Of a DNA stretch of 31,554 nt, positions 1 to 31,554 are shown in pieces. A program made the position numbers and the translations under genes. Numbering within the stretch: the stretch's first letter is position 1; every line of letters begins with the position of its first letter. Where the stretch lies: the UHGV virus genome UHGV-0071094; one strand, given 5' to 3'. This stretch comes from a virus. A model generated the notes under the pieces. The model was given only the letters and a program-made list of their open reading frames with translations, had not been told where the DNA came from and did not search any database.

Positions 1-95
1 CCCAAAGAATGTGATGAATGTACTCAGAAGTCTTCCTGTGCTGGTTATTTCAGTTCATCAAAAGGCCGTTTTCATCAACCACCGAGACCAATTTT

Positions 96-731
96 ATGAA
101 AAAATTTAATTTCGCTGCTCTGCTTCCGGGATTTTTAGCACTCAATAATTCTGTATGGGCAAGTGATTCCTCCACTGGTGCAAGTGATTTGCCCGGTATG
201 ACTCTTAATGAGCATGATTTAGTTATAGCTCCACTTAACACGGAAGTACCTTTCTACATTGCAGGGCATCGTAGTCATAGCTCCCATCGAAGCCATAGTT
301 CTCATAGATCTTCGTCTGGTGGTGGGTACTATGGTGGAAGCACTCCTTATTATCCTAAAACATACAGTTCACCAAGCTCATCAGGCTCATCCACTTCAGG
401 TACAAATTCGCCATCGTCTTCTTCATCTGTTCGTTCGCTTCGCTCTAATGACGCCGATGCCTCTACGACCACAAACTCTGCTGGAATGAATGGAACTACT
501 CGTGCAAGTAGTGGGCTGGCTTCTGATACTGAAAAGCGTAAGCGTTTGATCATGCGAGTGCAGTTCGCATTACTGGATAAAGGGTTTTATAACGGCAATA
601 TAGACGGAAGTATGGGGCCTGCGACACGAACTGCTATCAAAAATTACAGAGTTGCATATGGGCTTCCTACTCCAGTAAGAGAAACATTAGATGCTCAGTT
701 ATTGAACTCTTTGAATATACTGGCTCGTTAA
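96..731 (+). CDS. Secreted protein with His/Ser-rich low-complexity region and C-terminal putative peptidoglycan-binding domain
   Basis: ORF 18..731; internal Met at 96 gives a signal-peptide-like N-terminus (MKKFNFAALLPGFLALNNSVWA); HRSHSS x3 and a Ser-rich linker; C-terminal ~60 aa (RVQFALLDKGFYNGNIDGSMGPATRTAIKNYRVAYGLPT) resembles the PG_binding_1 consensus. Start codon choice is inferred. Confidence 0.55.
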   Translation: MKKFNFAALLPGFLALNNSVWASDSSTGASDLPGMTLNEHDLVIAPLNTEVPFYIAGHRSHSSHRSHSSHRSSSGGGYYGGSTPYYPKTYSSPSSSGSSTSGTNSPSSSSSVRSLRSNDADASTTTNSAGMNGTTRASSGLASDTEKRKRLIMRVQFALLDKGFYNGNIDGSMGPATRTAIKNYRVAYGLPTPVRETLDAQLLNSLNILAR

Positions 732-749
732 AATATTAGGTAAAATAGA

Positions 750-2357
750 ATGAAGATAAAACTCTCTATTTATAAAACAAAAAGGTTTAGCGATGATATT
801 GATCAGGTTTTGAATTTGGAAAGGGTCAAAAGACCTGTTGAATTCGAGATGGAGGATGCACGAGCATATCTATATGTAAAGGAGTACATGGACCCAAAAC
901 CTCCTGAATGGACCACCTTTTTTATGGACCAAAATCCTGGCATAGAACCTGATTTCTTCGGTATGAATAGTAGCACAGGAGCAGTATTAGTTATTGAAGC
1001 TAACAATTCCAGATATCTTATTCCCTTTGGAACCGGTCATCACTTAATCAATGATGGCAGCATTGTCAAAGGATTTGGGCTTAAAACAACTCTTAATAGT
1101 ATAGAACATAAAAAAATTCGCAGTTTAGATAAAGGCAGTCACAACGAAACGAACCTGTTAACTCGCAGTCAGAGCAGTAAAGAAGTCGATATATACAACC
1201 TAAAAATAGATTCTGAGATGGATATTCTCACAACTCTCACAGGCACTTCGACAGAAGATATTTTAGGAAGTAAAATTACTGGCAAAGATGCTTTTGTGAT
1301 CATGCCGGATATTGAATTGAAGGCTATTCCAGCACTATTGACCAAAATAGACTCTATTTACTTATTACCTCTTCCTGAAGAATTCGAATGGGTTAACAAT
1401 ATCAAGGAGGCTGATGAACAAGAAGTTGAGATATTGGATTCGCTTTTGATTGATCGGATAAAGGAAAAAGACTTCAATGATTTATGGCTTGGAGAGCCAG
1501 AAATAGTAGACTGGGAAAATCAAATAGGCTATTGCTTTGATAAGAGACAAAGATTCATTCATGAAACCTTATCAATATACCATGTTTGTGATTATTTTGA
1601 TGGTAAGAAAACTGAAGTAACTGTTGATGAACTCAAAAAAAATTATCTGCATGTTTTGAATGCCGATTTTGAATCGATAAAAAAATGGTCTTTATATAGG
1701 TGCCTCTATGCCGAGATAAAAGAAGGTGATCAGAACTATATTCTTCGAGACTCTATATGGTATGTTGCAGATAGGAATTTTGTATCGACTATTGATGATG
1801 AAATGAAAAAAATAATTCATTATGAGGAGTCGGATAAATTCCCTGTATATTCATATAAACGAGAGGAGGATTATAATAAAAAACTTTGCCAAGATGATAA
1901 TTCCTTTACACACATGGATCAGAAATTCATTCATCATGGTGGTGGTAAAAGTAAGATTGAATTTTGTGATCTTATCAGAGGTCAATCAGATTTTATCCAT
2001 GTAAAATATTATACTGGTTCGCAAAGTATGAGCCATCTTTTTTCACAAGGATTTATAGGTTCTGAACTTTTTATAAGTGACTCTGAATTTCGAGGCAAAC
2101 TTAATGAGAAACTACCTGCTCATATAAAATTAGCCGATCACATAAATAGACCAGATGCTAAAAAATATAAACTAGTTTTCGCCATAGCTTCTAATAAAAA
2201 TCTTCCCGAAGATTTACCTTTGTTTTCTAAAGTAAACTTGAAAAATTTCCACAAGAGTATTACCAATTTTGGGTATGAGGTCAGGATCTGCAAAATTGCT
2301 GTGGACCCAGATATTTATAAAAAGAAGCTATGTAAACCACAAAAGAACAAGCTTTAA
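750..2357 (+). CDS. Hypothetical 535-aa protein of unknown function; possible nuclease-like C-terminal region
   Basis: Long uninterrupted AT-rich ORF starting 19 bp after the stop of the upstream gene (operon-like). No canonical NTPase motif seen. C-terminal segment IEFCDL...SDFIHVKYY loosely resembles a PD-(D/E)xK-type pattern (weak inference). Confidence 0.5.
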   Translation: MKIKLSIYKTKRFSDDIDQVLNLERVKRPVEFEMEDARAYLYVKEYMDPKPPEWTTFFMDQNPGIEPDFFGMNSSTGAVLVIEANNSRYLIPFGTGHHLINDGSIVKGFGLKTTLNSIEHKKIRSLDKGSHNETNLLTRSQSSKEVDIYNLKIDSEMDILTTLTGTSTEDILGSKITGKDAFVIMPDIELKAIPALLTKIDSIYLLPLPEEFEWVNNIKEADEQEVEILDSLLIDRIKEKDFNDLWLGEPEIVDWENQIGYCFDKRQRFIHETLSIYHVCDYFDGKKTEVTVDELKKNYLHVLNADFESIKKWSLYRCLYAEIKEGDQNYILRDSIWYVADRNFVSTIDDEMKKIIHYEESDKFPVYSYKREEDYNKKLCQDDNSFTHMDQKFIHHGGGKSKIEFCDLIRGQSDFIHVKYYTGSQSMSHLFSQGFIGSELFISDSEFRGKLNEKLPAHIKLADHINRPDAKKYKLVFAIASNKNLPEDLPLFSKVNLKNFHKSITNFGYEVRICKIAVDPDIYKKKLCKPQKNKL

Positions 2358-2517
2358 ATAAATTTTTCAATGCCAGAGACGTTTGCCAGTTCATGCAGAA
2401 AATCGCTTTTGTAAGTTACAGTCCATGTATCTTGGTTTAGAACAAAGTGGTGTCAAAAAAGGTTTATGCCTTGGGAGGGAATAAGGGGCTGGGAAATTTA
2501 ACCCCTTATAGAGTTGT

Positions 2518-2738
2518 TATGCCGCAATAGCTTTAAATTTTTGAGCAATGACATAATCACTCCACCACTGCATGAGAACCATTCGTTCTGCGAGATACTC
2601 GGCACGATTATAGGCTGCAATTATTTAATCTTTCTTCGAGTGGGCAAGGGCCGCTTCTAAGACACCAGTCCTGAACTTACCAGATTCCTCTGTCGCTGTT
2701 CTCGCAATAGATCTCATTCTGTTAACCATAAGTTCACC
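2518..2738 (-). pseudogene. Remnant of a tyrosine integrase 3' end (last ~65 codons, internal TAA)
   Basis: Minus-strand translation gives ...SGKFRTGVLEAALAHSKKD*IIAAYNRAEYLAERMVLMQWWSDYVIAQKFKAIAA*, matching the C-terminal motif of P4-type integrases (compare int at 12083..13345). About 85% identical over ~170 bp to 6490..6660. Confidence 0.55.
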
Positions 2739-2856
2739 TCCTTAAACCGTTCGAATAATTACGGCTTATACTGCCTACTTATGCTAATATCTAAGAGAAG
2801 CCATTGTGGTTGTGTAAGTATACTTCTTGGTTTATTTCGACTATAGAAAACCATAC

Positions 2857-3753
2857 CTATGACTGGCTGTTTTCAGCAAGAGTCTTATCATCTAAAGAAT
2901 TTATTTTCGAAATTCTTTTTAACTCATTAAGATAATCAACCTCGTTTTCCAAGAACCAATGAAGAACTTTAGAGTTACCAAGTAATTTATTAATATATGA
3001 CTGTATTATAACGAATTTCAACATATCTGAGCCATACTCGGTTTGAAGCTTTTTTGTTTCTTCCGAAGTTGTTGCCATTTCTTGTTCCAGACGAAGTATG
3101 GTTTTTTTTATGTCCTTTTTATAGGGAGTGTTTTTCCCTTTATTTACTATCATTGATGCCGGTGTTGCATCCAAGATGCTCATTGCAAATTTTTTACTAT
3201 AATTATCAAAATTAATCATTGTACCGACTGCTTCAATTTGACGAATTGGTTTCATTTTCCTCAAAACATCAAATGTAGCCTTAGGTATAGGTTTATCAGA
3301 AAGTTTCGCAATCACACTTGGATCTATACCGTTCATTACATTAGCTTTATCTTTTATGGCATCAACAGATATGCCCAAAGCAGCACTAAGTTTTTCAATT
3401 GATACTTTTGCCAGAGACTTAATTATCATTCTATGTTCTTCAACTACATTTATATGATTCACTTGTTTGTTAGGAGTGAACGCATCATCTATGCTCGAAA
3501 GTATACATGGAGCTTTTTCTATGCCTAAATCTTTTAAAGCCTCAACCCGCAAATGGCCATCGAGTATCTTAATGGCATCTTTATCTTTGTCATAGAACAC
3601 TATTATTGGTTCAATAATACCTAAGCTTTCAATTGAGGTAACTATCTGATGATATTTATGACTTAGCTTTACATTTTCTAACAATTCCTTAGAGGGAATT
3701 AACTTGTTAGTTTCTAAATAAATAAAATTGTCGCCAAAACGTATCTGAATCAT
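2857..3753 (-). CDS. ParB/Srx-superfamily (ParB N-terminal domain-like) protein
   Basis: 298-aa ORF with ILDGHLRVEALKDLG motif typical of the ParB N-terminal nuclease-like domain; start overlaps the stop of the upstream gene by 4 nt. Confidence 0.6.
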   Translation of the reverse strand: MIQIRFGDNFIYLETNKLIPSKELLENVKLSHKYHQIVTSIESLGIIEPIIVFYDKDKDAIKILDGHLRVEALKDLGIEKAPCILSSIDDAFTPNKQVNHINVVEEHRMIIKSLAKVSIEKLSAALGISVDAIKDKANVMNGIDPSVIAKLSDKPIPKATFDVLRKMKPIRQIEAVGTMINFDNYSKKFAMSILDATPASMIVNKGKNTPYKKDIKKTILRLEQEMATTSEETKKLQTEYGSDMLKFVIIQSYINKLLGNSKVLHWFLENEVDYLNELKRISKINSLDDKTLAENSQS

Positions 3754-4646
3754 TTTGATGCCTCTTTGTTTATTGGATTGAGGATCTGAGATGGCAGTTC
3801 TGATAGATTCTCTTGTTCAAGTATATTTTGAAAGCTTTTATTCATCATTATGACGTTAAAAATCTCATTTACTATCAGCAAGTTAGTTTTAATAAATTTA
3901 GAGTTGTTATAAACAGATTTATGTTCAGCGATACTATTTTCATAAAGCTCAATTAACTCCTCAGCAGTCATTCTTTTTGATGGTTTGTGATAATAAAACC
4001 CGGCTGCTTTTGCACCTTTATTCCCAATTGTTCGCTGATTTAGAATGTGTTTTATCTTTATAATGTCCCGGCTTTTTATTAATTTTTTATCATATGCTTC
4101 GGTAAGAATATCTTGTGCTTCTTCAGTGTCACATCTTGCAAATTGTACTGCGAGATACAGAGGCAAATTCCCCCGTTCGACTGCAGAGAGAAGTTTATGC
4201 TCTCCCTTATCAAGAAGCATATTTATACTGCTCACCCAGTTCGATGAATACCCAGTAATCTCACTTATTTCGGAGTCTGAAAGTCCTCTGTTTTTCATAT
4301 CTTTTATTATCTGTAATAACTCATTGGAACGTGGTCTCCTCCTTGCAATGTTTTCAACCAAACTCATAACATAAGCATCTTCTTCTGATACATCTCTTAT
4401 AATTGCTGGAATAATGGTTTCACCTAATGCAACGAGCGCCTCTATTCTCCCTTGGCCACAAATTAAAGCATATTTGAAGTCGTCTTCATCAATCGCTCTT
4501 ACGCTTATAGGCTTGCTTAACCCTCTTTTTTTTATGCTTTCCTTAATTTCTTCATGCACTACCTTATTTCTAGTTCGCGGGTTAAGAAATTTTATTTTGG
4601 CAATTTCAATTTGGATTATTGGGAATTCATTTGATTCAGGCAGCAT
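3750..4646 (-). CDS. ParB/RepB-like protein (ParB N-terminal domain)
   Basis: 298-aa ORF; GQGRIEALVALG and VENIARRRPR motifs resemble ParB box regions; overlaps the upstream recombinase gene by 11 nt. Confidence 0.6.
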   Translation of the reverse strand: MLPESNEFPIIQIEIAKIKFLNPRTRNKVVHEEIKESIKKRGLSKPISVRAIDEDDFKYALICGQGRIEALVALGETIIPAIIRDVSEEDAYVMSLVENIARRRPRSNELLQIIKDMKNRGLSDSEISEITGYSSNWVSSINMLLDKGEHKLLSAVERGNLPLYLAVQFARCDTEEAQDILTEAYDKKLIKSRDIIKIKHILNQRTIGNKGAKAAGFYYHKPSKRMTAEELIELYENSIAEHKSVYNNSKFIKTNLLIVNEIFNVIMMNKSFQNILEQENLSELPSQILNPINKEASK

Positions 4647-6192
4647 ATAGTTCCCTCACTTTCATGCGAGTAATAATTTGTAGAAGTTTATCCAGATTAT
4701 CAAATCTATAGAGATCTAATCGAATGTTGTTTGTTTCCGTCATCCACATTTTACTATATTCGTTTTCAATCTTTGGTATGATATAAAAATCAAGTGGTGA
4801 AATATTTTGTGAATCCATTCGTATAACAATTGTTATGTCTGCTTTCTGTGAGTTATCAAACCGGACTTTCCATCTGAGTTTACCCGATTTCATATGTGTG
4901 CATTTAGTAATAAGGACGGAAATTAAAAACTCATCATTGATGTAAAGCATTGGTGCATATTTATATTCGTCTATATAGCAGTTGCTTTTTAAAATTTCCC
5001 CCTTAAAATCCTCAATTATGCCTGAGTAAAATGATCTTAGTGCTTCATTTATTTGGATATAGCTGTAATCATGTTCTGGCTTATAACCAATCAAAGTATA
5101 TGCTCTTAAAAGACCACCAAATCGGGTTCTGTAAACAGAAGATGAAGGGCCTGTATCATCTTCATCAATGATAAAGCCAGATAGTTTTCCATTAGATTCT
5201 AATTTTTGTTTTAGCTTTTCTAAAAGCTCTTCATTAGTCAAATGTACGGATCGGAGCTGAATTATTTCTTGAGCTTTATTATATTTTTTCTTTGAAATAA
5301 TGGGTTTATATGCCTTGTCGCATCTAACCCATTCATTTTTTGGGTTTTTTACAAGCCTACTTTTTAGTTTAGATGAGGTTTTGTTATATATGTTATTTCC
5401 AATATATTTTTCATTTGTCAAGATTTGATGTATTTTTGCACGAGTCCATAGTGTTCCATTTTCTGCAGGTATATTCTGTTCATTTAGTCTCTCAGCAATA
5501 ATGAATTCTGGCATGTTATCATCTATAAAGAGATCATAGATGCTATTTACAATTTTTATCTCATTTTTTGGTCCCGGAATTAATATCACCCTATCTGTTT
5601 GAATACTCTTTCTTTTGCGGAAGCCCAATATTTCTTTAGCTATGCCATTTTCATCTACTAAAAGACGTCTTAGCCCATAACCAGCCATTCCGCCTTGATG
5701 ATAACCAAGCTTTATTAAATTTGCTTGCCCTATAAATACCTTTTCTGATAAATTCCTGCTGTGATATGCAGCACTAGATCTTTTTATATTCAGTATAACA
5801 GAAGACTCTAAAGGGAAATCTTTAGTGGGAATAGGTTCGGAACAGTATATAAGATCTACACCGTTTCTCTCAAATAGAAAGGAATAATATGCAGCTTCAT
5901 CACTATTTTGAAAACGACCAAAACGGCTCACATCATAAAATAATACAGCCTGTATATCTATTTTCTTTTGTTCTACATCACTAAGTAACTGCTGCAAAGA
6001 ATGCCGGCCTATGATACTGACTCCGCTCTTACCTGCATCATCGTAGGTATAAGCGATTTCCATATTGTTCTTTTCAGCATAATCTTTGATATATTCGGAC
6101 TGATTATGTAAAGAATATTGCTGATGGTCGGTAGACATCCGCAAGTACTGTGCGACCCTAACTTTATGATTTTTATCATTTTCGCTAGCCAT
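4636..6192 (-). CDS. Large serine recombinase (resolvase N-terminal catalytic domain plus recombinase domain)
   Basis: 518-aa ORF; N-terminal VAQYLRMSTDHQ motif with catalytic Ser as in the resolvase/invertase domain; size and C-terminal extension typical of large serine recombinases. Confidence 0.8.
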   Translation of the reverse strand: MASENDKNHKVRVAQYLRMSTDHQQYSLHNQSEYIKDYAEKNNMEIAYTYDDAGKSGVSIIGRHSLQQLLSDVEQKKIDIQAVLFYDVSRFGRFQNSDEAAYYSFLFERNGVDLIYCSEPIPTKDFPLESSVILNIKRSSAAYHSRNLSEKVFIGQANLIKLGYHQGGMAGYGLRRLLVDENGIAKEILGFRKRKSIQTDRVILIPGPKNEIKIVNSIYDLFIDDNMPEFIIAERLNEQNIPAENGTLWTRAKIHQILTNEKYIGNNIYNKTSSKLKSRLVKNPKNEWVRCDKAYKPIISKKKYNKAQEIIQLRSVHLTNEELLEKLKQKLESNGKLSGFIIDEDDTGPSSSVYRTRFGGLLRAYTLIGYKPEHDYSYIQINEALRSFYSGIIEDFKGEILKSNCYIDEYKYAPMLYINDEFLISVLITKCTHMKSGKLRWKVRFDNSQKADITIVIRMDSQNISPLDFYIIPKIENEYSKMWMTETNNIRLDLYRFDNLDKLLQIITRMKVRELYAA

Positions 6193-6489
6193 GCACGAAA
6201 CCTCATGGATGATTCAATACAATGTAGATGATAAAATTGATCAATTTCTAACCAATTTCAACTGTTTTATCATTGATTAGAGCGAATTTAGTAAATCTTC
6301 GAGGTGTATGATAATCGAGAAGATATGTGAATTATGTAGCTGATATGACCAACAGCTTTCGGTATGTGGCCTCAAGTTACCCATCCGTAAATGGCTATGC
6401 TTAGTCAACATTTGTTAATATGTGTGATTATAATTCTTTAACTAAATCAAGATAGTTAACCCATCAGGGGAGAGTTATGCGGCAATAAC

Positions 6490-6955
6490 TTAGCATTTTT
6501 GAGACGCAACATAGTCACTCCACCATTGCATGAGAACCACCCGTTCTGTGGGATATTCTGCACGATTGTAGGCTGCAATTATTTCATCTTTCTTCGAGTG
6601 GGTAAGGGCGGCTTCGAAGACATCAGTCCTAAACTTTCCAGACTCATCAGCAGCATCGCATACCGTGAGCTACAAGCTTACCTCCGAACCCCATACGGAT
6701 TATGGCCGCATTAGCTGTTTGCTCATGCATATGGTTAAGAGGAGCCTTTATGCTTGGAAACACCCATTCACGATGCCCACTTATCACTTTCATTGACTCT
6801 AGGACTCGTAAAGCTTCTTTGCTTAGTGGAACTTTGTGAGGCTTCTTCATTTTCATAAACTCAGCCGGGATGTTCCACATACCAGTTTCTATATCAATAT
6901 CTGTCCATCTTGTGCGAACCGCTTCAGCGGGCGAACCCATGTTAGAAGTTGCCAC
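6490..6955 (-). pseudogene. Truncated, frameshifted tyrosine integrase (C-terminal catalytic half only)
   Basis: ORF 6647..6955 encodes an integrase catalytic-domain segment (WTDIDIETGMWNIPAEF...HREWVFPS...AHGMR). The C-terminal ...DESGKFRTDVFEAALTHSKKDEIIAAYNRAEYPTERVVLMQWWSDYVASQKC* continues in another frame (about 14-nt deletion relative to the copy at 2518..2738). The N-terminal ~220 codons are absent. Confidence 0.7.
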
Positions 6956-7377
6956 TCAATCAGTAGCCTTGTTTCTAACCGGATAGAAGCATTGTTTAGA
7001 GCAACTAGGAAGCGGGGGGATTACTGTTTCTGGTAAAGACTCTTTTGGTGGTGAACTGGACGCCTGGAATCAATATGAGAAAACTACTTAGTGCAACAGG
7101 AGCTGAATTAACTAATGGTGTAACATTACCTAGTGGTTGGCTTGTCAGTGGTATGAGCAAGGGAGCCAATAATCCTGAAAATTTAAGAGCGTTTGCTGTT
7201 TGTATGAGACAATGGCAGCATAAAAATTCTAGGATAAACTTTTGCCTTAATTAAAATGATAGGTGGTATATTTATAGGGGTTATCTTAGGAAGAATATTT
7301 TTAATGCTATTGATGAGAAGTATCGGACATGATTTAATGTTGTTTATGTTTTAGAATTCTCATATTCAGGCGGTTTC

Positions 7378-7743
7378 ATGATAAAACAGAAGTTAAAGAA
7401 TGACTGGGATATTCCTGCAATTCTTCGTCTTACTAAAGAACAAAAAAGGCTAAAATTGTCTGTTCAAGAAGTTGCAGACCTTCTGGACTTAAGCTCATAC
7501 TTTTTTGAGTTAGCTGTCGATGAGAAGGTGGATTTCAAATTTTATGACCTTCCTGAAAAGGTTAAAAAAAAGCTGCATTATGCAGGTTTTGATATTTTCT
7601 ATTTAATGACTGGTGAGTATTCAGGTAGTGAACCGGCATTGAAAATCGCCAGTTTTGAATATTCTATAAAGGATATGTCTCCTGAAGAAAAAAATGAAGT
7701 GAGAGTGTTGATAGAAAATATACCGATAACAAAACCACACTAA
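7378..7743 (+). CDS. Hypothetical 121-aa protein
   Basis: AT-rich ORF with no recognised domain; weak RBS; immediately upstream of a membrane protein gene. Confidence 0.4.
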   Translation: MIKQKLKNDWDIPAILRLTKEQKRLKLSVQEVADLLDLSSYFFELAVDEKVDFKFYDLPEKVKKKLHYAGFDIFYLMTGEYSGSEPALKIASFEYSIKDMSPEEKNEVRVLIENIPITKPH

Positions 7744-7812
7744 AATTACCTTTAATCCTATCATGTTATATTGGTAGGAAAAATTAGAACGTAATGATAT
7801 TGAGGTATAATC

Positions 7813-8436
7813 ATGGCCTTATCATCTGTAGCTATTGTGGCTGGTGTAGCTACTTTGGCAGCATCTCTTTTCAAAAATACAGAACTTCGGGTGATAGATA
7901 TCGTTGAGTTGTCAAAGCTCAGTGTTAACGATATTGAAAACAACCCTCAGTTAAAAATTGTCAAAAATGATATTAATGAACATATAACAGGCATTAAAGA
8001 CCCTGCATTTCATGAGGTTCTAATTGAAATTATGGCTAAGCATAATAAACCTGTTGGTTACTTCAAAAAAGTTGATGGTAGGTTGCAGTATGACCATTCC
8101 TATTATATTTCAATTAATAAGATGGGCTGGGGGCAATACATTAAAAAGTTAATTAATAATCCAAATGATTGGGTTGCAACTTTGATATATGTTATTTTTA
8201 TTATAACAATGTTCGGAATAGCAGTAGATCTTGATAAGGATCCACAAACATTTAATCAAGGTCTGTCTATATTTTTATCAGGTATGGGGGGATTAATGTT
8301 TAGCTTTTTATTAAAAGGCTTATCGGTTCAATGGAGAAATAGCTTTCATAATGTCAAGGATTTCGAATATAAAGAATTGTTTAAAGAGTACGCTAACAGT
8401 AAAATAGATGAAATCATATCATCAAACTCTAAATAA
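7813..8436 (+). CDS. Hypothetical membrane protein (207 aa)
   Basis: GAGG RBS 6-8 nt upstream; hydrophobic segments (ALSSVAIVAGVATLAASLF; WVATLIYVIFIITMFGIAV; LSIFLSGMGGLMFSFLL) suggest about 3 transmembrane helices. Confidence 0.5.
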   Translation: MALSSVAIVAGVATLAASLFKNTELRVIDIVELSKLSVNDIENNPQLKIVKNDINEHITGIKDPAFHEVLIEIMAKHNKPVGYFKKVDGRLQYDHSYYISINKMGWGQYIKKLINNPNDWVATLIYVIFIITMFGIAVDLDKDPQTFNQGLSIFLSGMGGLMFSFLLKGLSVQWRNSFHNVKDFEYKELFKEYANSKIDEIISSNSK

Positions 8437-8539
8437 TGATTCGGAATCATTTCTACCGTTGGCTGGGGTACATAAAAGCGTAATATTTTTATTCATTCTG
8501 ATAAAGCCAAGTCACATGGCTTGGCTTCAGATATATTGA

Positions 8540-8872
8540 TTAAGTATTATCTTTAATCGTTGTTGTTGTTCCGTTGGTTTTCACGGAAGCGATACCTTTT
8601 TCACGGGATTGTTTGGTCGAGTACATCTGGCTTGTACCGATCACATGATGATTAGCCGCCCGTAGGTTAAAATAGGACTTGCCGTTAGATGAGTCTTTCA
8701 GATCGTAGCGTTCATCAAGTGGGCTGTTTGCCTGAACTGATATAATGCCATTTTCTGCAGAACTCTTGGTTGTGTAAAGCTCGCTGGTGAGGATAATTTC
8801 TCCATTACCGGCTTTCAGAACAAATTTATACTGTTCATTACTGCTCTTATCCAATTCGAACCAACCAGCCAT
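8540..8872 (-). CDS. DUF1508 (YegP-like) tandem-repeat protein
   Basis: 110-aa ORF with two internal repeats (...YKFVLKAGNGEIILTSELYTTKSSAENGIISVQ / ...YFNLRAANHHVIGTSQMYSTKQSREKGIASVK) characteristic of the DUF1508/UPF0339 family. Confidence 0.65.
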   Translation of the reverse strand: MAGWFELDKSSNEQYKFVLKAGNGEIILTSELYTTKSSAENGIISVQANSPLDERYDLKDSSNGKSYFNLRAANHHVIGTSQMYSTKQSREKGIASVKTNGTTTTIKDNT

Positions 8873-9650
8873 ATTAACTCCTTGATAAAGTTGTGATTTT
8901 TACGGCCCAGTGATGAAGAACGAAGCGGGCAAGTTCAGTATGCCTGAAACAAAAATTGTTTCCAATATGTTATGTTTGTATCGGTAGCTGGGAACAAGAC
9001 TACACACTACGAAATGAGGCTTAGCTGTCGCCCACCAGTGTTGGCAGGTATGCCTTAGTGGGAGTCTTAGAGCGGAGGGTATCTTGAATCAATGTCTATT
9101 GCCATATTTACACGACACACGATATATTTTCTTTAGAGTCATATCTTAGGAAACAATAACGGCGACTTGAGCAAAAGTATCTAATATCAATAGATTTTCG
9201 TTAATTTAAAAAAATAGGTGCTCTCTCATAAAATCTGTAGGGTACTTGGTCGTGAATAAATTGCTGAGTTCATGTTGCGATGTCATTATTTGTCATCTTC
9301 CATGTCTCATAATTATCCTAACGTATAGGTTCAATGAAATTCCTTTATTCCTGTGTCTAATCTAATCAATCTAGCAATCTAACCAAACCTGTGTGTGGCG
9401 ATTTTACCTTGTTTAAATGTTCTAGGAATGCCTTTATCTTTTAGTATTAATTATATTAAAGGTTTACTTTCACGATGAGTATTTGCTGTTTCATCGGGAG
9501 GTTAAGATATTCATAATCTATCCTGACTGTAACGAAGATTAATCATTGATTTTATTTATATGTGAAAAAATCACTTTAAATATTGATTTTTTATGATTTA
9601 TGTAGTTTAATTTAAATGTATAGGTGATTTTTTCACATTGGAGAGGTGCT

Positions 9651-11009
9651 ATGTTAATCAGATTCTCAGTCGAAAACTACAAGTCATTCAGAGATAGAGT
9701 CGAGTTTTCAATGGTTTCGAGTAAAGTTCGAAGCCATCCATCACATGTCGTTAAGGCAACTTCTGCGAACGATATAAGTGTGTTAAAAGTTGGAGTTATC
9801 TATGGAGCTAATGCTTCTGGTAAATCCAACATCATCAAAGCAATGAAACATGCTCAAAATATGATTTTGAAAGGAAGTAAAGCTGGTACTAACCTTCCCT
9901 ATGCACCTTTCAGGCTTGATGATGATTTTGAAAAGAAACCCAGCAGATTTGAATTTGAAATTAAAATCAATGGCAAGAACTATGCATATGGATTCTCAGC
10001 TGATCAAAAATCCATTAAAGAAGAGTGGTTGTATGAAATAAACAAGAAGGATGACATTCTTATTTATGAAAGAAGTAATACAACTCACTTTAAATTTGAA
10101 AACATAAAATTTAAAAATGAAGAAGACGAACAATTCCTAAACTTTACAGCAAGAGGAACAAGCGAAAACTCTTTGTTTTTGTACGAATGTTTTGATAGGA
10201 ATGTTCTGAAGGATTTGAATTACATTGTACCAATTTCTGATGTTTTTAAATGGTTTAAAGCTAAGTTACAAATAGTTTTCCCGAATTCTAAATATAGAGA
10301 CCTAGATTTTGGATCTGCTTCTGATGAAAAAGAAGGAGAGCTTATAACTGATATTCTAAAAGATTTTGATACCGGTGTGTCAAAGTTAGTATTAAGAAAA
10401 GTTAGTTCATTTGATGATATAAAACTTCCTCCCAATTTCAAGGACCAGATCATAGAGGATCTTAAATCTAGTAAGGCTGTTGTAATTTCAGGGCCAAGAA
10501 ATAAACGATATAAAGTTGAACTGGGTGAAGATGGAGAAATAACGGTATTTCAATTGATGACGGCCCATAAAGATAAAAATGGTGATGATGTATATTTTGA
10601 ACTCAACCAGGAATCAGATGGTACACAAAGACTTTTTGATATTATACCTGGATTAGTCGAACTTATGTTGAAAGACAAAGTTTATATAATTGATGAAATT
10701 GATCGTAGTTTGCATCCAAAGATTACAAAAACATTTATGAAATTATTCTCTATGAAAACTGTCGGTAAAGACAGTCAACTGATAGTCACCACTCATGAAA
10801 CCGGTCTTTTAGATTTTGAACTTATACGAAGAGATGAGGTTTGGTTTACTGAAAAAAATAAAAGTGGAATTTCGAGAATTTATTCACTCGAAGAATTCCA
10901 GCCTAGGTTTGATAAAGATATACGTAAAGGTTACTTAGTGGGGCGTTTTGGTGGAATTCCTAAAATAAAGAATATATTATCAAACGTTGAAGATTTTCAG
11001 AAGGACTAA
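9651..11009 (+). CDS. ABC/SMC-like AAA ATPase (OLD/AbiLi-like ATPase component)
   Basis: Walker A GANASGKSN; Walker B-like VYIIDEIDRSLH; GGAGAGG RBS before the ATG at 9651 (ORF track start 9624 is less likely); stop 2 bp before the next gene. Confidence 0.7.
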   Translation: MLIRFSVENYKSFRDRVEFSMVSSKVRSHPSHVVKATSANDISVLKVGVIYGANASGKSNIIKAMKHAQNMILKGSKAGTNLPYAPFRLDDDFEKKPSRFEFEIKINGKNYAYGFSADQKSIKEEWLYEINKKDDILIYERSNTTHFKFENIKFKNEEDEQFLNFTARGTSENSLFLYECFDRNVLKDLNYIVPISDVFKWFKAKLQIVFPNSKYRDLDFGSASDEKEGELITDILKDFDTGVSKLVLRKVSSFDDIKLPPNFKDQIIEDLKSSKAVVISGPRNKRYKVELGEDGEITVFQLMTAHKDKNGDDVYFELNQESDGTQRLFDIIPGLVELMLKDKVYIIDEIDRSLHPKITKTFMKLFSMKTVGKDSQLIVTTHETGLLDFELIRRDEVWFTEKNKSGISRIYSLEEFQPRFDKDIRKGYLVGRFGGIPKIKNILSNVEDFQKD

Positions 11010-11011
11010 AA

Positions 11012-11668
11012 ATGCCTCGTGAAAGAAGAGAGTTTGACAGAAGAAGTGGGGTAAAAGACCCGTCTTTAATTGTAATTGCTTGTGAAGGAGAGAAAACAGA
11101 GCAGGACTATTTCAATAGTATATCGGAACTATGTGATGAGTTAGGATCACGTTTACAACTTAAAGTTCTCCCGCCGCGAGAAGAGGGGCATAGTGCGCCT
11201 AGACATGTTTTAGACCAAATGGATAAATATAAAAAAGAATTTGGAATTAAAGTGAATGATGAATTATGTCTGGTAATCGATAGGGATAAACAATCATGGA
11301 CAGAGGCTACTATAAGTGAAGTTGCTCAGTTTTGTCATGCCAAACAATATATTCTGGCTTTAAGTAATCCATGTTTTGAATTATGGCTTCTTATACACCA
11401 TTATGATGTAATGCTCCTCGGTGAGGATGAAAAAAGAAGTATTTTAAGAAATAAAAATGGGTATATGAAAAGCAAACTACGGGATGTTATTGGACAATAT
11501 AACCCAAGTTCTATTAATATTCATGATTTCTGGGGGGTAACTGAAATCGCGATTGACAGAGCTAAACGTTTAGATGTTAATCCAGCTGAGAGATGGCCTA
11601 ATGAAATAGGAAGTCGTGTGTATATAATCATGGAGAAAATACGTCAGTCAATTAATAATCAATTATAA
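11012..11668 (+). CDS. RloB-like / Toprim-domain protein (putative nuclease partner of the ATPase)
   Basis: 218-aa ORF; N-terminal IVIACEGEKTE and downstream LVIDRDKQ give a Toprim-like E...DxD signature; translationally coupled to the ATPase gene. Confidence 0.6.
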   Translation: MPRERREFDRRSGVKDPSLIVIACEGEKTEQDYFNSISELCDELGSRLQLKVLPPREEGHSAPRHVLDQMDKYKKEFGIKVNDELCLVIDRDKQSWTEATISEVAQFCHAKQYILALSNPCFELWLLIHHYDVMLLGEDEKRSILRNKNGYMKSKLRDVIGQYNPSSINIHDFWGVTEIAIDRAKRLDVNPAERWPNEIGSRVYIIMEKIRQSINNQL

Positions 11669-12082
11669 TTATCCTATGTATTCCTTCGCATTTATTCCAT
11701 GCTTTAATAAGTGTATAAGGTTTTAGCTAAGTTGATTTTTTTATTGACTTGGCTTTTTTGTGTCTGGTTTGATGGTCTAGTTATGAGTGTAGGTATTTTT
11801 CGATTAAAGCGTATATCTTGATTTTTATATTAAGAATCATTCCTGATTTCTACTGAAGCCAAGAGAAAATTATTAATATATTTCATAGGATGATTTTGAA
11901 TTAGGATCTAAACAATAAGATATGGTTCACGTAAATTTATTTTGCTGGAGTGATAACTCGATTGGGTGTTTATTGAGGGGGGGCAAAAATATTGGTTTGA
12001 CATTATTATTACTACCTTTTTTTGTTTCTTTGCTCAGTGTTTACGTTGCTTTTTAGCGTGCAAAAAATAGAGAACTATTATA

Positions 12083-13345
12083 CTAATTCATTTTCTTTAT
12101 TCTCTGGGCGAATTCAAACGGTGTAATGTGTTCTTTTCTGTTGGCATTAAGGTAGTCAGCCCACCATTGTAACATGAGTTTTCTCTCTTCGAGATGTTCC
12201 GCTTTGTGGATATATGCTGCCCGAACCGAGTTACGCTCTTGGTGGCTCATTTGACGTTCTACGGCGTCTCTTGACCATAACCCAGATTCGATTAATGCAC
12301 TACAAGCCATAGTTCGAAAACCGTGACCACAAACTTCAGCTTTCGTGTCGTAACCCATGGTGCGAAGAGCCTTGTTAACAGTGTTTTCGCTGATTGGTTT
12401 GTCATCGCGACTAAAACCAATGAACATAAGATCCTTTTCTCCACTTATAGCTTGGAGCCTTTTAAATAATACTACAGCCTGCTTACTTAGCGGCACAAGA
12501 TGAGGGGTTTTCATTTTTGAGCCCCTATTTGAATACTTAACCCCCTCCAATTCTCGTCTTTCTGCAGGGATTGTCCATAAGGAGTTTTTGAAATTCACCT
12601 CAGACCAACGAGCGAATCTAAGTTCACTTGAACGGATGAAAGTCAGTAGAGTTAATTGAACTGCTATTTGAGTGATACCTTTCCCTTTATAGGCATCAAT
12701 CCGTTTGAGAAGCTCAGGAAGTCGTTCGAGGGGAAGGGCAGGGCGGTGATTACTCTTGGCAGTGGTTACAGCGCCTGCGAGGTCGTAAGCTGGGTTTTGG
12801 TCAATCAAAGCATTGTGAACAGCATACCGCATGATGGCAGTGATTCTTTGTTGTAAACGGGCAGCAAGTTCAAGATGTCCAGTTTCCTCTGCTTTTTTCA
12901 GAGGAACAAGTAAATCACGAGTTTTAAGCTCACTAATGTTCCGCTTACCGATAACAGGAAATACATGAGTGATCAGGCTGTTTAATACGGTAGTTCTGTG
13001 ACTGTCTGACCAGGTTCTGTTGCTTGAGTGCCAGTCTCTGGCAACAGTTTCAAAAATGAGTAAGCCTTTCTCTTCAATCTTTTCTGTTTTTCGCTTTTCG
13101 CCAGGGTCAACATTGTTGGCAATGAGTTGCCTTGCTTCTTCTCTTCTACGACGAGCTTCTGCTAAAGACACTTCGGGATAAACACCAAGCGCCAACATTT
13201 TTTGCTTACCAGAAAAGCGATATTGAAGCCGCCAGTATTTTGAACCCGTAGGGTGAACCAGGAGATGCATACCATCCCCATCTGTTAACTTGACGGGCTT
13301 TTCAGTAGGTTTCGCATTTCTGACTTTTACCTCAGTTAGTGCCAT
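12083..13345 (-). CDS. P4/CP4-57-type tyrosine integrase (Arm-DNA-binding DUF4102 plus catalytic domain)
   Basis: 420-aa ORF; N-terminus MALTEVKVRNAKP...KLTDGDGMHLLV...GSKYWRLQYRF typical of the P4-like integrase arm-binding domain; C-terminal HGFRTMA...AAY...LMLQWWADYL catalytic motifs. Sits at the AT-rich/GC-normal boundary. Confidence 0.9.
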   Translation of the reverse strand: MALTEVKVRNAKPTEKPVKLTDGDGMHLLVHPTGSKYWRLQYRFSGKQKMLALGVYPEVSLAEARRRREEARQLIANNVDPGEKRKTEKIEEKGLLIFETVARDWHSSNRTWSDSHRTTVLNSLITHVFPVIGKRNISELKTRDLLVPLKKAEETGHLELAARLQQRITAIMRYAVHNALIDQNPAYDLAGAVTTAKSNHRPALPLERLPELLKRIDAYKGKGITQIAVQLTLLTFIRSSELRFARWSEVNFKNSLWTIPAERRELEGVKYSNRGSKMKTPHLVPLSKQAVVLFKRLQAISGEKDLMFIGFSRDDKPISENTVNKALRTMGYDTKAEVCGHGFRTMACSALIESGLWSRDAVERQMSHQERNSVRAAYIHKAEHLEERKLMLQWWADYLNANRKEHITPFEFAQRIKKMN

Positions 13346-13520
13346 TGTGACCTCCTGATGATGGTATCTGCATTATCGAACTTACAATACCAACAGTTAT
13401 ACCAACAAAACAAGCTGGATGTCCGTATATCCCAACAGTCCTTGGTAGACCATGGTTAAAGTGTACTTCATTGAAATGATTGGGAAAAATAGACTTTGAT
13501 ATACTTCGGTAGACAGGGTT

Positions 13521-13536
13521 CTGGCGTCCCCTGCAG
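13521..13536 (-). other. Candidate prophage attR core (tRNA 3'-end-like sequence)
   Basis: Minus strand reads CTGCAGGGGACgCCA, resembling the acceptor-stem 3' end plus CCA of tRNA-Arg (argW as I recall it: ...CCTGCAGGGGACACCA); located between the excisionase and the next integrase, where an attR is expected. Confidence 0.4.
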
Positions 13537-13609
13537 ACATCTACTTGAGGCAGCAGGGGATTGATTAGAATGGTATTTTTTAGATGTGAGAAATATTTTA
13601 CCCGCTATT

Positions 13610-13810
13610 TTACCCATTGGCGCGGCTTAAGAGCTTATTTTTGAATTCACAATGGTCACGATATAACCATCTTGCTCGCCCGTGGATAACTTTGGCTTTA
13701 GGCAGGTCTCCGGACTTAATCCGGTCATAGATGAAGGTTTTACCGAAGCCAGTATCGGCCATGATGAATTTCAAATCAACCAGGGAATCAGGCTGTAGTT
13801 CGTGTTGCAT
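13610..13810 (-). CDS. torI: AlpA/TorI-family excisionase (winged-helix recombination directionality factor)
   Basis: 66-aa ORF (MQHELQPDSLVDLKFIMADTGFGKTFIYDRIKSGDLPKAKVIHGRARWLYRDH...) with AlpA-like HTH; position at the prophage end opposite the intS-like integrase matches the KplE1 layout. Gene symbol by analogy, not verified. Confidence 0.75.
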   Translation of the reverse strand: MQHELQPDSLVDLKFIMADTGFGKTFIYDRIKSGDLPKAKVIHGRARWLYRDHCEFKNKLLSRANG

Positions 13811-13828
13811 GAGTGCTATCTCCGAATA

Positions 13829-13844
13829 GGGAATCGAACCTGCA
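13829..13844 (-). other. tRNA T-arm-like 16-mer (TTGCAGGTTCGATTCC) immediately upstream of the excisionase gene
   Basis: Minus-strand sequence matches the T-stem/T-loop (GGTTCGATTCC) region of a tRNA and diverges where the acceptor 3' strand would begin. Confidence 0.45.
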
Positions 13845-13852
13845 AATCAGGC

Positions 13853-13876
13853 AAGAAAAAACCGCCATCAGGCGGC
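13853..13876 (-). terminator. Rho-independent terminator-like hairpin with U-run (minus strand)
   Basis: GCCGCC-TGAT-GGCGG stem-loop followed by TTTTTTC on the minus strand, overlapping the stop of the small ORF upstream. Confidence 0.4.
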
Positions 13877-14035
13877 TTGGTGTTCTTTCAGTTCTTCAAT
13901 TCGAATATTGGTTATGTCTGCATGTGCTATCTGCGCCCATATCATCCAGTGGTCATAGCAGTCATTGATGTTCTCTGCTTCGATAACTCTGTTGAATGGT
14001 TCTCCATTCCATTCACCTGTGACTCGGAAGTACAT
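13868..14035 (-). CDS. Small hypothetical phage protein (55 aa)
   Basis: Minus-strand ORF MYFRVTGEWNGEPFNRVIEAENINDCYDHWMIWAQIAHADITNIRIEELKEHQAA preceded by a GGAGA RBS; below the ORF-track size cut-off; the overlapping plus-strand ORF 13802..14050 is judged spurious. Confidence 0.35.
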   Translation of the reverse strand: MYFRVTGEWNGEPFNRVIEAENINDCYDHWMIWAQIAHADITNIRIEELKEHQAA

Positions 14036-14222
14036 TTATCATCTCCATAAAACAAAACTCGCCGTAGCGAGTTCAGATAAAAGAAATCCCCGCGAATGCG
14101 AGGATTGTTAGTTGCGCTCTGCTGCTGCCTTAGCCATTACCATATCCACCAAACTTCACCAGACATGATTCTCGCAATCACTATCATCACCAAAGTGATA
14201 ATCACAACTTTAACTGGCGGCA

Positions 14223-14951
14223 TCATTCACCATCCTGCTGCGGTGCTGCTGGCAGTGGCATCCAGTGGGTAATACTACCTGGATATAAACTCTTTGCTGG
14301 CCCCCAGTAGCCATCTGTATTAACACGCATAACCTCACAGCCATCAAAACCATCAGTTACAAGAACGTATTCATAAGGTTCCGGCATCCTTTCGCTTACC
14401 GGAATCCAACTATCCGGAGTTCCCGGAGAGTTGCCATTTACATCGAAGTTTGGCTCTGCGTCCTGAACCAGGAGGATGTAACCATTCTTGGCTGTATCAA
14501 GTTCTAACGCCTCGGTGACGGTGCCGAAATAGCGATTGCCTAAATCAGCATCACAAGTGCTTACATCAATGGAAACTTCCATGCCCTCGATTAATTCTGG
14601 CAAGTTGTAAGTTTGGCTTACAGGTTCGGCTTCCAGTTCTGCTATGCGCTTTTTTGCTGCTTCCAGCTCGCCAAGCAGCGCCAAGACGGTAGCCGGATTG
14701 GCTGCGGCGATGAATTCAGCATTGGCCTGCTGTTCCATTTGGAAATCTTCATCGAAACCGCTTTCAGGATGCGCTCCTTCAATTCTGCAAATGGGAATAT
14801 ATCCAGCAGCCTCGCGATGAATTAGCGCATCATCACAATCAAATCGGCTCTCTCCATATTCGAGCGACCACTCACCACACGTTGCTTTTTCTGCCGCTTC
14901 ACGCAGTGCCTGGTAATTAATTTCGCTCACTGTTTGCCTCCTTTGCGCCAC
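14223..14951 (-). CDS. Ead/Ea22-like protein with C-terminal DUF551 domain
   Basis: 242-aa ORF; C-terminal ...[35 protein letters not shown]...THWMPLP resembles DUF551; typical lambdoid early-left accessory gene. Confidence 0.7.
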
Positions 14952-15550
14952 ATCGCATTCAGATATTTGTTGTCATTAACAGAACCGAAACTCTTTCTTT
15001 TAAGCAATTCCTCTCTCGATGGCATTGGCTTTACGCGTTGGCGAATAATCATTTCTGCCGGAAGAATGCCGGGATTGTATGCAAGTCCTCTCATGGTAAA
15101 TTCCTCAGTCATTACTGATAGCGCCATAGCGTGAGCGGTAATTACGCAGGCGCGGGTCAATTTCAGGGAAGTGGGTATATCTGCATCTTTCGCATCATCA
15201 ATGCCGAACAAACCATTGAGGCAATACTTGCGTGCATAAGAGCTTGTAGCTCCAGTAACTTGTGCAGAATCCATTCCTTTCTTGCTTTCTTCCTCTCGTG
15301 CAAGAGCGGTTGCCGTATGACTGTTTTCGCCATCGGTAATAGTTGCCGTGGCTTTCACATAATACCGATCACCAATCAACACAACTTCATCGCTGATTGA
15401 TAAAAACAGGCCATTCAGTAGCGGCTTAACGCCTTCAAGAATATCTTCGCAGCTTCTGTATTTATATTTACCGAATGAGTTGTACTGATTTTTTGGCGCG
15501 TTCAGATTCTCCTGAATGGCAGCCAGTCTTGCGTAAAATTCTTTGCTCAT
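14927..15550 (-). CDS. erf: ERF-family single-strand annealing protein (P22 Erf-like)
   Basis: Translation from the internal Met ([45 protein letters not shown]...) closely resembles phage P22 Erf as I recall it; the ORF-track start 15580 probably over-extends. Confidence 0.8.
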
Positions 15551-15651
15551 ATGATTGTTCTCAGAATGGACATGGCCCAAGGAAATAACGCTGATTTAAT
15601 ACTTCGACTCGGGACAAGTTAAGGCATACCCGCATTCCTTCGCGGTCACCA

Positions 15652-15810
15652 TTATGGCGATACCAGAGAGCTTTCTGCGTGTACATGCGTCTCTGTAACT
15701 TGCTCTCCTTCACTGTGGTTGCAAGTGACATGAATATCTCCTTCGTTACCGATTAATTCTTTCATCTGACGAATGAATTCTTCGTCTGACCAGTTATCTG
15801 TAAAACTCAT
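15652..15810 (-). CDS. Small phage protein (52 aa) in the Arf/early-left position
   Basis: Minus-strand ORF MSFTDNWSDEEFIRQMKELIGNEGDIHVTCNHSEGEQVTETHVHAESSLVSP; its ATG overlaps the stop of the upstream small gene (ATGA). Confidence 0.4.
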   Translation of the reverse strand: MSFTDNWSDEEFIRQMKELIGNEGDIHVTCNHSEGEQVTETHVHAESSLVSP

Positions 15811-15959
15811 TTCCTGCGATACCATGGAAGGTTGATAGCTAATTTCATCTCTTTATTTGCTTCAAGCCACATTTTGGAATCACCAATAAATCTGGCTATT
15901 ACTGCTTTGTTTTGTGCTGCTCGAAGCATCTGGTGATTGATGGCTATTTCATTGCGCAT
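15807..15959 (-). CDS. Kil-like small protein (50 aa)
   Basis: Minus-strand ORF MRNEIAINHQMLRAAQNKAVIARFIGDSKMWLEANKEMKLAINLPWYRRK; the ...RFIGDSKMW... segment resembles lambdoid Kil as recalled; assignment tentative. Confidence 0.35.
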   Translation of the reverse strand: MRNEIAINHQMLRAAQNKAVIARFIGDSKMWLEANKEMKLAINLPWYRRK

Positions 15960-16078
15960 AACGCCTCCAGTTGTTTCTTTGCTGCTCTGATTAATTGTTT
16001 AACTCGGCGTGATAATTCAGATTCGTGCGGGTAGAAAGCGGACATGACGCCGCTACCCGCGAGCTGAAAGTGCATCAT
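15944..16078 (-). CDS. cIII-like small protein (44 aa)
   Basis: Internal start of ORF 15944..16183 gives MMHFQLAGSGVMSAFYPHESELSRRVKQLIRAAKKQLEALCAMK, resembling lambda CIII (..AG....ESxL.R....L); AAGGAG RBS upstream. Confidence 0.4.
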   Translation of the reverse strand: MMHFQLAGSGVMSAFYPHESELSRRVKQLIRAAKKQLEALCAMK

Positions 16079-16619
16079 GGGTAACTCCTTATATTTGATT
16101 GCATAACGAAAACGCCTCGAGTGAAGCGTTATTGGTATGCGGTAAAGCCGATGGAAGAATGGTTTCTTCTCGCAGGTAAGCATGATGCTTGCTGTTCTGG
16201 AATACGGAATCGAAGACGATGAAATGGCTGAATTGACTAAGCGGCTTGCCGATTACCTGACAAAAGAAAAAGCCCCGAAGAACGGCGAATTCTTCGAGGC
16301 CTGATGTAGAAAGACTGGATCAATCCACAGGAGTAATTATGACAAAACGTCGTAAGAAATACCAGGAAAAAGAAGAGATTCGACACCCTGATTCACCTGA
16401 GGGATTAGTGGTAGCCGCAGCAAATAACAGGGCGTTCGCAGAGCGCCTTGTTGGTGTTTACAGACTAGCCAAAGCAGGAGTGAAACATGGGCGTCGTTAA
16501 GTTAGCTGATTACAGGCATATCCAAACCGTATGCCTGTTGGTAGTGGTAACCAGTTGGCGAAGTGGAACGGTTGGAATTACTTCCACCGAAAGGAACCTT
16601 GCGATAACGGGAGCGAATA

Positions 16620-18038
16620 ATGCCGATTCAGCAACTTCCGCTTATGAAAGGTGTCGGCAAAGACTTTCGAAACGCCGACTATATCGACTATCTGCCAGTG
16701 AATATGTTGGCTACACCCAAAGAAATACTCAACAGCAGCGGATATCTTCGTTCATTCCCGGGCATTGCCAAACGCTCTGATGTGAACGGTGCATCTCGCG
16801 GCGTCGAGTACAACATGGCGCAGAATGCTGTTTATCGTGTGTGTGGTGGCAAGCTGTACAAAGGAGAAAGTGAAGTCGGTGACGTTGCCGGAAGTGGTCG
16901 TGTATCAATGGCGCATGGTCGGACATCACAGGCAGTAGGCGTTAATGGTCAACTGGTCGAGTATCGCTATGATGGCACGGTTAAAACCGTCTCAAACTGG
17001 CCTACAGACAGCGGATTCACGCAGTATGAGTTAGGTTCAGTCCGCGACATTACGCGCTTACGTGGGCGTTATGCGTGGTCAAAAGACGGCACTGATTCAT
17101 GGTTTATCACTGACCTTGAAGACGAATCGCATCCTGACCGCTACAGCGCACAATATCGTGCTGAGTCTCAGCCTGACGGCATCATCGGCATCGGAACATG
17201 GCGAGACTTCATCGTCTGCTTTGGTTCATCGACGATTGAATATTTCTCCCTGACTGGCGCAACAACTGTTGGTGCTGCTTTGTATGTCGCACAGCCATCA
17301 CTGATGGTGCAGAAAGGCATTGCCGGAACTTACTGCAAAACGCCATTCGCTGATTCGTATGCGTTTATCAGCAATCCGGCAACGGGTGCGCCGTCTGTAT
17401 ACATCATCGGATCCGGTCAGGTGTCACCAATCGCCAGCGCGAGCATTGAGAAAATTCTCCGCTCCTACACTGCTGATGAACTGGCTGATGGTGTGATGGA
17501 GTCTCTGCGATTTGATGCGCATGAGCTGCTGATTATCCATCTTCCGCGCCATGTTCTGGTGTACGACGCATCTTCAAGCGCCAATGGTCCGCAATGGTGT
17601 GTACTGAAAACAGGCCTGTATGACGATGTGTATCGCGCTATCGACTTCATTTACGAAGGCAATCAGATAACGTGCGGCGATAAGCTGGAATCCGTGACCG
17701 GGAAATTGCAATTCGATATCAGCAGCCAGTACGACAAGCAACAGGAACATCTGCTGTTTACTCCACTCTTCAAAGCAGATAACGCCAGAGTTTTCGACCT
17801 TGAGGTTGAATCGTCAACTGGCGTTGCGCAGTACGCTGACCGCCTGTTCCTCTCTGCAACCACTGACGGCATCAATTACGGGCGTGAGCAGATGATTGAG
17901 CAGAATGAACCGTTCGTTTACGACAAACGCGTTTTGTGGAAGAAAGTAGGGCGCATCAGGAAAAACATTGGCTTCAAATTGCGCGTTATCACTAAGTCAC
18001 CTGTCACTCTGTCTGGCTGCCAGATAAGGATTGAGTAA
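16620..18038 (+). CDS. P22 gp10-like tail/head-completion protein
   Basis: 472-aa ORF; same length as P22 gp10 and N-terminus [46 protein letters not shown] closely resembles it. Confidence 0.85.
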
Positions 18039-18886
18039 TGGCTGATTCGAATCTTAATGTGCCGGTAATCATTCAGGCTACACGACTCGACACATCAGTC
18101 CTTCCGCGTAATATCTTCTCGCAGTCGTATCTGCTTTACGTTATCGCACAGGGAACTGATGTTGGTAACGTGGCTAACAAAGCCAACGAGGCCGGACAGG
18201 GCGCTTATGATGCACAGGTCAGGAACGATGAGCAGGATGTGATTCTCGCTGACCATGAGCAGCGAATTTCTGCTGCGGAAGCAACGCTTGTTAATCATGA
18301 GGAGCGAATCAGCCAGGCAGAATCAACTCTTCAGGAACATGAAACGCGAATCGCTCAGAATGAAAGCGATATTGCGTCGCTTGATACCAGAGTTCAGTCG
18401 CTGGAATCGCAGGTTTCAGACCATGAATCGCGCATTGATGCTCTGGAGTATGCCACTACTCGCAAGAAGTCAGAGGTTGTTTACTCTGGCGTATCAGTAA
18501 CCATTCCGACAGCGCCGACCAACCTTGTTAGCCTGCTGAAAACGCTCACGCCGTCATCAGGATCGTTGGCACCATTCTTCGACACCGTTAACAACAAGAT
18601 GGTTGTGTTCAACGAGAACAAAACCTTGTTCTTCAAGCTGTCGATCGTCGGGACGTGGCCCAGCGGAACCGCCAACAGGTCAATGCAGCTAACATTTTCC
18701 GGTTCTGTTCCTGACACACTGGTAAGCAGTCGCAACTCGGCGACAACAACCGACAACATCCTGTTAGCTACGTTCTTCAGCGTGGATAAAGACGGCTTTC
18801 TTGCCACAAATGGCAGTACGTTAACCATTCAGTCAAATGGTGCGGCGTTTACTGCCACAACCATCAAGATAATCGCGGAGCAGTGA
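18038..18886 (+). CDS. Tail needle protein (gp26-like) with C-terminal knob, Sf6-type
   Basis: ATG overlaps the gp10 stop (TAATG); N-terminus [36 protein letters not shown] conserved with P22 gp26; heptad-like coiled-coil middle; 282 aa with a ~130-aa C-terminal extension, as in Sf6-type needles. Confidence 0.8.
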
Positions 18887-19341
18887 TGATTCAGTTCAAA
18901 CAAACGCGAAACATCGACCTGATCGAAGCAGTCGGAAATCACCCTGACATTATCGCCGGTAGCAACAACGGTGATGGATACGACTACAAGCCTGAATGCC
19001 GTTACTTTGAGGTTAACGTGCACGGTCAGTTTGGCGGCATTGTTTACTATCAGGAAATTCAGCCGCTTACATTCGATTGCCACGCCATGTACCTGCCAGA
19101 GGTTCGCGGCTTCAGCAAGGAAATCGGGATGGCGTTCTGGCAATACATTCTGACTAACACCACCGTTCAGTGCGTCACATCGTTCGCCGCACGCAAATTC
19201 CGCCACGGGCAGATTTACTGCGCAATGATTGGCCTTAAGCGTGTCGGAACCATCAAGAAATACTTCAAAGGCGTGGATGACGTGACTTTTTACAGCGCCA
19301 CACGCGAAGAACTAATCGACTTCCTGAATCACGGGAGATAG
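18883..19341 (+). CDS. P22 gp14-like virion assembly protein
   Basis: 152-aa ORF in the conserved position between the needle and gp7 genes; overlapping start/stop. Confidence 0.65.
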
Positions 19342-19343
19342 CC

Positions 19344-20036
19344 ATGTTATATGCATTTAAGCTGGGCAGAAAACTGCGCGGCGAGGAACCTTGGTGCCCT
19401 GAAAAAGGCGGGAAAGGTGGTAGCTCTGATAAAAGCGCAAAGTATGCAGCAGAAGCCCAGAAGTATGCCGCAGACCTGCAAAATCAGCAGTGGCAGACGA
19501 TCATGAAAAACCTTGCTCCGTTCACGCCTCTTGCGGAGCAGTATGTTAACCAGCTTCAGAACCTTTCCAGTTTAGAAGGTCAGGGGCAGGCACTTAATCA
19601 GTATTACAACTCTCAGCAGTATAAAGACCTTGCAGGTCAGGCTCGTTACCAGAGTCTTGCTGCTGCGGAGGCTACGGGAGGACTTGGTTCGACAGCCACA
19701 AGCAATCAACTGGCTACGATCGCGCCGACTCTCGGTCAGTCGTGGTTATCAAACCAGATGAGCAATTACAACAATCTGGCAAACGTTGGGCTTGGTGCTC
19801 TGCAAGGTCAGGCAAACGCCGGGCAGACGTACGCCAACAACATGAGCAGCATTGCACAGCAAAGCGCAGCTCTTGCCGCTGCTAATGCCAACAAACCATC
19901 AAGTCTTCAGACAGCAATTAGTGGCGGAACGTCTGGTGCGATTGCCGGTGCAGGTCTTGCCAGCCTTTTGGGAACATCAACACCTTGGGGCGCTGGCATT
20001 GGTGCTGGTATCGGATTGCTTGGCTCGTTGTTTTAA
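19344..20036 (+). CDS. Ejection protein, P22 gp7-like
   Basis: 230-aa ORF, Gln/Ala/Gly-rich with a glycine-rich hydrophobic C-terminus; gene order and size match P22 gene 7. Confidence 0.75.
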   Translation: MLYAFKLGRKLRGEEPWCPEKGGKGGSSDKSAKYAAEAQKYAADLQNQQWQTIMKNLAPFTPLAEQYVNQLQNLSSLEGQGQALNQYYNSQQYKDLAGQARYQSLAAAEATGGLGSTATSNQLATIAPTLGQSWLSNQMSNYNNLANVGLGALQGQANAGQTYANNMSSIAQQSAALAAANANKPSSLQTAISGGTSGAIAGAGLASLLGTSTPWGAGIGAGIGLLGSLF

Positions 20037-20045
20037 GGGGTAATC

Positions 20046-21452
20046 ATGGCTACTTGGCAAGGATCAAATGGCGGATTGTTGGCTGGTATCGGCGGCGTCA
20101 ACTCAAACGCTCCGAGCGTAAATGACATCGGCAACACGCTTCAGCTTATCAGGCAGAACAATGATATTGAGCGTTCAGGCGCTAACAATGTTGGGCTGAC
20201 AGCTTTGCAAGGTCTTTCTGGTATTGCGGGTGTTTTTCAGCAGGAAAAGCAGGCTCAGCGGCAGAAAGAATTTCAGCAGGCATACGCTAATGCTTATGCG
20301 TCTGGTGATCGCGGTGCTTTGCGTCAGTTGGCTACTCAATATCCAGACCAGATTGAATCTGTTCGTAAAGGCATGGGATTCATTGATGAAGACCAGCGCA
20401 ATTCTATCGGCACCTTAGCGGCTGGCGCCCGCCTTGCATCATCGTCTCCAGAAGCAATGCAATCATGGCTGCAAAACAACGCCAAGGAACTGACTCGCGT
20501 CGGTGTTGACCCTAATAACGTTGCTCAGATGTATCAGCAGAACCCTTCAGGATTTGGTGAGTTTGTTGATCACCTTGGAATGGCTGCTCTTGGTCCGATT
20601 GATTACTTCAATGTTCAGGACAAGATGGCTGGTCGTGAGATTGATCGCGGAAAACTTGCAGAGACAATCCGCAGCAATCAGGCTGGAGAAGCACTTCAGG
20701 CGAGAGGGCAAAACCTTTCCTATCAGTCAGCAATGACTGGGCACAATATCGCAGCACAACGCTTGGCTCTGGATCAGCAAGAGTTCGGGTTTAAGATGCA
20801 GCAAGCGCAGGAAAAGGCTCAGCAGTTGATTAGCGAAGCACCTAAGCTGTCAGTAAACATGGAAAAAGGCATCGAGACGGCTGTAAACAATGCTACAGCA
20901 TCATCAAACTCAGCCAATTCTATGAGTGCGCTTGCTCAACAGTTCAGAGCAGAAAAACCAACGACAGGTTTGTTCGGTAACGCACAGAACATGTTCGCAA
21001 AACTTACCGGAAGCGATACAACATTGCGTGATTTGCGCATCCGCCAAAATGCCCTTGTTAACAGTCAGGTTCTTAAATTCCTACCTCCAGGCCCCGCAAC
21101 GGATAAAGACGTTGAGATCGTTCGGCAGGGGGCACCAACTGACATGGATAACCCTGAGACGGTCGCAAGATGGCTTGATGCAATGGCAAACCTTGAGCGA
21201 CGAAACGCGCAGTTTAATGAGTTTAAAGCCGAGTGGATGAGCGCGAATGGCAATCCAGGACAATCGCGTAATGGCGGTCAGATATTGGGGTTGGATGTTA
21301 AAAAAGGTGAATCATTGGGGAGTGCCGTTAAGCGGTATATGTCAATGAATACTGACGCAGCGCCAGCACAAGATTCGACACCTTCAGGAGAACCACGGAA
21401 TCAGGTTGGATCATATACCTCAAAATCAGGCATTCAATTTACGGTGGAATGA
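20046..21452 (+). CDS. Ejection protein, P22 gp20-like
   Basis: 468-aa ORF in conserved synteny (7-20-16); compositional similarity to P22 gp20. Confidence 0.75.
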
Positions 21453-23290
21453 TGAAAGTAACTGCAAACGGTAAGACATTTACCTTTCCTGATGGTACGA
21501 GCACCGAAGATATTGGCAACGCCATTGATGAGTATTATGCTGGTCAGGCTGTTCAGCAACAAACAGTTAATCAGGCCAATAATGCACCAACACGGGAAGA
21601 ACCATCATTGATCCAACAAGCTGGCGATTGGCTCACTGGTGGTCAAAGTGCAGGGCAAATTGCAGAACAGGCTGGTCGTGGTCTGGTAAACATACCATTT
21701 GACGTATTGCAGGGCGGCGCAAGTCTGATTAATGCAATCAGTCAGGGGCTTGGTGGACCCAAGGTTTTGGATGATGTTTATCGTCCAGTAGACAGACCGA
21801 CAGACCCCTACGCGCAAGCCGGTGAAACAATTGGTGGGTATTTAGTTCCAGGAGTTGGAACGGCAGGAAGCATGGCTATTGGATCACTGGCAGAGGCCGC
21901 AAATCAGAAAGGCGATTTCGCACAAAATGCAGCTAAAAATGCCGGAGTTAACCTTGCCACTCAGGGTGTTCTTTCCGCAGCAGCAAAGGGAATAGGGCGT
22001 GGAATAACGGCTATAAAAGGTGATATTGCGCCAGAAGTGGCGAAGAAAATTGCCACATCAGAATCGATGGGCGTGACACCAATGACATCTGATGTTATCC
22101 CGCCGAAAAATGCTTTCACTCGCGGCCTAACTCAGGATGCCGAGGGGGCTTTGCTCGGGACAGGCTCAAAGCGAGCGGAGCAATATGCAACGCGTAGTAA
22201 GCTGGTAAGTAATTATTTTGACCGTTTTGGTGAGTACAACCCTGATGATGTGGTGAAATCTCTTACCACCACGTTAAGGGGGCGGAAGGATGCCGCTGGC
22301 GCTGTTATCAATGACGTCACCAATAAAATGGGTAATGCCGCAGTTGATACCACAAATACCATGAATGCTCTGAATACAGCGATCGCAAGACAGGAACGGC
22401 TTGGGACGTCTGCCAATCAAAGCCTGCTTACATCCTTGCGTAACCTACGTGAAGAATTAGCAAACCCTGCAACTGATTTGGATGTTACGTTTGATCTCTT
22501 GCGTCAGCACAGAACAGCATTTAGATCTAATGTTCAGGGAGATGCTATGGTCTTCCCCAACCAGGCAAAAGCAGCTACCAATATGGTAGAGAATGCAATG
22601 TCAAAAGACCTTCGTAACGCAGTTGCTAAAAACCTCGGTGCATCAGACGCAGCAAAATACCTTAAAGCAAATTCCGATTATGCAAACGTTTATAATAAGG
22701 TGCTTAATAAAAACATTGCTAACAAGCTCAACAAGGCAAGCAGTGAAGCCAGTCCTGAACTTATAAATACCGTTGTATTAAGCAGAAAACCATCTGACGT
22801 GAAACGAATATGGAGCGCCCTGGATGATAAAGGGAAAGATGCTATGCGTGCAGCTTACGTCAGCAAAATAGCGGAAAAGGCCGGTGACTCTCCAGCCAAG
22901 TTCATCACTGAAGTTAATAAGCTGAAATCTCAGTCAGGCGGTGAAATTTACAACACTATTTTTTCTGGAAAGCACATGAAAGAGCTTGATGCTCTTCATG
23001 AAGTTCTACAGCAAACAGCAAGGTCAGACACCGCAAATGTAGTAACTCAGACGGGGCAATCACAAGCCAACAGGATAAGGACGATTGGCGCAACTGCGAC
23101 TCTTGGTGTATCAATGGGGCTTGAGGCTGGCTTTGGTGCAATGATGCGTTTGTATGAGTCCAAAGCAGCAAGGAATGCTCTCTTACGTCTGGCAAACACT
23201 AAAGCTGGAACGCCAGCCTATGAAAGAGCGTTGAGTAACGCTGCAAATGCCATCAGGCCGCTGCTTGCTACTGAGGCAACACAGCAGTAA
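21449..23290 (+). CDS. Ejection protein, P22 gp16-like
   Basis: 613-aa ORF; N-terminus [16 protein letters not shown] and size fit P22 gp16; overlaps the gp20 stop. Confidence 0.75.
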
Positions 23291-23314
23291 CGTATGGGGA
23301 ATTGGATTCAATCG

Positions 23315-23704
23315 TTAACATTTTCTTTTTACTTTTCCAACAAAAGCTTTGGTTGAATCCATATTCCCATAACCAGAAATGGTTTTCGACATTAAAACTG
23401 TTCCATTAGGATGTATTACCCATGAGTCGATAACTCGTTGAGTTTCGCCATTCGCGCCGATTCCAATGATGGAGTTTTTAGACAATGCTTTGTAAGCCAT
23501 GCCGCCCGCATCCGTCCCAGAATATGTGATACTGGCATCTTCACCGTTTGTCTTAATGATGAATGTTCCACTAAAACCATCTTCTTCCGGTTGAAAATTA
23601 TTTCGTTCTGAATAGCTTATTCCGTGCATATCTCCAACGACCCAGCACTCTGCTGAGACAGAAAACGAGAAGACAAGGAAAGCCATTGCTATAATCAATT
23701 TCAT
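23315..23704 (-). CDS. Hypothetical secreted protein (129 aa), moron in the sieA position
   Basis: N-terminal signal peptide MKLIIAMAFLVFSFSVSA; no recognised domain; same strand as and downstream of mnt. Confidence 0.55.
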   Translation of the reverse strand: MKLIIAMAFLVFSFSVSAECWVVGDMHGISYSERNNFQPEEDGFSGTFIIKTNGEDASITYSGTDAGGMAYKALSKNSIIGIGANGETQRVIDSWVIHPNGTVLMSKTISGYGNMDSTKAFVGKVKRKC

Positions 23705-23719
23705 TTTAAGCCCTTATTG

Positions 23720-24055
23720 TTATTGATTCTTTTTGCACGGAAATGTTTTTCCTACTGCTAGGGCGGTTAGTATAACTGCACTCTCATTTCTTGATTCTGG
23801 GTTTTTGTTTAGATATTTCTCAACGATATCGGTGTATTGATACATGTCAACGCCATCAGGAGGACATAGAGAACCAATTAGTATCAATGAGTCAGTTACT
23901 CCGCGCAAATATCCAGTAATGTAAAGCGATGAAAAATCATCACCCTTTTTACCTTGTTGAATGTTGTAAAGAAGGTCATTACCCGTTTGAAGCTCGCGCA
24001 GCTCAGCACTGGAAGAAGAGACAACTGCTAACAAGAACAGTGATAGAAATCTCAT
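23720..24055 (-). CDS. Hypothetical secreted protein (111 aa), moron co-transcribed with mnt
   Basis: Signal peptide MRFLSLFLLAVVSSSSA; two Cys (possible disulfide); start overlaps the mnt stop. Confidence 0.55.
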   Translation of the reverse strand: MRFLSLFLLAVVSSSSAELRELQTGNDLLYNIQQGKKGDDFSSLYITGYLRGVTDSLILIGSLCPPDGVDMYQYTDIVEKYLNKNPESRNESAVILTALAVGKTFPCKKNQ

Positions 24056-24306
24056 TTCAAATCCTTTTCATAAATCTTTTTAAGTGTCTCAAACACTATA
24101 GCCTTGAACTGCTCAGCCTGCTGATCAGCCAAGCGTTCAGCTTCGTCGCGATATCCTGTAATCGGTGATGGTTTTGATAGTGCATCCTGAACGATTTGTA
24201 ATAACTCAGAGTTCATTGACCTTCCGTTAGCCTCGGCTCTTAATTTCAATTTTTCTCTTACTTCCAAAGGCATACGGAAGTTAAAGTGCGGATCATCTCT
24301 AGCCAT
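24052..24306 (-). CDS. mnt: Mnt repressor (Arc/MetJ ribbon-helix-helix family)
   Basis: 84-aa ORF MARDDPHFNFRMP.EVREKLK.RAEANGRSMNSELLQIVQDALSKPSP.TGYR closely resembles P22 Mnt; divergent from arc, with operators between. Confidence 0.85.
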   Translation of the reverse strand: MARDDPHFNFRMPLEVREKLKLRAEANGRSMNSELLQIVQDALSKPSPITGYRDEAERLADQQAEQFKAIVFETLKKIYEKDLK

Positions 24307-24328
24307 GCCATCACTCCAAGTTAGTGTA

Positions 24329-24380
24329 TTGACATGATAGAAGCACTCTACTATATTCTCAATAGGTCCACCGTGGACCT
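24329..24380. promoter_or_regulatory. immI control region: Pant-like promoter with Arc operator and Mnt operator
   Basis: TTGACA (24329-24334) and TATATT (24352-24357) with 17-bp spacing; the 21-bp ATGATAGAAGCACTCTACTAT (24334-24354) matches the P22 arc operator as recalled; the 17-bp palindrome AGGTCCACCGTGGACCT (24364-24380) matches the Mnt operator. Confidence 0.7.
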
Positions 24381-24396
24381 ATATTGTGAGGTGAAC

Positions 24397-24558
24397 ATGA
24401 AAGGAATGAGCAAAATGCCACAGTTCAATTTGCGGTGGCCTAAAGAAGTATTGGATTTGGTACGCAAGGTGGCGGAAGAAAATGGTCGGTCTGTTAATTC
24501 TGAGATTTATCAGCGAGTAATGGAAAGCTTTAAGAAGGAAGGGCGCATTGGTGCGTAA
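24397..24558 (+). CDS. arc: Arc repressor
   Basis: Internal start of ORF 24334..24558 gives a 53-aa protein MKGMSKMPQFNLRWP.EVLDLVRKVAEENGRSVNSEIYQRVMESFKKEGRIGA resembling P22 Arc; GAGGTGA RBS. Confidence 0.85.
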   Translation: MKGMSKMPQFNLRWPKEVLDLVRKVAEENGRSVNSEIYQRVMESFKKEGRIGA

Positions 24559-24626
24559 AGTTGAAGCCCCAACTGCTGTAACAGTCAGGGCTTCGGCATC
24601 AACAAATCGGATTAGGAAATATTGAC

Positions 24627-25505
24627 ATGAAAAGTATAGCAAAGGCACAAAACGATTTCACCATCTTCAAATTCGGCGACAGTGAAATCCGCGTCATCAA
24701 CAAGTGCGGTGAGCCGTGGTTTGTAGCTAAAGATGTTTGTGATGCTTTAGATTTGACTAACTCACGCAAGGCGCTTACTGCACTTGATGACGATGAAAAG
24801 GGAGTAACTTTAAGTTACACCCTTGGTGGTGAGCAGAATCTAAGCATTGTGAGCGAATCAGGTATGTATACATTGGTTCTGCGCTGCCGCGATGCAGTCA
24901 ATAAAGGTTCAGTCCCGCACAAATTCCGCAAGTGGGTAACAGCAGAAGTTCTGCCTTCAATTCGCAAACATGGCGAGTATGTAAAAGGAAAGAAAACCAC
25001 TGTTGAGGAAAGAACACCGCTACGCGATGCAGTAAACATGCTGGTAGGAAAGAAAGGACTTCGCTATGACGATGCATACAATATGGTTCATCAGCGTTTT
25101 GGTATTGACAGCATTGATGAACTTTCAATTGAACAAATCCCGCTGGCCGTAGAGTACATCCACAGGGTAGTGCTTGAAGGTGAGTTCATTGGCAAACAAG
25201 AGAAGAAAACCAACGAGCTTTCTGCAAAAGAAGCAAACAGCCTTGTATGGTTATGGGATTATGCCAACCGCTCACAGGCATTATTCCGCGAACTGTATCC
25301 GGCGCTAAAACAAATTCAATCGAACTATTCCGGCAGATGCTACGACTACGGTCATGAATTCTCGTATGTTATCGGAATGGCGAGAGACGTTTTAATAAAC
25401 CACACACGAGATGTTGATATTAATGAGCCAGACGGACCAACGAATCTTTCCGCATGGATGAGACTTAAGAATAAAGAATTGCCTCATTCAGTACATAACT
25501 ACTGA
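24627..25505 (+). CDS. ant: Antirepressor Ant (Bro-N plus Ant C-terminal domain)
   Basis: 292-aa ORF downstream of arc; N-terminal ...[28 protein letters not shown]... is Bro-N/KilA-N-like; position and size as P22 ant. Confidence 0.8.
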
Positions 25506-25521
25506 CAGATAACCAACGCAA

Positions 25522-25548
25522 CGACCCAGCTTCGGCTGGGTTTTTTTA
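25522..25548 (+). terminator. Rho-independent terminator after ant
   Basis: ACCCAGC-TTCG-GCTGGGT hairpin followed by TTTTTTTAT. Confidence 0.55.
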
Positions 25549-25605
25549 TGCCCAAAATTCACCGTAGCTACGCTGCGGCGATTCCTTGTATCTGGAGCAA
25601 ATTAA

Positions 25606-27567
25606 ATGACAGACATTACAGCCAATGTGATCGTATCGATGCCTTCGCAACTCTTCACTATGGCTCGTTCTTTTAAAGCTGTAGCCAATGGCAAAATTTA
25701 TATCGGAAAAATTGACACTGACCCGGTAAATCCAGAAAACCAGATTCAGGTTTATGTAGAGAATGAAGACGGCTCTCACGTTCCTGTTTCACAACCAATC
25801 ATCATTAACGCTGCCGGATATCCGGTATATAACGGACAGATTGCCAAGTTCGTAACTGTGCAAGGCCACTCTATGGCTGTTTATGATGCGTACGGTGCGC
25901 AGCAGTTCTATTTTCCGAATGTGCTGAAGTACGACCCTGATCAATTGGAGCAAAGATTGTCTTCGCCGGATGGAGCCAGTGACATTGGTGTTCAGCCAAG
26001 GGGGAATCTTGCACAGACAATTCTATTTGTAACCCCTGAGCAGTTCGGTGCTATTGGCGATGGGATAGCCCATCCATTATCTGAGCGCTATGCGACCCTT
26101 GCCGCAGCGCAGGCCGTGTATCCTTTCGTGACATCTCTGACGCAGACCATCGACTGGGCTGCATGCCAGGCGGCTGAGAACTATGCGCGAGGTAAAACAG
26201 CGGTAAGATGCCCTTTCTACGCCAAGTATCATCTTGGCAACAACTACCTAAAACTAGGTGAAAAAGCAAAATGGTATGGCAATGATATGCCTAGCCTGGA
26301 CCGTGATTGCACCATGTTTATCAGGGAGGGTAGCTCAGGTGGATTTGGGCAAGATTGTATTGTTAGGGTGGCAACAGCTGCAGAAGTAGGCAGCTCTGAT
26401 GAATTCGTCCGCGGCATAGTATTCAAAGGGTTCCGTCTCACAAGGAATCGCCCAAGAAGGTATAACAGTAAATATGACAGTACGATAGGGTTCCACGCCG
26501 ACCACGCGCTCGGATTGCAAGTAAATATCAGCGTTAACGGATGCGAATATGGCTTCCTTGGTTATGTATGCTGGAATGTTTCAGGGACGGTAAGGTTTGA
26601 TTCTTGCCATAAAAGCCTTTGGTTAGACCCAGCTACGGCTACCCCTGAATACACTCCAGTAGCAGGTGCTGTAATGACGGCTGTTAACCTGAGGGTAGAG
26701 GTCGATGCTTGCGTTTATGGGCCAGTTGTTCGTCGAGCAAAATACGGCAAATTATCAGGATGGGTTGAAGGAATGCTCATTAACCCAACCGTATACCCTA
26801 TTTATGACACTGGAAACGAAACTGCTATTGCACTTACCACGTATAACTGTGACAGCTTTGATGTTACAGAGCTTGGTATAGAAGCCTGGCAGGGCGCCCA
26901 TGTCTATAACTATGGTGGAAGCATATCTGTCAACTTAAGTTGGACTCAGGATTATTACCTGACAAACACAACTGGTAAGCATGGTCCTTACCATGCAATG
27001 TCAGTTCTTATGGGCAATTCTGAGCTGTTTACTCTACCAGCAACAGCTAATGCCCAATATTATAATTTAAATGTTGGTTGCCTTGTAATTCGCAATCTCA
27101 GCGGAGACTGGAGTAATACAACTAATTTCGGCAGCGTATACTTTGCCACGACAGATGCGACATCTCGTACTGTGTTCGAGAACTCTCATGTGTACTTTGG
27201 CAGTAACGTAGCACGATTTGCCCCTGGATTCCTGGGTAATTTCGACACGGTTGGCGGGAGATATATCATCGACGCCATAACCCCAAATGGATATACAAAG
27301 GTAGGCCCTAACTATTTTGTTAAAACATCATGGGGATTAAAGGCGATAAACGGAGGAGATGGAAGGGTATCTATCACCGTTGGCACAGACACACCAACAA
27401 ATCTCAAGTTGCATGACGTGTCTGCATACGTCATTACAAGCACAACATCTCAACCCCTCCCAATAGCTGTAGTGTCGACATCAGATACTGAAATTTCTTT
27501 CCAGACAGCAGTAACTACAACAGCATTCAGCATCAACTGGAAAGCTTACGTAAGCTGGTCTGCTTGA
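25606..27567 (+). CDS. Tailspike protein with P22-type N-terminal head-binding domain and divergent receptor-binding domain
   Basis: 653-aa ORF; first ~115 aa ([11 protein letters not shown]...[35 protein letters not shown]...[24 protein letters not shown]) match the conserved P22 gp9 N-terminus; the remainder is unrelated to P22 gp9 as recalled. Confidence 0.85.
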
Positions 27568-27598
27568 AAAAAGCCCCTAATGGGGCTTTCCTTTTAAG
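27567..27598. terminator. Bidirectional terminator-like hairpin between tailspike and gtr operon
   Basis: AGCCCC-TAAT-GGGGCT stem-loop flanked by A-run and T-run; overlaps the last codons of the converging minus-strand gene. Confidence 0.5.
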
Positions 27599-28911
27599 AT
27601 ATAAACCAAAGATGATATTGACAAGAATACGACCATATCAAAAGAGAATGATAGTCCAAACAGATGCTTTGATAGATCCCGGTAACCTTCTCCTATAAAT
27701 GATATGTAAAATTGAGAAATACCAAAAAGAGAAACTAGAACCACCGGAACGGACATACTCCTTGTCTTTCTGCTAACGAGAAACGCTACCATTATCAAAA
27801 TCATGACAAACATACGAAGGTTTCCGAAAAATCTATCTTTAAGATGCGTCAACTGAGTTGACCATGTGATTCTGTCGTCGACTATGACCTTTATAGTCTT
27901 TGCTACATGAATATAATCAGTTACCAGATTATCTTTCACTACATCATCAAAAGGGAGCATAAAAATGATACTTGGATGCTTGATGTATTCACGTACAGAA
28001 TCAATAAAACTTACGTTCTTATTGTTTTCATAGCATGACTTACCAAGCGTAGAGCGATGCGATCCTTTTTCCTTGTCTAACTGCCCACCCCAAGCATCAA
28101 TTCCAATGCACTTTTCATCAACCCCGCCTGGAAGATCTATATCATTCATCTTTTCGTAAGCGTAAACTCCGTAGTAGGCAGAGTGATACTTATTGAAATT
28201 AGTGGCGTCAGATGAATTCATTACAAAAATAACACATGCAACCTGAGAAATGGCAAGGCCAGCTAAAGCTAATTTCCTGTAGTTGTAAAAATAGAACACA
28301 AATGGCATTGACAGCAACGGTATGTAAAAAAATTGACTTTTGCTCCCGCCGATAACAAAAGCAGATATCACAAACAGTGTGGTGGTAAGTAATGTGTTTT
28401 CCCTTCTTACAAGGCACATAGCCATTAATGGAAGGAAGACCAACACAACCTGCTCCTGGTAAAATGAAGGGAAGAATGCAATGTTAGATGAGGAGCACAA
28501 GAAAATAATCAATATTAATGCAATAGCATAATCCACATATGATATATGCCCTCTATGCAACTTAACATACAGAGAGAAAAGAATTGCAATATAAATCGAC
28601 TTTAATGCTGCTGATAAGATTCTAGCATCAAGTTGGTCTGTAAATAATTTAAAAATACCACCTATAAAGTACAGGATATAAGAGTATGTGCTCATGTAAG
28701 TAAACTTACTAATTCCCCAAAACTCATCATAAAGATGATACTTTAGGTCCATGCTATGCTGGAATGACGGTATTGGCGGCATGAATGGGAATATTGCGCG
28801 ATGGAAATCACCCGTGTTAATCATGTACACGTTTTTTGTAGTAGCAATGACAATTATTGAAAATACAATTAAAATCCATGCTTCTAAACGGACACCAAGA
28901 AATCTATTCAT
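27577..28911 (-). CDS. Type-specific O-antigen glucosyltransferase (GtrC/GtrS-like polytopic membrane protein)
   Basis: 444-aa highly hydrophobic ORF directly downstream of and overlapping gtrB; conserved third position of gtr clusters. Confidence 0.75.
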
Positions 28912-29834
28912 TTCAAATCCCTGTTTTTCTTCAGAATAAATCTTGGACGCTGCTTGGACTCAACATATATCCTGCCAATGTACTCACCAAGAACGCCAAT
29001 GCCAATCAATTGAACCCCGCCAAGGAACAGAATAGAGACAAGCAGGGATGGATATCCACGCACAGCATTGCCGAAGGCCAGTGTGTCGATAATCATCCAA
29101 GCACCGTACAGAAACGCCACTCCAGCTACGAACAGGCCAATGTAAGTCCACATGCGCAACGGGAAAGTAGAGAAGCTTGTGATCCCCTCAAGTGCCAGGT
29201 TCCACAGTTTCCATCCATTAAATTTAGTACTGCCTGCCACTCGTTCTGCGCGTGCATACTCGACAACATCTGTGCGACCGCCAACCCAACTCAGCACACC
29301 TTTCATAAAAAGGTTGCGCTCTGGCATAAGCTTAATGTTTTCGACAACTTCACGGCTCATTAACCGGAAATCGCCGACATTCTCCTCGATCTTTGGGTTG
29401 CTTATTTTGTTGTGCAATTTATAAAACCACTCTGCCGTTTTGCGTTTCAGTCGTCCGTCAGTTGAGCGATCAGTTCGCTTAGCCAGCACCATATCAGAGC
29501 CTGCCTGCCACTTTTCAATCAGATGAGGAATAACCTCAATCGGGTCTTGCAGGTCAACATCAATAGGAATAACGGCATCACCTGTTGCATGGTCTAACCC
29601 TGCAAACAATGCTGGTTCTTTACCAAAGTTTCGTGTAAATGACAGCGGAACAATTAGAGGATCTGAAACGGACAGAGCGTTAATGATTGACTCCGTAGCG
29701 TCTTTGCTACCATCATTTATAAAAACAATTTCCACTTCATATGGCTTCAACTCTTCGAATTCACGTACCGTTTTATAAAAAATTGGTATCGCTTCCTCTT
29801 CATTGAAGACAGGAACGACCAGAGATATCTTCAT
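28908..29834 (-). CDS. gtrB: Bactoprenol glucosyltransferase GtrB (GT2 family)
   Basis: 308-aa [19 protein letters not shown]...FINDGSKD...DVDLQDP... (GT-A DxD), C-terminal transmembrane helices; overlaps gtrA and the type-specific gene. Confidence 0.85.
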
Positions 29835-30193
29835 TTCGCATCCCTAAATACAATGAACTTTGAATAGACGAAACCGCACACCAGGCTGATGGCGGAGAAT
29901 GTAACAAGAGTGACAATTGGAGGAAGTGAACATCTATCAGCAGCCCATCCAACAGTAGCGCTCAGTGTTCCCATGAACCCGACATATAACATGTAGCGCA
30001 TCGTTGTAGTCGTTGCCTTGAATGTGAATTTTGCATTCGCGAAGAAGCTAAAGCTCACAGCCACAACGAAACCTGCGAAGTTTGCAAGAGCCTGGTTTGT
30101 ATGCGCTGCATAGATACATACACCAAAAACCACCCAGTGTATAAGTGTGTTTAGCACACCAATCGAGGTGTACTTTGCAAATAGCTTTAACAT
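29831..30193 (-). CDS. gtrA: GtrA-family flippase-like small membrane protein
   Basis: 120-aa ORF with four hydrophobic segments, immediately upstream of gtrB. Confidence 0.8.
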
Positions 30194-30346
30194 TTCTTCT
30201 ATCAGCTAATAATCAAAGGCATGAAGTCTATCATCCAAGTCTCAATCGATCGATGACTTGCTGTGGTTGATGAAACAAAACTTAGACACACAAGGCTTTG
30301 AGCCTTGTTGCAAGGCTTTGTGATATTCGATAGTTGTTAAGGCGGA

Positions 30347-31504
30347 TCACTCCACCTTTTCATCAATCCAGTCCGCCCACCATTGCATCATTTCTCTGCG
30401 CTTATCGAGATACTGAGCATGGTTGTAAATCCCGCGCACAGATCCGCCGTTGGCATGTGCCAGTTGCACTTCAATGGCGTCGGCAGGCCATTCGTGCTCG
30501 TTCATAATCGTGCTGAATTCATGCCTGAATCCGTGACCGCTTTCCAGACCCTCATAGCCGATTCGTTTGATCACAAGTAATACCGCGTTCTCGCAGATTG
30601 GCTTCTTCTTATCGTTACGCCCGGCAAAAACAAACTCTGATACTGGTTTGGTGATGGAGCTTAACGTAGTGAGAAGTTCAACCACCTGGTCCGACATCGG
30701 GACCACATGAATCTTGCGTCCCTTCATCACACTGGCGTCGATAGTGATAATCCTGTTTTCAAAATCGACGTTATTCCATAGCATAGAACGAAGCTCTTTC
30801 GTTCTTAGGGCTGTGTAGCGTAAAACTTTGGTCGCAATGAGCGATACGATACTACCTGAAAATGTTGCCAGTGCTTTATTGAATGCCGGGATCTGGTCTG
30901 CAGGAAGAAACGGGAAGTTCTTCTTGCGGTATCCCTTCATGGCGTCAGCAAGGTCAGGTGCCGGGTTATATTTAGCCCTGCCGGTGACAATAGCGTAACG
31001 GAAAACCTCGCCGCATCTTCTGCGTGCTTTGTTGGCTCGCTCCATTGCACCGCGATCTTCAAATCTGCGGATTACTTCCAGCAGTTGCATCGGCTCAATA
31101 TCCTGAATTTCAAGGCCGCCGATGATAGGTAAAATGTCGTCATCAAACATTTTTGCAAGTTCAGTTGCATAGCCTACTGACCAGACTTGCTTCTTGTGCT
31201 CGTACCATTCCTTGTAAATCGCACTAAAGGAATTGTTGTTAGACGAAGCCTTTTTCGCTTTTACCGGATCGATGCCAACCGAGATGTCTTTCCTCGCAGT
31301 CCATGCTTTATCCCTTGCCTCCTGCAAAGTCATAAGCGGATATTTTCCGACGGTCAGGATTTTCTCCTTACCGTCAATCTTGTAGCGAAGCTGCCATACC
31401 TTTTTCCCGGATACAGGGACATAAAGGTACAGGCCATTACCATCGAGAAGTCGGTATGGTTTTTCTTTCGGCTTTGCTGCTTCAATCTGCTTAACGGTGA
31501 GCAT
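30347..31504 (-). CDS. intS: Prophage tyrosine integrase (IntS/KplE1-like, P4-type)
   Basis: 385-aa from the ATG at 31504 (the ORF track extends to a GTG at 31540); DUF4102-like N-terminus and C-terminal HGFRH...LAH...Y...MMQWWADW motifs; followed by gtrA-gtrB-gtr(type) as in the argW-intS-gtrABS locus of E. coli K-12 as recalled. Confidence 0.85.
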   Translation of the reverse strand: MLTVKQIEAAKPKEKPYRLLDGNGLYLYVPVSGKKVWQLRYKIDGKEKILTVGKYPLMTLQEARDKAWTARKDISVGIDPVKAKKASSNNNSFSAIYKEWYEHKKQVWSVGYATELAKMFDDDILPIIGGLEIQDIEPMQLLEVIRRFEDRGAMERANKARRRCGEVFRYAIVTGRAKYNPAPDLADAMKGYRKKNFPFLPADQIPAFNKALATFSGSIVSLIATKVLRYTALRTKELRSMLWNNVDFENRIITIDASVMKGRKIHVVPMSDQVVELLTTLSSITKPVSEFVFAGRNDKKKPICENAVLLVIKRIGYEGLESGHGFRHEFSTIMNEHEWPADAIEVQLAHANGGSVRGIYNHAQYLDKRREMMQWWADWIDEKVE

Positions 31505-31554
31505 GGGTAAAAATCCGGTGGGTAAAATTATTTTATCCACTTTTTACCCGTCAT

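Follow-up and report, generated by a model that had tools for sequence, protein, structure and literature searches.

The leftward (PL) operon of coliphages HK106, HK022, HK97, HK633 and Sf6 carries cIII, kil, two small ORFs and erf, in that order. In E. coli K-12, toxic division inhibitors are known from cryptic prophages, where KilR of Rac and DicB of Qin are still under the control of a prophage repressor and promoter. Kil of lambda and HK629, when expressed, blocks assembly of the FtsZ ring through ZipA and causes filamentation (PMC3961180; PMC11762379). A further prophage remnant of K-12, KplE1 (CPS-53), lies at argW, where intS adjoins the tRNA gene with gtrABC as its neighbour and the opposite end, by attR, has an excisionase gene of the torI type; it has no CI regulatory module (PMC2951348). 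Here we analysed 31,554 nucleotides of virus genome UHGV-0071094 (the window), in which an early-left gene cluster of the HK106 kind lies within a remnant of the KplE1 kind. We consider this region to be, probably, a promoterless stub of a PL operon, left as silent and recently deleted debris in a KplE1/Sf6/HK620-type, P22-like prophage at argW. The locus is an ordinary decayed P22/Sf6-like E. coli prophage, which three deletions (A, B and C) would have cut down to ~18 kb.

The left boundary of this P22/Sf6/KplE1-type prophage is the attR core. Next to it, as the terminal gene of what was once the early-left operon, lies a torI-like gene whose product is annotated as TorI in MSHS 472 and HK633. 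At the opposite end lies intS (30347-31540), just beyond which MSHS 472 has tRNA-Arg; the attR core, an excisionase of the torI type and intS at the argW end are thus arranged as in KplE1, Sf6 and HK620. All three look intact, as they are in KplE1; attL falls outside the window, past its end. A 420-aa integrase encoded at 12083-13345 was considered as the prophage's own and rejected: window positions 13252-13536 are 100% identical to strain E14, where this integrase directly adjoins tRNA-Arg and the prophage is absent, and the gene was therefore assigned to the island on the left. The remnant shares with KplE1 the adjacent gtrABC genes and the lack of a CI regulatory module. It appears to differ in being larger and in retaining head-completion and ejection genes, an arc/mnt/ant/sar region, a tailspike and the early-left stub. 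The coordinates of the features are collected in Table 1.

Table 1. Features of the early-left stub, the deletion junctions and the left end of the prophage (positions in the window)
Feature	Position	Strand	Basis or remark
attR core	13521..13536	.	15-nt copy of tRNA-Arg (argW) 3' end, TGGCGTCCCCTGCAG
torI-like excisionase (recombination directionality factor)	13610..13810	-	phrog_66 excisionase match
Ead/Ea22 + DUF551 ORF (242 aa)	14223..14951	-	Pfam Ead_Ea22 1.4e-23, DUF551 2.2e-12
DUF2737 gene (P22 orf56 / HK97 gp38 type)	14927..15094	-	Pfam DUF2737 3.4e-28
Linker, 28 codons	15095..15178	-	abc2 3' remnant (~79 nt, out of frame) and abc2-DUF2737 spacer
erf 5' fragment (residues 1-124 of the 201-aa protein)	15179..15550	-	Pfam ERF
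56-aa ORF (Sf6 gene 29 / HK106 gp38 type)	15561..15731	-	phrog_1723 9e-36
52-aa ORF (Sf6 gene 30 / HK106 gp39 type)	15652..15810	-	phrog_2123 9e-42
Full-length kil (50 aa) of the lambda-Kil family	15807..15959	-	Pfam Lambda_Kil and phrog_2055
cIII (44 aa), HK022/HK106 type, full length	15944..16078	-	Pfam cIII
Weak terminator-like 8-bp hairpin, then TTTTCGTT	16105..16130	-	Terminator scan; just upstream of cIII
Deletion junction A	16140..16141	.	HK106 homology ends 16140; cII homology starts 16141 or 16145
cII 3' fragment (~last 52 codons)	16141..16304	+	Pfam Phage_CII positions 53-91/91, E 3.6e-11
oop-like antisense RNA cassette	16260..16344	-	Aligns to P22 annotated oop promoter/terminator and lambda oop
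53-aa ORF between cII and replication gene (ST104 orf27 / Sf6 gene 42 type)	16339..16500	+	phrog_1331 1.4e-37
Deletion junction B, near 16516	16487..16620	+	O-region homology ends 16517-16523; gp4 3' end from ~16519
Gene 10 (head closure protein)	16620..18038	+	Pfam Phage_stabilise; first intact late gene after junctions

The minus-strand ORFs of the cluster are real and lie where the initial annotation, made from the letters alone, had placed them; its naming of cIII-like, Kil-like and erf genes agrees with matches to the Pfam families cIII, Lambda_Kil and ERF, and its lambdoid PL-operon layout holds, the order cIII, kil, 52-aa ORF, 56-aa ORF and erf (from 15550) being that of HK106 and HK633. 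The products of cIII, kil, the small ORFs and erf are 96-100% identical to those of coliphages HK106, HK633 and HK022, and the DNA at 15178-16140 is 98% identical to HK106. Overlapping reading frames, as described initially, are seen between cIII and kil (16 nt) and between kil and the 52-aa ORF (4 nt), but the 52-aa ORF and erf are not direct neighbours: between the two lies the conserved 56-aa ORF, missed at first, which overlaps the 52-aa ORF by 80 nt, and whose product is 100% identical to HK106 gp38 and occurs as an exact sequence on at least 1000 contigs. The 52-aa product is 98% identical to HK106 gp39. Its proposed kinship with P22 Arf was dropped, as BLASTP gave a non-significant 47% identity over 17 aa (E 0.2) and only genetic position is common to both. 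The same point, that position and not sequence is shared with P22 Arf, has been made for the 'arf' of HK620 (PMC5928155).

Both cIII and kil are full length. The cIII product scores 104.7 bits against Pfam cIII (PF08134 / PF02061; E 2e-30, cut-off 25) and is 100% identical to HK106 CIII, the exact sequence carrying the source name RPC3_BPHK0; an AAGGAG ribosome-binding site precedes the gene. Inhibition of FtsH with stabilisation of CII is a property of the family and may be predicted for this CIII, although its beneficiary CII is in any case truncated here. Kil matches Pfam Lambda_Kil (PF06301) with 67.6 bits (E 6e-19, cut-off 27.6) over profile positions 1-31/31 and phrog_2055 over 1-50/50, is 96% identical to Kil of HK106 and HK633, and is encoded, as in those phages, immediately 3' of cIII with the 16-nt overlap. 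The suggested relationship to Kil proteins is upheld for lambda Kil, which aligns with 60% identity over 25 aa; P22 Kil returned no alignment and was set aside as a homologue, the kil gene here being of the lambda/HK97 type. Two differences from HK106 Kil, A37E and S40L, were considered as decay mutations and dismissed, the exact variant being present on 78 contigs, the longest of 4.9 Mb. We predict from family membership that this HK97-type Kil is a division inhibitor. Like lambda Kil it is a small Lambda_Kil-family peptide encoded beside cIII, and like KilR and DicB it lies in a defective prophage, but, unlike those two, it has been left with neither repressor nor promoter. As with both small ORFs, the intactness of cIII and kil is owed only to deletion breakpoints that fell elsewhere.

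Retention of an intact Erf recombinase, as claimed in the initial annotation, proved wrong: an 854-bp deletion (deletion C, measured relative to HK633) truncates Erf within its conserved domain, and erf carries precisely the kind of inactivating change that the annotation itself had counted against its reading. Erf residues 1-124 are 100% identical to Erf of HK106 and HK633 and 93% to that of P22, and the fragment scores above threshold against Pfam ERF (PF04404; 138.8 bits, E 1.9e-40). The match ends at profile position 125/153, as compared with 146 in HK106 Erf and 148 in P22 Erf. Where functional Erf proteins of 201-205 aa have a complete ERF domain and a C-terminal region, residues 125-201 are here replaced by unrelated sequence. 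What reads as the 3' part of the 'erf' ORF (14927-15094) is a gene in its own right, for a DUF2737 product 94% identical to that of HK633, fused in frame; the 207-codon ORF consists of Erf(1-124), 28 out-of-frame residues and DUF2737. Window positions 14946-15183 correspond to HK633 (L001) 5634-5871 and 15178-15961 to L001 6726-7509, which places the breakpoint at ~15178-15183, with 3-6 bp of microhomology at the joint. Lost in between, relative to HK633, are Erf residues 125-201, the SSB-like gene and ~72 codons of abc2. Deletion C, near 15180, would thereby have cost erf its 3' 40% and abc2 three quarters of its length and left the recombination module broken, in contrast to the HK106-type operon, where erf continues past codon 124 and is accompanied by the SSB-like gene and abc2.

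We expect the Erf(1-124)-linker-DUF2737 product to be a non-functional deletion artefact. Poteete, Sauer and Hendrix are said to have found in 1983 that the N-terminal domain of Erf alone is inactive in vivo; our literature search gave no paper that speaks directly of its C-terminal domain. Ring formation and DNA binding reside towards the N-terminus of Erf, and this, together with a frame that stays open for 207 codons and runs into an intact DUF2737, could be taken to mean that the fusion is a new recombinase variant with function, or else a ring-forming protein that acts as a dominant negative. We regard such a role as extremely improbable: the linker is abc2 translated out of frame, the conserved domain is clipped by ~20 profile positions, the partner genes of Erf (SSB-like and abc2) went in the same deletion event, and the fusion ORF has no evident promoter. 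An open in-frame fusion would arise by chance with a roughly estimated probability of ~0.09 and is unremarkable. Further to that, among ~15 billion proteins the exact fusion forms a singleton cluster, tied to one remnant; it was found on six contigs, the three examined carrying an identical remnant. The open frame was misread as an intact erf, an error made also by the automatic annotation of GenBank DAW89231.1 ('ERF superfamily protein').

That PL, the N-like antiterminator and the repressor are gone, as claimed, was borne out. At junction A the DNA upstream of cIII, which stops a few nucleotides downstream of the position of the annotated rho-independent terminator of HK106, runs into cII in antisense orientation; what is left of cII is its 3' half, with 56% identity to P22 C1 residues 41-92. 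Deletion A would account for the absence of everything from the cIII-upstream terminator through N, nutL, PL/OL, the repressor and cro into the 5' part of cII; unlike the HK106-type operon, the window has no PL, nutL, N or cIII-upstream terminator. The 53-aa ORF region beyond cII has blastn matches to ST104, Sf6 and others, and is followed by junction B, where the first ~10 codons of an O/gene-18-like replication gene meet the last ~34 codons of gene 4 (head-tail adaptor), one reading frame past the joint resembling the C-terminus of P22 gp4. Deletion B would have removed the replication, nin, Q, lysis, terminase, portal, scaffold and coat genes, up to gene 4. The late genes beyond have kept their full length, with 92-96% identity to Sf6, N7 and JEP4 (95.6% to Sf6 over 16615-20100), for which the best reading is that decay was recent and deletional. 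The same remnant was found in human-gut metagenome contigs, its lineage occurring in samples ERR525885 and ERZ27239535; in megablast searches, the erf junction and junctions A and B were each present in 0/5,426 complete E. coli genomes, and junction A had no exact match in genome_contigs, a collection with one genome per GTDB species. A 100%-coverage match to the erf junction in H101 was discarded as a different joint, its two pieces lying over 412 bp.

Between cIII and junction B lies a cassette with the sequence hallmarks of an oop antisense RNA, namely a putative promoter that points leftward from the interval separating cII and the replication gene, a predicted RNA overlapping cII at its 3' end, and an intrinsic terminator of the strong kind. 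Its promoter pO has an extended -10, TGTCATAAT, at 16344-16336; a LexA-box-like CTGT-N8-CCAG follows at 16330-16315; and the terminator scan placed tO, with a 14-bp GC-rich stem, at 16302-16270, followed by a T-run at 16269-16260. The cassette folds with -27.7 kcal/mol (z -4.0). Extended -10, start region, LexA-box-like motif and terminator all align with oop of lambda and P22, and the 3' end of cII is overlapped likewise. The -35 (TGGTAT) is poorer than that of P22 (TGGTCA), and pO is therefore treated as a candidate promoter only. Rfam, whose library has no oop family, gave nothing credible for oop in the whole window at the gathering threshold or in 15900-16700 at E<=1. Its only match was sar RNA at 24559-24625. 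Unlike oop of lambda and P22, the cassette has a dead 3' fragment of cII as its target and, owing to deletion A, faces cIII and kil from ~180 bp.

The initial annotation had asked what now drives or silences these genes. Sigma-70 consensus scanning found 0 minus-strand sites between 15805 and 17000, and scans of 13300-17000 and 16300-24700 gave promoter counts at or below shuffled expectation, with nothing on the minus strand upstream of cIII; the scan is crude, misses non-canonical promoters and did not flag pO itself. The sole recognisable leftward promoter upstream of cIII would be pO. Its transcript would end at the strong tO, ~180 bp before cIII, the second, weak hairpin coming after (-16.2 kcal/mol, z -6.4; identical in HK106 and so native to this phage type). 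The likely answer is that cIII and kil have no recognisable driver and are separated from pO by a strong terminator. With PL gone, N/nutL antitermination gone and tO standing between pO and cIII, we judge that cIII, kil and the two small ORFs are without meaningful transcription, which would explain how a Kil-family division inhibitor is tolerated in a chromosome without a repressor.

Transcription from elsewhere was also weighed. Promoters can arise at deletion junctions, and the stub might be served by a fortuitous or distant one, at junction A, in the antisense cII or in the immI Pmnt region ~8 kb upstream, where a strong minus-strand promoter-like site (24362-24334, 10/12 matches) is read as Pmnt from its position beside arc/mnt-like genes and sar RNA. 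This appears quite improbable, as the minus strand of 16079-16330 has no consensus-like site (manual reading gave poor hexamers only), and a transcript from far upstream must pass ~7 kb of untranslated antisense RNA, where Rho-dependent termination is expected, and then tO.

To our knowledge no intrinsic terminator is 100% efficient, and some read-through from pO into cIII and kil is therefore possible. If cIII and kil were expressed in this way, weakly or upon SOS, with Kil transiently blocking division, the situation would be comparable to that of KilR in Rac or DicB in Qin. Cryptic prophages are reported to aid E. coli under adverse conditions (PMC3105296). To this, their division inhibitors contribute. 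The promoter shares the strand of cIII and is only ~250 bp upstream of it, its extended -10 and CTGT-N8-CCAG are conserved with lambda and P22, a LexA binding sequence has been reported within lambda oop-pO (PMC5869508), the strong terminator upstream of cIII in HK106 was lost through deletion A, and kil and cIII are intact with a good ribosome-binding site. We nevertheless hold expression by read-through to be unlikely. The 14-bp GC-rich stem of tO with its U-run is backed by the second hairpin, termination is unsuppressed with no nut site and no N, the rarity of the remnant among complete genomes speaks against selection, and the positions of the breakpoints alone account for the intactness of cIII and kil. 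A stronger version, in which deletion A accidentally put kil and cIII under a LexA-regulated oop promoter and DNA damage leads, by read-through of tO, to a burst of Kil, is very unlikely; if true, the remnant would be a prophage-derived, SulA-like SOS division checkpoint without a phage repressor.

Returning to the silent stub, we conclude that the locus is a clean case of prophage decay through a few large deletions and not through point mutation, and that beyond its annotation it is of little importance. It illustrates that a toxin gene of the Kil type can remain in place after loss of the repressor when its promoter is lost along with it. Only with significant read-through from pO would the locus be informative on the domestication of phage division inhibitors.

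The early-left (PL) operon remnant consists of ORFs packed tightly on the minus strand across 14927-16078, and judging by their sequences cIII, kil and the 52-aa and 56-aa ORFs are genuine genes, not chance ORFs. The DNA at 15178-16140 is 98.1% identical to that of HK106 (blastn), with protein identities of 100% for CIII and the 56-aa product, 98% for the 52-aa product and 96% for Kil, and the exact small-ORF peptides were found again on 78 to at least 1000 public contigs. Together with the profile matches, this shows that the small ORFs do not lack conservation, an outcome that the initial annotation had named as counting against its reading, and bears out its cIII-like, Kil-like and erf assignments. 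The 56-aa ORF, absent from that annotation, shares 80 nt with the 52-aa ORF in a different frame. Annotations of HK106, HK633 and Sf6 include both ORFs, and PHROGs labels them 'recombinase'; neither matched a Pfam family or showed significant similarity to P22 Arf, and likening the small genes to P22 Arf and P22 Kil was wrong. As everything here falls within well-known families and shares 96-100% identity with characterised phages, we regard the content as already known.

Features of the operon remnant and of the surrounding prophage
Feature	Coordinates	Strand	Details
cIII	15944-16078	minus	44 aa; AAGGAG upstream; Pfam cIII 104.7 bits
kil	15807-15959	minus	50 aa; 16-nt overlap with cIII; Lambda_Kil 67.6 bits, whole model
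52-aa ORF	15652-15810	minus	4-nt overlap with kil; phrog_2123 end to end
56-aa ORF	15561-15731	minus	phrog_1723 end to end
'erf' ORF	ATG 15550, stop 14927	minus	207 aa
Extended -10 TGTCATAAT	16344-16336	minus	oop cassette
LexA-box-like motif, CTGT-N8-CCAG	16330-16315	minus	oop cassette
tO	16302-16260	minus	14-bp terminator stem and U-run; oop cassette
Small ORF between cII and replication gene	16339-16500	plus	phrog_1331; same place in ST104, Sf6 and relatives
torI-type excisionase	13610-13810		near left prophage end
Tailspike, gtrC-like, gtrB, gtrA, intS	intS 30347-31540		right prophage end
Arc/Mnt-type and arc-like genes	within 23315-25505
Rap1a-family immunity-like protein	23720-24055	minus	at P22 sieA position
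Divergent promoter-like sites	24329-24362
sar antisense RNA	24559-24625		Rfam 65.6 bits
Bro-N/P22_AR_C (ant-like) gene	within 23315-25505		292 aa

Against HK633, the 'erf' ORF resolves into two separate blocks (blastn): window 15178-15961, equivalent to HK633 6726-7509 and holding kil, both small ORFs and the first 124 codons of erf, and window 14946-15183, equivalent to 5634-5871 and holding DUF2737 and the final 79 nt of the anti-RecBCD gene abc2. The 854 bp that lie between them in HK633 are absent here, the joint sitting in 3-6 bp of microhomology; they code for Erf residues 125-201, a 127-aa protein and the first ~72 codons of abc2. The 127-aa protein had no match in a Pfam search and ends in DDSIPF, which we take to resemble the acidic tail at the C-terminus of SSB proteins from bacteria. 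Erf had been described as intact, and inactivating changes in it as evidence to the contrary; such a change is present, since the 854 bp are missing and the Pfam ERF match stops at profile position 125 of 153, compared with 146 (HK106) and 148 (P22) in intact Erf. The whole P22-like recombination module, as described for such phages (PMC5928155), is broken here. What remains is a fusion of Erf(1-124), 28 out-of-frame residues mostly from the abc2 3' end, and in-frame DUF2737, deposited as 'ERF superfamily protein'. It is carried by six metagenome contigs, all three of those inspected holding the identical remnant, and forms a singleton cluster among ~15 billion proteins; that it is functional seems scarcely credible.

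Homology to HK106 stops at 16140. Upstream of that point HK106 has an annotated rho-independent terminator, a small ORF, N, PL and the repressor, whereas the window continues from 16141 with the 3' half of cII on the plus strand (Pfam Phage_CII positions 53-91 of 91; 56% identity to P22 C1 residues 41-92). The phrog_1331 ORF is followed by ~10 codons of an O/gene-18-like gene and, from a second junction near 16516, by the last ~34 codons of gene 4, gene 10 starting at 16620. There were thus two deletions: one at 16140|16141 (deletion A) took N, nutL, PL/OL, the repressor and cro along with the 5' portion of cII, and one near 16516 (deletion B) took the replication genes, nin, Q and the genes for lysis, terminase, portal, scaffold and coat. 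The reported loss of PL, N and repressor was correct; that first observation stands for gene identities and promoter loss, and falls for Erf integrity and the P22 Arf and Kil comparisons.

The left prophage end is marked by 15 nt that repeat the 3' end of argW (13521-13536), and in strain MSHS 472, whose remnant at this site is more eroded, tRNA-Arg comes directly after intS. Integrase and excisionase at opposite ends match the KplE1/Sf6/HK620 layout; KplE1 likewise lacks a CI module (PMC2951348). A 420-aa integrase (12083-13345) was rejected as the boundary and assigned to the left-hand island, because in strain E14, where no prophage lies there, it directly adjoins tRNA-Arg. The remaining late genes (10, 26, 14, 7, 20 and 16) retain their full length and share 92-96% identity with Sf6, N7 and JEP4, so the decay is deletional and probably recent. 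Neither deletion junction nor the erf joint occurred in any of 5,426 complete E. coli genomes (megablast), and the deletion A junction had no exact match in the GTDB species-representative set. Like excision-proficient KplE1, the prophage has an apparently intact attR core (from 13521), excisionase and intS, and the attL position falls just past the window end; the 18-kb remnant may still be excisable.

Other parts of the locus were also recorded. The region at the P22 immI position (23315-25505) is seemingly intact despite the loss of the primary repressor; the other gene at the sieA position, encoding a 129-aa minus-strand protein, had no family match. A 242-aa minus-strand ORF (14223-14951) joins Ead/Ea22 N-terminal and DUF551 C-terminal parts, unlike HK633, where ead and DUF551 are separate genes with others between; also missing is the HK620p08-like gene that lies between DUF2737 and ead. 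Normal mosaicism (phrog_60 covers both parts) or further deletions may account for this. The three inspected contigs differ from the window only at six positions within 62 bp (13915-13976), inside a 55-aa phrog_676 ORF, which alter three amino acids; the window has the HK106 base at three of these six positions, and it looks as if recombination or gene conversion with another prophage copy had introduced a short patch. To the left, plus-strand genes for an AAA_21 ATPase and a RloB-family protein (9624-11668; PADLOC AbiLi, 3e-91, and AbiLii, 3e-23) are likely an abortive-infection pair of the neighbouring argW island, beside its integrase. Going by the annotation of the 99.9% identical MSHS 472 locus, the left-hand island (1-8900) contains hxsA (His-Xaa-Ser system), two ParB-like genes and fragments of integrases, together with genes for a TIGR04141 protein and a large serine recombinase; argW appears to have accumulated several mobile elements, one stacked beside the other.

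As to what might transcribe the operon remnant, a consensus scan of the minus strand upstream of cIII (15805-17000) found no sigma-70-like site, and counts of promoter-like sites were equal to or below shuffled expectation; a fortuitous or distant promoter is quite improbable. The minus-strand oop-like cassette (16260-16344) is complete, though its target cII survives only as a 3' fragment; TTTTGTCATAATTACTCCTGTGGATTGATCCAGTCTTTCTACATCAGGCCTC is identical to P22 through the annotated oop promoter and RNA start and close to lambda's, and the computed folding energy of the cassette is -27.7 kcal/mol (z -4.0). Through deletion A its promoter, pO, is now aimed at cIII-kil from ~250 bp away, and a LexA binding sequence has been described inside lambda oop-pO (PMC5869508), so that low-level or SOS-inducible read-through could be envisaged. 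We consider it unlikely: tO lies in between, a native 8-bp hairpin with a weak T-tract (16130-16105) follows toward cIII, and no suppression of termination is expected because nutL and N are gone. The operon remnant is, on these sequence features, probably transcriptionally silent debris. Tested Lambda_Kil-family relatives stop FtsZ assembly via ZipA (PMC3961180; PMC11762379), and such silence would account for the persistence of a Kil-family division inhibitor gene, tolerated without a repressor.

Follow-up and report, generated by a model that had tools for sequence, protein, structure and literature searches.

The interval directly upstream of gene 10 in this 31,554-nt window (by which we mean the whole stretch of DNA that was analysed) is a composite scar in a decayed P22-like prophage; the object itself is of a known kind, the product of ordinary prophage decay. 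In the reading that we favor, at a probability of about 0.8, two microhomology deletions left a 375-bp relic between them, and the right-hand deletion ended at a recurrent breakpoint within gp4 that would mark a putative position-specific lesion. The features on which this reading is built, from left to right, are as follows.

15178-15183: third scar, an 854-bp deletion with a 6-nt alignment overlap; the N-terminal part of erf is fused to a 3' remnant of abc2 and the DUF2737 gene
15944-16078, minus strand: cIII (44 aa), the last intact early-left gene ahead of the scar
16079-16144, minus strand: conserved leader ahead of cIII that closes the early-left block, with homology to HK106 and F719
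16145-16150: junction A, with an AAGCCG overlap, placed by base-by-base alignment to loci L004, L003, and L001
16146-16304, plus strand: 3' fragment of cII, codons 42-93 and the stop, a relic 99.7% identical to L001
16182-16304, plus strand: 40-aa ORF, the in-frame C-terminal tail of CII
16270-16302, minus strand: predicted terminator-like hairpin, antisense to the 3' end of cII
16339-16500, plus strand: intact 53-aa gene of family phrog_1331, with AGGAG at 16328-16332
16487-16520, plus strand: start of an O/gene-18-like replication initiator, 34 nt (11 codons), identical to L001 2846-2879
16487-16780: 97-aa ORF, which opens with the start of O, then runs in the wrong frame across the gp4 fragment and into gp10
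16510-16617: 36-codon open frame, whose TAA (16618-16620) overlaps the gp10 ATG at 16620
16519-16520: junction B, with a TA overlap, where an O parent is joined to a gp4 parent
16519-16620, plus strand: gp4 remnant, the last 33 codons (YPNRMPVGSGNQLAKWNGWNYFHRKEPCDNGSE) and the stop, 102 nt, 97.4% identical to L002 2001-2102
16620-18038, plus strand: gp10, intact, 472 aa, the first gene of the kept tail/ejection block

Similarity searches resolved the region into three homology blocks of different origin. The first (window 15400 to 16140/16150) is 97 to 98% identical to the erf-kil-cIII early-left region of HK106 and of E. coli F719; homology in the leader extends to 16140 in HK106 and to 16150 in F719, and cIII itself aligned to the HK106 CIII coding sequence (L003 3045-3179), with profile matches to phrog_550 and Pfam Lambda_CIII. 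The second block (16145-16523) is 99.7% identical to intact prophages, such as that of E. coli A3019 (L001 2504-2882), where the 3' portion of cII is followed by a small annotated gene and then by the beginning of a replication gene. The third, from 16519 onward, matches the final 102 nt of gp4 and then gp10 at 97% identity (L002). The 375-bp relic between junctions A and B comprises the last 52 codons of cII, the 53-aa gene, and the first 34 nt of O.

A preliminary description of this DNA had proposed that a deletion junction lies in the interval. A junction is indeed present, but it is not the single one envisaged, since two (16145-16150 and 16519-16520) part the three blocks. The reading frames on which that proposal drew, a 40-codon ORF ending at 16304, a 53-aa ORF at 16339-16500 with an AGGAG site, and a 36-codon frame overlapping the gp10 ATG, were all found where it had placed them, as was cIII, directly upstream on the opposite strand (15944-16078, minus). 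Its premise that P22-like phages carry a gp4 of about 150 to 170 aa ahead of gp10 agrees with the 166-aa gp4 of intact relatives (L002), and gp4 is fragmentary here, as it had supposed, being reduced to its last 33 codons at 16519-16620. No intact or divergent gp4 homologue was recovered from the interval, which holds only the last 102 nt of the gene.

The short frames are neither scar debris nor noise: each is a recognisable piece of a known gene (the C terminus of CII, an intact phrog_1331 gene, and the true start of O). The cII relic, for which the reference coding sequence is L001 2382-2663, matches phrog_191 at positions 41-101 of 106 and also Pfam Phage_CII. Full-length CII (about 93 to 97 aa, with an N-terminal DNA-binding half) is absent, and codons 1-41 are deleted relative to L001. 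The hairpin at 16270-16302 occupies what we take to be the position of the lambda oop terminator; it had no match in Rfam. The O/18-like gene, annotated in L001 as 2846-3736, has its true start at the ATG at 16487, and the 97-aa ORF that opens there (16487-16780) is spurious.

The 53-aa ORF matched phrog_1331 over its full length (1-53/53, E = 1.4e-37). ST104, Sf6, mEpX2, HK544, and many E. coli prophages have members of this family annotated as coding sequences between cII and O, and this interval (the position of Sf6 gene 42), not the stretch ahead of gene 10, is the family's usual place. The case that would have refuted the earlier description, genuine small genes conserved at this very position in complete phages, does not arise with phrog_1331, because the gene is conserved but between cII and O and is displaced here. 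Judged from its sequence, the ORF is an intact conserved small gene that has been moved into an apparently promoter-less context. A scan of 15800-16800 for sigma-70-like promoters found none; the same stretch contains two predicted terminator-like hairpins, both on the minus strand, the one at 16270-16302 and another at 16111-16130, within the cIII leader.

At junction A, AAGCCG is common to both parents, and 10 nt are shared if one gap is allowed (GGTAAAGCCG versus GGTAAGCCG). The junction joins the intergenic stretch between cIII and DUF2528 (the ea10 position) to cII codon 41/42. Deletion A thereby removed the region upstream of cIII as far as cII codon 41, about 3 kb or more; judged from relatives, the genes lost were DUF2528 and ral (L004) and N, the repressor gene, and cro (L001), with pL and pR lost as well. 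At junction B, base-by-base alignment places TA in both the O parent (GGCATAACC) and the gp4 parent (GGTTATCC). Measured on phage IME10, from 34 nt into O (start at 9313) to the gp4 site at 26351, deletion B spans 17.0 kb; it took O from codon 12, replication, nin, Q, lysis, terminase, portal, scaffold, coat, and gp4 codons 1-133. The third scar is defined by the alignment of window 14946-15183 to L003 1187-1424 and of 15178-16140 to L003 2279-3241, and the ORF across it (14927-15580) bears both ERF and DUF2737 domains. A further 13 junctions with known parents, from related loci, share 2 to 7 nt and no longer homology. Short microhomology without longer homology, at junctions A and B, at the third scar, and at these 13, marks them as products of illegitimate recombination.

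Junctions A and B might both stem from one complex event, in which serial template switching copied the 375-bp relic between jumps. A short colinear segment between two microhomology junctions is the classic footprint of that process, and the searches turned up no relative that carries one junction without the other; junction A in its exact form was seen elsewhere only in the same element (L127, below). A single event is nonetheless unlikely in our judgment. Locus L076 carries a lone O'|gp4' junction together with an intact lambda-type immunity region, which means that B-type deletions occur alone, and the presence of several unrelated scars, among them the third one in this window and several in locus L024, favors stepwise decay.

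The prophage as a whole begins at about 13.4 kb and takes up the rest of the window to its right end, some 18 kb, versus 38 to 40 kb in complete relatives; the left 13 kb of the window is a separate island with its own integrase. The prophage DNA is 94 to 97% identical to HK620, Sf6, and IME10. Genes kept are gp10, 26, 14, 7, 20, and 16, immI with its sar RNA, the tailspike gene, gtrCBA, and intS. ORFs within 16620-27567 gave Pfam matches to Phage_stabilise, Phage_tail_NK, DUF2824, P22_gp7, Inj_translocase, and P22_gp16, the Arc/Mnt and P22AR domains of immI are present, and the sar RNA was detected; the order gp10-gp26-gp14-gp7-gp20-gp16, immI (mnt/arc/ant), tailspike is the synteny of P22-like (Lederbergvirus-type) phages. 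An immunity region, replication, lysis, terminase, portal, scaffold, and coat genes, and an intact gp4, were all absent from the window. In these respects the element is like the defective lambdoid and P22-like prophages known from E. coli and Shigella (CPS-53/KpLE1 at argW, Rac, and DLP12, for example), which are likewise remnants with an IntS-type integrase, gtr, and scattered phage genes and have lost immunity, replication, lysis, and head genes by internal deletions. Unlike them, it retains an uninterrupted block from gp10 to the tailspike gene plus immI with sar RNA, and its scars, including the displaced intact small gene, are legible at single-base resolution. The element was recovered with both of its junctions from IMG/VR contig 3300028995_000073 (L127; 99.95% identity) and from human-gut metagenome ERR525885 (L128/L129). 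The double scar was absent among 5,426 complete E. coli genomes and from GTDB representative genomes and JGI metagenome contigs.

The right end of deletion B is not a random one and is shared far more widely. The best E. coli match across both flanks, F719, has a ral fragment joined to gp4 at the identical base. An exact-pattern scan of IMG/VR with the 25 nt to the right of the gp4 site gave 120 loci, and 123 could be scored when earlier loci were included. Upstream gp4 homology stops 1 to 2 nt from the site in 4 of the 123, three of them distinct junction types, and no other homology end was seen in the next 456 nt upstream across these loci. The next discontinuity, 457 to 472 nt away, is an ordinary allelic boundary. 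We also considered whether the gp4 site itself is a boundary of the allele mosaic and rejected this, as the boundary lies at that upstream position and in the sole gp4 hybrid, P0064, the switch is near residue 100.

A peptide search with the C terminus of gp4 returned four short chimeric ORFs with different N-terminal parts, each fused exactly at Tyr134, and sampled complete E. coli genomes contributed four further junction types. Independent deletion types that keep the gp10 side number at least 12, as found with pattern and protein searches that were anchored on the gp4 site and are blind to deletions ending elsewhere; all have the form X|TATCC at GGT|TATCC, Tyr134. The partner X is O (two nonhomologous alleles), ral, portal (two positions), TerL, TerS (three positions), sequence from the portal/scaffold region, a DUF2560 gene, or an early-left spacer. 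All of these deletions are colinear and range from 1.4 to about 21 kb in size. For nine of them, X was traced to its undeleted parent, and in 9/9 of these parents TA stands at the crossover (overlaps TA, TTA, TA, GTTATCC, TAT, TA, TTA, TA, and TA).

The site is also the endpoint of deletions that keep the 5' side of gp4. When gp4 residues 1-133 were used as the query, the top near-identical proteins of odd length diverged exactly after Gly133 or Tyr134. At least five such types were found, running rightward from the site into gp10 or gp16:

L136: overlap GTTA
L138: overlap ATC
L139-141: overlap TATC
P0013: overlap TAT
P0009: join at CGG(T), adjoining the last six codons of gp10

In addition, the P0012 allele has a 1-nt deletion exactly at the site. 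A gp4 breakpoint elsewhere was met only once, in P0105. The crossovers of both classes all fall inside GTTATCC, 7 nt, and the two classes overlap by TA to TATC.

The coincidence of breakpoints might in principle reflect descent from one ancient deleted prophage, or a bias of the search. The pattern and peptide searches were anchored on the gp4 site, and the frequent recombination of P22-like prophages could have scrambled the flanks of a single ancestral deletion. The right flanks of the junction loci are 94 to 95% identical to one another, and the nearest intact locus to each is about 96% identical; each junction locus is thus closer to some intact prophage than to the others, so that the right flanks do not form a clade. 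The 102-nt gp4 tails of these loci belong to alleles that intact prophages commonly carry too. More tellingly, 17 different partner sequences abut the gp4 site directly, and each such junction needs an illegitimate event of its own, a pattern that shared descent cannot explain. As to bias, F719 was found without anchoring on the site, and the upstream scan, itself unbiased, met no other endpoint within 456 nt. Among complete E. coli genomes, 231 records carry this gp4 allele, of which 219 continue unbroken through the site and 12 are partial; all of the partial records inspected (5/5: F719, ETEC4067, CUVET19-2242, GPEC1240, and XH2172) begin exactly at the gp4 site, at the same base, with five different partners. 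Shared descent or bias is therefore very improbable indeed as the source of the pattern. Homologous exchange is frequent in P22-like prophages and could blur a shared ancestry of the right flanks, which counts against our reading. The P22 allele of gp4, which has CCTTACCCATCACG at the homologous position, gave no junctions in IMG/VR, a result that is uninformative, as intact copies of that allele there were uncounted. Full-text literature searches returned no description of the gp4 breakpoint.

What the recurrent junctions have in common suggests how they form. The class of mechanism that we consider most likely is a site-specific break or stalled end followed by microhomology annealing. A lesion specific to GGT|TATC|C, which may be a staggered break or a 3' end that has stalled or been released, would arise at the stem/loop edge of a small hairpin, CGGTT-ATCCA-AACCG, and the exposed end would terminate in TA or TATC. 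This end could then anneal to 2 to 7 nt of microhomology elsewhere in the prophage and be sealed or extended, by alternative end-joining or by microhomology-mediated break-induced replication. The overlap of the two product classes, TA/TATC, fits a staggered double-strand break or 3' ends released at a fixed point, from which we infer the nature of the lesion. The gp4 site does lie at the 5' stem/loop edge of the hairpin, for which -4.1 kcal/mol was predicted in a 36-nt segment, with 0 of 200 shuffles folding as well; in 91 nt of context, the hairpin is unexceptional. A 5-bp hairpin is weak and of a common kind, which counts against a role for it.

Breakpoints that are base-precise, run in both directions, and have many partners resemble, by analogy, the hotspots known at nick sites and at IS ends, here without the element that defines those systems. 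Michel and Ehrlich reportedly described, in 1986, illegitimate deletions with a fixed endpoint at the replication nick sites of M13/fd and pC194. As there, one endpoint is constant to the nucleotide, the partners are many, and the homology at the joint is very short. The fixed end in M13/fd and pC194 is the Rep/gpII nick site of a rolling-circle origin, whereas the deletions at the gp4 site run both ways, and we know of no origin or nickase in gp4. Kusumoto et al. are said to have reported, in 2011, deletions of this shape in EHEC, promoted by the IS-excision enhancer, IEE, upon excision of IS629. These too are anchored at an exact position, vary in extent on one side, and are joined by microhomology; unlike the present case, they require an IS at the anchor, and no IS-occupied gp4 allele was found here.

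An IS could still have been the agent: an IS of the IS3 family, with a 3- to 4-bp duplication, or a TA-duplicating MITE might insert at TAT(C), and transposase-dependent excision of the IEE type would take one flank with it. One endpoint would then be fixed and the other variable, in both directions, and both product classes retain TA/TAT(C), as a target duplication would predict; IS elements are also frequent in these remnants (L136; IS1 in L054). We nevertheless regard an IS or MITE as distinctly improbable. A left-anchored pattern search of IMG/VR yielded only SNP variants and no occupied allele, and in a set of 5.8 billion protein clusters, none of the seven near-identical N-terminal gp4 variants of odd length read into an IS (0/7); five enter phage genes at the site, one has a frameshift there, and one diverges at the gp4 C terminus. 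The sampled E. coli matches across the gp4 site were all in a single piece, and no IS was present at junction A or B. Because the right flanks come from different alleles, an IS would also have had to insert at one position many times independently.

Other recombination units were examined as well. The end of a transposon-like or invertible unit, or an integrase/att deletion, was rejected, as the site occurs once in the window even with mismatches, has no flanking repeats, and meets 17 varying partners. Among gix/hix, dif/cer, the integron core, MOBQ/MOBP nic, Chi, Ter, and type IIS/III restriction sites, we know of none that fits the crossover, as compared by eye.

A strong topoisomerase cleavage site would supply a break of the right geometry, resolved by subunit exchange or by collapse of the complex. 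The 4-nt TATC overlap equals the 4-bp stagger of a type II enzyme (gyrase or Topo IV), and the top strand, CGGT|T, has C at -4, the base preferred there by type IA topoisomerases such as Topo I. Gyrase is an established source of illegitimate-recombination hotspots in lambda. The gyrase motif, on the other hand, is long and degenerate and lacks a short consensus; quinolone-type sites favor G after the scissile bond, where T stands here; and 9/9 partners have TA, although subunit exchange does not require microhomology. A topoisomerase is, on this evidence, improbable as the agent. Gyrase sites can be mapped at single-nucleotide resolution (PMC6379681).

Cleavage of GGT|TATC|C by a sequence-specific endonuclease of the homing type (HNH, GIY-YIG, or LAGLIDADG), encoded by a related phage or a co-resident element, is possible but doubtful. 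With no donor template in the resident prophage, such a cut would be repaired by microhomology joining, with loss of one flank. The nucleotide precision in both directions is what an endonuclease would give, an overlap of 2 to 4 nt (TA/TATC) suits a staggered cut, and the 1-nt deletion of P0012 falls exactly at the site. Free-standing homing endonucleases of the T4 Seg/Mob type nick DNA or cut it with a stagger at specific sites, no more than a few hundred bp from the genes that encode them. Free-standing NUMOD4+HNH_3 cassettes, of three types, were found in about 9 of 130 related loci, directly after gp10 or inside its 5' end and accompanied by recoded gp10 segments; the gp4-gp10-gp26 module is thereby a homing arena, with recoded coding sequence next to the nuclease gene. 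WP_000947776 is one of these HNH endonucleases. The link to the gp4 site is circumstantial. The carriers keep the gp4 site unaltered, and the recoded, presumably protected segments are the 3' end of gp10 or gp10 codons 1-31, not gp4. No cassette was found beside the gp4 site, nor any recoded gp4 3' end linked to a cassette. We had considered HNH co-conversion tracts and recoding as a pointer to the gp4 site and rejected them, as they point to gp10. A variable ORF between coat and gp4, read by eye, gave no sign of a nuclease in its sequence.

A site-specific break or stalled end with microhomology annealing thus remains our preferred mechanism, whichever agent acts. We suggest, tentatively and at somewhat less than even odds, a further step: that gp4 contains a fragile site (GGT|TATC|C, Tyr134), cut or nicked by a putative sequence-specific activity, which would give P22-like prophages of E. 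coli a major and repeatable path to inactivation. The agent, under this suggestion, could be a homing-type nuclease from a competing phage, a nuclease of the host or of a defence system, or a topoisomerase.

For annotation, the cII fragment, the O start, and the gp4 tail are best treated as pseudogene pieces, and the 53-aa gene as a displaced intact gene. The domestication of prophages is usually seen as erosion that strikes at random and is then sifted by selection; here, every inspected truncation of this gp4 allele, in independent lineages, falls at a single base-precise position. If gp4 does harbor a fragile site, about 5% of the copies in complete genomes would already have been truncated there, and the site could expose a new pairing of nuclease and target, a weapon of phage against phage, or a naturally strong site of topoisomerase action or replication stalling.

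Comparison with phage HK106 identified a third internal deletion scar in the window, which lies within a minus-strand reading frame:

15178-15183: deletion scar, 854 bp absent relative to HK106
14927-15580, minus strand: scarred ORF, 217 aa

Because of this deletion, the ORF is a fusion in which an N-terminal ERF domain is followed by the 3' remnant of abc2 and the DUF2737 gene. A further feature of the region is a strong terminator-like hairpin antisense to the 3' end of cII, at the position of the lambda oop terminator; a search of Rfam gave no family match for it.

16270-16302, minus strand: hairpin of 14 pairs, followed by a T-run

Scarred remnants were also observed in related P22-like prophages. 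In L147 (E. coli GPEC1240; 2501-2611), the last 102 nt of gp4 are left as an isolated island, bounded on the left by the usual junction at the recurrent gene 4 breakpoint (DUF2560'|TATCC) and on the right by a second junction just 9 nt inside gp10. L024 (4786-7533) is one more remnant with multiple scars: a C-terminal fragment of a DnaB-like helicase adjoins a C-terminal fragment of terminase, and a chimeric ORF of 530 aa links the first ~497 aa of the portal protein, in frame, with the 33-aa gp4 tail.

Related prophages additionally carry free-standing homing-endonuclease genes (NUMOD4+HNH_3+HTH) of three sequence types:

L142, 4543-5076
L066 and L086, +242 to +826 from the gene 4 breakpoint
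L122, L040, L046, L045, L055, and L054, after gp10 (in L054, the endonuclease gene is interrupted by IS1)

Types A and B are directly preceded by the gp10 3' end in recoded form. Type C is located within the gp10 5' end, with a relic of gp10 codons 1-31 upstream of the insertion and a recoded copy, brought by the cassette, downstream.

The left part of the window, 1-13345, is a genomic island of its own, outside the P22-like remnant. It encodes:

an HxsA-like His-Xaa-Ser repeat protein
a TIGR04141 protein
two ParB-like proteins
a large serine recombinase, 518 aa
an integrase fragment
12083-13345: P4-type integrase, 420 aa

An AbiL-like abortive-infection gene pair was also found in the island (9624-11668), comprising AbiLi (AAA_15/21 ATPase, E = 3e-91) and AbiLii (RloB-like, E = 3e-23). 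The P4-type integrase adjoins the early-left end of the prophage, which suggests tandem integration of island and prophage at one att site. The window contains no tRNA genes.

Further to the right in the prophage, the following were identified:

23315-23704: phrog_2651 gene, adjoining the next ORF
23720-24055, minus strand: ORF with a Rap1a immunity-protein domain, between gp16 and mnt
24559-24625, minus strand: intact sar antisense RNA (Rfam RF00262, 65.6 bits)

Rap1a is a type VI effector immunity family. The immI region (mnt/arc/ant), within which the sar RNA lies, is complete; the prophage has kept this secondary immunity module despite deletion of the primary one.

Follow-up and report, generated by a model that had tools for sequence, protein, structure and literature searches.

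An intact P22-type immI switch in an argW prophage remnant of Escherichia coli that has lost its primary repressor

Immunity in the Salmonella phage P22 is bipartite: immC (c2/cro) supplies a c2/cI-type repressor and its PL/PR operators to the prophage that carries it, and a second region, immI (X01916, AF217253), is part of the late operon, with ejection gene 16 on one side and the tailspike gene on the other. Within immI, Mnt represses arc-ant and the antisense RNA sar binds ant mRNA (PMC11016777, PMC2629481). The antirepressor Ant acts by binding and inactivating the c2/cI repressor of its own phage. It is dispensable for induction, lysis and lysogeny of P22 (PMC3121763). Phage epsilon34 has served to define the “ant moron” (PMC2629481), a highly variable, independently expressed block extending from the ejection-protein genes to the tailspike gene, which often carries mnt, arc and ant plus accessory genes (sieA, hkcB/hkcC and unknown ORFs) and in which ant or arc is sometimes degraded or missing. 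Antirepressors that act in trans are also described, namely GfoA, GfhA and GftA of the Gifsy prophages and FsoA of Fels-1 (PMC3121763), and Rem-DicA of the cryptic prophage Qin (PMC10448788): here one prophage, which may be cryptic, inactivates a repressor and derepresses prophage genes, non-cognate targets are documented, and the antirepressors, whose activity has been shown, are under LexA or prophage-repressor control.

Judged from its sequence, the window analysed here (the whole 31,554-nt stretch, virus genome UHGV-0071094) carries a defective prophage of the P22-like, Lederbergvirus type, inserted at argW in E. coli, in which immI is complete (Table 1). Whereas P22 is a Salmonella phage with int/xis, this element belongs to an E. 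coli host and has an argW/IntS-TorI integration module; its relatives carry intS and torI, and at about 13522-13536 there is an attR core similar to the 3' end of argW. In gene order, orientation and location the region agrees with P22, where it likewise separates gene 16 from the tailspike gene: the gp16 homologue ends at 23290, mnt is transcribed divergently from arc and ant with both promoters and both operators lying between, and the tailspike gene (head-binding domain) begins at 25606. Mnt (Pfam Arc, 97.6 bits; Repressor_Mnt, 44.4 bits) shares 80% identity with P22 Mnt and matches it throughout residues 1-13, the N-terminal DNA-reading arm, and Arc, encoded by the first gene of the ant operon, is 98% identical across all 53 residues. 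The terminator that follows ant has an annotated counterpart at the same position in epsilon34. Beyond mnt the two regions diverge, with ORF59 and sieA following in P22 but a coupled rap1a-like gene (orf111) and orf129 in the window. Set against the morons in the part of PMC2629481 considered here, the locus is one more type, its accessory genes (of the Rap1a family and a secreted beta-barrel type) differing from those named there; in that paper it is ant or arc that may be damaged, whereas here the moron is intact and the rest of the phage is degraded.

Table 1. Coordinates in the window of the immI features, the genes downstream of mnt and the deletion junctions
Feature	Coordinates	Strand	Description
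orf129	23315..23704	-	Secreted small beta-barrel protein (predicted); 15 nt downstream of orf111; PHROG 2651
orf111	23720..24055	-	Secreted Rap1a/Tai4-family protein (type VI secretion amidase immunity family; predicted)
mnt	24052..24306	-	Maintenance repressor, 84 aa; ribbon-helix-helix N-domain and Mnt tetramerisation domain
Pant	24329..24357	+	TTGACA-17-TATATT; promoter scan, 11/12 matches; identical to the P22 arc-ant promoter
Pmnt	24334..24362	-	TTGAGA-17-TATCAT; promoter scan, 10/12; same sequence as the annotated P22 mnt promoter region
Arc operator ATGATAGAAGCACTCTACTAT	24334..24354		21 bp, between -35 and -10 of Pant
Mnt operator AGGTCCACCGTGGACCT	24364..24380		17-bp palindrome over the inferred Pant start point; unique in the window
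arc	24397..24558	+	53-aa ribbon-helix-helix repressor; Pfam Arc, 105.8 bits
sar antisense RNA	24559..24625	-	Spans the arc-ant spacer and the ant ribosome-binding site; Rfam RF00262
ant	24627..25505	+	Antirepressor, 292 aa
Psar-like promoter	24633..24661	-	GTGAAA-17-TATACT, TG-extended -10, within the first ant codons; promoter scan
Intrinsic terminator	25523..25542	+	After ant, upstream of the tailspike gene; 8-bp stem then T-run (terminator scan)
Deletion junction A	16146..16182		DNA upstream of cIII fused to the 3' part of cII
Deletion junction B	16519..16523		5-bp overlap; replication gene start fused to the 3' end of gene 4
Deletion junction C	15178..15183		In-frame ERF::DUF2737 fusion (ORF 14927-15550)

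The control region is nearly that of P22. Pant and Pmnt overlap and diverge, as they do there, and the Arc operator is the exact P22 21-mer, unique in the window and absent from 100 shuffles (0 matches). Around the Mnt operator the perfect palindrome reaches from 24362 to 24382 (a 10+1+10 perfect inverted repeat), and the operator differs from its P22 counterpart only at the central base, which is C for G; the two sites are therefore exact reverse complements of each other. Between the start codons of mnt and arc, up to just short of the latter, one further base differs from P22, and it sits just 3' of the Mnt operator. The sar match spans the full-length Rfam model (65.6 bits, gathering score 43; E = 1.2e-11), and the -10 of the Psar-like promoter falls in the block AGTATAGCA, which is conserved in P22 and epsilon34 and to which the epsilon34 annotation assigns Psar. 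No LexA-box match is present at Pant (24307-24396); the nearest one-mismatch match lies inside orf111, and such matches occur at near chance frequency. The promoter scan and the comparison with P22 bear out the initial annotation, which had named a Pant-like promoter, the Arc and Mnt operators and three full-length ORFs, although it overlooked sar, the sar promoter and the Bro-N N-terminus of Ant.

That N-terminus makes Ant a mosaic. Pfam assigns it Bro-N (residues 20-110) followed by P22_AR_C (residues 192-264; 103 bits), whereas P22 Ant consists of P22_AR_N and P22_AR_C; its C-terminal 171 residues are 85% identical to P22 Ant, and residues 1 to about 120 are unrelated. By alignment, then, Ant is not orthologous to P22 Ant along its whole length. 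Profile assignment nevertheless places it in PHROG 245, “anti-repressor Ant” (4.6e-112), and a PDB sequence search with Ant returned no relative. The Bro-N/P22_AR_C combination is also present in full-length prophages and in the viable temperate phage Kapi1, another argW phage, whose DNA is 97.8% identical across sar and ant and whose Mnt-like and Arc-like proteins are different alleles. As far as tested, Ant and the Gifsy, Fels-1 and Qin antirepressors belong to unrelated protein families, and their regulation differs as well: Ant is controlled by Mnt, Arc and sar, not by LexA or a prophage repressor.

In contrast to immI, the partner region immC is gone. We mapped the losses by colinear blastn against the prophage of E. 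coli STEC379 (L003), the closest full-length relative, which shows at least three illegitimate deletions. At junction A, L003 7204 and 12005 correspond to window positions 16150 and 16182, so that the intervening N-like gene, LexA-family cI, cro and 5' part of cII are absent and cII residues 41-92 alone are left; PL and PR were presumably removed as well, judged by position, and by the same measure the repressor-controlled promoter is gone too. At junction B, L003 12346 and 27884 correspond to window positions 16523 and 16519, and everything from replication to gene 4 is missing, including the replication, nin, Q, lysis, terminase, portal, scaffold and coat genes. Searches of the window by tblastn with P22 c2, cro, 24, 18, 12, 23, 13, 19, 3, 2, 1, 8 and 5, and with the STEC379 cI, Cro, N-like, O, DnaB and Q proteins, were negative. 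The left-hand island likewise yielded no cI-like or HTH-S24 repressor by Pfam (ORFs up to 11009); Pfam together with PADLOC, which covered most of its ORFs including 11012-11668, identified HxsA-like, DUF6119/TIGR04141, two ParB/RepB-like, serine recombinase, DUF1508 and AbiL genes and an integrase fragment. The claim that no c2/cI-like repressor gene survives therefore stands, and with immC lost Ant lacks a target repressor in cis, again as first proposed.

Two other readings of the structure were considered and rejected. The window might have represented a packaged or circular phage genome, as int adjoins gtrA, but int-gtrABC-tailspike is the normal prophage order beside tRNA-Arg in argW/IntS-type prophages. 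An assembly artefact is contradicted by independent metagenome contigs that share the same junctions. A known element of comparable type is KplE1 (CPS-53) of E. coli K-12, a defective P22-like remnant at argW that keeps intS, the gtr genes and torI; the window, too, keeps its integrase-proximal block and excisionase end. To our knowledge KplE1 has neither immI nor ejection-protein genes, and the remnant described here is larger and younger-looking.

The late genes that survive have fared as well as immI itself. Window positions 16519-25946 align with STEC379 in a single ungapped block (9,428 bp, 97.4%), and the other surviving late genes (10, 26, 14, 7, 20 and 16) are all as intact as the switch. 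The orf129-rap1a-mnt-arc-ant cassette, with the same flanking late genes, recurs at 99.9-100% DNA identity in the argW prophages of STEC379 and strain 631, the full-length prophages examined; Mnt and Arc are 100% identical to their STEC379 counterparts and Ant is 99-100% identical to that of full-length prophages. Positions 23300-25620 are 100% identical to three E. coli genomes, of which the one examined, strain 631, harbours a (near) full-length prophage, and a cassette with the same gene set is annotated in about 25 complete E. coli genomes. Unlike the window, STEC379, 631 and Kapi1 keep cI (of HK620 type in the first two), cro and the replication, lysis and head genes. The remnant itself was found only on metagenome or run-level assembly contigs, including one from a human-gut metagenome, its junctions occurred in none of the complete E. 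coli genomes, and junction A had no match among the GTDB species representatives; the independent contigs are 99.95-99.97% identical, with all mismatches outside immI, and the exact ERF::DUF2737 fusion protein is encoded on six contigs of public assemblies. E. coli BA92 carries an independent remnant with a different deletion that keeps immI, the tailspike gene and intS, which fits survival by position, and that has lost rap1a and orf129.

How such a switch would behave can be judged from the P22 paradigm, given that the operators and DNA-reading residues are identical, and on this basis we infer the expression state of the remnant. Mnt made from Pmnt would sit on its operator over the Pant start point, silencing arc-ant and favouring Pmnt, and sar would block translation of whatever ant mRNA escapes. 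Since no part of the repression (Mnt with its operator, Arc, sar) is damaged and Pant has no LexA box, Ant is predicted to be off, and the missing LexA box means that there is no known signal to release it. The steady state would be one with Mnt on and Arc and Ant off, in which the rap1a-like gene and orf129 are probably co-transcribed with Mnt and hence on. With nothing to act on in cis, Ant is most likely a silent passenger of recent decay, and the cassette would have been spared since it lies in the integrase-end block (int, gtr, tailspike, immI and ejection genes) that the deletions missed.

The explanation that we favour, with somewhat better than even confidence, is accordingly modest: a complete P22-type immI in a recently deleted prophage, with Ant most likely a silent passenger that shows no sign of selection. 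The initial annotation had raised the idea that ant is retained as an anti-phage or regulatory function, and this is not indicated. The cassette matches that of near-intact prophages at 100% identity and the other surviving late genes are all intact, so its retention is not evidence of selection; that identity points to a recent deletion rather than to selective retention. Some observations pull the other way. Three deletions without any point-mutational pseudogene could mean that the surviving block is perhaps under selection, and the rap1a-like gene coupled to mnt is a plausible reason to maintain Pmnt, mnt and the Mnt operator. Moreover, mnt transcripts were undetected in Kapi1 lysogens (PMC12922286); Kapi1 has a different mnt/arc allele beside nearly the same ant, and the P22 rules may therefore not hold for every immI.

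The genes downstream of mnt deserve attention in their own right. The orf111 start codon overlaps the mnt stop codon (ATGA), an AAGGA Shine-Dalgarno sequence lies within the end of mnt, and the terminator scan predicts no terminator between the two genes. The mnt gene thus appears to be translationally coupled to a gene for a secreted protein of Rap1a/Tai4 fold. The orf111 product is predicted to be small, secreted and all-helical, with that fold. Proteins of the Rap1a/Tai4 family neutralise a cognate Tae4/Ssp1 amidase, and the effector gene is usually adjacent; the neighbours of orf111 are mnt and orf129, with no effector gene beside it, and it would be an “orphan” immunity gene by prediction. 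Its neighbour orf129 encodes a second protein with a signal peptide, whose AF2 model (pLDDT 85) consists entirely of beta-strands past the signal peptide; the reading as a barrel is suggested by generic beta-barrel fold matches only.

From this arrangement follows the best of the alternatives, which we nonetheless consider unlikely: Pmnt would drive a lysogenic-conversion operon of mnt, the rap1a/tai4-like gene and orf129, whose two secreted products guard the envelope of the host, for instance from Tae4-type amidases of type VI secretion, with selection on mnt and the operator region and with arc, sar and ant hitch-hiking. Mnt bound to its operator would be required because the strong Pant must be shut down before the overlapping Pmnt can fire; in P22, Mnt stimulates Pmnt through repression of Pant. 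The overlapping codons, the Shine-Dalgarno sequence, the lack of a predicted terminator between mnt and orf111, the nearness of orf129, the conservation of this arrangement in STEC379 and 631 and the annotation of the same gene set in about 25 complete genomes speak for such an operon. Co-transcription is nevertheless inferred from the arrangement, a promoter-like site within orf111 (23850-23823, promoter scan) could drive orf129 alone, PADLOC gave no match, and the BA92 remnant, which kept mnt-arc-ant but lost rap1a and orf129, indicates that immI can survive without rap1a. A more elaborate version, to which we assign a still lower probability, holds that the maintenance-repressor operon became a host-benefit module against type VI amidase attack: Mnt on its operator would keep Pmnt active and thereby supply the orphan Rap1a/Tai4-fold immunity protein and the secreted beta-barrel protein, the switch would be intact for that reason, and Ant would persist as a latent trans-inducer of lambdoid prophages.

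Induction of other prophages by Ant as a function in itself seems to us improbable. Here the orphan Ant, once set free by a chance loss of Mnt, or because the operators of a superinfecting phage titrate Mnt away, would bind the LexA/cI-type repressors of lambdoid or P22-like prophages in the same cell and so induce these prophages. Coupling of induction between prophages by P22 Ant has already been put forward as a speculation, the repressors that P22 Ant inactivates include non-cognate ones, those of phages L, lambda and 21, and trans-acting antirepressors coordinate induction in Salmonella polylysogens (all PMC3121763). In the window, ant has kept an intact ORF, ribosome-binding region and terminator. 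Nearly the same immI (Mnt and Arc identical, Ant 99%) occurs, furthermore, with two cI-type repressors that share 33% identity, one of 238 aa and HK620 type (STEC379, 631) and one of 215 aa (BA92), which means that Ant is either broad in range or unmatched to its partner. Yet all three layers of repression still stand (Mnt on its operator, Arc on its operator, and sar), Pant has neither a LexA box nor another recognisable inducible input, and P22 Ant is made upon infection, not by an established prophage, whereas this remnant cannot infect. The N-terminal domain is also unlike that of P22 Ant, so the P22 specificity data may not transfer. Least probable of all is a weak immunity-like or anti-phage role in which Mnt (and Arc, if made) acts in trans on incoming P22-like phages with the same operators, altering their lysis-lysogeny outcome or tailspike read-through: operators shared with P22 and widespread in E. 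coli prophages make cross-regulation physically plausible, deletion of immI in P22 gives fewer lysogens and more lysis (PMC11016777), and the ant moron affects transcription into the tailspike gene (PMC2629481), but repressing a superinfecting phage's ant should favour the invader's lysogeny rather than its exclusion, the effect would be limited to phages with the same Mnt operator, and there is no evidence of selection.

Little is therefore at stake in the immI question itself: the switch is a textbook P22 one, its survival is what recent deletional decay would be expected to leave, and immI here looks like a leftover of that decay and not a new system. The remnant does provide, in a gut E. 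coli lineage, a natural genotype with immI present and immC absent, in which the role of Ant could be tested without its cognate repressor, although the same genotype is easily engineered. The more useful lead is the coupling of a maintenance-repressor gene to a gene for a Rap1a/Tai4-fold protein, which suggests that the lysogenic-conversion cargo of P22-like E. coli prophages may include orphan immunity to type VI amidases.

A P22-like prophage belonging to the E. coli argW/IntS type makes up the right part of the window, and the P22 immI arrangement (the secondary immunity switch mnt, arc, sar and ant) lies at 24052-25505. Between the mnt start codon and a point just before the arc start, two bases differ from P22 (X01916) and the rest is identical. 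The first sits at the centre of the Mnt operator, where P22 has G and the window has C; the second lies just 3' of that operator. The G-to-C change leaves the Mnt operator as an exact reverse complement of its P22 counterpart and, judged from sequence, should be neutral. The N-terminal DNA-reading arm of Mnt is identical to that of P22. With three full-length ORFs, an exact Arc operator and a palindromic Mnt operator, the match is far beyond chance, confirming the intact switch with both operators described in the initial annotation.

Coordinates of prophage and island features in the window
Feature	Position	Strand	Remarks
HxsA, His-Xaa-Ser repeat protein	18-731		island
DUF6119/TIGR04141	750-2357		island
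Large serine recombinase and two ParB/RepB-like genes	2857-6192		island
Integrase fragment	6647-6955		island
YegP/DUF1508	8540-8872		island
AbiLi/AbiLii abortive-infection pair	9624-11668		island
P4-type integrase	12083-13345		island
attR core	about 13522-13536		resembles argW 3' end
torI excisionase	13610-13810		left end of prophage
cIII, kil, truncated erf fused to DUF2737, Ea22/DUF551 gene			left of cII fragment
Deletion junction	16146-16182		40-aa cII C-terminal stub
Deletion junction	16519-16523		gp4 C-terminal stub
Short fragments of gene 4 and cII			left of gene 10
Ejection/tail genes 16, 20, 7, 14, 26, 10			right-to-left order; left of secreted-protein genes
Two secreted-protein genes (orf111, orf129)			left of immI
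orf129	23315-23704	-	15 nt downstream of orf111; signal peptide; PHROG 2651
orf111	23720-24055	-	signal peptide (read from sequence); Pfam Rap1a match, 55 bits
mnt	24052-24306	-	84 aa; Pfam Arc and Repressor_Mnt domains; 80% identity to P22 Mnt
Pant	24329-24357		TTGACA-17-TATATT
Arc operator, 21 bp	24334-24354		exact match, single copy in window; 0 in 100 shuffles
Pmnt	24362-24334		TTGAGA-17-TATCAT
Mnt operator, 17 bp	24364-24380		within perfect 10+1+10 palindrome
arc	24397-24558	+	53 aa; 98% identity to P22 Arc
sar antisense RNA	24559-24625	-	Rfam, full length; 65.6 bits against gathering score of 43
ant	24627-25505	+	292 aa
Psar-like promoter	24661-24633	-	TG-extended -10
Terminator after ant	25523-25542		terminator scan
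Tailspike	25606-27567		between gtr genes and immI
gtrA, gtrB, gtrC-like gene			left of intS
intS	30347-31540		right end of prophage

The first reading of the sequence had overlooked sar. Its Psar-like promoter sits on the AGTATAGCA block, which is conserved with P22 and with epsilon34, where Psar is annotated. The 5' stem of sar is wholly unlike the P22 consensus in sequence yet still pairs, as it is antisense to a swapped ant leader. Ant itself is mosaic: its C-terminal 171 residues (P22_AR_C domain) are 85% identical to P22 Ant, while residues 1 to about 120 form a Bro-N domain, which has no relation to P22_AR_N, its counterpart in the P22 protein. This structure does not reflect damage, because the DNA across sar and ant is 97.8% identical to that of Kapi1, a viable temperate phage integrating at argW; the Bro-N/P22_AR_C protein is a natural allele. 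The sar terminator hairpin (about 24557-24598), common to P22, Kapi1 and the window, looks from these alignments like the recombination joint between a P22-type mnt-arc module and a Kapi1-type ant module.

Deletions were mapped by aligning the window to a full-length relative, the prophage of E. coli STEC379 (L003). Two large blocks are missing. L003 7204-12005 carries a cI of the LexA family, cro, an N-like gene and the 5' portion of cII. L003 12346-27884 spans the genes for replication, lysis, terminase, portal, scaffold and coat, as well as nin, Q and the greater part of gene 4. The third deletion, some 0.85 kb long, created an in-frame ERF::DUF2737 fusion (14927-15550, minus strand). Overlaps of 5-6 bp between the aligned segments, indicating microhomology, occur at two of the three junctions. 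When the window was searched by tblastn, neither c2, cro and 24 of P22 nor the cI, Cro and N-like proteins of STEC379 gave a match, and Pfam scans of the island ORFs up to 11009 found no cI-like protein, bearing out the earlier view that the primary repressor is gone. By position, PL and PR fall in the deleted block, leaving a remnant without a repressor and, presumably, without the promoters it controlled, which would explain why such a loss is tolerated even though kil survives. Q was likewise not found in the window by tblastn, and the late promoter falls within the same deletion, so the surviving late genes have no known promoter. The full-length relatives also carry, in the nin region, a KilAC-domain antirepressor-like gene (L003 15847-16569; 19612-20334 in a second relative, L006) that is deleted in the window; prophages of this type thus normally encode two antirepressor-family proteins.

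The deletions are not an assembly artefact: the remnant recurs with identical junctions on two metagenome contigs, one labelled human gut, at 99.95-99.97% identity, and none of the six mismatches falls within immI. The remnant is a real, circulating E. coli lineage. The fusion protein, encoded on six contigs of public assemblies, is a handy exact-match marker for it.

The initial annotation had also suggested that Ant might be retained for a function. The 2,321-bp block at 23300-25620 is 100% identical in three complete E. coli genomes; in strain 631, the one examined among them, the prophage is (near) full-length. The block shares 99.9% identity with STEC379, whose Mnt, Arc and Ant proteins match at 100%, 100% and 99.3%. 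The entire region 16519-25946, which spans genes 10 to 16 and immI, can be aligned to STEC379 as a single ungapped 9,428-bp segment. Genes 10 to 16 are useless without portal, gp4 and coat and so serve as a control group, and they are as intact as immI. The whole surviving block is pristine, and the intactness of immI is therefore no sign of retention. Recent deletional decay, with no signal specific to immI, is the simplest reading. An independent defective argW prophage in E. coli BA92 (NZ_CP176406.1 1508656-1538449) has a different deletion: a truncated Q abuts the DNA that lies just downstream of mnt, and everything from the lysis genes through gene 16, along with rap1a and orf129, has gone. 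The same mnt-arc-ant cassette is retained there, as are the tailspike gene and intS, suggesting that survival is favoured by closeness to the integrase end.

P22 Mnt indirectly stimulates Pmnt. In P22, arc-ant is repressed by Mnt and both promoters by Arc, and sar pairs with ant mRNA (PMC11016777; PMC2629481). As the operators and DNA-reading residues are identical to those of P22, the remnant would be expected to rest with Mnt on and Arc and Ant off. P22 rules are not guaranteed to hold, since mnt transcripts were not detected in lysogens of Kapi1, which has a different mnt allele (PMC12922286). No LexA box was found at Pant, so that Ant has no SOS route, unlike Gifsy-type antirepressors. P22 can undergo induction and follow the lytic or the lysogenic pathway without Ant, whose known activity needs expression from a superinfecting phage (PMC3121763); a remnant is unable to infect. 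The orphan Ant might induce other prophages in trans, a speculation already published (PMC3121763). P22 Ant does inactivate repressors from phages L, lambda and 21 (PMC3121763), and nearly the same cassette is paired with two cI-type repressors only 33% identical to each other: STEC379 and 631 have the HK620-type, BA92 a 215-aa type. Yet trans-induction would need escape from three intact repression layers, and we consider it very unlikely. The functional proposal of the initial annotation is thus unsupported and partly disfavoured; on these arguments, Ant is most probably a silent passenger.

Two neighbouring regions deserve mention. A separate genomic island (1-13345) lies in tandem with the prophage, integrated at its attR, and the island-attR-torI junction region (9500-14100) is present in 43 complete E. 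coli genomes. To the right of immI, the 113-aa head-binding domain of the tailspike is conserved. Neither the receptor-binding part that follows it nor the 444-aa gtrC-like gene (PHROG 22908, no Pfam match) has a counterpart in STEC379 or 631, the closest relatives; 25946-28929 looks like a serotype-specific module that has been swapped and that serves to recognise and modify O-antigen.

On the other side of the switch, the mnt stop overlaps the start of orf111, a Rap1a/Tai4-family gene (ATGA at 24052-24055, with an AAGGA Shine-Dalgarno inside the mnt end), and no terminator was predicted between the two. The nearest homologues of orf111 outside E. coli are in Serratia (75-79% identity). The downstream orf129 has a conserved Cys20 and a C-terminal Cys. 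Its RefSeq version is shorter (104 aa) and lacks the signal peptide. The protein is predicted, at good confidence (pLDDT 85), to be all beta-strand, with fold matches to generic 8-stranded barrels, none specific. Judging from this gene order, the lysogen probably expresses an orphan member of the type VI amidase immunity family from an operon under Pmnt; the literature searched contained no report linking Rap1a/Tai4 to P22-like prophages. Through the coupling to orf111, selection could act on the mnt half of the switch, but BA92 lost both orf111 and orf129 and still kept immI. The system is the known P22 immI in an uncharacterised allele combination (P22-type mnt, arc and operators, a Bro-N Ant and a rap1a-coupled mnt) within a decayed prophage, and the rap1a coupling is the sole element that might merit follow-up.

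Follow-up and report, generated by a model that had tools for sequence, protein, structure and literature searches.

In phage P22, the antirepressor gene ant, the tailspike gene 9, a terminator, the conversion genes gtrC-gtrB-gtrA and the integrase gene int follow one another, and terminators are annotated both after ant and between the spike gene and gtrC. In Sf6, HK620 and CUS-3, other surface-modifying genes occupy the slot that gtr holds in P22. The best functional model for the locus described here is the Salmonella prophage BTP1, likewise P22-like, whose gtr product, according to Kintz et al. (2015, PMC4413052), shields the O-antigen against the spike of the same phage and prevents superinfection; BTP1 gtr expression is reported there not to be phase variable. 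A preprint on P22 SieA lists gtrABC among the prophage-expressed systems of P22 that interfere with superinfection. In Shigella phage SfIV, GtrIV, which is annotated in the SfIV record as a serotype-specific glucosyltransferase and whose topology was mapped by Nair et al. (2011, PMC3259042), lies directly downstream of gtrA-gtrB, and the neighbours of gtr are IS elements and tail-fibre assembly genes rather than a P22-type spike. The lytic Kagunavirus ZCEC5 (Guernseyvirinae), isolated and propagated on O157:H7 and not on O29, carries a spike that Pas et al. (2023) classed as subtype "X19," of unknown specificity and with no recorded horizontal-transfer partner; we found no host-range or spike data in the ZCEC5 paper.

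The window analysed here is a 31,554-nucleotide stretch of viral DNA (UHGV-0071094), a P22-type prophage remnant in E. coli, and the region of interest is the receptor end of this P22-like, Sf6-type, argW-integrating prophage. The order and orientation of ant, the tailspike gene, the terminator, gtrCBA and int, with the spike gene and gtrC convergent, are identical to those of P22; the tailspike gene follows the mnt-arc-ant region and precedes the conversion genes and int, as is usual for P22-like phages (Table 1). The terminator after the antirepressor gene has the same position as the annotated ant terminator of P22, and the sar RNA was also found. The tailspike, gtrC, gtrB and gtrA genes are all intact where the earlier note had placed them. 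The integrase gene shares 96% nucleotide identity with Sf6 int and adjoins a tRNA-Arg gene in the genomes. Because integration is of the Sf6/argW type, no attP lies between gtrA and int, its position in P22; the Sf6 attP core is found at window position 13522, and int abuts argW. This layout is ordinary for the P22-like group, and the locus is a further example of a known arrangement; for its particular tailspike/transferase pairing we found no description in the sources searched.

Table 1. Features at the receptor end of the prophage (window coordinates).
Feature	Coordinates	Strand	Basis or remark
Terminator after antirepressor gene, upstream of spike	25523..25542	+	Terminator scan
Tailspike ORF	25606-27567	+	653 aa
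Tailspike codons 1-113, P22-type head-binding (virion adaptor) domain	25606..25944	+	PF09008
Tailspike neck/linker (about aa 114-141), adaptor/receptor-binding junction	25945..26028	+	N-terminus alignment
Tailspike receptor-binding part: cap, right-handed beta-helix (modelled), C-terminal beta domain	26029..27567	+	Homologues, AF2, Foldseek
Bidirectional hairpin terminator between convergent spike and gtrC	27568..27597	.	Overlaps gtrC stop codon; AAAAAAGCCCCTAATGGGGCTTTCCTTTT
gtrC, type-specific GT-C-fold glucosyltransferase (predicted), YfdI/GtrIV family	27577..28911	-	444 aa
gtrB, GT2 bactoprenol glucosyltransferase (predicted Und-P-glucose synthesis)	28908..29834	-	308 aa; PF00535
gtrA, small membrane protein, proposed Und-P-glucose flippase	29831..30193	-	120 aa; PF04138
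gtrA-int spacer, presumed gtr promoter region	30194..30346	-	153 bp
Tyrosine integrase, IntS/Sf6 type, targets argW	30347..31540	-	PF00589, PF22022, PF13356

The earlier note had proposed that the tailspike keeps a P22-type N-terminal capsid-binding domain of about 115 residues, and this is borne out by a match to Pfam Head_binding (PF09008) over residues 1–113 (E = 4.9e-67). In BLASTP comparisons, the N-terminus is 76% identical to P22 gp9 (aa 1–113), 91% to Sf6 gp14, 83% to HK620 gp9 (aa 1–143) and 77% to the CUS-3 spike (aa 1–168). When the spike N-termini are aligned, P22-like sequence stops at the motif YDPDQ, and the neck that follows, which has low pLDDT in the structural model, displays an L..L-s..Ga..iG pattern common to spikes with PF18668 adaptors.

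Beyond residue 113, we obtained no significant BLASTP match to the spikes of P22, Sf6, HK620 or CUS-3 (best E = 0.12–0.5), and a sequence search of the PDB matched the P22-type spikes (P22 and Sf6) over about residues 1–115 only, the P22 chains over about residues 1–114. A receptor-binding part of the P22 gp9 endorhamnosidase type was rejected on the same grounds (best E = 0.12). Close relatives lie elsewhere. Among sequenced phages the closest is ZCEC5, whose spike shares 77% identity with the receptor-binding part across 544 residues but is anchored by another type of N-terminus and has no neighbouring gtr genes; the spike of a Hafnia alvei prophage (CP036514) shares 86%. The receptor-binding family occurs on several adaptor types and in many genera. 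An AF2 monomer model (pLDDT of 92 in the receptor-binding part), compared with known structures by Foldseek, gave as best matches the phi297 and LKA1 tailspikes (E of about 5e-11), followed by those of Sf6 and HK620, with AS12 also among the matches. In this model the receptor-binding part is a right-handed beta-helix, the same fold class as other tailspikes. The earlier claim that the remaining ~540 residues are unrelated to P22 thus stands for the sequence and falls for the modelled fold, whose beta-helix class is shared. As judged from sequence, the tailspike is thus mosaic, its head-binding domain being of P22 type and its receptor-binding part foreign.

Downstream on the opposite strand, where the note had read gtrA-gtrB and a 444-residue transferase, we found an intact convergent gtrA-gtrB-gtrC operon: four-nucleotide overlaps join gtrA to gtrB and gtrB to gtrC, gtrC is last and the terminator follows, as expected of a single transcription unit. 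GtrA (PF04138, E = 1.7e-13) and GtrB (PF00535, E = 5e-31) are respectively 80% and 88% identical to their P22 counterparts, and gtrB shares 84–90% nucleotide identity with gtrB of phages HF4s, SfIV, SfV, SfII and SfI. The gtrA gene is also intact in three contigs where its gene call had seemed, through a look-up artefact, to be missing. The P22 GtrC, like the P22 receptor-binding part, is unrelated in sequence to its counterpart here (BLASTP E = 0.2), and a P22-type GtrC was rejected in favor of the GtrIV/YfdI family (PF27133). This family name derives from NCBIfam and from precomputed Pfam matches on homologues, the local Pfam copy having returned no match: GtrC scored 98.7 bits (cutoff 80) against the NCBIfam WsfD model NF051875 over residues 15–432. 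It aligns end to end with 444-residue homologues, retains 27 of 27 invariant family residues and is modelled as a polytopic membrane protein of GT-C fold, with the invariant Asp35 just past the first membrane helix as the conserved acidic residue expected of such enzymes. SfIV GtrIV belongs to the same family (36% identity across 97% of the GtrC described here) and, at so low an identity, probably differs from it in acceptor sugar and linkage. BTP1 GtrC is reported to act without GtrA and GtrB (PMC4413052), in contrast to the present arrangement of a GT-C-fold GtrC with intact gtrAB alongside.

The spacer between gtrA and int contains one GATC site, compared with four in the P22 gtr regulatory region, so that the four-GATC arrangement of P22, a Dam/OxyR phase-variable operon, is absent upstream of gtrA; a simple sigma-70 scan found no promoter in these 153 bp. 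At the other end of the operon, the hairpin between the spike gene and gtrC sits where P22 has an annotated terminator. It was missed by the automatic terminator scan, read from the sequence and then folded, with free energies of −18.3 kcal/mol on the plus strand and −15.7 kcal/mol on the minus strand (z = −4.3 and −3.2), and its core is kept in the Hafnia, E. coli and Pantoea loci.

The spike family and gtrC are also linked in other genomes. Window positions 26029–30195 form one continuous 4.2-kb match (79% nucleotide identity) to the Hafnia prophage, comprising the receptor-binding part, the terminator and gtrCBA, and the best-conserved stretch, at 83–92%, comprises the spike C-terminus, the terminator and gtrC. 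The Hafnia GtrC is 87% identical to that of the window, whereas the Hafnia spike adaptor is PF18668 instead of PF09008, and that prophage lies in another genus, at another chromosomal site and next to tail genes of a different, long-tailed type. Sequence similarity thus identifies the receptor-binding part, terminator and gtrC as one homologous block shared with a non-P22 Hafnia prophage. At a GtrC identity of 63% or more, 11 of the 11 loci examined have this spike family convergent beside gtrC; at 42% or less, 0 of 27 do. The linkage between the spike family and this GtrC clade spans five genera and two adaptor types, with a conserved junction. An exclusive pairing was nevertheless rejected, since in the O29 strain EC2 the GtrC next to a spike of this family (49% identical) comes from another family. 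We suggest only tentatively, at somewhat less than even odds, that the receptor-binding part and gtrC are co-inherited as a "key plus lock-changer" cassette. It would move among Escherichia, Hafnia, Pantoea and Yersinia and between virion types as unrelated as a P22-like podovirus and long-tailed prophages, its spike half diversifying faster than its transferase half.

The same linkage bears on whether the spike recognizes an O-antigen at all. It could instead recognize another polysaccharide, such as capsule, colanic acid or ECA, the adjacency to gtr being a legacy of the P22 layout. The ZCEC5 homologue bears the annotation "63D sialidase" spike, Pas et al. observed some spike subtypes in many serogroups and left the ZCEC5 subtype without an assignment, and the spread of the family over adaptors and genera would fit such a receptor. 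A mere legacy of P22 is, however, hard to reconcile with linkage to one GtrC clade across five genera and two adaptors at a conserved junction; furthermore, no significant similarity to the CUS-3 endosialidase receptor-binding part was detected, and among the best structural matches are the tailspikes of Sf6 and HK620, whose structures were solved with O-antigen or oligosaccharide fragments. We consider a non-O-antigen receptor unlikely, and O-antigen the probable receptor of the spike.

Taken as a whole, the locus is best explained as a mosaic O-antigen-targeting spike next to a gtrABC serotype-conversion or masking operon, a reading to which we assign a probability of roughly 0.8. It agrees with the proposal of the earlier note on the two points most exposed to contradiction: the C-terminal part shows no significant alignment with P22 gp9, and the type-specific gtr gene is undisrupted. 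In this scheme, the head-binding domain would dock the spike trimer onto the tail, a short neck would follow, and the last ~510 residues would be a beta-helix module recombined in from a pool common to Kagunavirus and siphovirus-like prophages. The host O-antigen is the most likely ligand of this module and probably also its substrate for cleavage. In the lysogen, the same O-antigen would be altered through the convergent gtrABC operon: GtrB is predicted to make undecaprenyl-phosphate-glucose, GtrA to carry it across to the periplasmic side, and GtrC, with its modelled GT-C fold, to transfer glucose, the presumed sugar, onto one specific sugar of the O-unit. The outcome would be serotype conversion together with protection from adsorption or cleavage by the phage's own spike. 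We counted against this explanation the growth of ZCEC5 on O157:H7, the probable single lineage of the O29 hosts (see below), the EC2 pairing, the missing promoter match, the defective state of the prophage and the fact that no catalytic residues were identified in the spike.

That the purpose of gtr is receptor masking would follow by analogy with BTP1. GtrC might conversely make a glucosylated form that the spike needs, or glycosylate a different acceptor: the direction of the functional link is invisible to sequence, the NCBIfam model takes its name from WsfD, described in general terms as a "glycan biosynthesis hexose transferase," and complete E. coli genomes have, near 2.46 Mb, a same-family gtrC (38% identical) that lacks a neighbouring spike of this family. 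A phage requiring its own encoded modification could not, however, infect naive hosts, and both the protection of the lysogen from its own phage by BTP1 gtr and the listing of P22 gtrABC among superinfection-interfering systems (PMC4413052 and the SieA preprint) speak for masking. We regard the reversed or misdirected role as very improbable, slightly more so than a non-O-antigen receptor, and retain masking as the probable function.

The window holds a defective prophage, from which immC, gp4 and the genes for replication, nin/Q, lysis, terminase, portal, scaffold and coat are missing. With head, lysis, replication and immunity genes gone, the spike is a record of a past receptor rather than part of a working virion; the host can still make use of the gtr cassette, while this element alone has no means of assembling the spike into particles. 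At least four deletion variants exist (the window/L056, L057, L060 and YZB902/HE302), all of which retain gtrCBA-int with 0–1 SNP, and in YZB902 and HE302 the spike is cut by an IS3 element beside gtrCBA that is still 100% identical. These losses raise the possibility, to which we give about an even chance, that the spike is here a non-functional passenger of a decaying prophage in which gtrABC, perhaps with int, is maintained for the bacterium's benefit, as phage resistance or antigenic change. The spike ORF is nonetheless full length and identical in most deletion variants, and E. coli GPEC1405 harbors an apparently complete prophage with the same spike, all 14 SNPs relative to that copy falling within 25680–25869, in the head-binding domain. 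SNPs are nearly absent, which makes the decay recent, so that retention need not mean selection. The passenger scenario is in any case an addition to the O-antigen explanation and does not replace it.

The host serogroup is the sole lead on the O-antigen recognized. GtrC is 100% identical to the allele of three complete E. coli genomes, and all three are serogroup O29 by their O29 wzx/wzy. They share identical IS elements beside gnd and therefore probably represent one lineage and one acquisition. O29 is thus the candidate target serogroup; its O-unit has a two-residue side branch, according to a review, and it is absent from the serogroups assigned in the tailspike survey of Pas et al. (2023).

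The practical value of the locus is modest, and the understanding of these systems is unchanged by it. It provides a candidate O29-associated tailspike and, beside it, prophage-borne gtr genes whose products may modify the antigen of O29, and it supplies a horizontal-transfer partner for the ZCEC5 spike subtype X19. The set of deletion variants documents prophage decay during which the O-antigen-modifying end survives. If the cassette hypothesis is correct, gtrC clades would predict spike specificity and vice versa, and the ZCEC5-type spike subtype would point to an O29-like, glycerol-phosphate-containing O-antigen. The locus offers a clean case of a receptor-binding part travelling with the modifier gene of its presumed receptor, across phage types and genera.

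The open reading frames that we found agree exactly with the gene list of the earlier note, which had placed a mosaic tailspike next to a gtr cassette that would modify the host O-antigen. The gtrA and gtrB genes overlap by 4 nt, as do gtrB and gtrC, as expected if the three form one operon. The spike gene and gtrC are convergent with a gap of 9 bp, and a hairpin, AAAAAAGCCCCTAATGGGGCTTTCCTTTT, spans this gap and the final gtrC codons, with folding energies of -18.3 kcal/mol on the plus strand and -15.7 kcal/mol on the minus strand that were matched by none of 200 shuffles; P22 has an annotated terminator at the equivalent position. The whole gene order of the region is that of P22, in which sar (Rfam RF00262, 65.6 bits in the window) likewise lies between arc and ant, whereas different surface-modifying genes occupy the equivalent slot in Sf6 (oac), HK620, and CUS-3 (neuO). 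The slot of P22 sieA holds two small ORFs: a 111-aa protein matches Rap1a (PF18602, "Rap1a immunity proteins", E = 1e-14), while a 129-aa protein is hydrophobic at its N-terminus and matched no family; in the complete E. coli genome GPEC1405 this slot contains other genes (a P63C-domain gene, interrupted by IS5).

Features of the spike-gtr region and the neighboring island, with nucleotide identity to the Hafnia alvei prophage
Feature	Position	Strand	Length	Identity to Hafnia prophage
Protein with peptidoglycan-binding domain (island)	18-731
DUF6119 protein (island)	750-2357
Two ParB/RepB-like genes (island)	2857-4646
Large serine recombinase (island)	4636-6192
AbiL abortive-infection system, two genes (island)	9624-11668
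P4-type tyrosine integrase (island)	12083-13345
Two small ORFs in the sieA slot	23315-24055	-	111 aa, 129 aa
mnt, arc, ant, ant terminator	5' of tailspike
sar antisense RNA	24559-24625 (5' of tailspike)	-
Tailspike	25606-27567	+	653 aa
Adaptor region of spike				none
First part of helix				79-87%
Segment of spike	26858-27307			67-71%
Spike C-terminus, terminator, and entire gtrC				83-92%
gtrC-like	27577-28911	-	444 aa
gtrB + gtrA				64-73%
gtrB	28908-29834	-	308 aa
gtrA	29831-30193	-	120 aa
Repeated motif and inverted repeat	30255-30340	-
Integrase	30347-31540	-	397 aa

Judged by its sequence, the tailspike is a mosaic, in keeping with the P22-type N-terminal domain and foreign remainder described in the earlier note. 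Residues 1–113 match the Pfam Head_binding family (E = 4.9e-67), with identities of 91% to Sf6 gp14, 83% to HK620 gp9, 77% to CUS-3, and 76% to P22 gp9. Beyond this shared stretch, the comparison with the P22, Sf6, HK620, and CUS-3 spikes that had been proposed gave no significant similarity (best E = 0.12–0.5), and in a sequence search of the PDB the P22-type chains (P22, Sf6) matched over about residues 1–115 only. The remainder instead belongs to a large family found behind at least three N-terminal anchors (PF09008, PF18668, and PF03906), and shares 77% identity over 544 residues with the spike of ZCEC5, a lytic Kagunavirus, and 86% with that of a Hafnia alvei prophage. An AlphaFold model of residues 110–653, built from 73 homologues (pLDDT 92), found its best Foldseek matches in the β-helix tailspikes of Pseudomonas phages phi297 and LKA1 (E about 5e-11), followed by Acinetobacter AS12 and then Sf6 and HK620, all with identity ≤15% and a TM-score of about 0.4. 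The structure prediction thus points to the usual tailspike fold class for the receptor-binding part, without a close solved relative.

GtrA (PF04138) and GtrB (PF00535) share 80% and 88% identity with the P22 proteins, and at the DNA level they share 84–90% identity with the corresponding phage cassettes (HF4s, SfIV, SfV, SfII, and SfI), a likeness that supports glucose as the sugar this system would carry. GtrC, the predicted type-specific transferase, is not a relative of P22 GtrC (E = 0.2). It matches the NCBIfam WsfD model above cutoff, its homologues contain Pfam PF27133 (YfdI_N), and it shares 36% identity over 97% of its length with GtrIV of Shigella phage SfIV, whose topology Nair et al. 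mapped (PMC3259042). Across 56 family members 27 residues are invariant, including Asp35 directly after the first membrane helix. The GC content of gtrC (34–40%) is below that of neighboring genes. Disruption of this gene had been named as a finding that would speak against the earlier interpretation; we found the gene intact, and three complete E. coli genomes (GPEC1405, YZB902, and HE302) carry copies with 100% identity to it.

The receptor-binding part of the spike and gtrC appear to travel together. Window positions 26029–30195 match the Hafnia prophage in one continuous stretch of 4,182 nt (79%). That prophage has a PF18668 spike adaptor and tail genes of another type, and the identity varies in blocks along the locus (see table). 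Other E. coli carry the nearest gtrBA (96% nt), and there the match begins at the gtrB/gtrC boundary; all 14 differences between the window and GPEC1405 fall in the head-binding domain. It follows that four or more modules make up the locus: the adaptor, the receptor-binding part together with gtrC, gtrBA, and int. All 11 loci with a GtrC identity of 63% or more (from E. coli, Yersinia, Hafnia, Pantoea, and one metagenome) have a spike-family member convergent beside gtrC, the Yersinia spike being reduced to a 3' remnant, and none of 27 loci with GtrC ≤42% identical has one; the hairpin core is conserved across the loci with this pairing. The pairing is not exclusive, as O29 strain EC2 carries a spike 49% identical to that of the window beside a 476-aa P22-GtrC-like transferase. 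The gtrAB of EC2 is the closest relative of the window's (96% nt). This EC2 locus (NZ_CP058571.1 3583414–3588117), close to the bio operon, represents a second P22-like remnant.

The P22-like prophage is defective, a deletion remnant, as seen at 13522–16620. It integrates in the manner of Sf6, and its integrase gene adjoins tRNA-Arg (argW) in genomes. Homology to Sf6 begins at 13522, the Sf6 attP core. Scraps of early-left genes extend to 15961 and a cII fragment occupies 16182–16523, after which the homology jumps to a gp10 homologue at 16615; the intervening genes are therefore missing, and mapping on Sf6 revealed no repressor region (immunity), replication, nin/Q, lysis, terminase, portal, scaffold, coat, or gp4 genes. 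A JGI metagenome contig is 100% identical to 15606–31554 and runs on into E. coli genes beside argW. In GPEC1405 the same spike-gtr end belongs to a prophage that appears complete, and other contigs with an identical spike show differing deletions. YZB902 and HE302 retain the prophage only from the last third of the spike onward, the rest having been removed by an IS3 element. The retained end differs by 0–1 SNP among metagenome and draft-genome contigs, and the YZB902 and HE302 remnants are 100% identical to the window. A further case of the gtr end outliving the phage is seen in Yersinia kristensenii (loci L012–L014), where the spike gene that follows gtrABC (GtrC 65% identical) is reduced to a 3' fragment, amid an IS element and P2-like D/ogr remnants. 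Abutting the prophage attL is a separate integrative island (1–13345), and the two look as if they had integrated in tandem at argW att; the island's AbiL system was detected with PADLOC (AbiLi, 461 aa, E = 3e-91; AbiLii, 218 aa, E = 3e-23).

The 153-bp gtrA-int spacer contains one GATC, versus four in the P22 gtr control region, and hence lacks the P22-type four-GATC arrangement that underlies Dam/OxyR phase variation. BTP1 gtr is also not phase variable (PMC4413052). The spacer carries a repeated motif, CAAAGCCTTG, with an inverted repeat; this stretch resembles the P22 sequence ATGCAAAGCCTTGCAAACCGATGCAAAGATTTGTATGTC between attP and the gtr promoter, and might serve a recombinase as an arm site or act as a regulator site.

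The O29 wzx/wzy cluster, which includes CDP-glycerol glycerophosphotransferase and L-FucNAc genes, is present in each of GPEC1405, YZB902, and HE302; O29 wzy occurs in only 11 of 5,426 complete genomes. The three strains have identical IS elements beside gnd and are probably one lineage, so the association of gtrC with O29 is a lead rather than a statistic. O157:H7 was the isolation host of ZCEC5, and Pas et al. assign its spike to subtype X19, listed with unknown specificity and without a transfer partner. The earlier interpretation of a mosaic spike with a gtr operon that would modify the O-antigen is supported. The standard P22-like reading, with BTP1 as the experimental precedent (PMC4413052), is the best supported by our analysis: the spike would recognize the O-antigen, and the prophage gtr operon would glucosylate it, converting the serotype of the host and blocking phages of its own kind.
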